NCBI GenBank assembly: GCA_046563655.1
Contig: CM102289.1
Location: 8,618,001-8,682,000 of the forward strand
Reading direction: 5' to 3'
Origin: Yuukianura sp. NJ FZ-2021
Taxonomy: Eukaryota
DNA: 64,000 bases
A program made the position numbers and the translations under genes. Of this stretch, positions 1 to 64,000 are shown piece after piece. The stretch's first letter is position 1, and every line of letters begins with the position of its first letter. The notes below the pieces were generated by a model, which was given only the letters and a program-made list of their open reading frames with translations, had not been told where the DNA came from and did not search any database.

Positions 1-383
1 ACGTTCAAACAACGTCAATCCTTATTTTATTTTCTCTTAATTTTCTTATCAACGTCAATTGTGACTTGTTTGCTGATGTAATCCAGTCCGTGTGAACACT
101 TATTTTTTCAAAACACTTTGCATCATATGCTAATTTGTGATAAAAAATATTGTGAAAATAACAAACATGAAGCAAGTGCGTCATTATTCCAATTTTTCTT
201 TGTTTAATTGCCCAAAACTGGTCAACTTTCTTTCTACTTTCTCCAGTTTTAAACTCCTCCAGCCGAACACACTTTTCCTCCGTTAAATTTGAAACAAACG
301 TTTCATAATTTCAAAATTTCTAGACTTTCATTGTTCCAAAATCCCAATTTTTTAAAAACTTCGTTTTTTAAAAAACTGACTTT

Positions 384-1790
384 ATGGAGAAAACGACACT
401 TGAGCATTGCCTTCCGGTATTAACTTTACACCGACTTTGTGGAATTCTTCCACTGAAACTTATCCGTGGCGATTCTGATGAATCGGACGTGGGAAAAACA
501 AGGGATGGACAAAAATTTGAAAAAGTCGCAGTAGCTGATGGGAAAAAATACTTCATTTTATCAGTCATTGCCTTTACATATTTGACTCTTCGTTTCTCCG
601 CTATTATATTTGCGTTTCTTCCGAAATATTTGGGCGGAAGATTTCATACTGTTGAGATCATTTGCTTATGCTACGCAATCTCCTATGCCACTAGCACTTT
701 TGTATTCTACTTCGTCTTTCGCATGAAAATTACCAAAGTTGTTAAATTTCTTAACAATTGGCATCAGTTGGAACTCGAAGTAATGAAATCAGATCCAGGT
801 TGAAATCAAGCAAAAAAAAACTTGTTTTTTTTAAATATTTATATCAAATTTTGAATTATATATTTATATTAATTTTTTATATTAGATATCAGTTTGTCTT
901 CAACTGGACTAAGTATGGCTCGCCGCTTACGCGTGATGGGTTTGCTGACTTCGCTAATACCAATTTCCGTTTTTGTACTAAAATCGGGCGGACTGGTGGA
1001 AGTGACCCATTCGTTCTGGATTTTTGATTTTCAAAATTTGGCGCCATCTTATGCCTCTACCATCATTTACTTTTTGACATGTCTAGAATCATTTGTTTTT
1101 GTTGAATTGGTTTCGTTCAGACTAGGGATTTTTGATGTCACATTTTTGGCTTTTCTAACAAGCTTTATCAAAATTTTGGAATCGTTGATTAACCTTGCCC
1201 ATGACGTTGGACATAACAGTACTCAAATTGTCATAAATGAATACATAGAAGAGGCAGGACATGAGCAAAAATCAAAACCCGAATCTGCACAGAAGTCGAA
1301 ATCTAGACTTGAGTACTTGGTTTGTACTTATGGATTGATGCTTGACTTGGTAACGACTTTTAATAGTACTTTCTCAAGTGTTGTTTTTAGTTTTAACATT
1401 TCAGCCATGATCAACATGTGTAGTTCAGGGTACGCTTGTGCCAGATTTTGGCGAGGAGCAAGCGCCAATGTGCTGGCGTTTTACTTTTGTGCAATATGTA
1501 TTTCTGCAGCTCGGTTTTACACAATGGTACTAATGATGGGCAAAGTCCATAGGTTGTCTAATACGCTAAAACGGGTGTTGCAGCAACACGTTTTAGTGAA
1601 CACAAAAAGCGGGTTTCTTGAACAAGGAAATTTGCCGGGCTCGGATCAAAATCAGATTGAAGATTTTCTGCAATGTTTCATCCCGTTGCAATTCTGGGCT
1701 GGCAAATTTTATGCCATTTCGTCGTCAACTATCCTCACAATATTTTCTGTTGCAGTTACAAACACCATCATGCTTTTGCAAATGTTTTAA
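384..1790 (+). CDS. Gustatory receptor-like 7TM chemoreceptor, array copy 1 (exons 384-798, 886-1790; ~439 aa)
   Basis: Two ORFs join in frame through a phase-1 GT..AG intron (CCAG|gttgaa ... attag|ATATC). Several hydrophobic helices. C-terminus FYAISSSTILTIFSVAVTNTIMLLQMF resembles the GR-family TM7 motif TYhhhhhQF. Paralogous to the four genes downstream. Confidence 0.85.
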
Positions 1791-1931
1791 AAAGTCAAGT
1801 TTTCATGAAACTCTAAAAAAAACACTGACTAAAAAAATAGAAGTAAATTGTAAATAGTAAATATTATACATAGAATAAAACTGAAATAAAGTCTATATTG
1901 GTGTTCAGTTTACAATTTTGTGTGTATGCTC

Positions 1932-2154
1932 CAAGGTTCGTAAACAAAAAATGTTTTGTCTACACCAGGTTGTCCTATAACTCGATGTTTTTCATTTGTT
2001 AAAAAATGAGGAAAACTTTTTTTTCATATGGTAGTTATTTTGTTGTAAAGCAATTGGAATTGGAGGACAGATTGTTTGAAGCAAAATTTTTGCAAATCCA
2101 GAGTTATTGGACAACCTGTTGTAGGAAGTACAATTCGGTTGTCAAGGAACCTTG
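1932..2154. mobile_element. Non-autonomous hAT-like MITE, family B
   Basis: Ends CAAGGTT...AACCTTG. Internal inverted repeat CTACACCAGGTTGTCCTATAACTC / GAGTTATTGGACAACCTGTTGTAG. Degenerate TSD GTATGCTC/GTATGTCG. Inverted copy at 3005-3221. Confidence 0.7.
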
Positions 2155-2562
2155 GTATGTCGTAAATACAGAGTCACGCTTTACACAACATCATCTATGA
2201 TACTCAATTAGCACAAAATTTCTTAATTGCTACAAAGTTTTAACGATTAATTAGCAAATTTTGTTAAATGTGTCACTGATGGAGTAACTGATTCTGTAAC
2301 TGGCGTTATCAGACTTGTCACCCTGTTTTGCAAAAAAAAGTTTTGCAGAAAATGTTTGCTCAAATTTTGCAACTGTATGTTAAGCATTAGGTAATGAGAG
2401 GTGGAAGTTGACACTTGTTTTGTCAAGCTTTAGAGATTGGACTAATTAAGTAATGTTTGATTTAGTTTTTTTTATGCTGTTGGCAATTCAGCTGAAATTT
2501 TTCAAATTCGGAGTTAGTTGAGACGTGGCAGCGGTTAGGTTGCAATATTTCACGTAGCTATA

Positions 2563-4078
2563 ATGGAAGGAAACAAATCAACGTTCGAGCACTGCATTCC
2601 TATTTTAAAGTTTCAAAAGTTTTGCGGGCTCATGGCGTTGCAATTTACCAACAGAATTTCTAATGAAGTAGTAGTCACTACTGGAAAAAAGTATAAAATT
2701 GTTTTTATCCTTGTCTGTTTGTACTGGATTTTGCGTTTTACCGCCACCGGCCTCTGTTTCTTTCCTAAATTACTAAAAACTGGCCGGTTAACGGAAACTA
2801 ACCTTGGCTACATTTATTCCGTGGCGTACGGTTTCTTGTCATTTTTGCTTGTCATACTTCCTCAGTTGAAAATTACGAAACTTGTGCAACTATTTAACAA
2901 CTGGCATAACTTGGAGCACAATTTCAGGCAATGGAAAGGAGGTAATTTCGAAATTTTTCCGAAAAAAAAATTCTAGAGAAACTTTCAAAACACTGAGTTT
3001 TTATCTAGGTTGCTTGACAACCGAATTGTAATTCCTACAACAGGGTGTCTAATAACTCAGGGCTTCCAAAAATCTTACCTCAAACTCTGCACCAATCTCA
3101 TCTACATTACATGCGAAAAAAATACCATAGAAAGGCAGATTTGCTATTTTCAAACAAATTTTAAAACTACCAGTTATTGGATAACCTGGTGTAGAAAAAG
3201 TTTTTTTGTTTACGAACCTTGGTTTTAATCATGTGTTTCTGGCAGGGCCGGATCGGCAACATGCAATTTCTACCACCACAAGAGCCATGATTTACAGCCT
3301 TGTATTGCTTCAACTTTCAACATACTTGCTTCCCGTGATGCTTTTTGTTTTAAAGCCTTCGGGGCTATTTGAAATGTTTCACTCCTTTTGGGCTTTTGGA
3401 TTTAAAAATTTGGCGCCATCATATGCAACAAGCGCCATTTACGTTTTAACATCTCTAGACACCTTCGCGTTTTTAGAATTTCCTTGGATTCCTGGATGCT
3501 TGGTTGACGTTGCGTTTTTGGTATTTCCATACAGCATTCTCAGAATTTTGGAAGAAATGAAGGAATCAAGTTACGAAACTGAAAAAGCGCAACACCGACC
3601 AACTCGTAGTATCAAGCACATGATTCGTCTGTATGGAGAAATACTTGAGACTACAGCAACATTTAACACCATTTTCTCCAGTATAGTATTCCTCTTGAAC
3701 GCTTATGTTGTAGTGAACATTTGCTTTACAGGTTTTGGTTTTCCTAGACTCTGGGGAACAGGGCATGGAAAAATCTTGATGTTGTATGGGGCAGTAGAGT
3801 TTGCACCGATTATTAGATTTTTTGCATTTATGATTCTAATGGGCAGAGTCCATTCGGCGTCAATTGATTTACATGACTCTTGGATGAGGGTTTTGAAATC
3901 TACGCGCGGAAATGAAGTGGTAAGCTGTTCAGACCAAAAGCATCTGGAACGTTTTCTTCAATTTTTTACGCCTGTACAGTTCTGGAGTGGGGAAGTATAC
4001 GCAATTTCTGCTTCAACTGTGCTTACAGTTCTGTCAGTAACCGTAACAAATACTATTATGTTATTGCAAATTTTCTAA
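2563..4078 (+). CDS. Gustatory receptor-like 7TM chemoreceptor, copy 2 (exons 2563-2941, 3246-4078; ~403 aa)
   Basis: Phase-1 intron GGAG|gtaatt ... ggcag|GGCCG restores the frame. Shares motifs LFNNWHNLE, HSFWAFGFKNLAPS and C-terminal VTNTIMLLQIF with its paralogs. Confidence 0.85.
3005..3221. mobile_element. hAT-like MITE family B inserted in the intron of GR copy 2
   Basis: Reverse-orientation homolog of 1932-2154. Flanked by GTTTTTAT/GTTTTAAT (7/8 TSD). Explains why this intron is 304 nt while the paralogs have 65-87 nt. Confidence 0.7.
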
Positions 4079-4590
4079 ACAAAAATTGAAATCAGCAGAA
4101 ATTGTATTGTACTTATATACATGTACATGTATAGTGTACATGCATATTTAGAATATACACATATGTAGTATGTAGTATGTATATTTAGTATGCATGTAGT
4201 ATGTATACGTATCATGTGTGTATATCTAAGCATATCTACATATATGTGGTTTCCTTCCTTCCTTTCATACCGTTTATCGTAAGTTAGATGACAAGTTGTA
4301 CTGGTGAAATCATAAGTTAGCAAATAGCACAAAAATAGTTATTGTGCAATATTGGTCCAACTTGTCAATCATTCGAAAAATTTGTCAAAATGCGCCGTGT
4401 AGATAATGGAGGCTTCACTTTCTTTTGAACACACTTCAAAACTTTCTAGTAAATAAAGTTGACTTTTTCGTTTTCACTTTCACCTCAACGTTAAATTAGT
4501 TTAGTGTTAAAACTCAACGCTGCTAAGAAGGAGTCTCCACGACAGTTTGTGCTCTAACATTCTTTTATTAAAAGGATTCTTTTTACAACA

Positions 4591-6037
4591 ATGAAATATA
4601 ACAAATCAATCCTAGAATACTGTATTTGGCTTTTAGCGATGCAGCGCAACGCTGGAATTCTGCCGCTGAAATTCATCTTCAGCTCTCCAATTAAACAGCG
4701 ACACGCTTGGCAAGAATCAGGAGCCAAAGGCAAGAAAATATTGAAGGCAGTTGCACTAGTTCGTGACAAAATATATTACATATATTCGGCTATTGTCAGA
4801 TCTTACTTTTTTGTGCGTTTTATGATCATGTGTGGTGTTGGTTTATGGAAAATTTGTGGAGATAAGTTTTCAGCTAAGAGTATCATTTTCTATACTACGT
4901 TTATGGTACTTGGAGCAATGAGCAGCCTACTACACATGACGCTTCATAGAAGATCAAACGAAATTGTCATACTTTTGAACAATTGGCGCAAACTGGAACA
5001 AGAAGTAGTGCTGTGGGTAGCAGGTATTACTAAATACTTTTAAAAAACAATCATTTATGTATAATTCTTTGTATTTTTACATTTTCAAAGGTTCGACAGC
5101 TAACACTGCTCCACTTTCTAGAAGTTTAGCAGAGAAGTCCATATCCAAACTTGGTCCATATTTATTCTGGAGTACACTTTTTGTTCAAGTGTTGAACCAT
5201 GTACTTCCATTCTTTAGTTTATGTATTTTTCAAATGGATTTTATAGTGTCCTCTGCTCACTCTTACTGGATCCTTGGTTTTCAAAATTTTGAAAATTCAT
5301 TTTCAACTACCATTATTTATGTACTAACTTCCATTGAAAGTGTCATTTTCTTTGAGCTCGCATGGATTTCCGTCGGAGTTCTTGATTTTTCCGTACTGAT
5401 AATTCCACGGAGTATTGAAAATTGGTTGCAAATATTGATCAATCATGGCTTGTCTTTTACTGAAATGCAATCTCATTCTCTAGAAATTTCAATCGTAGAC
5501 AAACGACTTCAGGGATTGTTTACGAAGAGAATTTCAGAAACAATTGCAAAGGAGTTCATGAAAATGATAGCCATTTACAAGGATTTTGCACAGCTAATAG
5601 AATGTTTCAACAAGATTTTTGCATATTTTGTGCTGTATGTCAAATGTTCTATACATATTACGATGTGCATGTGTCTTTATGCTATGATTAGATTCCCGAA
5701 CCAATGGACTGGGCACTTTGCGGTTGCTATATTTGGGGTTTTCATGTCTATGGCATACCGGTTTTATATTATGATGAATTCAATGGGTAACGTTTATTTA
5801 AGGGCTAATGCGGTCAAAGAATTTTTTGTGAGAATTTTGTTGGACGATTTCCAAACAAACACATTGGAACAGAAATTTGTATCAGCGTGGAATCAAAGGC
5901 AAATTGAAAAATTTGTTCAGTTCTTCACTCCTTTGGAATTTTGGACTGGAGCATTTTACAGTATCAATTCTGGTACCATTCTTACGTTTTGGTCGGTCAT
6001 TGTTACCAATTGTATTATTTTGTTACAAGCATTCTAA
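4591..6037 (+). CDS. Gustatory receptor-like 7TM chemoreceptor, copy 3 (exons 4591-5023, 5091-6037; ~459 aa)
   Basis: Phase-1 intron GCAG|gtatta ... tcaaag|GTTCG. Motifs LLNNWRKLE, HSYWILGFQNF and C-terminal VTNCIILLQAF. Confidence 0.85.
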
Positions 6038-6570
6038 ACATATAGCTACATATACTTCCCTACATGTACTATATATACATATATAGCAATTATACGGCAT
6101 ATACACATAGTATATGTAAATATATATTGCAATTATACGGTATATACATATTAGTATAATATATGTCACAGTACTGTAAATTGTACTGTACATGTAGTAA
6201 TTTGTATACAGTGCATTGAATATAGTTGTATGTGGTACACGTTAACTGTCAGCATTTTGTTAGCTGAGTAAATCTGAATAAACATTGCGTTACAATATTG
6301 CAACATTTACCTCACATACAAATGTCCTAATTGGCATTTGTAAATTTTTTGACATCAGTTACTCCCGTTAAGATAGTTTCGAAATTGTGTTTACAAAAAT
6401 GTTGAAATCTCCTATGTCCATCACAGTATGTACCGATTCGATATGTAAGCAGGACAAGACATACATAAGTACCGAGAGAAAAACTAATTTCTCTACATTC
6501 AGGTTTTACACTTGAGAAGAACAAGATCCTAATATTTCATTACTAATAAAGGTTTATCACCTTGCCCAAT

Positions 6571-7919
6571 ATGCACAAAACATCACTTGAGTGTTGTACT
6601 ACTTTGTTGGCGTGGTTACGCCTAACCGGAGTCTTCCCGGTAGACGTTCTGTACGCCCCAACGAAACACAAAGGCGGTAGGGTTAAACAAATTTTGAAAG
6701 AATTTCAACCTTCTGGAACATGTTTTCAAACACTTTGCTATTTCACCTATTCTTACCTTGTTCTTCGTAACCTGGTTGTACTTGGCCGTTTTTTGTACAC
6801 CGTTTGGTTTGGAAAGGTTGAGCCTGCTAAAGCACTAATACTCTTCTTGGTTAACATTTTTCTTTGTGGGAATATGGTGGCAATACTCATTGTTCACTGG
6901 AATCGTAAGGACATTGTTTCATTTCTTAACCAATGGCACTCACTCGAGCAAAATTTCATAGAGTGGAATAGAGGTAACATGAATACACAAATTTACATTT
7001 AGGTTGCTTGTAGAGTGAAATTGTTGAATGTTTTATAGAATTTCCATTTGATGTATTACGTGGTAATGGTACAGACATTTCCACGTACAGAAGAACTCTT
7101 CTACGCCGCATGCGCGTACTGCATTTCCTCTGTTTTCTTATTCCAATTCCACTAATGTTGGTAAAGTCACATTGGGTTATATTTATTCTACACTCTTACT
7201 ACATTCTCGGACTTCAAAATTTGCCGCCATCAATTTCGACTACCGCAATTTACACTTTGACTTCAATTGAAACATTGCTATATCTCGAATTAATTTGGGT
7301 CATTTTTCAGCTGATTGACATTTTGTTTTGGATTTTTGTGTCGATAATTTTAAATTTACTGAAATTGATGGTTTCATCGTTAGACCAAATTTATGTTTAC
7401 GAAAGGGTGCAAAAATCAGAACAAACAGCAAAGATCCACCGAATTGTCAGTTTGTATAGACAAATAGTTGGTATTACAGCGACGTTTAACAAGTTATTTT
7501 CTAGTATTGTGTTATTTTTTAATATATTTGCAACTATGTTTATGTGTGGAGCTGTGTACGGTTTTGCACGATATTTGATGGCTCAGCCGTTTGATGCTAT
7601 TGCAGTATATGCCTTTCTGGTATGCATAATTAACATCCGGTTTGCTACAACGATGACATTGATGGGCAGAGTACATACTGTATCGATTACACTGAAGAAT
7701 TGCTGGATGCAGGCGTTGGTACGCCATTTTGAATTTGAAAATTTGGAATCTAGAGTATACAGTGACTTTGACTCTTCAAACCGTCTTCAAAACTTTCTGA
7801 AATTTTTCACACCTATTCAATTCTGGAGTGGAAGATTTTATGGAGTTTCATCTTCAACCTTTCTGTCTCTTTTTTCAGTTGTGGTTACAAATAGTATTAT
7901 GCTTTTGCAAATGTTCTGA
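6571..7919 (+). CDS. Gustatory receptor-like 7TM chemoreceptor, copy 4 (exons 6571-6973, 7039-7919; ~427 aa)
   Basis: Phase-1 intron AGAG|gtaaca ... ttatag|AATTT (an in-frame alternative acceptor ends at 7074). Motifs FLNQWHSLE, HSYYILGLQNLPPS and VTNSIMLLQMF. Confidence 0.85.
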
Positions 7920-8617
7920 ATTAAAATTTTGGTTTCTTTCCAAACTTTAGCAATTGTGATCTTCAAAATTTTAAGTCTAGTTGTTGAAAGTTGAGTCATC
8001 AATTGGTATTCGCTAGCACAATTACAATTGAATGTTGTTTATGTATAGTCAATACAGTCGAATAAAGATCCCACCTTCAACCAGACTTTCATAATTGACA
8101 TAATTTTATTAAAGGTACATTTGTATTTGCTTTTTAACTGAAATTCACTGAAATCTTTGCACTTTTTACAATTACTGTTTACTGGATATGATGCAGTAGC
8201 AGGCGCTTATTTGCTTTTGAAGCTGACTTTTTCTTATTTTTGACCTCCGAGAATCTTCTTGAGGTCAGATGCTAACCTTGCAATTGGAAGTTAGACTTGG
8301 ACAATTCAATATTAAAAAATCACTTTTAAATAATGTTAATAAACTTTCTTTTGTTTTAAAAACAAACAGCCATCTCCACCTCGACATTGCGGTACCTTAC
8401 TCTACTGCGGTACGGGTACCATAATTTTAATGAAATCGAAGGCCATTTTTTCTTTTACCTAATTACCGGCAAACAGTGCCGAAAATTTTATTACGCTTTG
8501 TGCTACAGGATTATGATTAAAATGAAACTTCAAAAAGGCTGCACACTTTCCGAATTAACCCATTTGCAAATTTTAAAAAACCACTTTCTTGTCTGAAGAA
8601 TTTATTCAAACTTTGCA

Positions 8618-9146
8618 ATGCACAGCGTTATTTTTCCGACAGTTTTTGTTCTTTCGTTATGCCTAACTTTGTGTTTGGCTGAGAGTGCATTTTTCGAAAT
8701 GAAGGAAGGCCCAGACCTATTTGTGTTTGAATTAGAAGATGACCGTAAAATCCAATTGGCACGAGATTTAGTTGCTGGAAAGAACAAAGCACCACCACAT
8801 GTAATAGGAAAAATTAACAAAACACAGCAACCCTATAATCCAAAATGGAGTTTTTATTTAGGTAAGTTGTAGCTATAAAATTGTTTGTAATACGAATTGT
8901 TAATTGACAAAAATAAGCCGCATTTGAAATGATCTTCTTTAACAAATAGAAACTCAGAGTTCATAATGATTTTTTAAAGCAGATCCGGACACGATTAGTT
9001 TTTTTGAACATGCCATCGAAGTTTGCGATGCAAGTTTGCGTTATGTTGAAAATCACTTGGATGAAGTATGTGGAGCATTCCTTCCAGGATGTATTTGGTG
9101 TCCATGGACTTCCACTGTTGTCAGAGAAGTTACCATTTTAAATTAA
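8618..9146 (+). CDS. Secreted BP74-N-terminal-domain (CAM-BP64-like) protein, two exons (8618-8861, 8983-9146; 135 aa)
   Basis: Splicing TTAG|gtaagt ... agcag|ATCCG gives [135 protein letters not shown]. The motifs YNPxWSxxLDPxTIxFF, AIEVCDA and GAFLPGxxWCPW match from memory the BP74-related proteins of actinobacteria/proteobacteria and Dictyostelium. Exon 2 is absent from the ORF track. Confidence 0.85.
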
Positions 9147-9768
9147 ATTAAAAAAAAGAAAATCAAAAGAAAGCATAAATATGTTCATGTTCAAAACAAA
9201 CACGCCAAGCACAAAAGTTGGCAATTTCAACGATCAAAATTTTAAGTCTAATTGAAAATTATCAATAGTTGATATTTGCTTAGCTACAATGAATGTTGTT
9301 TACGTAGTCAATACGGCCAAATAAAATATTCCATTTCAACATAACTTCCAAAATTTCTACACTTCTCAAAATTTACACTAATTAAGCTGAAATTTTGTGA
9401 TCAATCACCATGGCCGAAGCGGTTCAGTAGTTTTCCAAAAGTTAACAATTAAAACCAATTAATCTAACATCATAATTTATTCCTCGCACACTCAACTATA
9501 ATCCATTTTAATTGCAATTAAGCTATAAACGATATACAAATTTTTGCCGTATCGCACTGTAAGTTATTAGAAGTACACAAACTACGACTTCATTATATTA
9601 CTGATTACTAGTTTTCTCAAGTTTATAAAATAGGTTTTCGATACTTTGTCTGTCATTTGCTGAAACCAGCCGTTGGAAAACTAAGAATTTAGTAAAACAA
9701 AACTTGCATTTTTGAATATTTGAATTTGAAAATTTGCTTTGAAGAAAGATCAATTAAAAAAATCAATT

Positions 9769-11153
9769 ATGACAAAGTCAACTGTCGAGACCTTTAGAGG
9801 TATGTTTACATTGATAAAGTTTAGTGGAACTTTTCCGATAAACTTTACGTATGCTATACCCAAACAAGAACATTGGACGACAACAAAATTTACACAAGAA
9901 CCAAAAAAAGTCTTTGCAGGAGTGGAATTTGGCGGCAGAAATTTTCAAATTTTTTCGTACATCGTTCCATTCTACATCACCCTGCGAGCTATCGCTGGTA
10001 CGGTTAGATGTACGCAGTATCTCTTGCTGGAAAAGGTGCAAAACGTGAGTTTAATTTTAAGTGCTATCCAATCTGCGTTAGTGCTGGGCACGCTCCTCGC
10101 GTTGCGAAAAAATGCGAAAGTTGTTTTGACATTTCTAAATGACTGGCATCGTTTTGAGCAACAATTGCTCACTTGGATCTCAGGTTAGTCGTTAAAGTTT
10201 TGCAAAGTATTTAGTTTTTGCTGTTTTTCGTTTAATCTGACTAGTTTATTTTTAATCTAGAGCGGGATATCAATTTTCATATTCCACGAATCGTCCCGCG
10301 TCAATTTTACATTTTGGAACTACTGGCCGGAGGCGGGGTTATACCAGTCATATTTTTTTCTCTACAAGAAAGTGACCTCGTCACAGCGCTACACTCCTAT
10401 TGGGTGCTTGGATTTCAAAATTTGGAACCATCAGTTGGGAAATCCATTGTCTACATTTTGACTTCCCTGGAAACAATACTTTTCATCGAATCGTTCTGGA
10501 TTACAATTGCTTTGGTTGATTTTATATTTCTCGCTTATCCATACAGTATCGAAAAATGCTTGAAATCATTGACACAGGTCAAAGTAAGCGCAGATCAACA
10601 AATTATGTCTGAATTTCGGGTATTTCCAAAAGTCCCAATTTCAGAAATTCAGAAACTCCAAACTGAAGTGAATGACCTCACTGAACGAATTGGGCTATAC
10701 TGGGATATAATTGACCTTACTGAATCTTTTAACAAAAATTTTTCAACTTTCATTTTGAGTTGGAGTGCTGCTAGTTTGCTTTGCCTTTGCTATTCTGTGT
10801 ATGGGTTAGTACGATTCTGGAAAGACGTGTCCACTAATTCCTGGATTGTTTGCGTCGCTTCTGCAGTGGCAATGGGAAGTAGATTTTTTGGTACAATGAT
10901 GTTGATGGGTAGAGTGCACAAAACTTCACTGGAAGTGCAAAAATCCTGGACCAGGGTACTCGTAAATAACAAATTTTATGGTAAAAACCAAATTTTCGGT
11001 AATCAGAATCAGAAACAACTTGAGAATTTTCTGCAGTTGTTCATTCCGGTGCAATTTACGAGTGGTCAGTTCTATGGAATTTCATCTTCGACTGTTCTCA
11101 CATTCCTCTCAGTTGTTGTCACAAATTGCATCGTTGTACTGCAAATATTTTAA
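9769..11153 (+). CDS. Gustatory receptor-like 7TM chemoreceptor, copy 5 (exons 9769-10183, 10261-11153; ~435 aa)
   Basis: Phase-1 intron TCAG|gttagt ... atctag|AGCGG. Motifs FLNDWHRFE, HSYWVLGFQNLEPS and VTNCIVVLQIF. Confidence 0.85.
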
Positions 11154-11924
11154 ATCCAAAAATTTATTTTCCAGCAGCTTAGTAAACAACAACACAAAAA
11201 ATTCAATTTCTTTTTAATTGTGGTTTTATTTCAAAACTAATTTATTTGCTTTTAAATAAAATCTAGAACCATAAATAATATTGGTTTAAATAGTAGTCTA
11301 GAAACATTGACCTTATACAGAATTTCTGTAATGGTAAATATTTTGTAGTCAATAAAACTGCAATGTACTATAATTTTGCCCAAAAACTTGGAAATTGACA
11401 TAAATTTAATTAAGATTTATGAAAACCTCGCATTTTAGGAACAAGCTTTCTCTGTGTTGGTTGTTTCCCCTCTTGGTTTCATTATGTTTTTAACATTTGA
11501 AATTTATTTGATCAATTAGTTTTAAATCTATGATGTTGTTGAGTAGATTTTTCATTAAATTTGCTAAATATTAAATACAATTTAAATTTAGTTTTAACAT
11601 ATACAAGTCAATCACAAATGTGGAATTAAATTACGGTGGGTGAACGGTGAGACACTTTACTTCATTTTTGTAATGTAGACAAATTGATTACCTTAACCTA
11701 ACATTATATTAAACTACATTTTGTTAATGTAAATTTAGTTATGTGGTAAAGTTAAACACGTGATTAGGTTAGTGTGCATATGATGGTTGTTGGTGAAAGT
11801 TAAGACTAGATGATATTAAGAACACAACAAAAATTGGCACTCTAAGACCAAAAAACAAAAAAATTTAGGAAATTTCAAATTTACTTAATTGAAAATAAAA
11901 TTTATTAGGGACTTACACGGTAAC

Positions 11925-12014
11925 CGTTTAAGCGATTCGCGTTTAGCCAATAAACGTTTACGCAGAAAGCATTTAGCCAATAAACGTTTAGGCAATAAAC
12001 GTTTACCTAAATTT
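11925..12014. repeat. 15-bp tandem minisatellite (consensus CGTTTAGCCAATAAA, ~6 units)
   Basis: Units start at 11925, 11940, 11955, 11970, 11985 and 12000. Lies in the probable CLCA 3' UTR. Confidence 0.8.
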
Positions 12015-12296
12015 ACAAATAACGTTTTGTCATTCCGTGCTAACAAGCCAGACGTCGTTAAATTTGTGCTCAACGGTTTCTTTTGTTACAAAAGAAAATT
12101 TCTTTCTAAACAAAATTGCATTTTAAACTGTAAATTGAGTCGAGAAAGTGATTGACCCCAAATCGAAACTTCCCGCGCTTTCTCCACTTTCTCTTTTAAA
12201 GTATTCTAGTAACATAGTAGTATTTAGCATTAAATGTTTAGTTGAACGAGGGTTTGTAGTCTTTTGAAATGTTTTACATTAGGCATGTGCCTCTGT

Positions 12297-15200
12297 TCAC
12301 ACCATAGTAATATTTCGTCTCTTAGAATTAACTGAAGTGAGACTACCCTGGACATTGGGATTGTATTGCATGTGACTATTGTTATTGGGTATCCGTTGAG
12401 GGAAGTTAGACAAAATGTTATTTGGAGCTCCACGGTAAGATGGAGGAAGGTTAGGGTAAGTTTCAATTGTTCTGTAGTTGTCGTCTACACAGGAGTCATA
12501 GTCTGTTTGACCACCTTTGGCCGATTTGAGAGTTTTGTCACTGGAACAACTTTCGTAGTCGGTCAGAGTTGCTCTGCGACCGGACATGCTGTCCAAGCTC
12601 GTCTTTCTATTATTTTCACTAATAGAACGAAATGACCTAGAAGATTCGGGTGACTCGTTGAGATGATGATGTGTCATCTGATGGTGACTGACTGGTGGAC
12701 CACCACCGTTAGTAGCTTTTTCATAGTAGTTGCTGTAATTAGTTGCGTGAGGATGGCCTTGTTGTGACTGACCGTAAATACTTTGGCGTTTTTCATGTTC
12801 CTGTAAAAGTTCACTGGCTGACCAGTGGATTGGAGCCTTGGTGTCAGAAATTGTTGAAATTTTGGTTTCAGTTGATCCCATTGTCTTCCCGCCTTTCCTT
12901 CGGCAGTAACAGAGCAGAATGAGCGCCAAGATCAAAATTAAACAAAGTAGGGACCCGCCCACAATGAGCCAGATTGCGGTAGACGACAAGCCGGGATCGC
13001 CTACTTGCTCTTCCGTGTTTCTCGACGGAGATTGACCGCCTTGTTCAAATTCTTCTCTCAACGGGAACAGTTTAACCTCGACGACATTCGACAATTGACC
13101 GGCATTTTGAAAACGGTCGACTGCTCCAACTTGGAAAAAGTGCCAACCGTAAGAAGTCATACTGAAACTGATGTTAACAAGCGTCCCGGCTTGAAATGTT
13201 TCTGTGATGGTCTTCATGTAGACGAAAGTAGTGTCTCTGGAGCGACTGGTGTAGATGATATATTTTTCTGGTAAGCCTTGGTCCATGTCGTCTCCAGGCG
13301 AAGTAAATTCGAGCGTGACCTCGGTGAGGTAGTGGCCCTTGACCCTTAGATTCCCGATCCTTGAAGGGTTGTAGGTTCCTGGCGGGCGGGCACTGAGGAC
13401 TTTGATCATGTAGGATGAAATTATCCGTTCGTTGTATGGCATGGGCTTAAGGGCGGGTGATGAAGCGCTTAAGCCCGGGAACAGATCGCTTCCACAACAT
13501 GAAGGGATAATGACGGATGATGGTTTTGTCAAGCGTGAGGAAGATGATAGGAGTTGGGCTGAAGGAGAGAAAGCCTGTTGCAAAGGCTGGCTCAGATACC
13601 GGGCTCCGTATGGAGAAGTTGTAACTTTGACGGTGATATCCAGTAGGCGAGTCTGGAACGCTGACGGTGGGATTACCTGGTGAGAAAAAAAAATTGTTAG
13701 AAAAAGTTGGAAAATATTTTGGTTGAAGTAAACTTTAGCTAGAGTCATTTGTACCCTCCAACTCTGTACCCGCTATGATGTAAATATTTCAATGTCACTA
13801 CTATCGTTTTTGTAACAAAAGTAAAACGTAGAATTAATTTTTTTAAAAGAATTTTTAGGTACTAAATAGTACACGAGTTGGCAACATTGTAAGCGTTTTC
13901 GCAGTATCAGAGGCACTCTACGTTATGAAGTATGCCATGATTAACTTAAATTTGTTAAGGTATGTTGCGTTTATATTCTGTTTTGTTTAAAAATGGCTTT
14001 GTTATGCCGGGGTATTAAAATTTGTTAGGTTGAACTATTTAATTTGAAAATTTATTAAATTTATTTATTAAATTTAAACATAAAAAAGTTAGGTCAGAAT
14101 TTAATTGTTGATGTCGTTAGATAATTTTGCTGCGACATATTCTAAAAAAGCTGTACTTTTTTTAAGTAGAGGAGGCAAGATTAAAAAATCAAAACAAAAG
14201 CGATGTTGCCAACTTGTTTTATGAGGAGGGCAGGCTGGTAGGGGTACAAGATCAGGGCATTCTGCACCTGAATGAACCATAAAGTGAAAGTGTATGAAGT
14301 GAACTTACGTATCTCGAGTAAATTCCATCTCCGCGTGTCAAATCCGGATCTGAAAAAAGAAAACTCAGAGTTGCACGTCAAAAGTATCACAAAAAAAAGA
14401 AAGCAAAACCTCATCTTTGGGTGCACAACCCCGAAATTGAGTGTCAATTTTGTAGCACACGGGAGAGAGTTAGAGCGGGAAACATGGGGGAAGAAAGTTG
14501 GTGGGAAAGCAAATTATTTTTTTTACTTTCATGACAGGCAGAAAGTCTTTCTCCGTCATCTACGAACTTTCAAGTGCCAAAGGAAAAGTTTCCCATTTTG
14601 AATTTGCATAAGTTCTAAAGGAAACTCTGAACAGAGACAGAGAGCAGGAAAAAGATAGAAATCAAAGAAATTCAAAATTCAAATATTCCATTTCACAAAA
14701 GTTTTCATTTTTAGTTTCATTTCAAGTTTCAACCAACTTCAAATAGAATTGGAAATCAATGGAAAGAATAATGGAAAGTGACAGGAGAGGGCAAAGGAGA
14801 AAACTTTTTAGGGAACCAGGCAATTGGCATTGAGATTAACAAAAAAGAGAAGCAAAAGATTATAACTACTGAAACTTTGACAAAAAAAAAAGTAATTTTT
14901 GGTTCGAAAATTTTATTTGGGAGGGAAATTCAAAAAAAGTGCAGTGGTGAAAGTACGGTGAAAGTGAGGCTATACTGCGTAAGAATATCATAAAACTTTT
15001 TTTTAGTATTTGAATGGCGGGAAAGAATCAAAAATGAACAAGACTGAAAAACTTTATCGTTTTCAACGACGAGCCGAAGTAAAGACGGCGTCATTCAATT
15101 TAAGATAAACTTTTCCAAACCTTCCCGCGCCCGTTTTTTGAACTTCCGCATTTTCCTGCTTGACTTTTACAAAATTTCCGTTCTTTGACTCTATACCGGT

Positions 15201-18200
15201 AGTGTTCGGTGCATAGAAAGAACTGTTTTAAAAAAGACTTTTCGTCGATTTCAAATTTGAGTTTTGCGGAAGTTCAAATTCTGCTCCCGCCAAAAAAACG
15301 CAGCAGTGGTCGTTCTCACCTCCATTGCCGCTATCCAATAAGTTCACACTCCATTTCCCATTGATTAGCGCCACGACATCAGCTCCTAGTACTGGAGAAC
15401 TCCCACGCTTGACCTCTGCGTACAGAATGAGTGGTGTCCGTGTCAAATTGACGACGCGTGTTTCGTCGACATTTGAAAATAGTCGAACTGTCATGTCCTC
15501 GGAATTTGACCCTCCGCTTGTCAGGACTTGGACAAAGTGAGATTGATGGCTATCACCTGAAAGGCGGGAAAAAAATTCAAAATTACTTCCAGAAAACTAA
15601 ACACATTTAGACCAAAAATTCCTCAAACTGTTTCAAATTTCGTTTTCTGTCCAAGTTTCTAGGATTTCCAGCTCATAATAGAAGATTGATGACTATTTAA
15701 TTCATGAAATCGGAAACGAAAACGTTCAGTTTTATCATTTTTTATTACCTTGAGGTTATTTTTGAGCAAATGCGATTCAAATACTACACCGCGGGAAACA
15801 TTCGTTGCGTTTGAGAAACGCGAAAGTTTTAAAGAAAAATGGTTGCGTTTTAGGAAAAACCTAGAAGCTTTTGAGAAAAACTTTAAAACTGGTAGTAAAA
15901 GTTTAAAATCAGCACGCACTTTGTCCATATAGATTCTTACCGAGTCGTTCGATGCGATACCTCCAAATGCCAGGCTGATCAATGGTGGCATCAATTTTGA
16001 TGACATTGATGTCGTGCAAATAGGACAATTGGTCAGTGAACTTTGTTCCAGAGGGACTCGTCAGTTCTACTGTGTTCACTTTGGGGTCAATCGGAGTTGG
16101 AATATAAATGTAGAACTCTGCTGGGGATTGGGAAGCATCAAAGCTAAAAGAAGACTCGACGTACTTTGGTGAATCGCCTTTGAAAGAATCCTGATGGATC
16201 TACAATCAAAAAAAAATCAGGAAGTCAGTACCAGTGTCAATCAGTTTTAAATATTTTATGAACCCAATGGCCTAAATTCTTTTTTAAAAAGATAATCTTG
16301 GGCAAAATTTACGTAAACAAAAAAATCGGGGTGGATTTTTCAAGTGAAAGTTTTTGTTGACTTCCGCTCTGGCCGAAAGTCACCTGTCCCGCTTTTCTGG
16401 AATATTTATTATACGTTCAAGAGTATTGATTTTTTACGGTGTATTTCAAAGTTTATTCTGTTTTTCTTCTTTTTTTTGTATTTGCAGTAACCAGGCTTCG
16501 AACGTCCTTCCTTTCTCCTTTACCAAAATTTGAATCCGAAACCTACACTATGAATAATTTATTTGGGTGGAAACCATATACTTTCATCCCGTTTTGTGAC
16601 ACAAGTTAAACTGGTCGGAATAAACTGGAATTTGAATTACGCGCGCCTCGTACCATGTAATTTTGGTGGTCAATTTCAGTTTCAATGGTAGAGCATATAG
16701 AGGGAAATTTCAAACCTTGTACTCTCATTCTTGAAAAACGAAAACATATTTGCCCGCGATTTGGATCCTTACTACAGAAAGGCGTATGAATAACATTTTC
16801 AAGAAAAACAAACAAGAAAGTATGGGTTTGCACTCTTTTTCAAATATTTTAAAATTGGTTTGTTTTTCGAAAAACTTTCTACAAGGCTCTGATTATGAAA
16901 GAAAAAAAAAGCTTATTGATCTTTTGCTTTTACTTTTTGCAAACACGGAAAATAAGACAAAAAAGCGGAAACGAGCTGCTTCATCCTTGTGTCAACTTTT
17001 GTTTTCGGTTTTTTGAAGAGTCCATGAAAATACGTTTTTCGAAAAACTCAAAATTTTGTGTTTCATCACTTCCTGGTGTGAGGAATTGGTGGTTTTTTGA
17101 AAACTTTCCTTTCCGTCCTAGTAATAATTTTTGAAAATTTTATGACAAATTTTTGAAAATGGGGCACGGGTTAACAGTTTTCAGTAAAAGTTTTGAGATT
17201 GGAGGAAGATTTTAAGGAAAACGAGGAAAAGGCGTGAGGACAAGAACATAAAAAACTTTGTGTTCTAAAAAAACAAACATTAAATTTTTATGTGCTGCTC
17301 TCCTAGTCTCCACTAACATTTGTAAGTTCGAATGGGAGCTTCCTATATATTTCCAAAGTGTCTCAAAATTAAAGGCTCTTCGGAGAGCATTTTAGAGACA
17401 ACAAATTTTAGGAAAGAATGCCTTTTGCCCATGTCTGTATTTCTCAAAGGATTTCACAACTTTTACAAACTAAAGTGCTAAGAGTACTAATTAGTCTTTT
17501 TGAAAAAAAAAGAAGCTTTCGAGTACTTTTTAGAACACGGGGTTCCACAAAACTTGAAATATTTGGAATGGAGGTGCAAAGATGAAAATCTTAACGCATT
17601 TATACTTTTTAATGGTTACAAACGTTACAAAAATTTCAACATTTTGAGACATTACAAAGATTTTGTAACGCCAAAATCGTCCTACCACCATTACTCATAG
17701 TATACCTAATATACAACTGGAGATAGCAACAAAATTTCATAAATTTTTTGTGTTTCATATTTCCAAATTTTAGAAATTTTGTCTAGCGCGTGGAGAAAGT
17801 TAAAGGATGTAAGCATTAAAATTTTAGAAATTTCCAAAAATGTGTCCAAATATTGAGCTAGGCTAGGCTTTATTTCTGGCTTAAAAATTCAAATTTAAAA
17901 TTAAAAGGTCAAATTTGACATAAAAATTACCGCGAAGAAGCATGGAATTTTGCCTGTATGCTGCAGATGCTAAAAAAATTTGACTTTCCCGCGTCAACCT
18001 TTTCATGTCAAATTTTGCATTATACTTTAACTTTCCCCTACACTTAACTTTGAAAATGAAGGACATGAAATTGGCACTTTTGAGTTTTCTCTCCTGTCGC
18101 CCATCTACCCGCACATTTTCCTCCGTACTTAATTACTACCCAAGCTGTTGGTTGTGGAAGGCTAATTACTACTGCAGAGTACACTAGGAAATTAAGGTCA

Positions 18201-21200
18201 AAGTTGTTCCAACTCTGTAGTGTTTGGAAATTAGAGCAGAAGTCACCTTACCAGAGTGGGCCATTTGGTAGAAATCCCTTTGGTAAAGAACTGTTGGATG
18301 TCCATGATGGCATTGACGAGCTGAATGTAGGTTGACATGTGTGTCATGGATCCAACTCCGGATTCCCGGATAGAGTAATGTGGACTGCCCGTTGCTTGGG
18401 ACAGAGCAGAGATCTTGCCATCTCCAATTGACGGGTATTCAATAGTGGCAATTGACACATCTTCTTGTTTCAGAAGTTGAAGAGATGTCTCCAAATCCAT
18501 TTGGGAAATTGTGCCTTGGCTGATGAGGATAATGGCTGACCCGGCTGCTCTCTGCCCATTTGATTTCAGCATCTATACAAAGAGAAATGTTAGTGAAACC
18601 AAGGTTTGCTGACTTTGATTTTCTTTAACAGGTTGGGTAATACCTCATGTTTTTTCGATTTTGCAAAAAAAAAAAGTAGCTTTTCATTTCGGGGCATCGT
18701 AGTCATAACTATACAGCTATTTTTTTTTTAATTTTGCATACGAATTGGTACCATTTTGATACAATTGATACCATTGGTATTTTTGGATTGGTGCTAAATT
18801 GGTACCAATTTTTTTTCCATTTTTTTGTCAACAAGCGAGGTAGTACTCAACCTGTTAAAGAAAATTAACTTTCGTTGTCAAGCAACCTTGAGTGAAAGTG
18901 ACGATTGAGATAGAAGGGAAAGCGCTTAAGCACTGCATTGGAAGAGGGAGTGAAATCGCTTAAGCGTTGGAAGGAGACGGGAAAGCGCTGGAAAAAAAAT
19001 TGTGTCCACGATTCCTTTCGTTTTCGCTACTTTCCTACCATGGATTTGTTGAAATAAGACACACAGAGTGTATATTAAGTCATAAATTGTATTAGGACTT
19101 TTTGAAATGGGAGCAGAGAGTATCATTTCACACTTCCAAAGCTTTAACTCCTAAAGTTCAATTGGATTTTGGCGGGGGAAGCATAGTGCATGGTCCATTT
19201 TCTACAAGGGTCACCGTACATTCACCACTCGTCCTCAGAAATTAAACTTTGTATCGTCTGGGGAAAGTTTTTTCAAGGACTTTCTCTTTTCCCGCCTTCC
19301 CTGCTTCTATTTTTTGTCAAAAACATAAAATAACCCTCTTCTACAGAAAAAGAGAAAGTGTTTGAGCTTTTTCCTGTTCCAGAGAGTTGTTTATTTGGTT
19401 AGGATAGGCTTGTGACTCATAGTTCAATCAAGGGATGAAGGGAGGGGAGCCCTTTACTCTCCCCCTCATACTTTCCAGAAATTAATATACTTTGCACTAC
19501 TACTGTAGGTTGTTAGGGTTGAAGCTCATTTCCTAAGGTTAGGCTAACTTTCTCCCCCCATGGTTCCTATTATTGCTTTACTCAATTCCGCACTTTCGCC
19601 TGGGGACACTTCCCTTCTTGACATCAAACTACATTAGAATTTGACAAACTTTAGTTCAAACTAATTAGTGGATTTGCGCCTCATCCTCGTAACTTAGGCA
19701 GATTGGAATACTTGAAACTGCTGCCAAGTTTTCCATGTCACATGTCGTATTTAAAAAACTAAATTTTTAAAACGTCTGATTTCTGACATTTCGTTTCACA
19801 TTTTACGTTTTCAAACTTTGACATCTACAGCCACTTCCGTAGAATTCAAAAGTTGAAACTCTTGTTACTTGCTCCCTGTGAGACACTTTTAGTAAAAAGT
19901 TATAATTATGGGGGGATTTCCCCTCCCTACGTTCCACCCCCACCTACAATTACTGTGATTAATCTCACTTTGACGTGCAAGAGTTTTTGGAAGGAGAAGG
20001 TGTGCTTTCACTTTTCATGTTTTTAGGTAAAAACTGAGAACAAAAGTCGTTAGTTCCACAAAAATTATGAAAAGTTTTGAAAAAAAGGGGGAGTTTTGAA
20101 ATTTTTGAAATGTCAAGGGGAATCAAAACAAGTTTAGAAAAAAGTTGTGGAGTTATGCGCAGAAGCAAAGTCTTTTCCACTGCGCAGTCATTAGGCAGTC
20201 CGAATTTATGACCATGAACTTATTGGACTGAAGCCACCGCTTTGTTTCTTGATTTATGACAATTTATTTTTGTAACGGTTTGGCGGGAGAAAAAAAAGCG
20301 GGAGATTTGAACCAATTTCGAATCAAGCCAAGTTCAGGGTCTAAAAAAATGTTTTTTTTTGAAAGTGAGAAGCGTTTGGTACAAGGTTTTCTGACTTTTA
20401 ATTCTCTTTAACGGGTTGGATAATACCTCATGTTTTTCCTATTTTGCAAAAAAAGTATCTTTTCCATTTCCGGGCATCGTATACGACGACTATAGTGATT
20501 GGTACCAATTTTTTGGATTGGTACTAAATTGGTACGGATTTTTTGTTTTTAGCGTTTTTTGTCAACCAGCGAGGTAGTAGCCAACCTGTTAAAGAAAATT
20601 AACTTATCGTTGTCAAGGAACCTTGGTTTGCTAGCAGTTGACCCTCTCTCGGTGGCAACTGCCAGGGGAAAATGAACTCCCGGGTGACATGTTTGGTTTG
20701 AAATGAAGGCGCGGGAGGGTTTGAAAAGACAATAAAGGGGGGCATAATGAGATTATGTGATTGCATTACATTGATTGCATGGGTGAGCCCTTTAAGAAGG
20801 GACACTCCGCCATTGCTCGTCTCAATGTTGGGGTAGTTTGGTAACTTTTCCGCCAGAGTGCCCCGGAGGTTTTCATCCAGCGTCGTCATGTTGGCCAGAG
20901 TGCGTATGTCCGTGCTCACAGTGACTAATCCAATTTGTGTTCCGGACGGGAGGTCGTACTTGATGAATTTTCGGATGGCCAGTTTCAGGTATTTCCATAC
21001 GTCCTGGAGACACAAAAAAATGGCGGGAATTAAGTTTCATTAAGTTCGGACGCTGTAAGCTAAATCCGAAAAAGTTCATTTGAACAAAACCGCGCGAACA
21101 AACAAAACTGTGATCCCTGCACTGTGTAAATACATCTTTGGTTTTAGCTCAAACCCAGACGTGAGTCATGTGACATGACCTTAGGTTCTAATGACAACTT

Positions 21201-24200
21201 GTTTGTCAATCGTTTCAAAAACTTTACAATCAAAATACGCGCCATAAACTTCCTGCGAAAACAAAAAAGTTCATGCTAAAAGTTCGGAGTCATAAAAATT
21301 AGGAGCCCTTCGTCTCTTCGAGTCACGTTTTTGTAACTACAATTTTGAAATTAATACCCCCATATTTTGGCATGCATTTTACAACTTGCGAAATAGCACG
21401 AACCGCTAAATTTTTTTTTTCAAAAACGCAATGAAAATTATTGTCGAGTGATCTTTTCAACCACCAAATCTTCGCTGTTTTTTGTATTGGTGACCTCCAG
21501 GTCGCTGCCATTTTCATTTTTTTTCATTTTCATTTTCATTTTTCGCGTCAAGGGTACACCTAACCTTGGTATTTTCTAAACCTTTTAAAGCAACTGAAAA
21601 AATAGAGATCCCTGGGCGGACATTTTGGTACACTTAGGACGTCCTAACTTTAGGATAGGACCAAACTTAGGATCAGATAGGACAAAGCAGATTTTGGTAA
21701 AGATAGGATCCCTGAACCTCCTAAGTTTTAACACAGCTTATCGGATTTTAAAATATTGTTAAATAATTACTATTAATAAAAAATATTCCTATAAATAATT
21801 AAAAACTTATGATTAAATATAATTATTGTATTATATAGTATAGTATAGTACATTAATGTATTAATTAATGCATATTAAGTAATGTATATTGCATTAGTAC
21901 ATTATATATAAGTATAGTATATTGATTTGAAGTCAAACTTTCACATAAATGTACATTTACAGTATAAAATAATTGTTAGGATTGACTTAGGACGTGGAAA
22001 GACCGACCCTAAAGTTAGGAGGAATTTTGACAAAGATAGGAAATCCTATGTTTACCAAAATATTGGCGATCCTAAGTACCTATCTCCCATTGCCCAACTC
22101 CAGACTTAGGACAGTCCTAGGATTCGTATCAAAATACGGCAACTTAGGAAATCCTAGAGGAGTCCCATCTTTTCTCCTAAATAGTTAGGATCGGCCTGAC
22201 TTAGGACATCCTAACTTTCGTACCAAAATGTCAGCCCTGGAGCCTACTTTTCCAAGAAAAAGAAAATTTGGGTTAACAAAAGCGTAGCTCCGTTCCCCTC
22301 TGAATATAATTTTTGACATGACAAAATATTAACATTCTGCTCACTTCCTTGACTTTTTTTTGCAAAGACTAACTTTTTTGTATTACTTTTTTGACTCAAT
22401 AAACTTTTGTAGGAGAAGCGCAGAGAGATGAGCACGTAAAAGAAGTATGAAAAAATATAATAAAGTTGGTCCTTTTTGCACTTGCCATAAATAAACTTAT
22501 AAATCTTTTCGGCAGTGTCTTTTGACATTATCCTTCCTTTTCTACATCAGGAATACAGTGTCGCCTCAAACACAACTACAAGAAACACGGACTTTGACAT
22601 GGCAGAACGGCGTCGTCTTCTTGTCAAACCTTGTCACAATTTGTCATACTTTTGCACGCTGTTCTGAAGGCTAAGTACTCTGTGAGCTCACAATTTTATG
22701 AATAGGAAACAGGATAAATACGACAATGGACCACGGAGACGCAGACAAAGTTGTGCAAAAAAGTAAAAAAAAACAACTAAAAGTTGAAAAGGAAGGCATT
22801 AGTACAAAACAGCAGTCGAGCAAAACGTTGGAAAGGCAGGGTCACCAACATCAGAGTTTTTTATACCAAAATTTAAAATTTTGAATATAAAATTTTTTGT
22901 TTTCACATTTTTAAGAATTTTGTCTCCAAATATTGTCGGATAACAATCTTTAAATCTTTGAAGCACCTTTGAATCTGCAAAATTTGTCGAAAATTATAAA
23001 ATTTTTAACAGAAAGTGCCGACGGTAGTAAATCAAAGGCGGTAGGTTTTTGCGCGAGCTGTTTTTGATTCAATTTGAAATTTTTTTAAACCCATTTCCTT
23101 TACCCGTAAATTCATGTTTCCTGTTTCCTCAATGAGCAGGACAAAGCGGGGCTGGATGAGTTGTTTGATGACGAATTCCGGAGTTACGCTGGCTCTGTTG
23201 TCAGGAAACCTACAAAACAATGAAAAATTTTAGGTTCAGTTGCCAATTCATGTTTTATTTTACATTTCATGTCCGTCCAGGTCCAGGTACGGCTTATTGC
23301 AGTTCCTGTTTACTCATTCATAGAGTCTCCTTTGTTAGAACAACTGCATTTTGAATAGAATCGAGCCGTGGGTTCGATTCCCCCTGCCAGCACGGCTAGT
23401 CACCGTAACAAAAAAAATCGATGCGTGCACCACCTTTGCTTTTGGGCAATTAGAACATGTGCTGACAGTTTTCTCATGCAGGTAGAAGCCATATCAATGT
23501 TTTAAAAAAACATGCGCGGGAGTACAAACAAAACTTGGCAAATCAGCTGCGCAAATGTTGAATTTGGGGTAATTTAAAGTTAGCAAAACGAAAACACAAA
23601 AATTTGGACAAATTTTAAATCGGAGTTGACAAATTTTGAAGTGAAATTCGATGCTGCGCAAGCGTGAGCTTTTAGCTGTTCAAAGACACGCTGTAATTGG
23701 CTTCGTGCTTTTCAAACAATTTCAACTTTGTTTGAACATTTGCAAAAGATGTAAACAAGAAGATGAAAATATTGAACAAGAAAAGCACCGTGTTTTACTT
23801 TCAAGAAGGAACATAAAAGCAATAAGACGCCGCGTTTCAAAAGATGCGCGCTAGCTAGTCTTTGTGAATTTTTCAGCTTTTTTGATGATAAAAATTGTCT
23901 GGCAAAAGTTGTTTGATTAAAGGGCCTATTACATGAATTTTTTGTTTCAAAATAAACTCAACATGTTATTTTTTACTTTGTGCAATGAAAAATGAAAAAA
24001 ATTGACAATAAGTTGCTAGGTAATGGTGAATGTAAATTTTGATTGAAGTGTTTTTACAAGAAACATGAAAAGTTGTTGTGTGTTTAATGTTCCATGATCA
24101 AAAGTTTTACTTTTTAGCTTTAGCTTTTTATACGTCTAAAGTTTGGTTTAAAAATTATGTGAAGCAAAACTTACAACTAACAAAGTCATTCGTTTTGACA

Positions 24201-27200
24201 AGATTGACTCTTCAGATTGGACGTTAAAGACACACGCTTTCTCATTTTGCTTTACTTTTCATATTTGTTTGACAGCATCCGATTTTGCAACATCACAAAC
24301 ATCTTTTTACGAAACTCAAATACAAAATTTTACGCATTTTCCTCTACACTTTCCATAATTGGATCACACACTCAAATTACATTTCAATTTGAAAAGAGAG
24401 AAAAAAAAACGAAAGTGTCACAGGTTTAACAAGGAGCAACTGGCAGGTTATTCCACTTCAAAATTTTGTGAAATCATGCATAAAATTTTCCCAAGGGTGA
24501 CACATTTGTCATTTTAAAACCTACGCAATCAAATCCATAATTTTTCAAAAAAATATTTACACAAAAAACGCGTTTTTGCCATTTCCTCGTCAATTTGCTT
24601 TATTTGTTTTTTTTTATGGGAAAACGAGAATGCTTCGCGTTCGTACTGGGGCTTCGCCGCGTGCCACGTCAGTTGTGTTAATCACAAAGTCCACATTTTG
24701 TAAAATGGCAATACGTCATGTTTTTTTTTTCAAAATTTCGAAAAATGAAACTTGAAAAGCGTGTGTTTACCTTGACGAAATGTTGCGGAAATCCGGGTGG
24801 GAGAAAATGACTTCCTTGGTGGACTTCCTTCCACAGAGGAAGTTGTGTTTCGTAGGGGCGTATGGATTGTGCGTAGAAGCGTCACAGAACCACTTTACAT
24901 GCGGAAGGTGTGGAACTGACATAATGGAGCTAGTGATGTCATCGTTGAGGGCTGAAGTGGCACTGAAGACGCAGTTGCCACCGTTGCCACCGTGAGATCC
25001 AGGCTCCTTTGAACAGGATTCAGACCTGTAAATTAATGAAATTGTCAGCTCATCATCTGAAACTAATAGATCCGTAGATTTCCTAGGTTTTAGGAAACCG
25101 AATAAAACTTTTCTCTTCCATCATCTCCTTTCACTCATTCCCTCAAAAAAAAATTCTCATCATGTTTTTTTTTTCTTTCAAAAAAATGGTACGAGAGTAA
25201 TGAACTGTGATGAGGGGAGAAACGTAGCTCATCTGAACAGAAAAACGGAAAATTATTAGTTTTAGTCCAAAAAAAATCTGAAACTGAAACTTTGGCCTTC
25301 CAATTCCCCTACTAATGACCATGTAATTTCTTTTTTTCCGTTTCCATTACTCTCCGTTTGGGTTTCTAATTACTATAACTTCAAAGGGAAGGAGATGAGG
25401 GCGGGAAAAAACAGGGTGATTCAAAAAAGTAGTGGATCTGCCATAGTACATAATTTTACTTAAACTTTAGTTTACGTTTCATTTCTCATCAAAAACACAT
25501 CATCACCCAACGCCTTTTGCATGTCCTCTACAATTCCAAAAACAAATAGAAAGTTTTGCTCAAGTTGAGAGTTAGATGAACCTTGTTTTTGCTTTGTTAT
25601 TTTTAAGGATTTTCAAACTTTTTGCGAGCGCCAGAAAAAAATGGACTCCATAATGATCGCATAGATTTCCAAGAAAATGGGGTCAGAAGGTTAACAACTG
25701 ATTGTGACTAACAAAATTTCAAAAAAAAATCTAAATTATATGATGAGGTTAGATAAAACAAAAGAAAATTTTTTTGAAACAAAAATTTTAGGTTACATTT
25801 TTTGTCAGTAACAAGAACTACCAATTTTGTCTCAAGAACAAAAAAGAATGAGACGTAAAAAAACTAAAGTGTTTTTTTTTGTTTCCACGAAAATAGCGTC
25901 ATTTTGAATTGAATTGGCGTAGATTATGATTTTCGGTTGTGTTAGTCATTTTGAAGTGCAAAATTCTGCGAACTTAAGGATAACATTAGGGTTGCAAAAA
26001 TTTGAAAAAATTGGAATGATTTCATAAAATTGTATACTTACCATTCGCCCTTTAAGGGTACATTGGTACAGGCAGTGGGGGCCCTTGAGTCCCCTTTAGT
26101 ACCTCCCTTATGATACCCTGCTGGATAAATTGGATCATTTTCATAGCCTTTCTCTTCAAAAACTCCGTATCGAAACTTGGCCCATTCATGTACAATGGCT
26201 CGATCTAAAAACAAAAACAACATTGTTTTGAAATTTTGATTACATTATTATTACAATAATTTAATCTAAAATTTATAGAAACCGAAAACCTACCAACAAT
26301 TCGAAAAAACTCCAAAAAGTAGATCATTTTAAAATTGAACTTAATATAAAAAAGTTCATTTTGAGTATAAAATATGTAAAGTAGGCAGCATCGTAACTAT
26401 GGTATGGTTAGAGTCTAACGTTAAACTTAATGCCTGAAGATTTTCTTGACTTATGTGCCAAGCGGGAATATTTGAAAAACTTACTTTTTTTTGAAAATGG
26501 AAAAGAATAGGCTACTTTCGGGTGTTCCTTAAGGTAAGGATTAAGTGAAAGTAGGGAACAATTTCGCGGAAGAGCTTTCTCCAGTGCAGAATATCCTCCT
26601 ACACCTCCTACTTTGCATTATTCTCTATTCTACCAAGTTTTCTTTAATAACAAACCGTGCGAGCAAAATGGCCTCTGAGCACGAACTTTCTCTTTTCGAA
26701 AAAAAAATTACAAAAAAAAAAGTGAATGAAAGTAGTTCTCCACTTCTGACAATACTGGTCATAACGACCATTGAAAAAATAGATTAAGTTACGACTAACT
26801 TTCTTCTTTCTTCCGGAAAATCCCACTTTGGAACTTCCTGCAGCAGCTCATCTTCTGACAGACTTAGCATCCTACTTGTTTTTAAATTTCAAAGTTTGGC
26901 GCCCTTTTTTTTACTCAAGATGAACAATATGGTTATTTTTAACAAAAGTTAGAGGAAATGACCTTAAGTCAAGTCAAAAATAACAATAAGAGGGAGAAGC
27001 CTGTACTTTCTCTTTTCAAATTTTCATTTCCCTTGACAATATTCAAAAGTGTACGTCGACTACAATTTCCCATTTACCACTATACTCCATTCCGCCTCCA
27101 TTAAATCTTAAAGGCCAAGAGTAAAATCTAATGGGACTTGGGAAACTAGCCTAACTTAGCCTAACTCTGGAGCTTGACATACCTTTCTCCCGCCAAAACC

Positions 27201-30200
27201 TAACTTTTAGGACCAGGGTTGAATTTAATACAAACAAAACCATCACATTTTCTATTCCGTTACAAAGTTTTAAATGAGCCTCAGCTCTGGGCTTAAGTGT
27301 AGCATTAGGTCAGGTTTTATGCAGACAGGGGGGAGTACTTAGCCTGTCCTTAATATCCTCCTGTGCCTTAAAGTACACACAGCCAAGGCTCCCAACTTTA
27401 ATATCAAAGAGACACACTAACCTTAGCTCAAGCTAGGCCTACCTTTTCAAATTTTGAATTTTCCCGCTCCTTTCAGAGGGGGAGAACGTTTTTCATTTGG
27501 ATTTTTTGAAAATGAAAGTTCAAATGCCGCGGTGCTAAAAACCTGAAAATTTCATGCCACCGAAACAAGTCGTCGCGCGGGAAAGTTTTGAATTTGAGTC
27601 ATGTCAATTCCCCCCTCTCTGTAAAATGTTGAATCGTGCCAGCTCCAACTGTGAACCTGGATTGATTATGACAGTATCCATGGGATCCAGGATGCCTAAC
27701 ACAACCTTTGTAACCCTCATACTACACTGACATTGAACTTTGAAGAGCAACCCTAACTTGAAAACTTACCCTAACATTTCTCTATGTTTAACTTATGGTT
27801 CAGAGACGCACTTCCAGGAAGGGAGGGGAACAATTCAGAAAACTTCAATTGAAAATGTTGTTAATTTTTTTACCTGCAACAGACGCTGGGCCATGTCCTG
27901 TTTCATTGTACTGCATCAAGTAGTTGTAACCTACTGAAACGTAGTCTCCCGCCTCCCCACATCCGACTGACTGTTGTGTAAACGGTGCGTGACCAAAGAG
28001 CGGATGTTCCCCAACAATCCGGAACTGAGCCTTGGCTACCGTAGATCTGCTCGTAGGGGCCGCTGGTAAGTAGCGACCACACGCCCGAGAGTCCCACGTT
28101 GGCGGAAGAACAATGAGGACGCGATGAAAGTAGATTCTACGAGAAGTAGCTTCGTAGAGATACGAAGATGCGGATGAAAAGATCTCCTGAAAAGACAAAA
28201 AAGAGAGATTTAGGATCAGGTTTGCAGAAAAAATCGATTTCGGATTTTGCAGAAATTTTTTTTCATGTTCTTGTATAGAGAAACTTGCTTTCTCTTTTGG
28301 ATTTTGACCTCTTTCACCTCTTGTTCTGAATCAAATCTCATCACTCCTCATTCTTATAAATCAAAATTTGAGTTTTTTCCAGAAATCCTTTTTTGACTTT
28401 GATAGAGGAGCAGAATCCAACAGGAGTTTGAGAATCTCAGAGAAAGTTTTTTGTTACATTTTTACTACTTTGTGTTTTGAAAAAAAAAGACTTTCTCCGG
28501 GAAAGAAAAAGATTTTGGTAGATTTACTTTCCAAATGGAGGAAATAAGGAAGTTCAAAAAATGTCACATTAGAAGAGCAAAAAATTGCCCAAATGAAAAC
28601 GAATAACCTAATGTAGGCTATAAACCTAACAAGTTAGGTTAAGGTTAGGCTTCAGCAGTAGAATTGGTGGAGAAAGCATTAATTAATTATTATCCATAAC
28701 TGTCCTAATTCTTAACTTCCACCACCAGAGGTCGTTAATCATCCAAATGACTTTCAGTGGCAGCACTTTCACCAAACCACAACAACCTTGCTCCGCTGAA
28801 CTAACATGTTCTCACAACTTTGTGTGAACCACTTTCTACTTTTGCAACTATGTTAGTACCACAAAAGTTTTTGCAAACTAATGCTACCATGTACACTACT
28901 GTGTGTACTTTACGGTAGATAAGCAAAAAGCACTTCCTCTTACTTTTCCATTTATTACTTCCCGTGTCCCTAATCTAAAGCTCTACTTTCTAGTTTGTCC
29001 AAAAATTTAAAACGAAACTTCGGAAATGCGCGGGAGAACCGTTTAAATTTAAATTATGGAACATAAACATAGCATGGTACATTCCGTACTAAGCATGGTT
29101 AGGTGCACATATCTAAATTACAATCTCGTTGCTTAAATGATTCTTCAGAAACCACGCCTGCTTACAATCGGATGTAACAAGTTGACACTGACGAAGAACC
29201 AAAATTACAAAGCTCAACTTTTTCAAAAGGTGATTGAAAATTTTTTGCTTGTTCATAATTTTGAAGTTCTTTGAATGCTATAACCTTAGTTATGCTTCAC
29301 GGTTTAATCAATACAGTCGTAATTAAGATTTACCGCTAGAGGTGAATGAGATGCATATTTTAGGGATTCGCACAGCATGGGAGATTTTAAGACGAAAAGA
29401 TATGGCGGTGGGTTCGATCCAATCAATCCTTGTGCAAAAAATTTATCTTTGAATTTCAATAACAATCAAAGGAAAGTGTAAAATGATTTGCAAAAAAATT
29501 CATCAACACACCTTCATTTTCACAGCTAATCAACTTTTCACATCACATAACTAGAACTAATTATCCTTGGTCCAAATTATAATACGTACAAGGTGTAATT
29601 AAACATAACTTAAGTTCTAATTACCATATTAACATAAAATTCAAACGTATTAACAAAAAATTGATACATATTAAAGTGAAATTTACACATTTTAAACTGT
29701 TTTGCTAAATATAATAGCTGATTTTAAGTGTACAAAAACATTTTTATATTGAAGATTTAAATTGGAAATTTCTTGATACAAAAAAAAATTTTTTTGAACT
29801 TTTTTAAAACAAAAAATAAACTTTTTCGTTTTGTTTTTAATTTAGGGTTTGTACAAAGCTGGAAAAGGTGGATGATGCTCATTAAATTTACGTGAGTTAC
29901 AACTGTAATGTTTTTTATTACTAATTGTTCTGAAAACATACCCTAACTCTATACACATGTTTACATAATATAATATTATAACATATTTTTTTTCATATGG
30001 TAAAATACACACTGGAGAAGGGAGAGAAAGCGATACACCCTTGTTTTTTGAATTTGAAGCATCCTTTTTTGAAAGTATTTTTGAAGAGCATCTGAAAGCC
30101 TAGCATAACAGATTTCTAATAATTTCCAACCCTGTGTAACTCCATACTCCCAAAAACAGTTTTTGTTTTTCTTCTAATGCATTTCAATGACTGCCACATA

Positions 30201-33200
30201 TTTCATTTTTCCAAAAGCCTAACAAGCTAAAGCCCACTTCAATCTATGTACTTTTTTTTTGTTTTAAAATTCTTGGAACTAGTTGAAGATGACCCGAGGT
30301 GAGGTGAGGTTTTTCCGTTGATTTGAAATTATCCTACAAAACCCACCACCTTTAAACTCAAACCCTCACAAAGTGAAATCAACTTTTTGGGAAATGGAAT
30401 TCCTTCGAACCAAAACCTGATGCAGAAGATGATGCTCAATCTCAGAGCAAGAAGATCATCATAATTCAAAAATCCAAGCTTTGCTTGGAGCCTTATGGAA
30501 AACCTAAATCTTAGCCTAACCTCAAGTCGTGCTGACTAATTCATGGACAAGATAGTTCTAAGATGTAGTCTGATAATTGGATGAGAACAATGCGCCAGGA
30601 ACTCCATTCTTCCTCTACGCATGTGCATAAACCACATGAAAATAACATTTCATTTCAATTTTTAATTATCCGGTGCATCTCTATACAAATTTTTATCCTC
30701 AAGAAATTTACGAAAGTTTAAAAATCAATCAAGAAATGCTGTATGAACTATCCATATTCCATAACGCGTGCTTGGTCAAGGTCAAATTTTGATTTTCTTT
30801 TTGAAACTTTCAGAAATTTTGATTGTAAAATTTTTCAATCCAATTTGAATTTTTTCCCTTAACTTTTGTTGTATTTACGTTGTACAAAAGTAAATTATAA
30901 TTTGAAAAGCCACCTATTTAGCAACTCGGCTGCATTTATTTGAGTTTACGGTCCGTAGATCCTATTTATTTGAATTGAGGCTGTATACACTATGTTTGAA
31001 TGTTGTATGTACACTACGACCCAAAACTGAGAACAATTGGATCTTTTTGAAAAAAACAAGAATAGACTATGTTTTGTATTCTGAAGGTTGTGTACTACCA
31101 GTCTCAAAAATACATTTTGAGTCTCCCCACATGATTTCAAAGGTTCTGGATCATTAAGTCCAAATGGCTATTGAAAATTGAAAGCAATAAATAATAAGCA
31201 TCATAACAATTCAATAACAAAGTTTCAAAACCACACAATATGTGCTTTGCACTACGTAGTACTATAAATGGAAATCTGCTGGTACTTGATTATGTATGGA
31301 CAACAATGGGCATTGAGTCCACTCCGGACATCCGGAGGTAATTGACCTTGACAAAGTTCACTACCATGACACACCTAAGGTACCTAACGTTATTTCCAGT
31401 GCCAAAATAAACACTTTCCAAAAAAAAAAACAATGAAAAAAATAATCTTGTGCAAAATGGCTAAAAAAAACTTTCCACAAACACAATTATTCTGGGCACC
31501 AAAATTTACGAGCGAAATTTTAAAAATATTTCTCGTGTTCGTATATCGTAATGTTTTGGAAAACAATGGACTCCAAGGAGCTTGGAGGCATGGACCAGAT
31601 GAAGCTAATTTGAAGATGCTGGATGCTGATGCTGAATGCTGGATGCTGGTTGATGCTAGATGTGTTTTGACCATAGCGTATTATGTTCCAGCATAAGCTA
31701 ATCAGTGTTTCCAAAATAGTCCATTGTCCACGCGCTCATTAACTATTAGTTTCTACCAAAGTACAGTATGAACCACAATGGCTAAAACAGAATTCGTGAT
31801 TACATTGATTAACATCAGTAGCAAGTCTTATACAATCCAACCAAGTTTATAAATAGAAAAGTTCATCTTCCATCCTTCAATCTCTATAACACACACATCG
31901 CCAAACAGTCTCCTCCGTACGCAGTGATTGATACACTTGTTATCGATGTTCTGCTACTTTTATATACTCTGTTCTAAGAAATTTCAAAAAATGATTTTGG
32001 AAGAGGGAGAGGCTTCAGATTTTGAGATTTGTACGTCTGACGAAGTTATCCCTTGGGGTGGTGGAGAGCCAAGCCCAACTCAATATCTAACGACACTGAC
32101 AAAGTTTCTGTAAAACTTTTTTTAACACACAACGACTATACGCAAGGTGCAAAGACAAGGTGAGAGATTCAAGTTGAAAAGCAAAAAAATGACAATCGTG
32201 GATCAGATAATGTCGTTCTGACGAAGGCCAAAGCCAAGCCCACATAAGCCTCCCGGCATATTTCAGATTCTCAAAATTCCGAAAATTCTTGGATTTAATT
32301 AAAATTTTCTGGAAATGAGGTTCTCACTTTTCCTGGAAACAAGGGAGAAAGCTACGGTTACTAAAAAAATGCTTTCTTTTTGCAAAAAACATAAAAATAG
32401 GTCCATTTTCTGTTGTTTTTTTTGGACTTGTACAGTATGTGATCAAGTTGCAGAGGAAAAAGAAAGTCTGAACAAAACAAGATCGCATTACATTCCAGTT
32501 GAAGAGTTTCTTAATTGGCAATTATTCAGCCCTAGTTACCCAGAAGAATCAGACTGCAGCTTTTTCATTTGTTCCAGATCATCTTACTCGGCCTTTCCTT
32601 CCTTTGATCTTCATCCAAGAGACTCCCAGGCACAGTTAGACTCATGTCCATCAACCTCATCTTCATCATCATCATCAACTTCCATTTTTTTGAACTTGTA
32701 TGTACTATGTACAGGAAGATTCAAACGGCAGGAAGTCCCGCAGGAAGAAACTGAAAAATATCTTTGATTTTGATCAGGGATTGATCTCTTTTCAAAAGTT
32801 GTTCCTGGTCAGACGACATGAAATACCGAGAAACCTCATCTAGATCTCTATCAGCTTCAAAATCAAAGACATTGGAGAGCAAGGTTCCTTGACAATGAAA
32901 ACTTATGTTTTTTAACAGGTTGGGTACTACCTCGCTCGTTGACAAAAAAATTAGTAGCAATTTAGTACCAATCCGAAAAATTGGTACCAATTCGTATGCG
33001 AAATTTAAAAAAAACTTGGCTGTATTGTTGTGACTACGATGTACCGAAAGGAAAAGAAACTTTTCCTTGCAAAATCGAAAAAACATGAGGTATTATCCAA
33101 CCTGCTAATGAAAATCATAAGTCAACAAACCTTGTTGGAGAGCAACTCAGCTGAGGTTTGAAATTTCAAATTTTCCCGCGGCAAAGAAAACTCTTGGTCT

Positions 33201-36200
33201 AATGACCACACAACCCTCGTTAATGTATTATTATACTCCTGCGCATTATTAATTTCCCGTCAGAGGCCAGCCGAACATTTTGCTGTTGCCTGCTTTACTT
33301 CATCCGTCATCATCATCATCATCATCTTCTCCAGAAAACAGGAGCGTCTGGAACTGTTTTCTCCAGCCACACTACTTTTAATGTAAACTAATCTAGATTT
33401 TGGGAAGCATTTAGTCCTGTACAAGTTCCCCTCCCCACCCGAGTAGCTTTTTGTGCCGTACAAATCCAGAAATCAAATGAATTGGAAAGCACTACTGCAG
33501 AAGTTGTCTGGCTTCATTTGTCAAAGGGAGAAACATATGGCTAAGGGTAGGGGAGCCCTGCTTTTCGTCCAATTTCATTACTTCCACAGCCCTACTTTTT
33601 CTCAACCTGTCAAACATTTCGTTTTTCCCGCTCAAGAGTATTCAGCTTCACTTATGTGGAGACCACACTACCACAAATTCTCTGTGGTTTTCATTTCTGG
33701 AAGATCAAACTTGATTACAATCTTTGGAATTAGGATGTAAAAGGGTATGGACCAGAAAGAAAAGCCTTCAGGACTTAAACAGAAAAAAATGAAATCCATT
33801 TTAAGCTTGGCACCAGATTTGAAAACTTGGAATTTTCGAACCTCTTCTTTCAATTTTGATCTCCATTAAGCTCAATACAAATCATAAAAAACTTTTAAAA
33901 AATAGAAAAGTAATTCTCGAAAAGTTAGGTTAAGTTCTGCCCACAGTGGTGGATGTTCCTGGAATGATGTCGAGTAGAGCACAATCATTATCATTAGGAA
34001 AGGCGGGAGGGCGGGAATGTTTCGAAATTTGAAAACCTGCACATACGAGTGTTTTCTGTTTTGGGTTTGTAATCTAACACTATGGTTGTTGGTGTATTTT
34101 TGAAAAAAACGAAGTCGAAGATGCGTATTTTCAAGATGCGAGTTTCAGAAATCCTAAATCCCACGAAATTTTAAAGGAAGAGGCTTGTCTAAAAGTGCTT
34201 TGAGGGATTTGAGGCAGATGGGAGTTTGAGCATCATGAACTGAAAGGTCATCTTCACAAGTCAAAAATTTTGAACAAAAAAAATTTAAGACGAAAATTTC
34301 AAAAAAATGCTGCAGGGGTCATGGAGAAGGGCCCCTCTCCTTTTAAGGGGTGTGTTTTAAAACATTTAAAAAAAAAGAGATTTCTCTCATCTTCAAGCCC
34401 TATTTGAACATTACTTGAAACATTGGAAAAGTGTTTTTCAAAAAGTGCAGATGTGATGCCCAGTTCTTAATTTTTCTGAGAACCACTTCAGTTTTAAGGG
34501 CCCCTTCTTAAATTTTCAAGGGTCTCAAGCTAATTAAGCATTGCCCAACGGAAACTAAAGACTTAAGGGTGGAGCCCTTAATGGATTTGAAACAAAGAAG
34601 GTTGTTCATTTTACAAATCCACTTGACACTTTTTTGAAAAACAGGCGGTTGTTTTGAAATTTTTGAAACTGAACAGGAACTAACTTCTGGAAGAATTTAA
34701 AAAAACGTTTTTGGGTGTGGGAAAAACTTTGGCTACAAAAATATCAAGTTTCATGAAAAAACATTTTCTAGGAAGGAGTAATGCGCCGCCCATTTTGAAA
34801 TTTGTGTCGTTTTTTGCAAAATAGACTTTTGCATGAGCAGTTACATTCAAAATTGACAAGTTATTTCCTCATTGTCAAGAGGTTGGAAACGTAACCTTAA
34901 TTTGTATAATGATATATTATTACTTTATATTAATTTACTTAAACAATTACACTAAACTAACATTTCGTCAGCATCTCATCTTGCTTTAACACTAAAAAAT
35001 ATTTGGGCTGAGCAAAATTGCTGTCAAAATTTGAAAATTATAACATTTCACACCTTGCCAATAAATTATTTCACGATTCCTACCTCACACTACGAAACTC
35101 TTTTTGCTTAAGTTAAAGTACCTTGTAGAAAGTTGTTTTTTTTAAATTGAAAGTTAAATTACTTTGAATTGAGAGTTAAATGATTTATTTACTTAAATAA
35201 CTAATGGTAGTGCAGAGTATCATTTCATGATTAGTCTCACAAGAAACCAATTTTTTAAAGAATCCTTTTGCCTTGCTCGCTCCAACCCTCCTGGCCTTTA
35301 CTATTCATCTCTCTAATGGATTTTTCAAGTTTTTTGAAACGAATATTTCATCATGTTAAGATTACGTTGAAGCGTGTCTTCTTGAAATCCATGTGAGTCT
35401 CTAGTTGTCTTCTTGTCAGACATTTTATCTTGCGCAAAATTCGTATCTCGCGGCAAAAGTCGTTTTTTAATTTCAAGGAAATGGGAGAGACTTTTATATT
35501 TTGTTTTACCTCCGTAAAGAGCACAAATTATGACCAATGCCAACGCCTTTTTCTGTTTTAAACTCTATAAAAATTAACATTTTACAAGATACAAGTGCCA
35601 TGATACATGTAGAACTTTAAAGCAAAAGTGAACATGTTACATGTAAAAGTTAAACTTTGAGAAAACATAGTTTAAGTGTGTGTGCGGCTTACAATTTTTC
35701 AATTTCAACTTTTCTTTTCTCGTTTTATTTCAAAACACGAGCCCGCTTACTTTCCGTTTCGTTGCAAAACTTTTTGAGAGAAGATTAATACTTGTTTTAT
35801 TGCCAAAACGTGAAAGATGCTGCTCAATTTCAACTTAAAGCACAAGACTTGAAACTTACTGGTGGTGTGTATCACTTGAGCGCGTAAATTTCTGCAACGC
35901 AACATTACTCGAATTCATAATTTTTCTCACTCGCAGTTTTCTATGAGGGGAGATATAACTCAAAACGGAAATTTTGAAATTCCGTTCCAAAAATTGTGAA
36001 AAACACGAACTATTTAATTTTAATTTAAAACTACTTTTTCTCGAAGTTGGTCTAAATTTTTCGCAACTTTGTCATAATAATTTTGTTAAATTTTGAAAAT
36101 TAAATGCAAATTAATGAAATTTCTCAAAATTTCTGAAAAACTGACACAATGAAGCTGAATTTCATTTGAATTTGATGAAAAGTGGAGAAAGTAGCGTAAA

Positions 36201-39200
36201 ATCAAATGAAATCCTGTGCTTTCTTCTTGTTTGTTTTAACAAGAACAAAAAAGGTAAACAAATTGGAGAATCCTACAAGTCGTGCAAAGGACTCAGCGTT
36301 TTGTTTTTCCTTTTTAAGGCTAAATTAAAGACAAGTTAAAATTCAAAACCCAGTCATTCGAGTATTTAAATTAAAGTGTCTTAAGGGCTTTTATGTAAAA
36401 AACAAAGTGGGTAGAAATGGCGCTGCGCGTCAAATTGCAAACAGCAAACGCAGAACATTGTATACCTGAGCACACGTTTTGAAATGAGCAACTTTTGCTT
36501 ACAGTGTCAACAATTCTTGTTTATGACACATGGAGCCCTAGGGGCCCTACACTTTTTCAGTATAATTCAAACAAAAAATTTATAACGCCTACAAATCTTG
36601 TCCAAAAGGTGAAGTCACCTTTCACAGAACACAACAAATTTTTAGCGTGATTCATTTCCAGAAGGGAAGGTTGTACATTTAAGAATCATTAAAAATTTAT
36701 ACAAAATCGGTAATGTTCGTAGTTGTACCTGAAAAAATCAAGTTACACCTCCACCTTTTTTAAAAAAAAAAAGTTTGATTTTTGGACAACTCTGTGAGCA
36801 ATTTTTGAATCATACCCACGATTTTTGTGAAACACTCATCGACTGTGATTCTTATTCGCACACCCGCAAATTACGCCTGCGCAAAGCTCAATGTTAAAGC
36901 AAAATAAAATTTTCAAAAAAAAAATTCATAGCCTGAAATTAGTTGATTAGTATCACAATATTTTGAAAATGTAAAATGACCTTTGGCCTTTTGCCGGATG
37001 AAAAACGAGTTTAGACATTAAAATAATAAATCTCAAGAATATAAATTTTTACAATCCAAGAACCATTAGGTTACATTGTACTTTGTACACCGTGGTCCAA
37101 AACTTTTTTCTCACTTGAAAACATCTTCAACATCTTTTTGAGGGTACATTTACCTCTCCCACGATCAACTGGCTCGTGTTTGAGGTAACTTTGGACATGG
37201 AACCTTGGACCTCATGTCGTGATGAGGATCTTTACGCTTTTTAGTATTTTTTGGAATCCGTTTCACGCATGCGCTCTGCACCGCTTGACTGTTTACATTG
37301 TTGAGTGACCTTTCCTTTAAAGTTGGACCGGCACAGACTGTCAGGCACTTTTTTGAAGTTCCGGCGCAGACTGTCATCAAATGGTTTAACCGTAAGTGTT
37401 CTGACCTGTCACGGTCGTAATGACAGCCAGATTACAGTGTGTCCCACACCCAATGCGCAACTCATCATCATCAGAATCTTTTTGTTCTTTAGTCCGCATT
37501 TTGACACGGTTCTTAACTTGTGTATCATTTTTGCTAATGATGACATGACAACATTAACTGCACTGCATACAGTCAGTAATGCACAGAATTTCAAAAAGTA
37601 AGCTGTAGCGCCCAAAAAATTTTTAGTCATGAAAAAAAAAGAAGAGTCATCTTTGTTCCAAATTTTTTGGCGGAAAAAAGTGGACTCACTAATCTGATTG
37701 TCTCAGGCCAGTGACAGAGCTTAAATTTTGCATGCGAGTTGTGCTTCGACGCATGTGTCACTTGAACTTGGTTTCCTTAACTTCCTATTTCAAATTCGTA
37801 CTGCGCACACGCAAAGTAGGGCACTGCACTTAACAAAAAAGACTGAATTTGGTTTTGAATTTAAAACCAAATGCCACTTTTTTTCAGTAACTCATATCGT
37901 TCACCACATTGATTTCTAACACAAGACAAATGAAACCTCTGAGGGCATTTTGGCATTGTCTACAGGCCATCATTGTTATTTCACGATTCTCAGCATCTCT
38001 CACTTTTACCGTAAATCTCCAAATAACGACCCTGGTGAGATTTAATTCTTTTTGTTTACAAGTGGAATGCTGTACATTGATGTTTTATTTTTGAAAGATT
38101 CTCTATTTGGAGATTTACGGTAATGTCCATTGCAAAATGAGTGTGTGGTACAGTAGACATTGTGTCTGTTGTGGAACGATGATGCAGCTCAAACTGCGCG
38201 TTTTCAGGGATTGTCTGCGAGTGGAACATGACAGGCCAGGATTTCCGTCTTTTTTGACAGGATCGGAGCTCAGCAGAAAAGCTTCAACATCCTTTTACAC
38301 ACAAATCCAAAAAGCTTCATTCCATTTCATATTTTGGGTGTTTTGAAAACTGGGATTTTGGTTTTCAAAAGTTGTGGAAATTTCGGAACCTTTAGGCTAG
38401 GGTTGAAAATGGTTTTGAGGAAGTGGGAGAAACTAAATGGAATGGAATTAAATTGAAAGAGGAGGATAATGATCTAATGGAAAATAATAGAAAGAGGAAG
38501 AAGTGTCATGCATGTCACGTCATTTCAGTTAAAAGCTTCTACTTTTCAACCCCTTCTTTGGCCACACAAGAGATACTTATCTCGAAATGGTCCAAAGTCA
38601 CTTTGGACCAAACTTAAAATTAACACTATGATGTAGGAACCATTTTAAGAGTAAAATTCAAGTTCAGGATCCGTTTTGTTCTTATGGTCGCACCGAAATT
38701 TCATCCGTGTGTGAAGATCCAAATTTTGAAAAACGCCTTAAAAAATTTCACGACATGGAAGATGATGAGCACAACTCTACCGAGTCTTCCTGACCACGAC
38801 ATTACCACGGAGTACCGCTACAAAAGTTCTTAAATGGGTGCCAAAGTGTCCTCTGCTGAATATGAGTTTGATGTCAATCATTTTTCATAAAAAGTGTAAC
38901 TGTACAAGAGTTCATCAAAAAAGAAACGCTTAGTTATTATAAATGAACTAGTTTTGACAGGAAGTCATTTTTTGTGTACAGTACTGCTCAAAAGTACCAT
39001 TCAAAAGACGTCGCTCAAAACAATTCATCAACCACGGAACAAAAGATGCTAACTACTCTGCATTCATGCAATTGGCCAATTGCAATTTTTGGCACTAACT
39101 TGATTCGCTCTCGTAACCTCTGGCAGAAGTTACACTTCGATGCGTTACTTTTGAAAAAAAAAAGTTACCACCTAAAACGTTTACGTTCACCCAAACTAAA

Positions 39201-42200
39201 ACCGAAAATGGTCGTAAAACCTTTTTTGAAAACCAAAAATATTGTTTTTAGTATCTTTGCTTTTAAAAGTCCACTTAAACACTTAAACTTCCCGCTCACT
39301 GTGATGCGTGTGTGTGTGTCTCATGTCACTTCAACTTTTTTGGTGGCATTTTTAAATTTTTGTGTACAAAGGTGCACAGTGCACAGGTAGAACATTCAAT
39401 GTAAAGTGTACACATTAGCTCCATGGGGTTGTCTTTGGCTTCTCAAAAGATACAATAAAAAGTAGTTTTTGATAAACACCCAACACTGGGTTCTTACAGT
39501 GTAAAATTTTAAAATTTACCGCCACTGTGGTGGCAAATGCCTTTTCAGTTGTGTGGGATATTTCATATTGAAATGATCACGACTTCTATGCCAGACATGG
39601 TATTCATGAGTTCTTATAATTTTTTTGTGGGAATGCTGACATGGGGCATTACGAGACAAATTAGTCGCCTGAATTATTTCCCGCTATGTTTTCAAACGTC
39701 ACCGTTTTTCAACGGGTTTTCAAAAAAGGCTTCACGCCACTCAAGCGGCGTCATAATTTTTACGCCGAATTAACTCTCCACACGGAGACATTTTCTTGAA
39801 AATGCTTTGAAATTCCAAAACGGTTGAAAATGGAAGTCATTTTTCAGTGATTTCAATCACTACTCACCTTTGACCTGAAGGCAAAAGCGGCAAAGTTTAA
39901 CTTTAGTCAAAAACTGACTGGAGAGCACTTAAAACTTTGGAATCAAAGTGCTCAAGTCCCTAAATGGAAACAAACTGGATGTAAAAATACATTAAACAAT
40001 CAGTTTGTAGCATGCAACTAATTTGTCAATTCCTTTTTCAAAAACGAGTCTTCAAAAGAAAGTTTTTGTTTTTGGGTGTGGTACATACTTTAATGGGGGT
40101 CAAGGTCAAGGAGAGATTTTTTGAAAACATTAAGATTAGAATTTTCAAAAATCTTCTTTCGCAGGAATAACCCAACTATAGTTTAAAAACTCAGAAAGAC
40201 AAAAACTTTTAAAATTTTTTTTTAAAAAAGATTTCAACCGAAATATTTTCTGACGTTAAGAAGCATGTCTAATTGAATTAACTTTTGCTTGTTCTTCTCC
40301 CTTCCCTTCAGCAGATAGGAATCTCAATCTCAATGGATTGGAAAATTGTGAAATCGTTGCATCTCTTCATATCTGTTTTTGAAATTTTTTCAAGTGTGCT
40401 GTCAAAAGTTTAGAAAGTGTTTTGAAAAAATTCAAAACTATTTTCACAACTTCCCTAACAAACTATTATTGAGATCCACACATGCATGACACAGGAACAT
40501 TAAGAATCTTCAATAGATGCAACCACTACAACATTCTAACAAAAATTTTCAAAAAAAAAGTACAGCCTGTTTCGAAATACCAGAAAAAGTAATCTAAACA
40601 GTCAAAACTTAACAACTGGATTTGATTTGTATCTTGTTTAGTGGGTCAGTAAGTCCATTCTTTCAAAATTTTCAAAAACTAAATCATTTCTACTTTTTTT
40701 TCTAAACAAACGAAATCCTCCATGTTTCAATCCGCTCTTTTTCAAAAAGTAAAACCGAGTCAAAGAGGTTCAAACAAAACTTTTTTTTGTTTTTGGATCA
40801 AACAAACCGTGAAATCCATTTGAACGTAAAATGTTCAAGACAAACAGAACAGCAAGAAAAAAGGAAACTAGAACAGGAAGTTCCAAAAAGGTTGTGTGTT
40901 AGAAAGTGCCAAAGAAACTTCGTTTTTTAAAACAATTTTTTTCCCTGGAACTCTAACAAGTCTAAAAAGCAAAGAAAGAGCATTTTTCTCGCACTTTCTA
41001 AAAAGCGTGCCAAAAGCTTTCACTCAGTTTGTGATTTTCAAATCTCGAGACTCGCTTTCTAGCCGAAGCAGAAGCTTCTAGACCAAAATCCTAAGAATTG
41101 TAAATTTTCTAGAAACTGTTTCACTGATGCTGCTGGATGCTTGTGCTGGAATACTTGATGCTGGATGCTGGAGTAAAGAGAAAAGCGAGATTCCATGAAC
41201 TATGTTCTTCATTAAGGCGGCTGTGACTGGTTGAAGTACGGTTATACAATGATCCTTGTATTCCAAACTGTTTTAGAAATGGCATCTGCTTTGGTTAATT
41301 TGTCTCTCGTGCTTTCCCTCGAGGATTTCTAACCACTTAAGTCATTATCCCTGAGCCTTTCCAGCATTTCATGGAAATGTGCTTAAAACTAATACAAAGA
41401 GAAAACAACTTTCTCTAGACTGGGGCAAGTTGAGACTCCAGGCGGGAAATGACACTCGGAGTTCGTCTGATGCAATTAGTAACTGAGAGTTTAGGTTGGA
41501 AGGAGAAGAGAAAGTGACAATCCCTCTTTGATTTAATTAAGAACCCGCCCCAGTTTATAGTTACTCCCGCCAAAAACTTTTCCCGCTCTTTTGCTCCGAG
41601 AGATATTGAAGCACGTAGGAATCAAACTTTCACTCAGTAACGACATAGACTTTCACCCTTAACCTAAAGCACATCGGTTGGGTGGATACTCGGTTTAGAA
41701 AAATATTGGCAAGTACCCAGCCTCTTTCATGCTCCGTTAACAAGTTTTCCCACTTGCAAAATCTTTTTTGAAAAGACAAATTTCTTGGGTCAGTAGGTTT
41801 TTGAGGGTGAAAGGCTAAGCCTTAGAGCTCTGCACAAATCCACGCTCTGTCGATTTAGAAAAAAAGTCTTTTTTTCAAACCTTGGAGCTTTTTTTCAAAA
41901 AAACTGAAAAAATGAGTTCCACTTAGACCTTAGGTGTTACAAGGGCGGGAAAATCTGAGAGTGCCAGAAGACAAAGGTCCAGAATTTTGAAAACCTCATA
42001 TTTTTTCATAACCTTAGCTTTTTTTCATAAGCCTAAGCTTTTTTTCATAACGTTATGCTTAAGGTATTCCAGGGTCTCAGGTTCAAAGAATGAATAATGA
42101 GAAACCTCATTTACAATCCTGTTAAGTTCCAGCCCAAAAACATAATTTAGAAATTTGAAACTTGAACATTTGTAACACGTAAGAGGGAAAAGAGGGACCG

Positions 42201-45200
42201 TTTAAAACATCAATCTCCCTCGAGTCATACAACTTTTTAAAAAATTAAAAAAAAAATTTTTTTTTGAAAATCCTGGACATGGGCCCTTAAGGACCTTCCA
42301 TGCTTTGAAAGGCCTCCGCCTTAATTCCTATCTCCACAAAAACAAGTGTTAGAATGCAAGTATCGGGACGCCCTTAGAACTTGATCATGATCTGTAAATT
42401 GGATCTGGGCCCTTAAGGGGACTTGAAGGGACGAAAACGTAGGTTGAAGGGATACACATAGCCTTAAGTTGAAGGTGATGGTGGACGTGCAGATCAGTGT
42501 GGTTCATTGTTAGTTTCCAGTTGAGCAGAGAGTCATATATCTTTAGCACACTCTGTGACTTGGGCAGGGGACTTTGGGAAAAAGTCAAAGTGTCACCTTC
42601 CAAAAAGTTCCTATCTTGGTCTGACGTGATCTGGAAGATAAAATGCAACAATGTCCTGGAGGGAACTTTCAAAAATAATAGAAGAGGTTGCCGTGGTAAC
42701 AATGCGTCTGCAGAGATGATGGCTCAAGTCTTAACGAAATCTCATAAGCTTAAAGAGCCTCCCGGCCCCACCACCAAGCCAAGAATTCTAGATCTGGAAA
42801 TGATATCTTCTCACGAAGATTCAACGCTTTTGGATTTTTAAAGTTTGGACTCTCTTGAATTTCATAATTGTGCAAAGTCATAAGAATTAAGTTGAAAACC
42901 TCCACTTTATGAAGTAATATGTAAAGTACAATTTAAGAAAGTGGACTCATGTTACCTCCAGGCTCCGCAAGTTTCAATTACACTTTGTACAATTTGTAAA
43001 ATCTTAATTCTTGAAATTTTGAAGAATTTTTTTTTCCAAAAAACGAGCAATTAACATGTAACGTTGCAGGTTTACGGCCACTTGCTCAACAGAGACATAA
43101 ATTTGACAACTAAATTAACATTTACGTTTTTGAAACCTTATCTCTCGTGAACCTCAAGTTCACCTTAGGTAAATAACCTTAGTTTTCATGATTCTAAAGG
43201 CGCCAAAGTAGATCCAAGGCTCAGTGAAGTCAAGGGACCATGCACCCTTGAACTTTTTGAAATTTTGAATCCGAAAGAAACAATTTTCTCGTTTCGAAAC
43301 AACCTAGCACAACCTTGCTACTATTTCAAGGAGTACAGACGCGCTAGAACTTTTTGGCACACCGATCTGAAAGGATCTCTGATGACCTCGGTGCGATGAA
43401 TCTCAATTTCCTTTCCATAAGTCCCAGTGGACTCACTTTCTATTTCGAGTTAGACAAATATAACCTAACTTTAGCCTAGCCTAACTTTTACGTTGTATCT
43501 CAGCACTGTTTCTAAGAATCCAGAATAGCCTAACATAGTTCCTTTGCACCAACAAAACTATACTGCCAGTATTCACCTTCATTTCCAGTCCAACTATGAT
43601 TCTGGTGCGCTTGTTTTTAATAGAACAGGGGAATAGGATCGTGATGTGATCTAAAAGAAAACCGCCTCAACCCCATCCCATTGTCTTTCACTTTCCATTC
43701 AATTCACTTTCTCCTTTGTTTCAACCTACTTTCTTCCATTAGGTTCAGTATTTTCTAAAGGTGAAACACTTCCGCACAAAGGACAAACATCCGACGCAGA
43801 CGCCATTTTAAATTCAATTGTTTCCGGCACCGCATTTCGTGTCCTCTTGTCCTAATTTGAAATGAGACTCTAGTTTTCAAAATGTTCCCGCGTTTTCACG
43901 AATCCTCTGAATTGTCCACTACTAACCTATTCGCGTTCCAATTTAAATTTAGAAAATTTCTTGGTCCCCAGAGAATCATTAGACAGAATAAGTTAGGCCA
44001 AAGAGAAAGTCTCGGACAGGTGAATCGTAGATTAAGACACCAATGGCTTTCATTGGCTGAGGTCTACATGTTAGAGGTTGGTTGTTTACAAGCCAAGGGA
44101 CATCACATACATCTTCCCTGGGTACAACCTAACGTTAGCCTAACCTAAAACAACCTTAGCCTAACCTAAAATAACTTTAGACTAGCCTAACTTAAACTAT
44201 AGTTGCACAGCACGGTTTTCCAAAGTTACAAAGTTGTAATTTCTGGACAAAATTTTCTAGGAAATGGACTTTCTGGAGAAGAAACGCAGAGTTGCAGAGT
44301 TCTTTTAAAAGTTTGAATAGCCTAACATTTTAAGTTAACAAATTCCTAGGTTCAGGAAAGAGAGAAAGTCGTGGGTGAATTAATAGGAGAAAGTGGAGGC
44401 TAATGTACTACCTTTCGTGGCAAAAGAAAAGTTGTTTCTGTAACTGAATTCAAAAGGATTAATTTCATTTTCACGAAACTAGAAGAAGCCTCATGCGCTT
44501 TCATATTGCAGCAAGGGCGACTTTCACCATAACTTTCCCTGAGAAATTGGAATTTTTCTTGTCAAGAACCTCTCTCCTAACAGAAAAAAAAAAGTCTTGA
44601 ATTTTTGGCGGAGTTGTGCCCCGCCTTATTCAGCCCCACCGCCGCCTCCTCCATCCGACTCTGCGGTGGGGCATATTTATCAGGCCACGAAAGTTAAGTT
44701 TCGCTTTCTCTTTCCCGCCTTCCACCGCATCACAATTACCCAACATAAATTCAGTCTAAGACTACTTCCTTATGGGTGCTTTTCTTATTTTTTTGAAAAC
44801 TAACATTTCCATAGAGAGCTGAGCTTCGAGCTTTTGAAGCTTTCCTTTTTTTGAAAATAGGAAGCGCTTGAAGGTTTTCCTTAGTGGAGACCATTAAAAA
44901 TGGATGGAAGGTAGCAATGTTAGTTTCTGGAGGGAAGGAGGACAGGTAAGCAGATCTCATTCAAAATGTATGACATGGAATACAAAAAATAATGTGCAGT
45001 TTTGGGCTCTGTGGCGCACTGCTCTCTAAGGCTTTTTGGTTCTACTGAGCAATAATTATGGGAAACTTCTTCCATTTCTTTCCGCAATTCCTATTCAGGA
45101 AACGAAATTATTTAAAATGGAGTCGTAAACAGTACAAACCGTTTCGAAAAAAAAAGTTTTCCAAGAAACTGCGTTTTTTCTTACTTTTTTTTTGAAATAG

Positions 45201-46111
45201 AACCCGGAATAAGTAAACAAGAGGTGGTGTGTATTTGCCACTTTTTGGCAATCAGTATAAACCAGCTACTTTGAACATTCCAAAAAAATTAAGCAGAAAA
45301 AAAAGAAGTTTTTAAAAATTTCATTTTTGAAACAAAAACTGGAAGTGACACCTTTCCTAAACATTTCACATTTTTAACTTTTGCAACGGCGGGAAAAACA
45401 AGGTTCTTTGATAACGAAAATAAATTTTCCTTAACAGGCTGAGTACTACCTTGATTGTTGGTAAAACAAATTAATTAGGCTTTCATTTGTTACAAAATCT
45501 AAAAAATTCGGCTGTATTGTTTTGATGACGATGCCTTGAAATGCAAAAACACTTTTTTTTAGTAAAATCGAAAAAAAAAACAGAAAGTGTTAGCCAACCT
45601 GTTAAAGAAAATCAAAGTCAACAAACCTTGGAGAAAAACTTTCATTCTAACTGAAAATGTTTACAGACTAGAAAACGAAAGTGATGATGAAAAAAACAAC
45701 AATGCCCTAGTTAAATTTGCCAGAAATGCGAAAATATGAAAAAATGAAGTTTTTTTTATCAAAACAGAGTGAGAACCTTACCTGTAAATTTTGTATGAGT
45801 TGTTGACAGGCAATTGGCGGAACTTGTGAAGTGATGGTGACCGTGACATCTTCATAGCCTCCAGAGGGGTTGAGGCGTAGCTTGGCTTCCGTCAGGGCCG
45901 GAACGCTTGACGTGAGAATAATTGAGACAAGGAGGAAGATTAGTGTTGCACTGGGTTTGTTCCAGCCATTCCAGCGATGAACAAAATTCCACTTCATGGC
46001 TTCCGAGTGATTAATTTGGAAAAATGGGCTCGACGCTCCGGTTTCACCGCAGTTTTCACCGTTAGAAGTGGAAACTGCTGCACTGCGACACGAACAACTA
46101 CTTCGTCTCAT
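12297..46111 (-). CDS. CLCA: Calcium-activated chloride channel regulator (CLCA) family protein, membrane anchored (~1212 aa, 11 coding exons)
   Basis: Exons 46111-45782, 28186-27874, 26204-26042, 25025-24771, 23209-23104, 21003-20770, 18572-18252, 16199-15941, 15556-15320, 14349-14309 and 13676-12297 join in frame with GT/AG ends. Motifs: signal peptide, ASSYLYEATSRRIYF, PFTQQSVGCGEAG, VHEWAKFRYGVFEE, HNPYAPTKHNFLC, vWA domain, DSGNGDPDLTRGDGIYSRY, FnIII (PSRIGNL...FTSPGDDMDQG), TM helix, cytoplasmic tail. The start may instead be the ATG at 45997. A possible 5'-UTR acceptor lies at ~46624. Confidence 0.9.
18600..18890. mobile_element. hAT-like MITE family A
   Basis: CAAGGTT...AACCTTG ends, internal IR TTAACAGGTTG/CAACCTGTTAA, TSD AGTGAAAC/AGTGAAAG. 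Homologous to four other copies in the window. Confidence 0.8.
20382..20625. mobile_element. hAT-like MITE family A
   Basis: Same ends and internal sequence as 18600-18890. TSD GTTTGGTA/GTTTGCTA. Confidence 0.8.
21612..22239. mobile_element. MITE-like element with ~20-bp TIRs
   Basis: Left CTGGGCGGACATTTTGGTAC versus reverse complement of right end CAGGGCTGACATTTTGGTAC. Many subterminal TAGGA/TCCTA motifs around an AT-rich core. No clear TSD. Confidence 0.65.
32880..33134. mobile_element. hAT-like MITE family A (opposite orientation)
   Basis: CAAGGTTCCTTGACAA...GTCAACAAACCTTG flanked by a perfect 8-bp TSD TTGGAGAG. Confidence 0.85.
38009..38120. mobile_element. Tiny Tc1/mariner-type MITE
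   Basis: Perfect 17-bp TIR CCGTAAATCTCCAAATA / TATTTGGAGATTTACGG, flanked by TA on both sides. Confidence 0.65.
45399..45630. mobile_element. hAT-like MITE family A (opposite orientation)
   Basis: Same ends and internal IR. TSD GGGAAAAA/GAGAAAAA. Confidence 0.75.
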
Positions 46112-49100
46112 TATGACTTTCACGGTTTTAGTCTCTCTATAGTCTTTTTAGCATCAAAGCGTTTTAGTACTTTTGAGTAGGCTTTGGCTCAAAATTGGTT
46201 GAGCTACTTTTAAGCTTGTCTTTGCTTGGACTTGTCAAAACGAATGTCTGACAAAATTTTGTGGTCGTAGATGATGTTCCAGAAGATGATGTTGCGGAAG
46301 GGTGTGAAGTGTTTAAGTGTTTAGTAATTTCCGTGGTACAAAGACTGTTGTAGCTGATGGTGATGATACTGAAGGGAAGTTGATCTTCGTAAGTAGTCAA
46401 AGATGAATGGAACGACTCCTCCTTCGGCCTATTAGAACTTCAACACCAAACGAGAGCGAGCGCCACTGCCACAGTTTTTTATTAATAAAATGAATTATTT
46501 TCTGGCTGCTGCTGAAAACAGTTCTTCACTTTTTTTCTTTTGTTCGATGAACAGTGAAAAAATTTCTCACACTCGGACAATGATGAAGGTTGGTCACTTT
46601 GGCCGAACTTCAGAAAGATTTATCTGAAACAAAAATTTGGAAAATTGTAATTGAAAAAATTTGTAGGCAAAATTAACTAGAAAGTCTCGGAGAAAATTGA
46701 GTTAGAAAAAAATTCAGTCACAAATTGAACGAACCAAAAAATTTCGACGGAAATTTGAACAAGTAAAATTTCAACAAAAATTTGAGCAAGTAGAGAAATT
46801 TAGTCGAAAATTTTTGTGGAGGTCAAAATCCAAGGGCGGAGGTCACTGCGTGAACTGGAGTTGCAAAAATCGAATCACGTCAATTAACTTTACAAATTTA
46901 TGAAATTAAGCATGACACACTCTGCTCTGGTGTCTAATCATAAATTGCAAATTTTCTGGAGTTGATAAGTGGCAATTGCCAAAAAGAGCGTCGCGATTTC
47001 AGCGCACCGTGCCAACTTTTGGCACTGTCATGACTTATTATCATAGTTTATGAAATAGGAGACAAAATGATATGATACAACAAGACTGATAAAATTGTGA
47101 CAATTTAAGCACCTATTTATACAATTTGAGCACGGACAACTCATAATAAAAATGAAAACGGTATTTTTTCAAAGAAAAATTGAAACCGCTTAAAATTCGA
47201 CTTTAAAATTTTTCATTTTACTTAGACTTTTTCATTTTTTGACTCGGAGGCAGAAAAACCTTGGAGGAATATGAAGAAGCACGTTCCTCCATTTGTTACT
47301 TTTTTCCTTTACCGCCGTTGTCATTCATTATGACTTCAAAAGTTCCCGGGCAAATTTTTTTTTAAAGTTGAGTCTCGTTTTTTAGACAGAATGAGAATGA
47401 AGTGATAGACGTGTGGTTTAAATCAAAAGAAAAAAGAAATGACAGGATAATGACAACATTTCAAGAGATAAACGCTCTGATACGTTTTTTTTAAGTTGAA
47501 CTTTTTTGAAAACTTAAACTTGCCGCTGGTATTAATGTTTAGTTTAAAGTTAATTATACATAGTTAAGTTATAGTTAAAGTTAATGTGTTTATAACTTAG
47601 GCGTAGTTAACAATTCATTTGAATTTATAATTTTTTTCTTCATTGACATGCGCTGTAATATAACATTTCAACTCCTTGTCATTCAACCTTTGTTTCTGTG
47701 ACACCGTACACATTTTAATTTTTAAATTTTAGCGGTTTTGCAAATTAGAGGTTTCAAAACCACTAATGGCAATTCAAAGTTAACATGATGGCTTAAAATT
47801 CTAACATTTCATGTATTATGCACAGTCCGCCCATTTCCAAAAAAAATCATGCGCTCTGACATGACCAATTTCAGTATCAGTTGATCTTGGAATTCATTTT
47901 TTGGCAAATCCCGCTCATGTCTTTTCATCAAACCGCGCGCAAACATCCAAAATCCAAAATCCTCGCAATTTATAAGGAAACTGTGTGATCTCCCCTCGCG
48001 GCAATTTTTTTCAAAGTCGTTTCCTTTTTTAGCAAAACGGCCACGCTTTTTAGCCGGCAGGGAGCACGTTTCTATGCGCCTGCGTAGAGTAAAAAGTAAA
48101 ATAAAAATTATACGTTCACGGTCAGATTTTTAAAATCGGGTGTTCCATTATCCAACAAACAAGAAACTTCAAAGGTAGTAATTAATTTGAATGGATTTGG
48201 CGTGTGTAAGTCGTCCCTTAGAACGTAAGGGCCCTCGGAGACTTTCAAAATCTAACCTAACATAGCCTAACAAAAACCAAACAACACTTTTCAACCCCTT
48301 CAAAGCCTATTTCTGGCTCCCTGTCTTTTCCATCTATTATGTATGCTGAGCCGCTCCTTTCGTGGAAGGCTGGACCAACATGGATCTTGACAAGGTTTGG
48401 CCTGTGCTAGTGTAGGTTTGGCGGTAAAAGGAAAAGTGGGCATTACGTCAATATCAATTACTTTGGGAAGTTTCCTTCCACAAGATCCAGAAGGATAGCA
48501 ATAGACCTACTGCAGTATAGTAATCAGATCAAAAGAGGATATTCCTATGAAAAGAGCAGGAGAAAGTAACATTTTGAGTGAAATTGGAGAAACTCGACGA
48601 ATGAAAATTCGGAGTGGTGCAGAACTCTAGTGGTAGAATAGAAATCAAAAATGAATGAACCATTGGAATAGAAACATACTAATCATACTAATCATTAAGG
48701 GACTTCTGCCCACTGAACTTTCTCCTGAGGCCATCGCTGGCTCTTGGCTGGAAGGGAACACCATTCGGACGAAATTTGATATTAATAATCTAATAATGTC
48801 CAGTGCATGTCATTTTGCTCTTAAGGCCTTTTCTCAAAATTCACTTATTTCAGCAAAATGATTATTATGGGGGCAATGACCTCAAACTGCTCCTTCCTTT
48901 TTCCAAAGTCAACAATTTTCGTAACCGATTTTAAATGCTATACTTTTGAAAAAAAAATTGAAAAAAAGAAGTATTTTTTAGGAATTTTTTGTTGAATAAC
49001 ACCACAAAAATTTTCTACATAAAATGTGTCACGAAGGAAATGCAGAAATGTACGTAAACTTTTTTTTTCCACAAGTACAGTTCCGTAAAGCAATTTTTTA

Positions 49101-52100
49101 GTACTTTTTTTAGCACGAGTATTTTTTTTTTCACTGTCACCGATATTGCATGACACATTGCAAAATCGGGTTTGCGGTGGCGGAGAATCGAAAATGGCAA
49201 ATTGAAGTCATGAATATTTAAACTCTGCCGAGCGAGAATTTTACCGCCAAAATTTGGTTGTAACCAAAACAGAAATTGTCCAGGAAGGTTTTTGGATTGA
49301 CGTTTCTGATAAATCGATACATCAATTTTGCAATGTTGGTAGAAAGTTAGCCGATGGCATCGCAAGTACCAGCTGAAATTGGACTAAAAAACAACTTTGT
49401 TTCGGAACTGAATGAAATTTGACCAAAAAGGAAAAAGGAAGAGGAAGAGTAATTGGAATCTTGTTACATGGCAGGCTAAAGCCTTTGTTCAACAGTAATT
49501 TTTTACATGTCAGCCATCATGTCACTGGAAGGACAGAAGAAAAGAAGACCTGGACATGACCAGAACATTACACGTCAACAAAACATTGACAGATTTTTAG
49601 TTCCCTGGTTCATTCAAAATTAACAACCAAAAAAGGACAAGTTTATGTTGCAAAACTCGAAATTTTCCAAATTGACAAAAATTTGATTTCCTGTGAAAAC
49701 TTTTTGGCGTCCATAAAATATGGAAAACTTTGTACATGAAATATTTCCATATTTTTTCCTTTTCAATAAGGATTTTTGACTTTTTCAAAAACCCTCGAGA
49801 CACTCTAATTTTTGAAATGAAGTTTGGTCAATTTTTTTCAAAAAGAGAAAGTTAGGAGGGGCATTGAATGTCATCGGAAAGAGACTCTCATGCAAACAGA
49901 AAAACCAACAACTTTTTAGTTCCGGGGGTAAAAAAAGTGAAAAAAAGAGCGGGAAAAGTAGGGAATGAAACACGAACAGAGCAAAAAGGAAAGTTAACTA
50001 CTTTCTCCCAAGGCTTTTCGTTTCCTCTACTTTCCGGTGACAGTAAAATACTTTTAGAAAACGTACTTGGGCATCCTTTAGTAAAAAAGAAGCCAGAGAC
50101 GGACACATACTGAGTATTTTTTCCGAAAAAGCAACGATAGACGGGCAAATAGTGACTCTTTTTTTTCGAAAAAGTAGTTTTTTTTCGAAAAAACCACATG
50201 AATTTAGTCTCCTCGACGAACTTTGAAGTGGACCCAGGCCAAAGAAACGTAGAACTAGCAACTACCACATTCGAATTGACAAGTCGAGATGGGCTTTGTA
50301 TGTATCGTGTCCTGTTAGAAACCTAACTTTTTTTTTCGAACAGAGAAAGTTCGTATACTTGCTTTCTCTTTTTGGATTAAAAGACAAGAAACTTCTCTTT
50401 TTTTTGTTACCGCAACAAAACGCGTTTTCGTTTGGAAATGATTTTGAAACAGTGCGATTTCCAGCCAAAAAACGAAGCGAAACTGAACAAAACCCAACGT
50501 AAAAAAGTCTTTGAGTTACAAAGGAGCCCGGCGTTCTTCCGGTTTCTGTTAGGTTAGTTTTTTTGTAAGGTTTTGTTATTTTTTTTTCTGTTACAGAACT
50601 GCACGGCGGGAGTTCCAGTTTTCCCGCCGTTCGTCCTTCCGACTCTCATGAAAATGAAATAAATTAGGAAATATGAGTTTATTGTTTCTTGGGTTAGAAA
50701 AATAGACGGAGGGGGAATGTCCCTTGGAGCGTCACTCGGTCGTGCCCTTAACTTCCTTTTCTAGAAATCGCTTGCTCAAATTTAGAAATCGCTGCTGGAA
50801 TGTACTTTCTTGGAGACCAAGTACAACCCATTACTCCGACATGTTTTCTTCTCCAACTCTGTCGTTCAACTCCAGTCGTGCTTCGTACATTTAATTTTCT
50901 GATTCCATTTCTTGTGAAAAAATAAAGTTTTTGTTCGTTTTGAGCCCAAATCATGCAAAGTTGTCGTAACAGTTGTAGGAAAGTTGAGAAACGCACCAGT
51001 AATCAACTCAAACCCACAAGAAAAGATGGAAAAGCTTGTTGTTTTTGGTACAACTTGGGAGAAAATATCTTTCACATCAAAACGGATCGAAGATCCACAT
51101 GACAGATTAGGTCTTGGCAGGATACACAAATTCATGGGCATGAAATCCGTCTTAGTCTTGGCGTTTAAGTGGAAGGCTAAAGGAATTTAGTGCTGGAACA
51201 AATTTTGAGACCATGCAAATATTTGAACGCCAAAACTTTTGCCCTCGTCAATCAAACTTTTTTTTTGACTCAAATGAAAATGAATACCTGTCCAAAATTC
51301 TCAACAAGTTCGAGGTTACCCTAGAGGTTACTTTCGAAAAGTCTAAAACTTAGATTGTGTTTCGAAATTTTGAAGTTAGTGCGTCGAAAAAGTTAAAAGT
51401 TAGCCTGGGCTTTGAAATTTTAAGGTTATGCTTTCAAAAGTTACGTCTAAAATGCTTTGTGTTTATGGTTGGATTGAAAACCAACAAAGCTATGAAAAAA
51501 CCTCAAAAGGTGAGAAATTCAAACAACTATAAACAGCCCAGCCTCCGGCCTATGCTAACCTTCAAAATTTTCAAAAGAAAAGAATTTTACGTCAATTTTC
51601 GAAATTTTGAACCCAAACTTGATCAAAACAGTTTTTCAGTAGCATTGTTAGAGTGAACCCAGTCCTTAACTCACAGCGTGGGTTAACCTAACAATTCAAT
51701 GGTTTTAGGGTACAATGGCCCGAAAAGTGACAAAGTCTGATTTAGAAATGGGTTTCACTTGAAATTTCAAAACAAACAATGATAAAAACAATCTTTTTCT
51801 AAAAGCAATACTACACAAATAGAGAATAAGTGACCATCTTTTAGCATTTATCTTCCCGGAACCAAAAAAAGTGTCACCATCTTCTATAATCTTCTATTGA
51901 CTCAGAAAGGCTCGATTTTCAAATTCGAAAAAGCTTTTTCAACTTTAAAGTTTAGTCGTGACTTTTAAGCTTCTCTGTCCTGGAGGTCCACCGACAAAAA
52001 CATGTCACCCTCTTGAGACTCAAGTTTAAAAGGCAAAAAGCCTTCCAGGTTAACCTAAAGTTAGGTTAACCTAACCTCTATGATCTCAGTCTAAAATTAC

Positions 52101-55100
52101 ATGAGGTTAGGTTCACAGGACGTAGTTTTAGCTTGTCAAAGGTAAAAGTTCAACGGATTGGGAACTTTTTTGATAAAAAGTGAAAAAGCGATTTAGAAAC
52201 CCTAACCTTTTGATTTTAAAACTTTTTTTTTTTCAAATCCATCCTGCACTTGACAGTTCTCCACTTATGGAAACTAAACACACCAAAAGGTCATCCTCAA
52301 AGCCCACTTCAACACTCAACCCAACAAACTTAAATTAACTTTTCTCATTTCAAACAGTTTTTCAACAAAAAAAAGTTTTTAGTACTCGGTTTTTCCTCTA
52401 TTTGGAAAAAGTACTTGATCTTCATCTTCAAAAAGCCCATGCAGAGTTCAAAAAAGCTTCTCCAGATGGAAATCAACTTGAAAAAGTTGATTTAAAAACT
52501 AGTTCTCAAAATCCAACTTTTTTGTATGGGTCAGAATGCAATTTGACTTTTTAACTTTGAAGCCCACCAGCACGCGTACTTTTGTAATTGTAATTAGTAT
52601 GATCAGATTCACCGCAGAAGATGATCACTTTCATCAAAAATTTGCCTTCAAGCACAATTTATCCAAAAGGAATTTCATTTTCAACTTTCCGTTTTACAAA
52701 CAACAGGAAAGTTTATGCGCTTGAAAATTAATCAAAAATTTGATTATTTGCAGAATCCATATAAAACTTTTAGTCCAAGCGGTTTTGATTGGAGGAAAGC
52801 TTCTGGCGGGAAGCATATTTTATTCAAATTTTCGTCCCGTCGCTAACTTTGACGCTTAAATATTTCGAAAACGCTTTTCATACACCTATTGTTCTCCCGG
52901 CCAAAGTCTCCAGCGATTTGGCTTTTGTTCTGTTAGAATTAAATTGTGACGACCAAAAGTGAAAGGAGAAAGGGCGGGAGTTGCTGGTTTTTAGAATTTT
53001 AGAATAGTAGAGTAGTAGATCTTCTAAAGAATTTTCAAAATTTTCCCGCGCAGTAACTCAAAAGGTCCGTTGAATTTAATATGACCTGATTTTAAAGCTT
53101 TACTTTCAAGAATTATGGGTTTGACGTCCATTGAACCTTGGTTTTGCAGCGTCCTACGCTGCTATTCCAGCGTCACCGCTTTTCGGATGGAATTTTGTTC
53201 TAATTAGATTTCAGAAAGCTCAAAGCCTTTAGGTTTCATTTTAAAATACATTTTCAACTTAAGGTAAAGTCTAAAACCAAGAGAGTTAGTTCAAAAACAG
53301 TGAGAGTAGTGTAAATCGCTGCCAAAAGTAGCAGCGATTTTCAAATTTCAGCGTTCAGATGAGTTTTGCCAGGAAATTAGAGCATCTTTGTGTAAAATGA
53401 ATAACACGGAGACTTTGGAACATCATCATCCTCGTTTTCTTTCATTTTCCTAAGCACTGTTTGGCGTGATCACAAAACTTTTTTGGAAAAACAAAATGTG
53501 ACTTTTTTTCTAGTTAAACAAGAAATCCTATCTCGTTATACTAACAATCTTTTATCAAGCACTGAACTCTCCTCCTTCTACACCAAACCACAAGTTAAGT
53601 TCTTAGTTTCACAAAAAAGTTAGGGTTTAGAATGAAAAAGTTTAGGTTAGGGTGAAAAGCGCATTATCTAAATCCACGTTACAAATTATAAGATTGTTTC
53701 GATGAAGATGAAGATGATCATGAGGATTTCGTGAGACATGAGAGCCTTAAGTCCGCATCTTTCTGTTCTCAACTCGACACCTTCCAGACACACAAGATTT
53801 CCTGGAAACCTCCAAAACCTTTAATTATCTTTTTTCGAAAAAACGAAAAAAGTAAAACAAACAGACAATGTGCGTTTCACGTTTCCGGGAAAATTCGAAT
53901 CAAGCGTTTTGTTATAGTTACTCCCTCCAAGATTCAGTTCTGGAACATAGTCACCCCTTCTACAGCGTTACACATAGTTACTCCCTCCACTAACTTCAGT
54001 CTATTGTGTAACACTGCACTGCTGGAACTAAACTCATTAAAATCAAATAATAGCGCACTCTACTTTCTTTCTTTTTTGAAAAACCCGCTTTTTTCGTTCT
54101 TTTAAAGAATTTAAGTGGAATTGGATCGAACTCTACTGACAATTTGATCCAATTCAAAAAAAAAATGAAGACGAAGAAATTGGACCAGTTTTTTAAGACG
54201 ATCTGGAACCCTGTGTTCCACTTTCCTCCAAAATTATGGACCAATTTGCATCAAATTTTGAACGAAAAAAAATGTTACAACTTTGCCATTCCACTTTCAT
54301 CGTTCGGAAGAAGAAAATAAGGTCTTATTGTTATTATTGAATCTGCAAATGGAGTTGTGCGCCGCGCCTGACAAGAACTGAAAACCGAGTTACACAAAAT
54401 TGAAGCGCTGAAACGCTGGAAAGATGCTGGAACGCTGGAAAAACGGAAAAGAAAGCTAAATTGTGCATAGCTTTCACTATGTGTGTCTTCTTGCTACCAA
54501 AACTAATAATACAGACGTTGCTTTTTTTCAAAAACTGAAAGACTTTGGATCTGTCAGGGCTTAGACTTTTACATTACTTGAGGGGAAATTTTCAAAAAAA
54601 AAAATACAAAAAATGTTAAAAAGAGAAAGTTTTTTAAAAGCTTTGATTTTTGGATAAATGCTTACGCACACAGACTAAAAACATGAAAATTTGAAACAAG
54701 AATTGAGTTTATTTCGGCTTTAAAATTTGGGAAAAGATAAAAGAGAGAAAGTTTTCAAAGCCGTTTTGTGTTACATAGCCTAACTTTTTCATGCTATGTT
54801 TTAGATCGTTTGTTGTGCATAATTAATTTTTAGGAACGACCATTACATCAACTTGGTTCAAATGTATTGTAAAAACAAACTTTGTACCAAAAAGTGTACA
54901 AAGTTTAGAAAATTCCTCAAGTAGAAAATGTGAACTGGGCTTAAGTTCCAGCACTAAAGTTAAGAAACTGGTAAATTGGTAAGGGCGGTTAGGTTTAAAA
55001 GCTTAAATTTTAAAATGGACCAAAGCCTTTATCTTAACCCAAGGGAGATTAACTGTAGCCTTTACCTTTTAAAATACTTTCTAAACCCTCTTTTTTCAAA

Positions 55101-56954
55101 ACTTTTTTAGAAAAACAACTTTTGAATAAAAAGTGGGTTTTGGAGGAGAGCACTTTAAACTTAAGAGGAAATGAAGCACGGGCACTTGGATAATACAAGG
55201 AAGTTGATAAAAAAAACAAATTCTTGAGTTTTGTTTAAATTTTTGAACACAAAATGAATGAATTTTTGAATTTTGAGAACAAAGTGGCGCCAAAAGCTGT
55301 CCGTAGTTTTCAGATGACTGTAAAGTTAAAGTTTAAAGATTTTGACTAACTTTGACTCATAGTGTTTTCATTGTTAGAAACTTGATGAGTGTAATTAAAA
55401 ATGGCCTCATTCAGAGGTAGCTTTCTTGAACTAAATTTTTAATAGACTTAACGGGAGAAAGAGAGACATAAAAAATATTTTATTTCTGTAACCCAAGAGA
55501 CCACAGTCATTTCAAACGCTAAAACCTATGATGCAATTGACATCAAAATTTTATTAGGTTCTCTGCCACATTACGACTTTTGTTCTGTGATTCCAAATTT
55601 AGCCGCTTTGACCCAGGTCATGTTACCGTATACTCTATAAAAAATTCTTCCAATGACTAATCTAAAATTTCAAAAATTTTTAGAAAACGGATACGTCCTC
55701 CAAGCCAAAGTTAATTTTTGTCAATAAAGTCGTAGTTTGAAAATAAAGAAATTGTGAAAAATATTTGTTATTAAAACTCAATTTTCTTGAAACCTTTTGC
55801 AAACAGTAGTTAGTGGAGAGAAAAATTATTAATTTACTATGCATTTTTGCAAAAAAAAAAAAACTGGAAGAGTTATTGAGGCCAATGCCAGAAATAAGTT
55901 TTTTTTTTTCCAAATAGTCATTAATTCTATACCTGAAAAAATCAATTCATTATTTGGCAATCGAAAAACAATATTTACCACCAAAATTTTTGCGCTTGGT
56001 GCATTTGAATTACAAAAATTGCGCAAATCTTGAAAAAAAAATTGTTACTTCGAAGTTTCGTCGTGTCTTTTAGTGCCACTTGTGCATATCAATTAAATTA
56101 GCAAAAGAATAATAAAAGTAGGAATGGAAGTAATTACCTGAATAAATTGCCGCAGTATTATCAGATTTCACTTTTTTGTTCATAGAAGTTTGTATGCCGT
56201 GAGATTTTTTTTCATAATTTGCACATCTAATAAGTTTTAAAACTAGAATTAATTTGCTCTTAAAAGATTAGTTAGTTCACTTTGCCAGTAGTTTGCACAA
56301 GTATGCTAGATTAATAGCATAACTTTTTTTTGAAAGTTTTTCGAAATTTCTTTGAAATTTTGTCTTTTACGATTCCACACTATTGTTCCTTCGTTCCATT
56401 GACAATATGGAGAGAGTTGGACTCCGAATGGTTCTCACAGGCTGGAAGCTGTTGAACAACTGAAAGGCATTACAAAACTCGAACTCAAACTTTAGCGCGT
56501 TTCCTTCCCACTGCAGTGGGGGTTCGTTTTTGAGCGTAGTATGTTAGTAAAGCTAAGCCTAAACTTGAATCATCGTAGTTCCGTACCATACCGTAGTATG
56601 AGTAGGGAACTTTTTTTCAATTGTTCCGCATCCCACAGCATTTTTTTCATTTCTTTTGTTGTTGGTTTGGTTCTCAGGTGAAGTTGGAATTGTTCAATTT
56701 TCCAACTGCAATTCAATCCAAAAACCTTCCGTTTTGTCAATTTGAAGTTTGGCCTCATTCTCACTAACAGAAGCCCAAAACTTCAAAATTTCAAAACATC
56801 CCGGGCTGTTTGACAAGTATTGTGACTGGCTAAAAGCCTGTAAGGGCAGGAGGAGGAAGATTGTCACTTGTCTGAGGATTAGTGTCTCCGGGTGGTCACA
56901 ACAATATGCGGAGGTTCTTGAAGTTTTTAAGTTGGTTACTACATGATTTAGAAC

Positions 56955-57227
56955 CAAGGTTCCTTGACAACGAAAAGGTAATTTTCTGTAACAGGTTGGG
57001 CACTACCTCGCTTGTTGACAGAAAAACGAAAAGAACAAAAAATTGGACCCAATTTTAGTACAATTCCAAAAACTTGCTACCAATTCGTATGCAAAATTTA
57101 AAAAATTCGGCTGTATTGTTATGACTACGATGCCCTGAAATGAAAAGACACTTTTTTTTTTGCAAAATCAAAAAAAACATGTGGTATTACCCAACCTGTT
57201 AAAGAAAATCAAAGTCAACAAACCTTG
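56955..57227. mobile_element. hAT-like MITE family A (opposite orientation)
   Basis: Same ends and internal IR. Flanks ATTTAGAAC/ATGTAGAAC (best match is 9 bp in this copy). Confidence 0.8.
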
Positions 57228-58089
57228 ATGTAGAACTAAGGAAAAAGAGATTCGACGGGTTTCAAGGTGTGCGGGGGATAAAATATTAACGGTAGCTGAA
57301 AAAAAAGCCTTTTTAAGGAAATTTTGAAAAGCTTTTGGAAGGAGAAATGAAAAAAAAAAGAAATCTTTTCCTATTATCAAAATTTGAAAGGAAAGTGTCA
57401 CTGAGTCCAAGATGAAGATATGAACCAAGACTAAAAGATTTATTTTCCAAGTGCTTCTGAAAAGTACTGCTCCCGGGCTGTGCCGTTTGTTAAACAATTT
57501 CGAAAATGAGAAAAAACACACACCCTTATTTTACTTAAACCAAAGAAAAATATTCTTCATTTGGATTTTCTTGGCACCGTTGTGGTTTTCGTTTCTTATG
57601 TAAAAAAAATAAAAAAGTTGGAAATTAATTGAAACAAGAAAATAAAGTTTGAATTTATTGTTACTGGAATGTTTTCATAGATTCTGAAATTTTGGAATTT
57701 TTAGTAGAGATTTTACATTTTCATGTGAAACACAAAACGATGCTAGCTTATGAGCTGTTTTCAAAATCTTGTTCAAAATATATTTGAAGAAGGCACTGTG
57801 CGTTGTAATCTTGTAAGTTCCACAACATTTTGGTTTTTCGAATGTTACTATTCCAAAATTGTTGCAATAACTATTTCGAAAACTAATTAATTGATGGTAA
57901 CGATTGACTAAAATTAATCCCCCTGTTCACCAAAACTATGAAATATTTTGAACTCTAAGTTCCTAAACAAGGCCATTCTCAAGTAATCTAATACTGTAGG
58001 TACATTTTTATGTTTTGACTTTTCACGTTTCACTTCCTCCAACAACAAAAAGTCAAAATGGTGCAATTTCAGTTTTGACCTTTGACCTT

Positions 58090-61000
58090 TTAAGAGTAGA
58101 AAGTCAAAACGGACGTTTGATTTCCACGGACGAAGAGGAACGGCGGCATGTCTGCAGTCAGAATCTCCAACCAAGCCATGTAAAGCTCCGCTGAAACGAC
58201 ATTGCGGCGTGGCATCGGTAGCGTCCTGTGATTCAATTCAAAATTTTGTGTTAAAAATCAAAATTTCATTCAAAATTTTGTATTAAAAATAAAAATTTCA
58301 GTTTTTGACGCGTCAAAATCAATGGAACAGTCAAGTTTGGAACAAAAATTATCTGGGTTCATTCGAGTTTTGAGGCCTGCAATTATGTTTGAATGAATTG
58401 CTAGGTAATGTATAGACTTAAGATTCAAATTTCGAAAAGTTAAGCCCAATTTGCGTTGTGCTGTCAAAATAAGTATTGATTTTGAATTTTGAGTCATACA
58501 TAACAACAAGCGTCGATTCCTTGGAGTACTCCAGCAGCAGTTCACGGAGTCTCAAATGGCGATTAGTTTTGTCCTTCATGACAAGGAGCTCAGATGGGTT
58601 AATCCTTGGTGCTAACATTGTTATTTACATAGCCATTATAAAACTAACTACTTAGAAAACAACTTTGGAAGATTGAAAAATCAATACAAATTTTGGTCAA
58701 GGTCAAAGGTCATACCATTTGTGTCGTCTCGTTTCATTCCAGAGAGAATTCTCTCAAAGTAGGCCTTGGTTTGTTCCATAGCTGGTCTGTTAATGTCCGG
58801 AATGATTTTTAGATCCGAAAAGTCAATTCGAAACTTCGACAAAAGTCCGGCCATCCTAAGAGAAAAGTTGAAAATTGAAAATTATTTTTCAAAATTGGAT
58901 TAAAACAACTTTTTCTAACTTTTGTTTTTAAAACTTTTTGTAATTTCATCAAACCTGCGATGTTCAGAATCAAATTCGTCTTTCCGATTGGCCAGAGCAA
59001 AAACTCGGAGCTTGCATGCAGCCCAGTTGCTTCTTGTGTTGATTATGTAAGGCAGTAGGAGCGTCAGTCCACCGTCTATCAAAATTTTGAAAGATCAATT
59101 TTTTGAAAAAAAAATTGAAAATTGAAAATTTGAATAAGCTTACCATCATAGAGCCAGTAGACATCAATGGTACCCTGCTTGTGTTTCTGTCGAAACAGTG
59201 AAATTTTTTCCATAATCTGCGGACTGATTTCTCCGCCATCGATGCTTCTTCAAAAAACAGAAATAAACAATTCATAATTTTGAATCATCACAATCGAGCA
59301 ATAATTTTTGAAACTGGGAATTTTCAAAATTTTGAACACCGCCTACTTGAAATTCATGTCCATAGTTGACGCCTGTGACGTAACTTTGGTTCCATGTGGA
59401 TCTTCCGTAGTTGCATGATCATTGCTTTCTGAAATTCAGTTTTTCATTTTATAAAATTTTGAAAAAATTTCTAATCCCTTCAAACTCACCCCTAACTAGT
59501 TTCCAAATTCCAGAATTCAGAGACTTTGATAATTCTGAAGTCACTTCCAAAAGCAAGCATGAAGCAACAAAATTTTTATAAACTATAAGCTTAACTTGTA
59601 ACTTCTAAAGCAACTTGCAAATTATTTGCATATTTTCAAATTAAAGTCGTTTTTGAATTTGTAGTGTCAATGCTAAAAATCAATTTTCAAGAAAATTTTC
59701 AGAAGCATGCCATTATTCTAAAGGAATTGCTACGAAGCCCATTGCCCAGAATAAATTCCCGAGAAACCATTGCTCCAAAAATAAACAGTTCAGCATACAG
59801 GGAAGAAACTAACTAAAGCGTAAGGAATGCACGTTTTTCGAAACTTATTTTGTGGAAATTTTGCAAAAGTTTTATTTTAGAAAAGGATTAATTCTATTCT
59901 CCGCATTGTATTGTTTCCTTTTCCAAGTTTCAGTTTTTCTAATTTTAAACTTTTCCGAAAACCAATTTCAGGGTTTTGTTTCTTACTCAGAAAATTTCCA
60001 TTGTTCTAAAAAGAGAAGTAGAATTTTTAAAATTTAATCCCTTAAAGGTGACTCCTTTTGCTGCCTATAAAACTACCGGATTTTTGTTTCCTCGGCAGTC
60101 AGTCTAGTACTGACCGAAGACCTCTTCGGATGGTCCGCAATTGCTCATGTCAACAATTGTGTCCAACTCATGCTCTGCAGTGGACCATGGAGATGTTCCG
60201 CAGTAGTTAATGCAAATTATCACTGGGAATCATCTTCATGTTTAAACTGTCAGAAATTCAACACGGACTTCTCCAATTGCACTAAAATTAGTAACTACTT
60301 GCGTCGGTAGTCAAGCTACAAGCATGTCACCGGGTATTTAGTTGCTCATATTTTTTGCAAAAATGTCGCCGCGTCAACGTCTCCAACTCTTCTCCAAGGA
60401 CGAACATCAACACGGATTTTCCAATTGCACTAAAATTAGTAACTACTTGCGTCGGTAGTCATGCGAATGTCACCGGGTATTTAGTTGCTAATGTTTTTGC
60501 AAAAATGTCGCCACATCAACATCCCCACATCGTTTCTGGAGGAATCTCAAGCACAGGATCTTCAATTGCATTAGAATTAGCAACTACTTGCGTCGGTAGT
60601 CATGCAAATGTCACCGGGTACTTAGTTGCTAATGTTTTTGCAAAAATGTCGCCGCAATTCGGAAGAAAACACCAACGAAAACTAAAAATCGCACAACTTC
60701 AGATTTTTCTGCAGCAGAACATGAAAATGTTCCGCAGTTGTTAAAATTTTAACTAACACTGGGAATAATTTTCATTTTTGAGCTGTCAGTATTTCGTCGT
60801 TTCAAAATGGGGATTCATTCGGAGCAATACATTCGGAACAATTCATTCGCAGCAATGGCGTATTACAGAAAATTTTGTTCAAAAATGATTTGGTTACCTT
60901 GAGACACGTCACAGAATGATTGATCGGACAGATTTTTTGGCAGAGAAGTGTTGGACGTACTTTTACTTTTTGAAAGATCACTGTAGTTGGATGCTGGAGA

Positions 61001-64000
61001 GAAAGTTTCTTTTCCAAATGTTATTTGCTTGCTCATGTCAAGGCCACCGGAAACCCGCAGAATACATACAGACAAATGCAAATCCAGAGATTTACTACAG
61101 AGATGAACAAAGATTAGTTAAAAACTGCAGTATTTAAACCCCGCGGAATTCAAATTTTTCAAAATTTAAGTTTTACTGTAGAACTGTGAAGTATTGGTTG
61201 AGGTCACCGGGGTCACTGGTTGCCCAATCCTCTTTGAATCCCATCATAAGAATGTTTGGTCTTAATTTTCCGACTCCATAAGCTTGGAGCAGTGCTTTTG
61301 CGCCTTCTTCAAAATCCATGTCATCGATCACACAGTAAAAAGCTTTAATTTTTTGGCCAGTGAACCACGCCTGAGCCTTTTCTTGCAAAGATGAGCGTTG
61401 ACGATTAGTCAAACTAGACTGAATTTGTAAAAAAAACAACAAGTTTTTCAAAAAAATTCTTGAAATAATTCAAGATTAGCTAAACATATGATTTCCCATA
61501 AGCTAACTTAACTGACCTAGCATATCATTTGTATAACCTAATGCCAGACATATTTTACCTTAACAATGTGCCCGCAAACAACCAGAGAAAGTTGTTTGGT
61601 GATGAGATATGCAAAATCGACGAGTGACGGGCGCGTGGCAGGCAGGCCAGACAAAACAAGAATTTGCGGGCGGTAGTTTTTGCAGTGCTCATGGACGTTG
61701 TTCAGTTGCTGAACGGAGGTCAGAGCAGTCTTGTACGTCTGCGCCTGCGTCGAGGATCCCCAGTTTACATCTAAAGTGAGCAATTAAGTTAGTTAGGTCA
61801 TGCAATTGTTGATTAAAATTTTCAAATTTTGAAATTTTAAGTTTTGAAATTTGGATACTATGTTAGTGTGACTCACCGGGTTTGTGGAAAGTGACGACCA
61901 TGTAGAGGAATAGGATGACCCCAAAGGTTAACAACGCCGTCACCCAGGAAATGAGGAACATAACTGTCATTTTTAAGAGAAATTGCAGTGAATTAAAGCT
62001 TATTTAATATGTTGTACTTGGCAAATTACCTGCCACACAGAGAACGGCTCCTACCAGACTCAACCACATATTAAAATACTGCCAAATTTAAAACAAAAAC
62101 AACTTTTAACATTTCATTGTTGTTTAAAAAGAGAATAAGTTTGAAATTCATTGTGCTACCTTGAACGTAGGTCGCCATCCGACTGGTTTGGCCAGACTGA
62201 CATGAAAGGTACTGAAGTTTACGAGGGCATAGGCCGCCAACTACCATCACAAATCACAAAATTTACGTTTTTTTAAAGTATCACTTTCAACAACAAATTT
62301 TGAACTAAAAACTGTAACTCACGAAAAAGTTGGATATCAAAGGAGCTATCAAATTTAGTTCCGCTAGAAAAAAAAATACAAAGCATTTAAATACATGGTC
62401 TGACAAGTTTCAGTTCCCAATGCTTGCATCTCTTCTGACTTACCAATAAGAATAAATCCTGTAATAAAAGTCGAAATGAATTAATTCTCAACATGAGTTT
62501 TCAAAAAATCAATTTTTTTTTAAAAATGGGTTTACCTAAAGCAATGATAAATGTCAAAATGTATCCTCGAACTGGTTCATTGTTTTTTCCATAACCTTTT
62601 CCAAATCCTTCAATGTACGGATACAATTTGTCGTTGCAAAGTGCTTGAAACACTTTTGGTGCCGACACGAATGACGCAAGCGCAGAACTCAACGTAGCAG
62701 CAAAGCATCCTGTTTCAAAATTTCCAAAGAATCAGCCATTTTCAAAAGAAGTGTAAGTTTTTTGGAAACAAAGTAATCACAGCATGTAAATGTTGTACAG
62801 TGGAGTCTCTAAATAAGGGAAAAAATCACTATTGGAGGATTGGTAGTAGGAGCCTCCCCCAGTAAGATTTCTGGTAAACGGTCAGTTTCTGCGCTGTTGC
62901 GCAGTTTCTGCGCTGTTGCGCACAAACTGCGCAACAAACTGCGCAAGAGGCGGAGCTCCTGTCCCTTATTTAGAGAATTCACTGTAGTGCCAATAATGGA
63001 TTTGACTTTACCCAAGTAAATAAGTAGTCCCCAAGCCTAGTAATTAAAAATGTCAATAATTATAGGCTTATGTTACACAACCATAAAATAACATACTAAT
63101 AGCAATGTAATAACATTGCATAATAGCATGATATTGACACTGAACGTCAAAAACCTACAGAAACGAGTTCCATAACTTGGAAGTTGTTCATGAGCCCCCA
63201 CTCGGTACACAAGTTCTCTTGTGTTCCGCTTGTTTCGTTGTAGGTGTAGCAGTTCCGGAATTCCGCCATCGTCGTGTCCCAGTCTTCTGGATCAGTCAAA
63301 TTTGAAGGCCCAATGGCATCTCTTACAACTGGAACAAAATTTACACAAAATTACAAAGTTAATCAATGAAACTTAATTAAAGTAATTAAAAATCAAAATA
63401 TTTGGATTTTGGAACCTGTAGCTCCAGCAATTAGAGCAAAGGCCAAGTAGCTTGCAGTGGTTACAAAAATAGCAAGAAGCGTCCCTTTTGGGATAGAGTA
63501 CTGCGGATCTTCCAAATTTCCTGAAATGTTTGCACTAAAAAACGAAACAAAAGTTGAAGTAAGTATATAAAATTTTGAAACTTTGCACTCTTTTTTGAAA
63601 CGCAAACTCACCCGGCCAGGATTCCAGTAGCTGCTGGAAAGAAAATTGAAAAGACAGAAAAGAAATTTTGTTCTGTGCCTTCTGTGAATCTGTAGTCAGA
63701 TGCCAAGTTTTCTACAAAAACAGAGCCTGAAATTGGGGGTTTAAAAAATTAGTTTTAAAAAAGTTGACAATTTTGAAAAAAAAAGGACAAAATTTATTGG
63801 AAACTTACTATTGTAGCCAACAAAGCCTCTACTCAGTTCGTCAGTACTAATTGGTCCAATGAAACTTCCAATCACAAAATCAACCTACCACAACAATTGT
63901 TTTAGTTAAATATTTAAATTTTTGAATTTTGAATTCGAATTTTGGTTTTTTTAATAGTTTAGAATAAAAAAAAAACTTAAATTTACCATAGCTGCTACTA
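58090..64000 (-). CDS. NKCC: SLC12 cation-chloride cotransporter, Na-K-2Cl (NKCC/Ncc69-like); 5' part lies outside the window
   Basis: Exons >64000-63987, 63884-63809, 63726-63612, 63534-63416, 63328-63159, 63036-63012, 62709-62536, 62458-62444, 62363-62323, 62240-62160, 62078-62030, 61963-61877, 61770-61559, 61418-61177, 61094-60898, 59428-59347, 59247-59144, 59075-58955, 58855-58716, 58611-58500, 58225-58090. Motifs [97 protein letters not shown]. Confidence 0.95.
60066..60104 (+). promoter_or_regulatory. Candidate TATA + Initiator core promoter for the miRNA cluster
   Basis: TATAAAA at 60066-60072 followed 31-35 nt later by GCAGTCAGTC (arthropod Inr consensus TCAGTY), ~75 nt upstream of the first hairpin. 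Confidence 0.5.
60175..60253 (+). ncRNA. Mir-3: pre-miRNA-like hairpin, miR-3/miR-309 family (predicted 3p UCACUGGGAAUCAUCUUCAUGU, 60220-60241)
   Basis: CATGGAGATGTTCCGCAGT pairs with ACTGGGAATCATCTTCATG, lower stem CTGCAG/CTGTCAG. Seed CACUGGG is that of miR-3/309/318. Confidence 0.75.
60277..60360 (+). ncRNA. Mir-36: pre-miRNA-like hairpin, miR-36 family (predicted 3p UCACCGGGUAUUUAGUUGCUCA, 60327-60348)
   Basis: 5' arm TAGTAACTACTTGCGTCGGT pairs with 3' arm ACCGGGTATTTAGTTGCT, TTGCA/TGCAA basal stem. The 5' end UCACCGGGU matches nematode miR-35/36. Confidence 0.75.
60425..60502 (+). ncRNA. Mir-36: pre-miRNA-like hairpin, miR-36 family (predicted 3p UCACCGGGUAUUUAGUUGCUAA, 60470-60491)
   Basis: ATTAGTAACTA..CGGT.GTCAT-loop-ATGTCACCG..TAGTTGCTAAT. 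Paralog of the adjacent hairpins. Confidence 0.78.
60566..60643 (+). ncRNA. Mir-36: pre-miRNA-like hairpin, miR-36 family (predicted 3p UCACCGGGUACUUAGUUGCUAA, 60611-60632)
   Basis: Perfect 11-bp ATTAGCAACTA/TAGTTGCTAAT stem continuing to CGGT/ACCG and CAT/ATG around a GCAA loop. Confidence 0.78.
60709..60789 (+). ncRNA. Mir-3: pre-miRNA-like hairpin, second miR-3/miR-309 family paralog (predicted 3p ACACUGGGAAUAAUUUUCAUUU, from ~60756)
   Basis: ATGAAAATGTTCCGCAGT pairs with ACTGGGAATAATTTTCAT. Same CTGCAG/CTGTCAG base as 60175-60253, with structure-preserving substitutions. Confidence 0.7.
62798..62984. mobile_element. Tc1/mariner (pogo-like) MITE in an NKCC intron
   Basis: 23-bp TIR CAGTGGAGTCTCTAAATAAGGGA versus CAGTGAATTCTCTAAATAAGGGA (reverse complement of right end). 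TA on both flanks. Internal TGCGCA-rich repeats. Confidence 0.75.

What the first reader, a model, noticed from the sequence alone, without database searches (positions are those of the whole stretch)
8618..9146. Intron-containing BP74-domain gene of apparent microbial origin embedded in the chemoreceptor array
Seen in sequence: a clean two-exon ORF with a signal peptide, four cysteines in the mature C-terminal half and a 121-nt GT-AG intron, flanked by animal genes. Knowledge (recalled, not searched): the motif series FVFxL-ARxxxxG-HVxGKI-YNPxWS-LDPxTIxFF-AIEVCDA-HLDE-GAFLPG-WCPW is the BP74-related/'calmodulin-binding protein' domain of soil bacteria such as Streptomyces and of Dictyostelium, and is not a standard animal family. 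Inference: a horizontally acquired, domesticated (intron-gained) secreted protein of unknown function. Its position among GR genes raises the possibility of a co-expressed perireceptor or ligand-binding role.
Basis: partly seen in the sequence, partly recalled or inferred. Interest (0 to 1): 0.75.

Follow-up and report, generated by a model that had tools for sequence, protein, structure and literature searches.

The report
Microbe-derived secreted gene in arthropod genome
A small, intact two-exon gene for a secreted protein of a family otherwise seen in bacteria, moulds and slime moulds sits between taste-receptor genes of an arthropod, most likely a gene captured from a microbe whose donor and function remain unknown.

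Summary
Exon 1 (8618-8861), a 121-nt GTAAGT...CAG phase-1 intron (8862-8982) and exon 2 (8983-9146) give a 135-aa protein. Both exons hit Pfam BP74_N at adjoining profile positions, 2-61 and 63-112, E 1.7e-16 and 1.2e-23. The protein keeps 39 of 39 near-invariant family residues.

The gene lies in the spacer between two arthropod gustatory-receptor genes. Its base composition is host-like. One 14-kb DNA contig of a public run spans it together with its flanks.

Every homologue whose organism I could see is bacterial, archaeal, mucoralean or dictyostelid, and none is an animal. Horizontal acquisition is therefore the best reading (about 0.75).

The donor cannot be named. Three trees gave three different sisters, and AU tests reject none of them. 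"Intron gained" therefore holds only if the donor was a bacterium.

No RNA data were available, and a homologue's confident model matches no solved fold. A chemosensory role is untested. This is a new member of a known kind, of moderate interest.

The parts
8618..8861 (+). Exon 1: start codon, 21-residue hydrophobic leader (8618-8680) and the first 60 residues of the BP74_N domain. It ends on the first base of codon 82.
   Evidence: Pfam BP74_N E 1.7e-16, residues 23-81 on profile 2-61. Hydropathy of the leader.
8862..8982 (+). Spliceosomal-type intron, 121 nt, GTAAGT...TTTTTAAAGCAG, phase 1, 26% GC.
   Evidence: The exon-1 frame runs into a stop at 8870-8872. Splicing joins profile positions 61 and 63. 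No RNA evidence was available.
8983..9146 (+). Exon 2: the C-terminal half of the BP74_N domain with four cysteines (C96, C111, C118, C121) and the stop codon TAA at 9144-9146.
   Evidence: Pfam BP74_N E 1.2e-23, profile 63-112. Up to 82% identity to bacterial proteins over about 50 residues.
9234..9355 (+). Copy of the 3' flank of the upstream receptor gene. It holds the only AATAAA (9320) in 9147-9729, 174 nt after the BP74 stop, and is the candidate polyadenylation region of the BP74 gene.
   Evidence: blastn 73.5% over 136 nt to 7963-8096. Repeat families D1, D2 and D4. Alignment and AATAAA positions. Its use as a poly(A) site is inference.
7963..8096 (+). The other copy of that repeat, downstream of the stop (7917-7919) of the upstream gustatory-receptor gene. 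AATAAA at 8061.
6550..7919 (+). Upstream neighbour: two-exon gustatory-receptor gene (ORFs 6550-7002 and 7014-7919) ending ...LLQMF-stop.
   Evidence: Pfam 7tm_7 E 1e-6. C-terminus read. Paralogy to the other four copies at 23-40% amino-acid identity over all pairs listed (32-40% for the long exons).
9730..11153 (+). Downstream neighbour: two-exon gustatory-receptor paralogue (ORFs 9730-10188 and 10245-11153).
   Evidence: blastp to the other copies, E 1e-45 to 1e-60 for the long exon. No Pfam hit on its own at E 0.01.

Best explanation
This is a real, probably functional arthropod gene that encodes a secreted single-domain protein of the BP74_N family. It was most likely acquired by horizontal transfer from a microbe and has since been fully naturalised. 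Its base composition is now that of the host. It has a spliceosomal intron inside the domain and an N-terminal secretion leader. It sits in the spacer between two gustatory-receptor genes, followed by a duplicate of its neighbour's 3' flank that carries an AATAAA.

Proposed working, all inferred. The 21-residue leader directs the protein into the secretory pathway and is removed after Ala21. The 114-residue mature domain folds as in the microbial relatives, with a beta-rich N-terminal half and a cysteine-bearing C-terminal half. C96-C121 would be the universal cysteine pair and C111-C118 an optional second pair. The domain presents the invariant polar residues (His61, Glu94, Asp97, His106, Asp108, Glu109 in window numbering), which most likely hold a metal ion or a small conserved ligand. 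It would therefore act outside the cell with the biochemical activity inherited from its microbial ancestor, as the secreted, matrix-located dictyostelid relative CmbC/CaM-BP15 does.

The position in the receptor array is most likely incidental. The donor lineage cannot be named from these data; it may have been an actinobacterium-like bacterium or a mucoralean or dictyostelid-like eukaryote.
For: Gene and family:
- Both exons pass the BP74_N gathering score at adjoining profile positions.
- The spliced protein aligns end to end with 257 family proteins, at best 64% identity over 111 residues.
- It keeps 39 of 39 columns that are at least 90% conserved in 56 family members, whose own median is 39 and minimum 32.

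Host residence:
- 7tm_7 receptor genes lie on both sides on the same strand.
- CDS GC is 37.7% and GC3 28.7%, against 35.8% for the window and about 60-75% for the bacterial loci tabulated (58-59% for two more).
- One 14,172-nt contig of run X1 covers 7900-9800 in one piece with 12 differences.
- A run under another organism label and study (X5) holds 8483-8752 with 12 differences and 1 gap in 270 nt.

Distribution:
- Of 102 relatives, 39 carry an organism name: 29 bacteria, 3 Mucorales, 7 dictyostelids and 0 animals.
- The 30 cluster look-ups add Kitasatospora, Nostoc, Egibacteraceae, a nanoarchaeon, Mucor, Rhizopus/Gilbertella, Cavenderia and Heterostelium, and again no animal.
- The Atlas clusters that carry PF23621 are 93-100% bacterial.
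- A word search with exon 1 found nothing among proteins of 44-142 residues.

Constraint:
- Variants in the reads keep the frame. They are a 6-nt insertion inside codon 29 and a -1/+1 pair within codon 91.
- Several variants change residues towards the family consensus: Y80H, N105E, V110A.

Cysteine pairing:
- In 225 family domains the four positions read CCCC in 120, C--C in 101 and anything else in 4.

Secretion in a relative:
- CmbC was found in conditioned buffer and slime-sheath matrix of Dictyostelium (passages of PMC7079120). cmbC is named as CaM-BP15 in a passage of PMC2920877.
Against: - The phylogeny does not show nesting in any donor group. A quick tree of 226 rows puts the protein beside secreted Nonomuraea proteins (SH-aLRT 75). 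A careful tree of 76 rows puts it beside the soil actinobacterial P0163 (96/93). A careful tree of 67 rows puts it beside Mucor hiemalis plus Cavenderia (96/89).
- Constrained trees for the first two placements have slightly higher likelihood than the free tree (p-AU 0.548 and 0.501). A clade of all eukaryotic rows plus the query is not rejected either (p-AU 0.165).
- The end branch is long, 0.66-0.96 against medians of 0.17-0.42.
- The absence of animals rests on names. 63 of the 102 rows, most of the 150 rows, and the 204 of 354 hits that were not listed have no visible organism.
- No eukaryotic genome collection could be searched, and the window's own genome is not held.
- There is no expression evidence. 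No RNA run was listed.
- One read variant changes a nearly invariant proline (P83A).
- The proposed binding site, the disulfides and leader cleavage were not tested. The model was made for homologue P0163, not for the window protein.
Confidence: 0.75

Rival explanations
1. Ancient eukaryotic gene inherited vertically. On this view a BP74_N gene was present in the common ancestor of Amoebozoa, Fungi and animals, was lost almost everywhere, and survives in dictyostelids, Mucorales and this arthropod lineage. The signal peptide and possibly the intron would be ancestral.
For: One careful tree places the protein inside the clade of Mucorales and dictyostelids, beside Mucor hiemalis and Cavenderia (96/89). 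A single clade of the query with all 12 eukaryotic rows is not rejected (p-AU 0.165). Like those proteins, it has an N-terminal leader and the four-cysteine form.
Against: No animal appears among any named relative, which would demand very many independent losses. Within the 'eukaryotic' clade the order does not follow the species tree: Cavenderia groups with Mucor hiemalis, and a cyanobacterial Hassallia protein is nested inside. That clade itself therefore looks transfer-prone. Other taxon samples move the query to actinobacteria.
Confidence: 0.12
2. Transferred but no longer working: an HGT-derived relic that is intact by chance, not transcribed or not translated, and without a role.
For: No RNA evidence could be obtained. 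The end branch is long. One variant alters a nearly invariant proline.
Against: The reading frame is open over 135 codons in AT-rich DNA. It has canonical splice sites and 39 of 39 near-invariant residues. Indel variants keep the frame, and a second, about 9% divergent form is also in frame over the parts seen. Composition is fully host-like, so the sequence has been resident long enough for an unconstrained frame to decay.
Confidence: 0.1
3. Perireceptor protein. The secreted BP74_N protein is co-expressed with the surrounding gustatory receptors and handles or presents ligands in the sensillum lymph.
For: Only position and orientation support this: same strand, in the spacer of a five-gene receptor array, followed by a copy of the neighbour's 3' flank. 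The protein also has a secretion leader.
Against: There are no expression data. The family has no known link to chemoreception. The receptor paralogues are old (23-40% amino-acid identity over all pairs listed, 32-40% for the long exons), whereas the flanking repeat is 73.5% identical at DNA level, so the gene arrived long after the array formed. Neighbourhood alone is weak evidence in animal genomes.
Confidence: 0.06
4. Contaminant or chimeric assembly: microbial DNA joined by error to arthropod sequence.
For: The family is otherwise microbial.
Against: GC is 37.7%, against about 60-75% in the bacterial loci tabulated (58-59% for two more). There is a GT-AG intron inside the domain. Receptor genes lie within 700 bp on either side. 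One 14-kb contig of another data set spans gene and flanks, though it may come from the same sample as the assembly. Part of the gene is also present under a second organism label in another study.
Confidence: 0.02

Closest known systems
Pfam PF23621 BP74_N, 'BP74-related protein' / 'calmodulin-binding protein' of bacteria (for example the soil actinobacterial protein P0163, and Nocardia, Nonomuraea, Kitasatospora, Stigmatella and Archangium proteins)
   Same: Same single domain over its whole length, at 50-64% identity. All 39 near-invariant residues are shared, and the four-cysteine form matches 120 of 225 domains.
   Different: Most bacterial forms are about 115 residues with no leader, start at the first strand of the domain, have no intron, and lie in DNA of about 60-75% GC in the loci (58-59% for two more). 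The window gene has a leader, an intron and 38% GC. Some bacterial forms are fused to hemopexin repeats or other modules.
Dictyostelid CmbC / CaM-BP15 and its paralogues (Dictyostelium, Cavenderia, Heterostelium, Polysphondylium)
   Same: Small proteins of 130-141 residues with a leader and one BP74_N domain, 54-61% identical to the window protein. CmbC is reported as secreted and present in the slime-sheath matrix (passages of PMC7079120).
   Different: They come from a different kingdom. Calmodulin binding is labelled 'putative' in the passages I read and was not tested here. Whether their genes have an intron at the same place could not be checked.
Mucorales BP74_N proteins (Mucor hiemalis, M. 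lusitanicus, M. plumbeus, Parasitella, Rhizopus, Gilbertella)
   Same: Secreted-type small proteins of 132-160 residues. M. hiemalis P0174 aligns from the leader to the end at 55% over 131 residues, and is 62% identical over the 112 tree columns.
   Different: They are fungal, some carry C-terminal tails, and no function is reported in anything I could search.
Documented bacterium- or fungus-to-arthropod gene transfers in general (recalled background; only titles and abstracts were seen in the listing)
   Same: The same hallmarks apply: a microbial family, flanking host genes, host-like composition, a gained eukaryotic gene structure and a secretion leader.
   Different: In the full-text searches, no paper links BP74, CaM-BP15 or PF23621 to an animal or to gene transfer.

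Membership tests
BP74_N (Pfam PF23621) | Match to the family HMM above the curated gathering score (27 bits) over most of the 114-position profile | tested here: met
   Exon 1 scores 60.5 bits on profile 2-61 and exon 2 scores 83.5 bits on profile 63-112.
BP74_N (Pfam PF23621) | Nearly invariant residues of the family (HV.G, YN, P.T..FF, AIEVCD, Y...HLDE, GAFLPG, CPW and so on) | tested here: met
   39 of 39 columns that are at least 90% conserved in 56 members are kept.
BP74_N (Pfam PF23621) | Cysteine pattern: universal first and fourth cysteine, with the second and third present or absent together | tested here: met
   The window protein reads CCCC. The family reads CCCC in 120, C--C in 101 and other patterns in 4 of 225 domains.
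Calmodulin-binding proteins (the name carried by CaM-BP15/CmbC and many database entries) | Demonstrated binding of calmodulin | not testable with these tools
   Only the label 'putative' was seen, in passages of PMC2920877 and PMC7079120. No complex prediction was run.
Horizontally acquired animal gene | Physical linkage to undoubted host genes, in data independent of the assembly | tested here: met
   7tm_7 genes lie on both sides. A 14,172-nt contig of run X1 spans 7900-9800. This may be the same sample as the assembly, so independence is partial.
Horizontally acquired animal gene | Family absent from other animals | tested here: inconclusive
   There are 0 animals among the 39 named rows of 102 and among the names returned by 30 cluster look-ups. 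Most hits are unnamed, 204 of 354 hits were not listed, and no animal genome collection could be searched.
Horizontally acquired animal gene | Phylogenetic nesting inside a donor group with support | tested here: inconclusive
   Three trees gave three sisters. AU p values were 0.548, 0.501 and 0.165 for three rival placements.
Horizontally acquired animal gene | Adaptation to the host: composition, intron, expression signals | tested here: met
   GC is 37.7% against 35.8% for the window. There is a GT-AG intron. AATAAA lies 174 nt after the stop, in a copy of the neighbour's flank. Transcription itself was not tested.
Expressed functional gene | Spliced transcript | not testable with these tools
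   No RNA run was listed for this stretch, and the four runs laid were DNA contigs.

The most novel reading that the evidence does not exclude
An arthropod lineage captured a microbial BP74_N gene, gave it a leader, an intron and its neighbour's 3' end, and recruited it as a secreted factor that works together with the surrounding gustatory-receptor genes. It would be a perireceptor or ligand-handling protein of non-animal origin, and the first animal member of the family.
Probability: 0.06. Interest if true: 0.8.

Novelty: new member of a known kind. Interest (0 to 1): 0.45.

Why it matters
Gene capture from microbes by arthropods is well documented, so the kind of event is not new. This case is unusually clean. 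The gene is small and intact, with a leader, an intron through the middle of a conserved domain, and host genes within 700 bp on both sides. In everything I could see, the family has no animal member and no established function.

The C-terminal 50 residues are up to 82% identical between an arthropod and bacteria. This points to a strongly constrained activity that nobody has defined, and a confident model of a homologue has no solved structural relative. An animal copy under selection offers a genetic handle on that activity. The duplicated 3' flank suggests how a foreign gene can obtain end-processing signals from a neighbour.

Tried and rejected
- RNA support: the look-up of sequencing runs listed no RNA holder, so the splice junction could not be tested. 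The four runs laid were DNA contigs. X5 has no cover over 8796-9307, which says nothing either way.
- Host identity: no whole genome is held. A search with the CLCA-like ORF 27845-28330(-) scored nothing among 277 candidates. The host is therefore known only as an arthropod.
- Earlier notes of the scan: one call failed and four returned nothing.
- Exon 1 word search, 44-142 aa: no candidate.
- Function by structure: there was no PDB sequence match for homologue P0163, best E 0.59. Foldseek against PDB gave a best E of 0.77. VIA-align against 48,161 chains gave a best Z of 3.2 with none at 5 or above; the top rows are OB-fold-like proteins over model residues 1-75, at noise level. NCBIfam gave no family for 4 of 4 proteins.
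- Vector search: the viral-contig scan found 8 loci at 39-48% identity to P0163, and the plasmid collection held 5 records, all large replicons of Rhizobium, Nonomuraea and Streptomyces. None is close to the window gene, so no vector can be proposed.
- Receptor remnant in the spacer 7920-9729: tblastn with 10 receptor ORFs gave nothing better than E 0.075. The idea that the gene replaced a receptor copy was dropped.
- Other copies in the window: none (tblastn).
- Literature: full-text searches for BP74, CaM-BP15, BP74-related, 'BP74 N-terminal', PF23621, CaMBP15 and cmbC gave only two relevant Dictyostelium papers, of which I read passages only. Supplements were not opened.
- The spliced protein was not given to the structure, complex or remote search tools. 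Homologue P0163 and the single exons were used instead, so there is no model of the window protein itself.

Full report
**1. The observation**

Reading 8300-9500 and the stop-to-stop ORF list shows an ATG at 8618, the first in its frame after a stop at 8594-8596. The frame stays open to 8872. A script that cut the window by coordinates gave these parts:
- exon 1 at 8618-8861;
- donor GTAAGT at 8862;
- an intron of 121 nt ending TTTTTAAAGCAG at 8982;
- exon 2 at 8983-9146;
- a CDS of 408 nt with one terminal stop, that is 135 residues.

The intron is phase 1. Unspliced, the frame stops at 8870-8872. Cysteines stand at 15 and 19 in the leader and at 96, 111, 118 and 121.

**2. It is not chance**

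Against Pfam, exon 1 alone matches BP74_N (PF23621) with E 1.7e-16 and 60.5 bits, residues 23-81 on profile positions 2-61. Exon 2 alone matches with E 1.2e-23 and 83.5 bits, on profile positions 63-112. The gathering score is 27 bits. Position 62 is the split codon, so the proposed splice restores an uninterrupted domain. This is the strongest available evidence for the intron, since no RNA data could be had.

**3. The surroundings**

ORFs at 873-1790, 3185-4078 and 7014-7919 match 7tm_7, the insect-type chemosensory receptor family. The Atlas places 3185-4075 among arthropod gustatory-receptor clusters at 0.96.

There are five two-exon receptor genes on the + strand between 372 and 11153. 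They are 23-40% identical to one another in protein over all pairs listed, 32-40% for the long exons. Each ends inside its long ORF with ...LLQ(M/I)F-stop. The BP74 gene therefore lies in the spacer between the stop of the fourth receptor gene (7919) and the start of the fifth (about 9730), on the same strand. No receptor remnant is detectable in that spacer (best E 0.075), and the window holds no second BP74 copy.

Further along, on the - strand, lie exons of a CLCA/VWA-type gene.

**4. Resident, not contaminant**

The CDS has 37.7% GC and 28.7% GC3, and the intron has 26% GC. The window has 35.8% GC, and the receptor exons have 33-40% GC (GC3 33-39%). The bacterial loci that carry relatives have about 60-75% GC in the 16 tabulated, with two more at 58-59%.

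In public DNA runs under one organism label, a 14,172-nt contig of X1 covers 7900-9800 in one piece with 12 differences. It may come from the sample behind the assembly, so it is only partly independent.

A run under a second organism label and a different study (X5) holds 8483-8752, that is the 5' flank and the first 135 nt of exon 1, with 12 differences and one gap in 270 nt.

**5. Who else has the family**

- phmmer with exon 2 against 1.84 billion representatives gave 354 proteins at E up to 0.001 and 155 at up to 1e-10. The best 150 were listed, with identity up to 78%.
- The word-indexed search with exon 2 (proteins of 94-2000 residues) gave 102 relatives out of 103 candidates.
- Of those 102, 39 rows carry an organism name. 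Twenty-nine are bacteria (Actinomycetota such as Kitasatospora, Streptomyces, Nonomuraea, Nocardia, Herbidospora, Nocardiopsis and Kineosporia; Myxococcota; Cyanobacteriota; Chloroflexota; Alphaproteobacteria). Three are Mucorales and seven are dictyostelids. None is an animal.
- Thirty cluster look-ups, chosen among the best hits, the tree neighbours and the most AT-type sequences, added Nostoc, Egibacteraceae, a nanoarchaeon, Mucor plumbeus, Rhizopus/Gilbertella, Cavenderia (named CaM-BP15) and Heterostelium. Again none is an animal.
- Atlas clusters carrying PF23621 are 93-100% bacterial.

The limits of this evidence are plain. Sixty-three of the 102 rows and most of the 150 have no visible organism. 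A further 204 of the 354 hits were not listed. No animal genome collection could be searched.

**6. Constraint**

The spliced protein aligns end to end with family members, at best 64% over 111 residues with P0163, 55% over 131 residues with Mucor hiemalis, and 61% over 114 residues with Dictyostelium. In a 56-member alignment, 39 columns are at least 90% conserved. The window protein keeps all 39; the members themselves have a median of 39 and a minimum of 32.

The read data show a second form about 9% different (36 differences and 8 gaps in 416 nt). Its indels keep the frame: a 6-nt insertion inside codon 29 and a -1/+1 pair within codon 91.

Among the listed substitutions, three are synonymous (codons 7, 22, 73) and six codons change: S78N, Y80H, P83A, E90D, N105E and V110A. 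Of these, Y80H, N105E and V110A move towards the family consensus, while P83A touches a nearly invariant proline. Only the best-supported differences were listed (106 were not shown), so no dN/dS can be given. Whether the second form is an allele or a paralogue is open.

**7. Where it came from**

The tree does not say. Three analyses gave three answers:
- 226 rows by 115 columns, quick method: the query sits beside secreted 143-residue Nonomuraea proteins (SH-aLRT 75, next node 92).
- 76 rows, careful method: it sits beside P0163 (96/93).
- 67 rows, with some long rows removed and actinobacterial and metagenome relatives of P0163 added: it sits beside Mucor hiemalis plus Cavenderia (96/89), inside a group of Mucorales, dictyostelids and one cyanobacterial pair.

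On the 67-row data, the AU tests gave these results:
- Holding the query with the P0163 cluster gives a likelihood 2.78 units higher than the free tree (p-AU 0.548).
- Holding it with the Nonomuraea group gives 1.05 units higher (p-AU 0.501).
- Holding it with all 12 eukaryotic rows costs 24.8 units but is not rejected (p-AU 0.165).

The bootstraps had not settled in either careful run, and the query's end branch is long (0.66-0.96).

P0163 itself is actinobacterial. Its 2,540-nt soil-metagenome contig has 65-76% GC, a GerE/LuxR-type regulator on one side, and on the other side an ORF that I read as ABC/UvrA-like from its motifs. Pfam gave that ORF only a sub-threshold nSTAND1 hit. The nearest genomic relatives of P0163 are Streptoalloteichus (68%) and Nocardia (59-65%).

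The honest statement is that the donor is unresolved. It was either an actinobacterium-like bacterium or a mucoralean or dictyostelid-like eukaryote. 'Intron gained' and 'leader gained' hold only in the bacterial case. Most bacterial forms start exactly at the first strand and have neither feature. One unnamed Logan protein (P0152) ends ...GAFLPG followed by unrelated residues. That looks like read-through into an intron at another position in some other eukaryote (this is inference).

**8. How it got its ends**

A stretch just after the upstream receptor gene (7963-8096) recurs just after the BP74 gene (9234-9355). The two copies are 73.5% identical over 136 nt (115 of 178 alignment columns; repeat families D1, D2 and D4). 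It occurs nowhere else in the window.

Each copy holds the only AATAAA of its interval, at 8061 (142 nt after the receptor stop) and at 9320 (174 nt after the BP74 stop). The window average is 0.77 AATAAA per kb on this strand. I infer that the roughly 1.27-kb unit carrying the BP74 gene is bounded by a duplication of the neighbour's 3' flank, and that the gene uses the second copy for 3'-end formation.

The repeat is far more similar than the receptor paralogues are to each other. The event is therefore younger than the array.

**9. What the protein does**

Nothing here is established. The closest studied relative is dictyostelid CmbC. [quoted passage not shown] Passages of the review PMC7079120 report it in conditioned buffer and in the slime-sheath matrix, so it is secreted. 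I read passages only.

An AlphaFold model of the homologue P0163, built on the 58-row alignment, is confident (mean pLDDT 90.5, pTM 0.84). It shows four strands and a helix in the first half, and a short strand (67-69), one helix and a final strand in the second half. It has no convincing solved relative: the best Foldseek E is 0.77, and the best VIA Z is 3.2, for OB-like folds over residues 1-75. There is no PDB match by sequence either.

Across 225 domains, the first and fourth cysteines are almost universal, and the second and third are present or absent together (CCCC 120, C--C 101, other 4). This is what two separate pairs would give. Disulfides are an inference, and many bacterial forms lack a leader.

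The invariant His, Glu and Asp residues (HV.G, AIEVCD, HLDE) suggest a metal or small-ligand site; this too is inference.

In 3 of 8 bacterial loci examined (L002, L004, L006, all of one actinobacterial subgroup), the adjacent gene encodes a MauE-type membrane protein fused to a thioredoxin-like domain. This is a weak hint of thiol-redox chemistry.

My committed reading is a secreted, disulfide-stabilised binding module that keeps its ancestral microbial activity outside the cell. I give that specific mechanism about 0.3.

**10. Comparison and verdict**

Membership of BP74_N is met on every testable criterion. Calmodulin binding cannot be tested here.

As a horizontally acquired gene, it meets the criteria of linkage, host adaptation and presence in further DNA data. 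The criterion of absence from other animals is met only as far as names go. The criterion of phylogenetic nesting is inconclusive.

Full-text searches found no paper that connects this family with animals or gene transfer.

The transfer reading is the best one (0.75), with vertical patchy descent (0.12) as the main rival. The chemosensory idea is untested (0.06). This is a new member of a known kind of event, of moderate interest.

Noticed in passing
window 7963-8096 and 9234-9355: A direct repeat of about 130 nt (73.5% identical) brackets the BP74 gene. Each copy carries the only AATAAA after the stop of the gene before it (8061 and 9320). It occurs nowhere else in the 64 kb.
   Followed up: partly
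window 8530-9123 (reads of runs X2 and X3): A second form of the gene, about 9-10% different, is present in runs of the same sample. It has a 6-nt in-frame insertion in codon 29 and residue changes towards the family consensus (H91M by a -1/+1 pair, N105E, V110A). Whether it is an allele or a paralogue elsewhere in the genome is not known.
   Followed up: partly
window 372-11153 (+): An array of five two-exon gustatory-receptor genes, each with exons of about 145 and 300 residues, spaced about 2.0-2.2 kb apart except for the 3.2-kb interval that holds the BP74 gene. The paralogues are only 23-40% identical in protein (32-40% for the long exons).
   Followed up: partly
window 12297-13772 (-): A 491-residue open frame with no Pfam family. 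The only hit is sub-threshold, MLANA, E 0.0034.
   Followed up: no
window 20599-21036 and 27845-28330 (-): Exons of a CLCA-type gene (CLCA N-terminal domain E 2.4e-14, plus a VWA exon). A protein search with the CLCA exon found no relative at E 1e-5.
   Followed up: no
family alignment of 225 domains: The second and third cysteines of BP74_N are present or absent together in 221 of 225 domains. The first and fourth are nearly universal. This suggests two separate cysteine pairs.
   Followed up: yes
L002 1862-2896, L004 1694-2719, L006 1492-2814: In three actinobacterial loci the gene next to the BP74-related gene encodes a MauE domain fused to an AhpC/TSA-thioredoxin-like domain. It is absent from the other five loci examined.
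   Followed up: partly
protein P0152 (Logan, 108 aa, contig of 5,526 nt): A BP74_N protein that breaks off after GAFLPG into unrelated residues. It looks like read-through into an intron at a different position, so some other unidentified eukaryote may also carry an intron-bearing copy.
   Followed up: no
proteins P0007, P0012, P0022, P0231: BP74_N occurs fused to other modules. P0007 and P0169 carry hemopexin repeats (PF00045). P0231 carries PF25549 and PF01345. P0012 and P0022 have cysteine-rich stretches that look Kazal-like by eye (not tested).
   Followed up: no
L049-L056 (IMG/VR) and hits H1-H5 (plasmid collection): The family turns up on 8 viral-collection contigs (39-48% identical to P0163) and on 5 large plasmid or chromid records of Rhizobium, Nonomuraea and Streptomyces. 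None is close to the window gene.
   Followed up: no
trees: Within the 'eukaryotic' BP74_N group the branching does not follow the species tree. Cavenderia groups with Mucor hiemalis, and a cyanobacterial Hassallia protein plus P0210 is nested among Dictyostelium proteins. The family may have moved between microbes repeatedly.
   Followed up: partly

Follow-up and report, generated by a model that had tools for sequence, protein, structure and literature searches.

An antisense array of five hairpins in an NKCC intron is a probable arthropod microRNA cluster with mir-3791- and mir-309-type seeds

Does the array of five fold-backs that lies within an intron of an NKCC-type transporter gene encode microRNAs and, if so, from which strand and of which families? 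We addressed this question in a 64-kb window (the whole stretch of DNA analysed, 64,000 nucleotides), where the array occupies positions 60174-60789 of the + strand, all inside ~620 nt. Along this strand the seeds run CACTGGG, three times TCACCGGG, then CACTGGG again, and each opens the 3' arm of its hairpin (the hairpins are called u1 to u5 in this order). With a probability of about 0.8, we consider the locus to be a + strand polycistronic microRNA cluster, transcribed independently of its SLC12/NKCC host and antisense to it. This reading is based on the observed hairpins and their geometry, on seed and structure conservation between paralogues, on strand asymmetry and on a family-specific Rfam signal.

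The host intron (59429-60897, minus strand) belongs to an SLC12 gene of the NKCC type. Using insect and unnamed NKCC proteins as tblastn queries, the flanking exons were located at 61117-60896 and 59249-59145, and no homologous exon was detectable between them with the same queries. The Pfam SLC12 and AA_permease models match the exons neighbouring the intron, whose boundaries (GT and TTTCAG-type) were placed from the sequence itself rather than from transcript data. Exon mapping and the Pfam SLC12 matches thus bear out the antisense placement in an NKCC intron proposed by the initial annotation. All the named NKCC matches came from insects, and the CLCA-like matches of the window from springtails. 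A 7tm_7 chemoreceptor array is also present in the window; when a chemoreceptor exon was used as protein query, no match was obtained at E ≤ 1e-3. By sequence, the source lineage is assigned to the arthropods and not to the nematodes, springtails being its nearest named relatives.

Folding recovered all five + strand fold-backs, each with a single stem, where they had been proposed, with z-scores of -4.1 to -5.0, and for each of them 0 of 200 shuffles folded as stably. The two outer hairpins are of the CACTGGG type (mir-309/3/2733-like). The first, u1 (60174-60254; MFE -34.0 kcal/mol, z -5.0), has predicted arms at 60187-60209 (5p) and 60220-60241 (3p), separated by 10 nt, with 19 of 22 3p bases paired. 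The last, u5 (60709-60789; MFE -27.7, z -4.8), has predicted arms at 60721-60743 (5p) and 60756-60777 (3p), with 20 of 22 3p bases paired; its predicted 3p starts with A, and a start at the U located 2 nt upstream (60754) is an alternative possibility. The three inner hairpins carry TCACCGGG and are mir-3791/Mir-36-like. They lie at 60277-60360 (u2; MFE -27.1, z -4.1; predicted 3p 60327-60348, 17/22 bases paired), 60425-60502 (u3; MFE -29.2, z -4.7; 5p 60438-60461, 3p 60470-60491) and 60566-60643 (u4; MFE -30.9, z -4.8; 5p 60579-60602, 3p 60611-60632), and both u3 and u4 have 19/22 3p bases paired. The seeds start at 60220/60221, 60327, 60470, 60611 and 60756/60757; in all five hairpins they follow the terminal loop immediately, as had been described. 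When 761 nt were folded together (z -7.4), all five stems were retained in the MFE structure; the centroid retained the core stems and lost parts of the u2 and u4 lower stems.

A canonical animal microRNA gene (MirGeneDB-style) forms an imperfect hairpin with a ~35-bp stem, a terminal loop and at least 16 duplex bases paired. The five hairpins have this structure, with 17-20 of the 22 predicted 3p bases paired, inter-arm distances of 8-13 nt and MFEI values of 0.69-0.88. In u1-u3 the first paired base of the basal stem precedes the predicted 5p start by 13 nt; basal pairing reaches 22 nt in u4 and 19 nt in u5, via flank pairing in the longer fold. Processing of pri-miRNAs also involves a CNNC motif ~17 nt downstream of the Drosha site. 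With offsets computed by script from assumed 22-nt 3p ends, this motif was found on the + strand at +18 after the predicted 3p end in u1 (60259-60262), u3 (60509-60512), u4 (60650-60653) and u5 (60795-60798), and at +19 in u2 (60367-60370). A CNNC starting at +16 to +18 is thus present in four of the five units, compared with 9.9% of the + strand positions of the window.

The small RNAs could in principle derive from the other strand. Transcription of the NKCC pre-mRNA, or of both strands, would then yield sense-intronic small RNAs with unrelated seeds, and the host intron ensures minus-strand transcription wherever NKCC is expressed. On the minus strand, u1 and u5 fold almost as stably as on the + strand (-28.5 and -27.2 kcal/mol; z -4.8 and -5.7). 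However, the folds of u2-u4 are much weaker there (-19.7, -16.7 and -22.6 kcal/mol; z -1.4, -1.6 and -3.1), because the two or three G-U/U-G pairs that each of these units holds within its predicted 3p become mismatches on that strand. Moreover, the + strand is where the CNNC motifs, the conserved seeds and all the family matches described below are found. Together, these observations make a minus-strand origin very unlikely and argue for the + strand cluster.

Part of the array is a tandem repeat, for which a period of ~145 nt had been claimed. The repeat is real: Tandem Repeats Finder measured a period of 141, with 2.7 copies and 85% matches (60258-60653, + strand, score 525). It corresponds to a tandem duplication yielding u2-u4, in agreement with the local amplification that had been suggested. 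The period is 141 nt between u3 and u4 and 148 nt between u2 and u3; the pieces detected by self-blast are 85-86% identical, the three units are 85-94% identical to each other, and no other copies of the repeat unit exist elsewhere in the 64-kb window.

Tandem copies with an inverted-repeat structure would also be expected from a transposon- or satellite-derived (MITE-like) element or an endo-siRNA hairpin locus, and the sole protein match of the frame reading through the array is an unnamed repetitive product of 2305 aa with a 76-aa period. However, repetition inflates the score of this match, in which 39 residues are aligned at 28% identity. Further copies are absent from the 64 kb, and neither terminal repeats nor target-site duplications were seen. 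In addition, the mismatches and bulges of the stems are typical of pri-miRNAs, unlike long perfect duplexes. An origin of this kind is therefore highly improbable.

The through-reading frame itself (149 codons, 60295-60744, + strand) might encode a repeat protein, since it is open across u2-u5 and three of the five differences between u3 and u4 are synonymous. The 141-nt period of u3-u4 equals 47 codons, and the open frame was therefore simply copied; the 148-nt period of u2-u3 is not a multiple of 3, and u2 is therefore read in another frame. Pfam showed nothing below E 0.18, and among 1.84 billion representatives only the repeat-inflated match was obtained. A protein product of the 149-aa frame was thus rejected, its probability being close to nil.

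A further alternative is a neutral tandem repeat of the intron, with units that are self-complementary by chance and remain unprocessed, and with coincidental seed matches. In its favour, u2-u4 are young duplicates, and their similarity therefore says little about selection. Moreover, u2 is already decaying: it is the most degraded copy, with a 5-nt insertion in the loop, a 1-nt insertion and both of the broken pairs found among u2-u4. The pairing-preserving change announced for the miR-36-type stems is confirmed, since the U-G to C-G difference was found, together with one A-U to G-U, but u2 has lost two pairs. The older paralogues u1 and u5, which are 77% identical, speak against neutrality. 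Among their 29 pairs, three are doubly changed and kept, two are singly changed and kept, and none is broken, one end gap aside, so that pairing-preserving differences (5/29 pairs changed, still paired) are more numerous than originally claimed. In these two units, 3p positions 2-11 form an identical 10-nt seed block but the 5p arms begin with different bases, consistent with the 3p arm serving as guide. The spacers diverge, as had been noted, and the hairpins are more conserved: u3 and u4 are identical at 73/78 positions of the hairpin, compared with 12/24 in the 5' flank; in the 3' spacer, 17/23 aligned positions are identical and a further 32 columns are gaps. The one-base-different seeds of the two hairpin types occupy equal structural positions, and the CNNC spacing is common to three independent lineages. 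The TCACCGGG motif occurs five times in the window versus 0.51 expected; three occurrences are in the hairpins, and the remaining two are in antisense exon sequence and form no hairpin. CACTGGGAAT occurs exactly twice in the window, in u1 and u5.

The Rfam searches bear on both the neutral repeat and the family assignment. Over the 64 kb (both strands, 4227 families), the best two matches were those of u3 and u4 to mir-2733 (37.2 bits, window-wide E 4.6e-4, and 35.5 bits, window-wide E 1.4e-3). In a 661-base search, u1 matched mir-2733 (25.0 bits, E 0.014) and u2 matched mir-2733 (25.6 bits) and mir-36 (19.1 bits); mir-36 scores ranged from 19.1 to 22.9 bits across u2-u4, the highest being that of u3. 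The top four families for u5, in a 111-base search, were mir-36_2 (23.4 bits), mir-2733 (19.8), mir-3836 (17.1) and mir-3 (16.8), aligned seed-to-seed. Ten of the 11 matches at E ≤ 10 in the 661-base search were to mir-2733, mir-36, mir-36_2, mir-3836 or mir-3 on the + strand, and no family was matched on the minus strand. No match in the window reached its Rfam gathering score (72.9 bits for mir-2733, 48 for mir-36, 46 for mir-36_2 and 54 for mir-3), a point in favour of a neutral repeat. However, each of u1-u5 matches only families with a CAC[C/U]GGG seed, in register, and this confinement to one seed superfamily speaks against a neutral repeat. Such a repeat is thus unlikely, though less so than the alternatives above, and the microRNA cluster remains the preferred reading.

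The predicted 3' arm products of u2-u4 have at positions 2-8 CACCGGG, the seed of Mir-36/mir-3791, and those of u1 and u5 have CACUGGG, the seed of Mir-3/mir-309/mir-2733. The family assignment of the initial annotation is thus supported in kind, by seed type and in-register Rfam matches, with all scores below the gathering thresholds. Its comparison with nematode miR-36 holds for the seed type but points to a misleading organism: the window is from an arthropod, and the CACCGGG hairpins therefore have their direct counterpart in arthropod mir-3791. We take the latter to belong to the MirGeneDB MIR-36 family, together with worm mir-35-42 (RF00685) and mir-36_2 (RF04298). The likeness to mir-36 (RF00685) consists of a 3' arm that opens with CACCGGG and of the weak, sub-threshold matches in register. 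Honey-bee miR-3791 starts with CACCGGGTA, as seen from a primer in Table 1 of PMC7206646, which confirms the family seed; u2-u4 share CACCGGGTA with this primer, but beyond base ~10 they are unrelated to the bee sequence. Multiple copies of Mir-36 are reported for other arthropods in bioRxiv 10.64898/2026.09.16.752239.

With 3' arms that open with CACUGGG, u1 and u5 resemble the mir-309/mir-3/mir-318 family; u5 differs from this family and its relatives by the initial A of its predicted 3p. The predicted u1 3p equals bmo-miR-2733e-1 of Bombyx, as listed in Table 2 of PMC2824724, over its first 11 bases. The mir-2733 model (RF04275) matches u1-u5 in register, but its best matches are CACCGGG units and not CACUGGG ones, far below 72.9 bits. 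The 17.1-bit match of u5 is to Tribolium mir-3836 (RF03817), a multi-copy relative of mir-309/mir-3/mir-318. Local multi-copy amplification is described in the text of PMC4691753 as typical of the mir-309, mir-2733 and mir-3836 families. No exact match of the predicted mature sequences was found in the literature, nor any report of a miR-309 microRNA in Collembola. A metagenome scan for the two blocks that are conserved in both u1 and u5 returned only two loci, both chance intergenic hairpins, on protein-dense contigs of higher GC judged bacterial from sequence alone.

As a polycistronic array combining mir-3/309-type and mir-3791-type members, the locus resembles the early-embryonic clusters of insects (Drosophila mir-309~6, Tribolium mir-9d~3791, hymenopteran mir-3791). 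According to passages of PMC4691753 and PMC4238352, insect clusters combining mir-3791 with mir-309 family members are already known, and the novelty of the present cluster is therefore lower than first claimed. In the Hymenoptera cluster presented in PMC4238352, two mir-3-type members also stand at opposite ends. The insect clusters differ in that they also contain mir-9/4, mir-279/286 and K-box (mir-5/6/2944) members, which the present cluster lacks: none of the corresponding Rfam families was found at E ≤ 1 in the 64 kb. Exact 7-mers of partner seeds (K-box, Brd-box, miR-279, miR-8) were searched on both strands, and their + strand matches are not in hairpins; among the 11 + strand matches folded (seven partner-type seeds and four further CAC[C/U]GGG), none was miRNA-like. 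The cluster considered in PMC3923130 lies in an aconitase intron, whereas the present one is antisense in an NKCC intron.

A primary + strand transcript may start at a candidate core promoter at 60066-60104, ~75 nt upstream of u1, comprising TATAAAA (60066-60072; TATAAA at 60066) and an initiator-like CAGT/TCAGTC (60096-60104; TCAGT at 60099). Neither AATAAA nor ATTAAA occurs on the + strand before 61812, ~1 kb downstream of the cluster. The transcript would fold into five canonical pri-miRNA hairpins, which Drosha/Pasha would cut ~13 nt above each basal junction; Dicer-1 would then release ~22-nt duplexes, with the 3' arm as the probable guide strand. In this way u2-u4 would give three near-identical microRNAs with the CACCGGG seed, of arthropod mir-3791 (MirGeneDB Mir-36) type, and u1 and u5 two with the CACUGGG seed, of mir-309/3/2733 type.

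The mir-3/309 family is known in insects for the clearance of maternal mRNAs, and TAGteam/Zelda sites are expected upstream of an early-embryonic cluster of the insect mir-309~6 type. No CAGGTAG-type (TAGteam-like) heptamer was found within 58900-60900. By analogy with the insect clusters, expression in eggs or early embryos, or in the ovary as initially proposed, and a role in maternal mRNA clearance may be supposed. A bias towards eggs or embryos is described for the clusters of ants and flies in PMC4238352, and the Tribolium clusters containing these families are, according to PMC4691753, the most strongly expressed microRNAs of the early embryo.

If confirmed, the locus would bring microRNAs of the mir-3791 and mir-309 types to a lineage for which published microRNA annotation is very scarce; the microRNA account of one springtail genome paper (PMC5644144) counts 20 loci in 14 families without naming the families. 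Such a candidate cluster would be overlooked by protein-centred annotation, and curated Rfam thresholds miss it too. The neighbouring seed types, one compensated base pair apart, bear on whether mir-3/309 descends from the protostome-wide Mir-36 and on the way in which the composite mir-309 cluster of insects came together. PMC4238352, where it treats this question, regards mir-309/3, arthropod mir-3791 and worm mir-36-42 as one ancient family, and notes that an intermediate in the step-by-step assembly of the mir-309~6 cluster is lacking. A possible but doubtful reading is that the present locus represents a stage preceding the insect mir-309 cluster, namely an array of the Mir-36 superfamily only, in an early-branching hexapod, in which CACUGGG arose in situ, through a compensated change in a CACCGGG hairpin. 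If true, it would supply that intermediate and give direct paralogue evidence for the one-family proposal of that paper.

At 3p position 5, where the two seed types differ, u1 and u5 have a U:A pair and u2-u4 a C:G pair. In five-way MAFFT alignments the two types fell out of register, and these alignments were hence not used; the register was taken from the 3p position and the shared Rfam model. A covariance model built from u2-u4 recovered its own three units, found u1 at only 17.2 bits (E 0.21) and did not find u5 on the + strand, giving no significant link between the two hairpin types. In local alignments, the score of u5-u4 was reached by 68 of 2000 shuffles, in a non-collinear alignment, and those of u1-u2, u5-u3 and u5-u2 by 274, 452 and 704 of 2000, respectively. 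The score of u1-u3 was reached by 57 of 2000 shuffles, and u1 and u4 share a collinear apical segment, including the loop, whose score was reached by nine of 2000. Among these comparisons, only those of u1 with u3 and u4 suggest a kinship of the two types.

Folding of the plus strand between 60174 and 60789 gave five separate single-stem fold-backs, designated u1 (60174-60254, minimum free energy -34.0 kcal/mol), u2 (60277-60360, -27.1 kcal/mol), u3 (60425-60502, -29.2 kcal/mol), u4 (60566-60643, -30.9 kcal/mol) and u5 (60709-60789, -27.7 kcal/mol). Their z-scores ranged from -4.1 to -5.0 and, for every unit, 0 of 200 dinucleotide shuffles were as low, bearing out the five plus-strand fold-backs of the initial annotation. 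In a 761-nt fold of the whole cluster (z -7.4), all five stems were present in the minimum-energy structure; the centroid kept their cores, the lower stems being partly lost in u2 and u4. When the whole window was scanned in 90-nt sliding folds (8522 windows, mean -13.7, sd 5.2), the windows of u1, u3 and u4 were found within the 60 most stable listed. Tandem Repeats Finder reported u2-u4 as a 141-nt period (2.7 copies); u1 and u5, 77% identical over 88 nt, form a more diverged pair.

A 149-codon open frame (60295-60744, plus strand) spans u2-u5. Among 1.84 billion representatives it had one match, an unnamed product of 2305 aa that repeats internally every 76 aa and aligns at 28% identity over 39 residues per repeat. 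This product could be the translation of a tandem repeat in another genome. The frame was rejected as coding, since the repeat period of 47 codons accounts for its openness and no credible homologue was found.

The motif TCACCGGG was found at 5 sites in the window (0.51 expected). Three of these lie at the start of the 3' arms of u2-u4 and the remaining two in antisense exon sequence, outside any hairpin. CACTGGGAAT occurs exactly twice in the window, in u1 and u5. The order is therefore CACTGGG, three times CACCGGG, CACTGGG, as initially annotated. Geometry was measured with an assumed 22-nt product of the 3' arm (3p), beginning one base 5' of each seed. In the five units, 17-20 of the 22 predicted 3p bases were paired, and the arms were separated by 8-13 nt. 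The basal stem of u1-u3 has its first paired base 13 nt upstream of the predicted start of the 5' arm product (5p), about 13 nt being the distance that Drosha is thought to measure; basal pairing reaches 22 nt in u4 and 19 nt in u5, via flank pairing in a longer fold. CNNC, a pri-miRNA processing motif, begins 18 nt past the predicted 3p end in u1, u3, u4 and u5, on the same 22-nt assumption, and at 19 nt in u2, a unit carrying a 1-nt insertion. The background for CNNC at +16 to +18 is 9.9% of plus-strand positions in the window. As u1, u5 and the u2-u4 group represent three independent lineages, the shared spacing is unlikely to be due to chance.

Differences between paralogs had been described as preserving pairing, and such differences were confirmed in both hairpin types. 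For u1 and u5, RNAalifold predicted a consensus of 29 pairs, with three pairs altered on both sides, two on one side and, one end gap aside, none broken. The two units agree at all of 3p positions 2-11 but diverge where the 5p arm begins, in its first bases, a pattern that would be expected for a 3p guide strand. Among the paired positions of u2-u4, no double changes were found. Two substitutions on one side only leave the pairing intact (U-G to C-G and A-U to G-U), and two pairs are broken, each of them in u2. As u2 also carries a loop insertion, it may be a decaying copy. u3 and u4 agree at 73 of 78 positions within the hairpin but at 12 of 24 within the 5' flank; judged by sequence, hairpins are better conserved than spacers.

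The two hairpin types differ at 3p position 5, which in a common register is U:A in u1 and u5 and C:G in u2-u4; the seed difference is thus compensated in the 5p arm. A collinear local alignment of u1 and u4 extends over the apical stem and loop, its score being matched by 9 of 2000 shuffles (57 of 2000 for u1-u3, 274 of 2000 for u1-u2). Alignments of u5 with u2, u3 and u4 were not significant (2000 shuffles), and a covariance model built from u2-u4 recovered neither u1 nor u5 significantly. On these comparisons, the CACUGGG and CACCGGG hairpins may be in-place paralogs.

Nowhere in the window was the gathering score of an Rfam family reached. When matches over all 64 kb were instead reported by E-value, the top two matches of any family, both below gathering score, were u3 (37.2 bits, E 4.6e-4) and u4 (35.5 bits, E 1.4e-3) to mir-2733, and no other microRNA family appeared at E<=1. 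In a search of the 661-base cluster, 10 of the 11 matches at E<=10 were plus-strand mir-2733, mir-36, mir-36_2, mir-3836 or mir-3. The top four matches of u5 alone came from mir-2733, mir-36_2, mir-3836 and mir-3, seed on seed in each. For the CACCGGG units the best-scoring model was one with a CACUGGG seed (mir-2733), and for u5, itself of CACUGGG type, it was one of the Mir-36 clan.

Honey-bee miR-3791 starts with CACCGGGTA (PMC7206646, Table 1), and in silkworm the UCACUGGG family miR-2733 has multiple copies, among them miR-2733e-1, which is identical to the predicted u1 3p over the first 11 bases (PMC2824724, Table 2). According to PMC4238352, mir-309, mir-3, arthropod mir-3791 and worm mir-36-42 are one ancient family, the hymenopteran cluster has two mir-3-type genes at opposite ends, and expression of the ant cluster is egg-biased. 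In Tribolium, mir-3791/mir-309-family clusters are described as the early-embryo microRNAs with strongest expression (PMC4691753). MIR-36 has been dated to protostomes and MIR-309 to pancrustaceans (PMC5121899), and a table in PMC6828783 gives both mir-3791 and mir-309 for Daphnia magna. Given these published families and clusters, this kind of locus is already known; the initial annotation was right on anatomy and family type but overstated novelty. The present locus differs from known insect clusters in lineage, in lying antisense within an NKCC intron and in lacking the other three seed families (mir-9/4, mir-279/286 and K-box). One cross-species scan returned two matches, both bacterial chance hairpins. 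We predict, at about four chances in five, that u1-u5 form a genuine Mir-36-superfamily microRNA cluster.

Each of u2-u4 has two or three G-U wobbles within its predicted 3p and, in keeping with this, forms a much less stable fold when read from the minus strand (-16.7 to -22.6 kcal/mol, z -1.4 to -3.1). Folding of u1 and u5 is about equal on both strands, so these units may give minus-strand or bidirectional products. About 75 nt upstream of u1, TATAAAA (60066-60072) is followed by CAGT/TCAGTC (60096-60104), a candidate core promoter at consensus TATA-to-initiator spacing. TAGteam-type heptamers were absent from 58900-60900, and the first downstream plus-strand AATAAA or ATTAAA is at 61812.

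The host of the cluster is a minus-strand SLC12 cation-chloride cotransporter gene, with exons matching Pfam SLC12 and AA_permease. A search with an 83-aa exon gave 26 protein matches at E<=0.001; those with names are insect bumetanide-sensitive Na-K-Cl cotransporters (46-57% identity). By tblastn, host exons were placed at 61117-60896 and 59249-59145 with no homologous exon between them, consistent with the antisense intronic position originally proposed. The next NKCC intron contains a GC-rich near-perfect palindrome (62850-62960), in which a ~19-nt unit occurs in duplicate together with its complement. The palindrome is present once in the window and folds to about -62 kcal/mol whichever strand is taken (z -5.0 and -6.6); its sole Rfam signal was a weak mir-49 match (E 4.2).

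Chemoreceptor genes of the 7tm_7 (gustatory-receptor) type, each with two exons and at least five in number, lie in tandem at 372-11153 (plus strand). A near-length search with one exon recovered no relatives at E<=1e-3, which suggests a lineage-specific expansion. At ~12300-28300 (minus strand) lies a CLCA-like gene (calcium-activated chloride channel regulator), one exon of which had only three matches, all springtail (Folsomia 42%, Orchesella 39%, Allacma 37%). Judged by this array and these springtail-only matches, the window is not nematode-derived DNA. Elsewhere in the window, an isolated single-stem hairpin was seen at 52885-52985 (plus strand, -36.2 kcal/mol, z -3.7); it occurs once in the window and matched no Rfam family at E<=1. 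A GC-rich structured stretch with two adjacent stems lies at 44590-44705 (minus strand, -44.8 kcal/mol, z -3.5).
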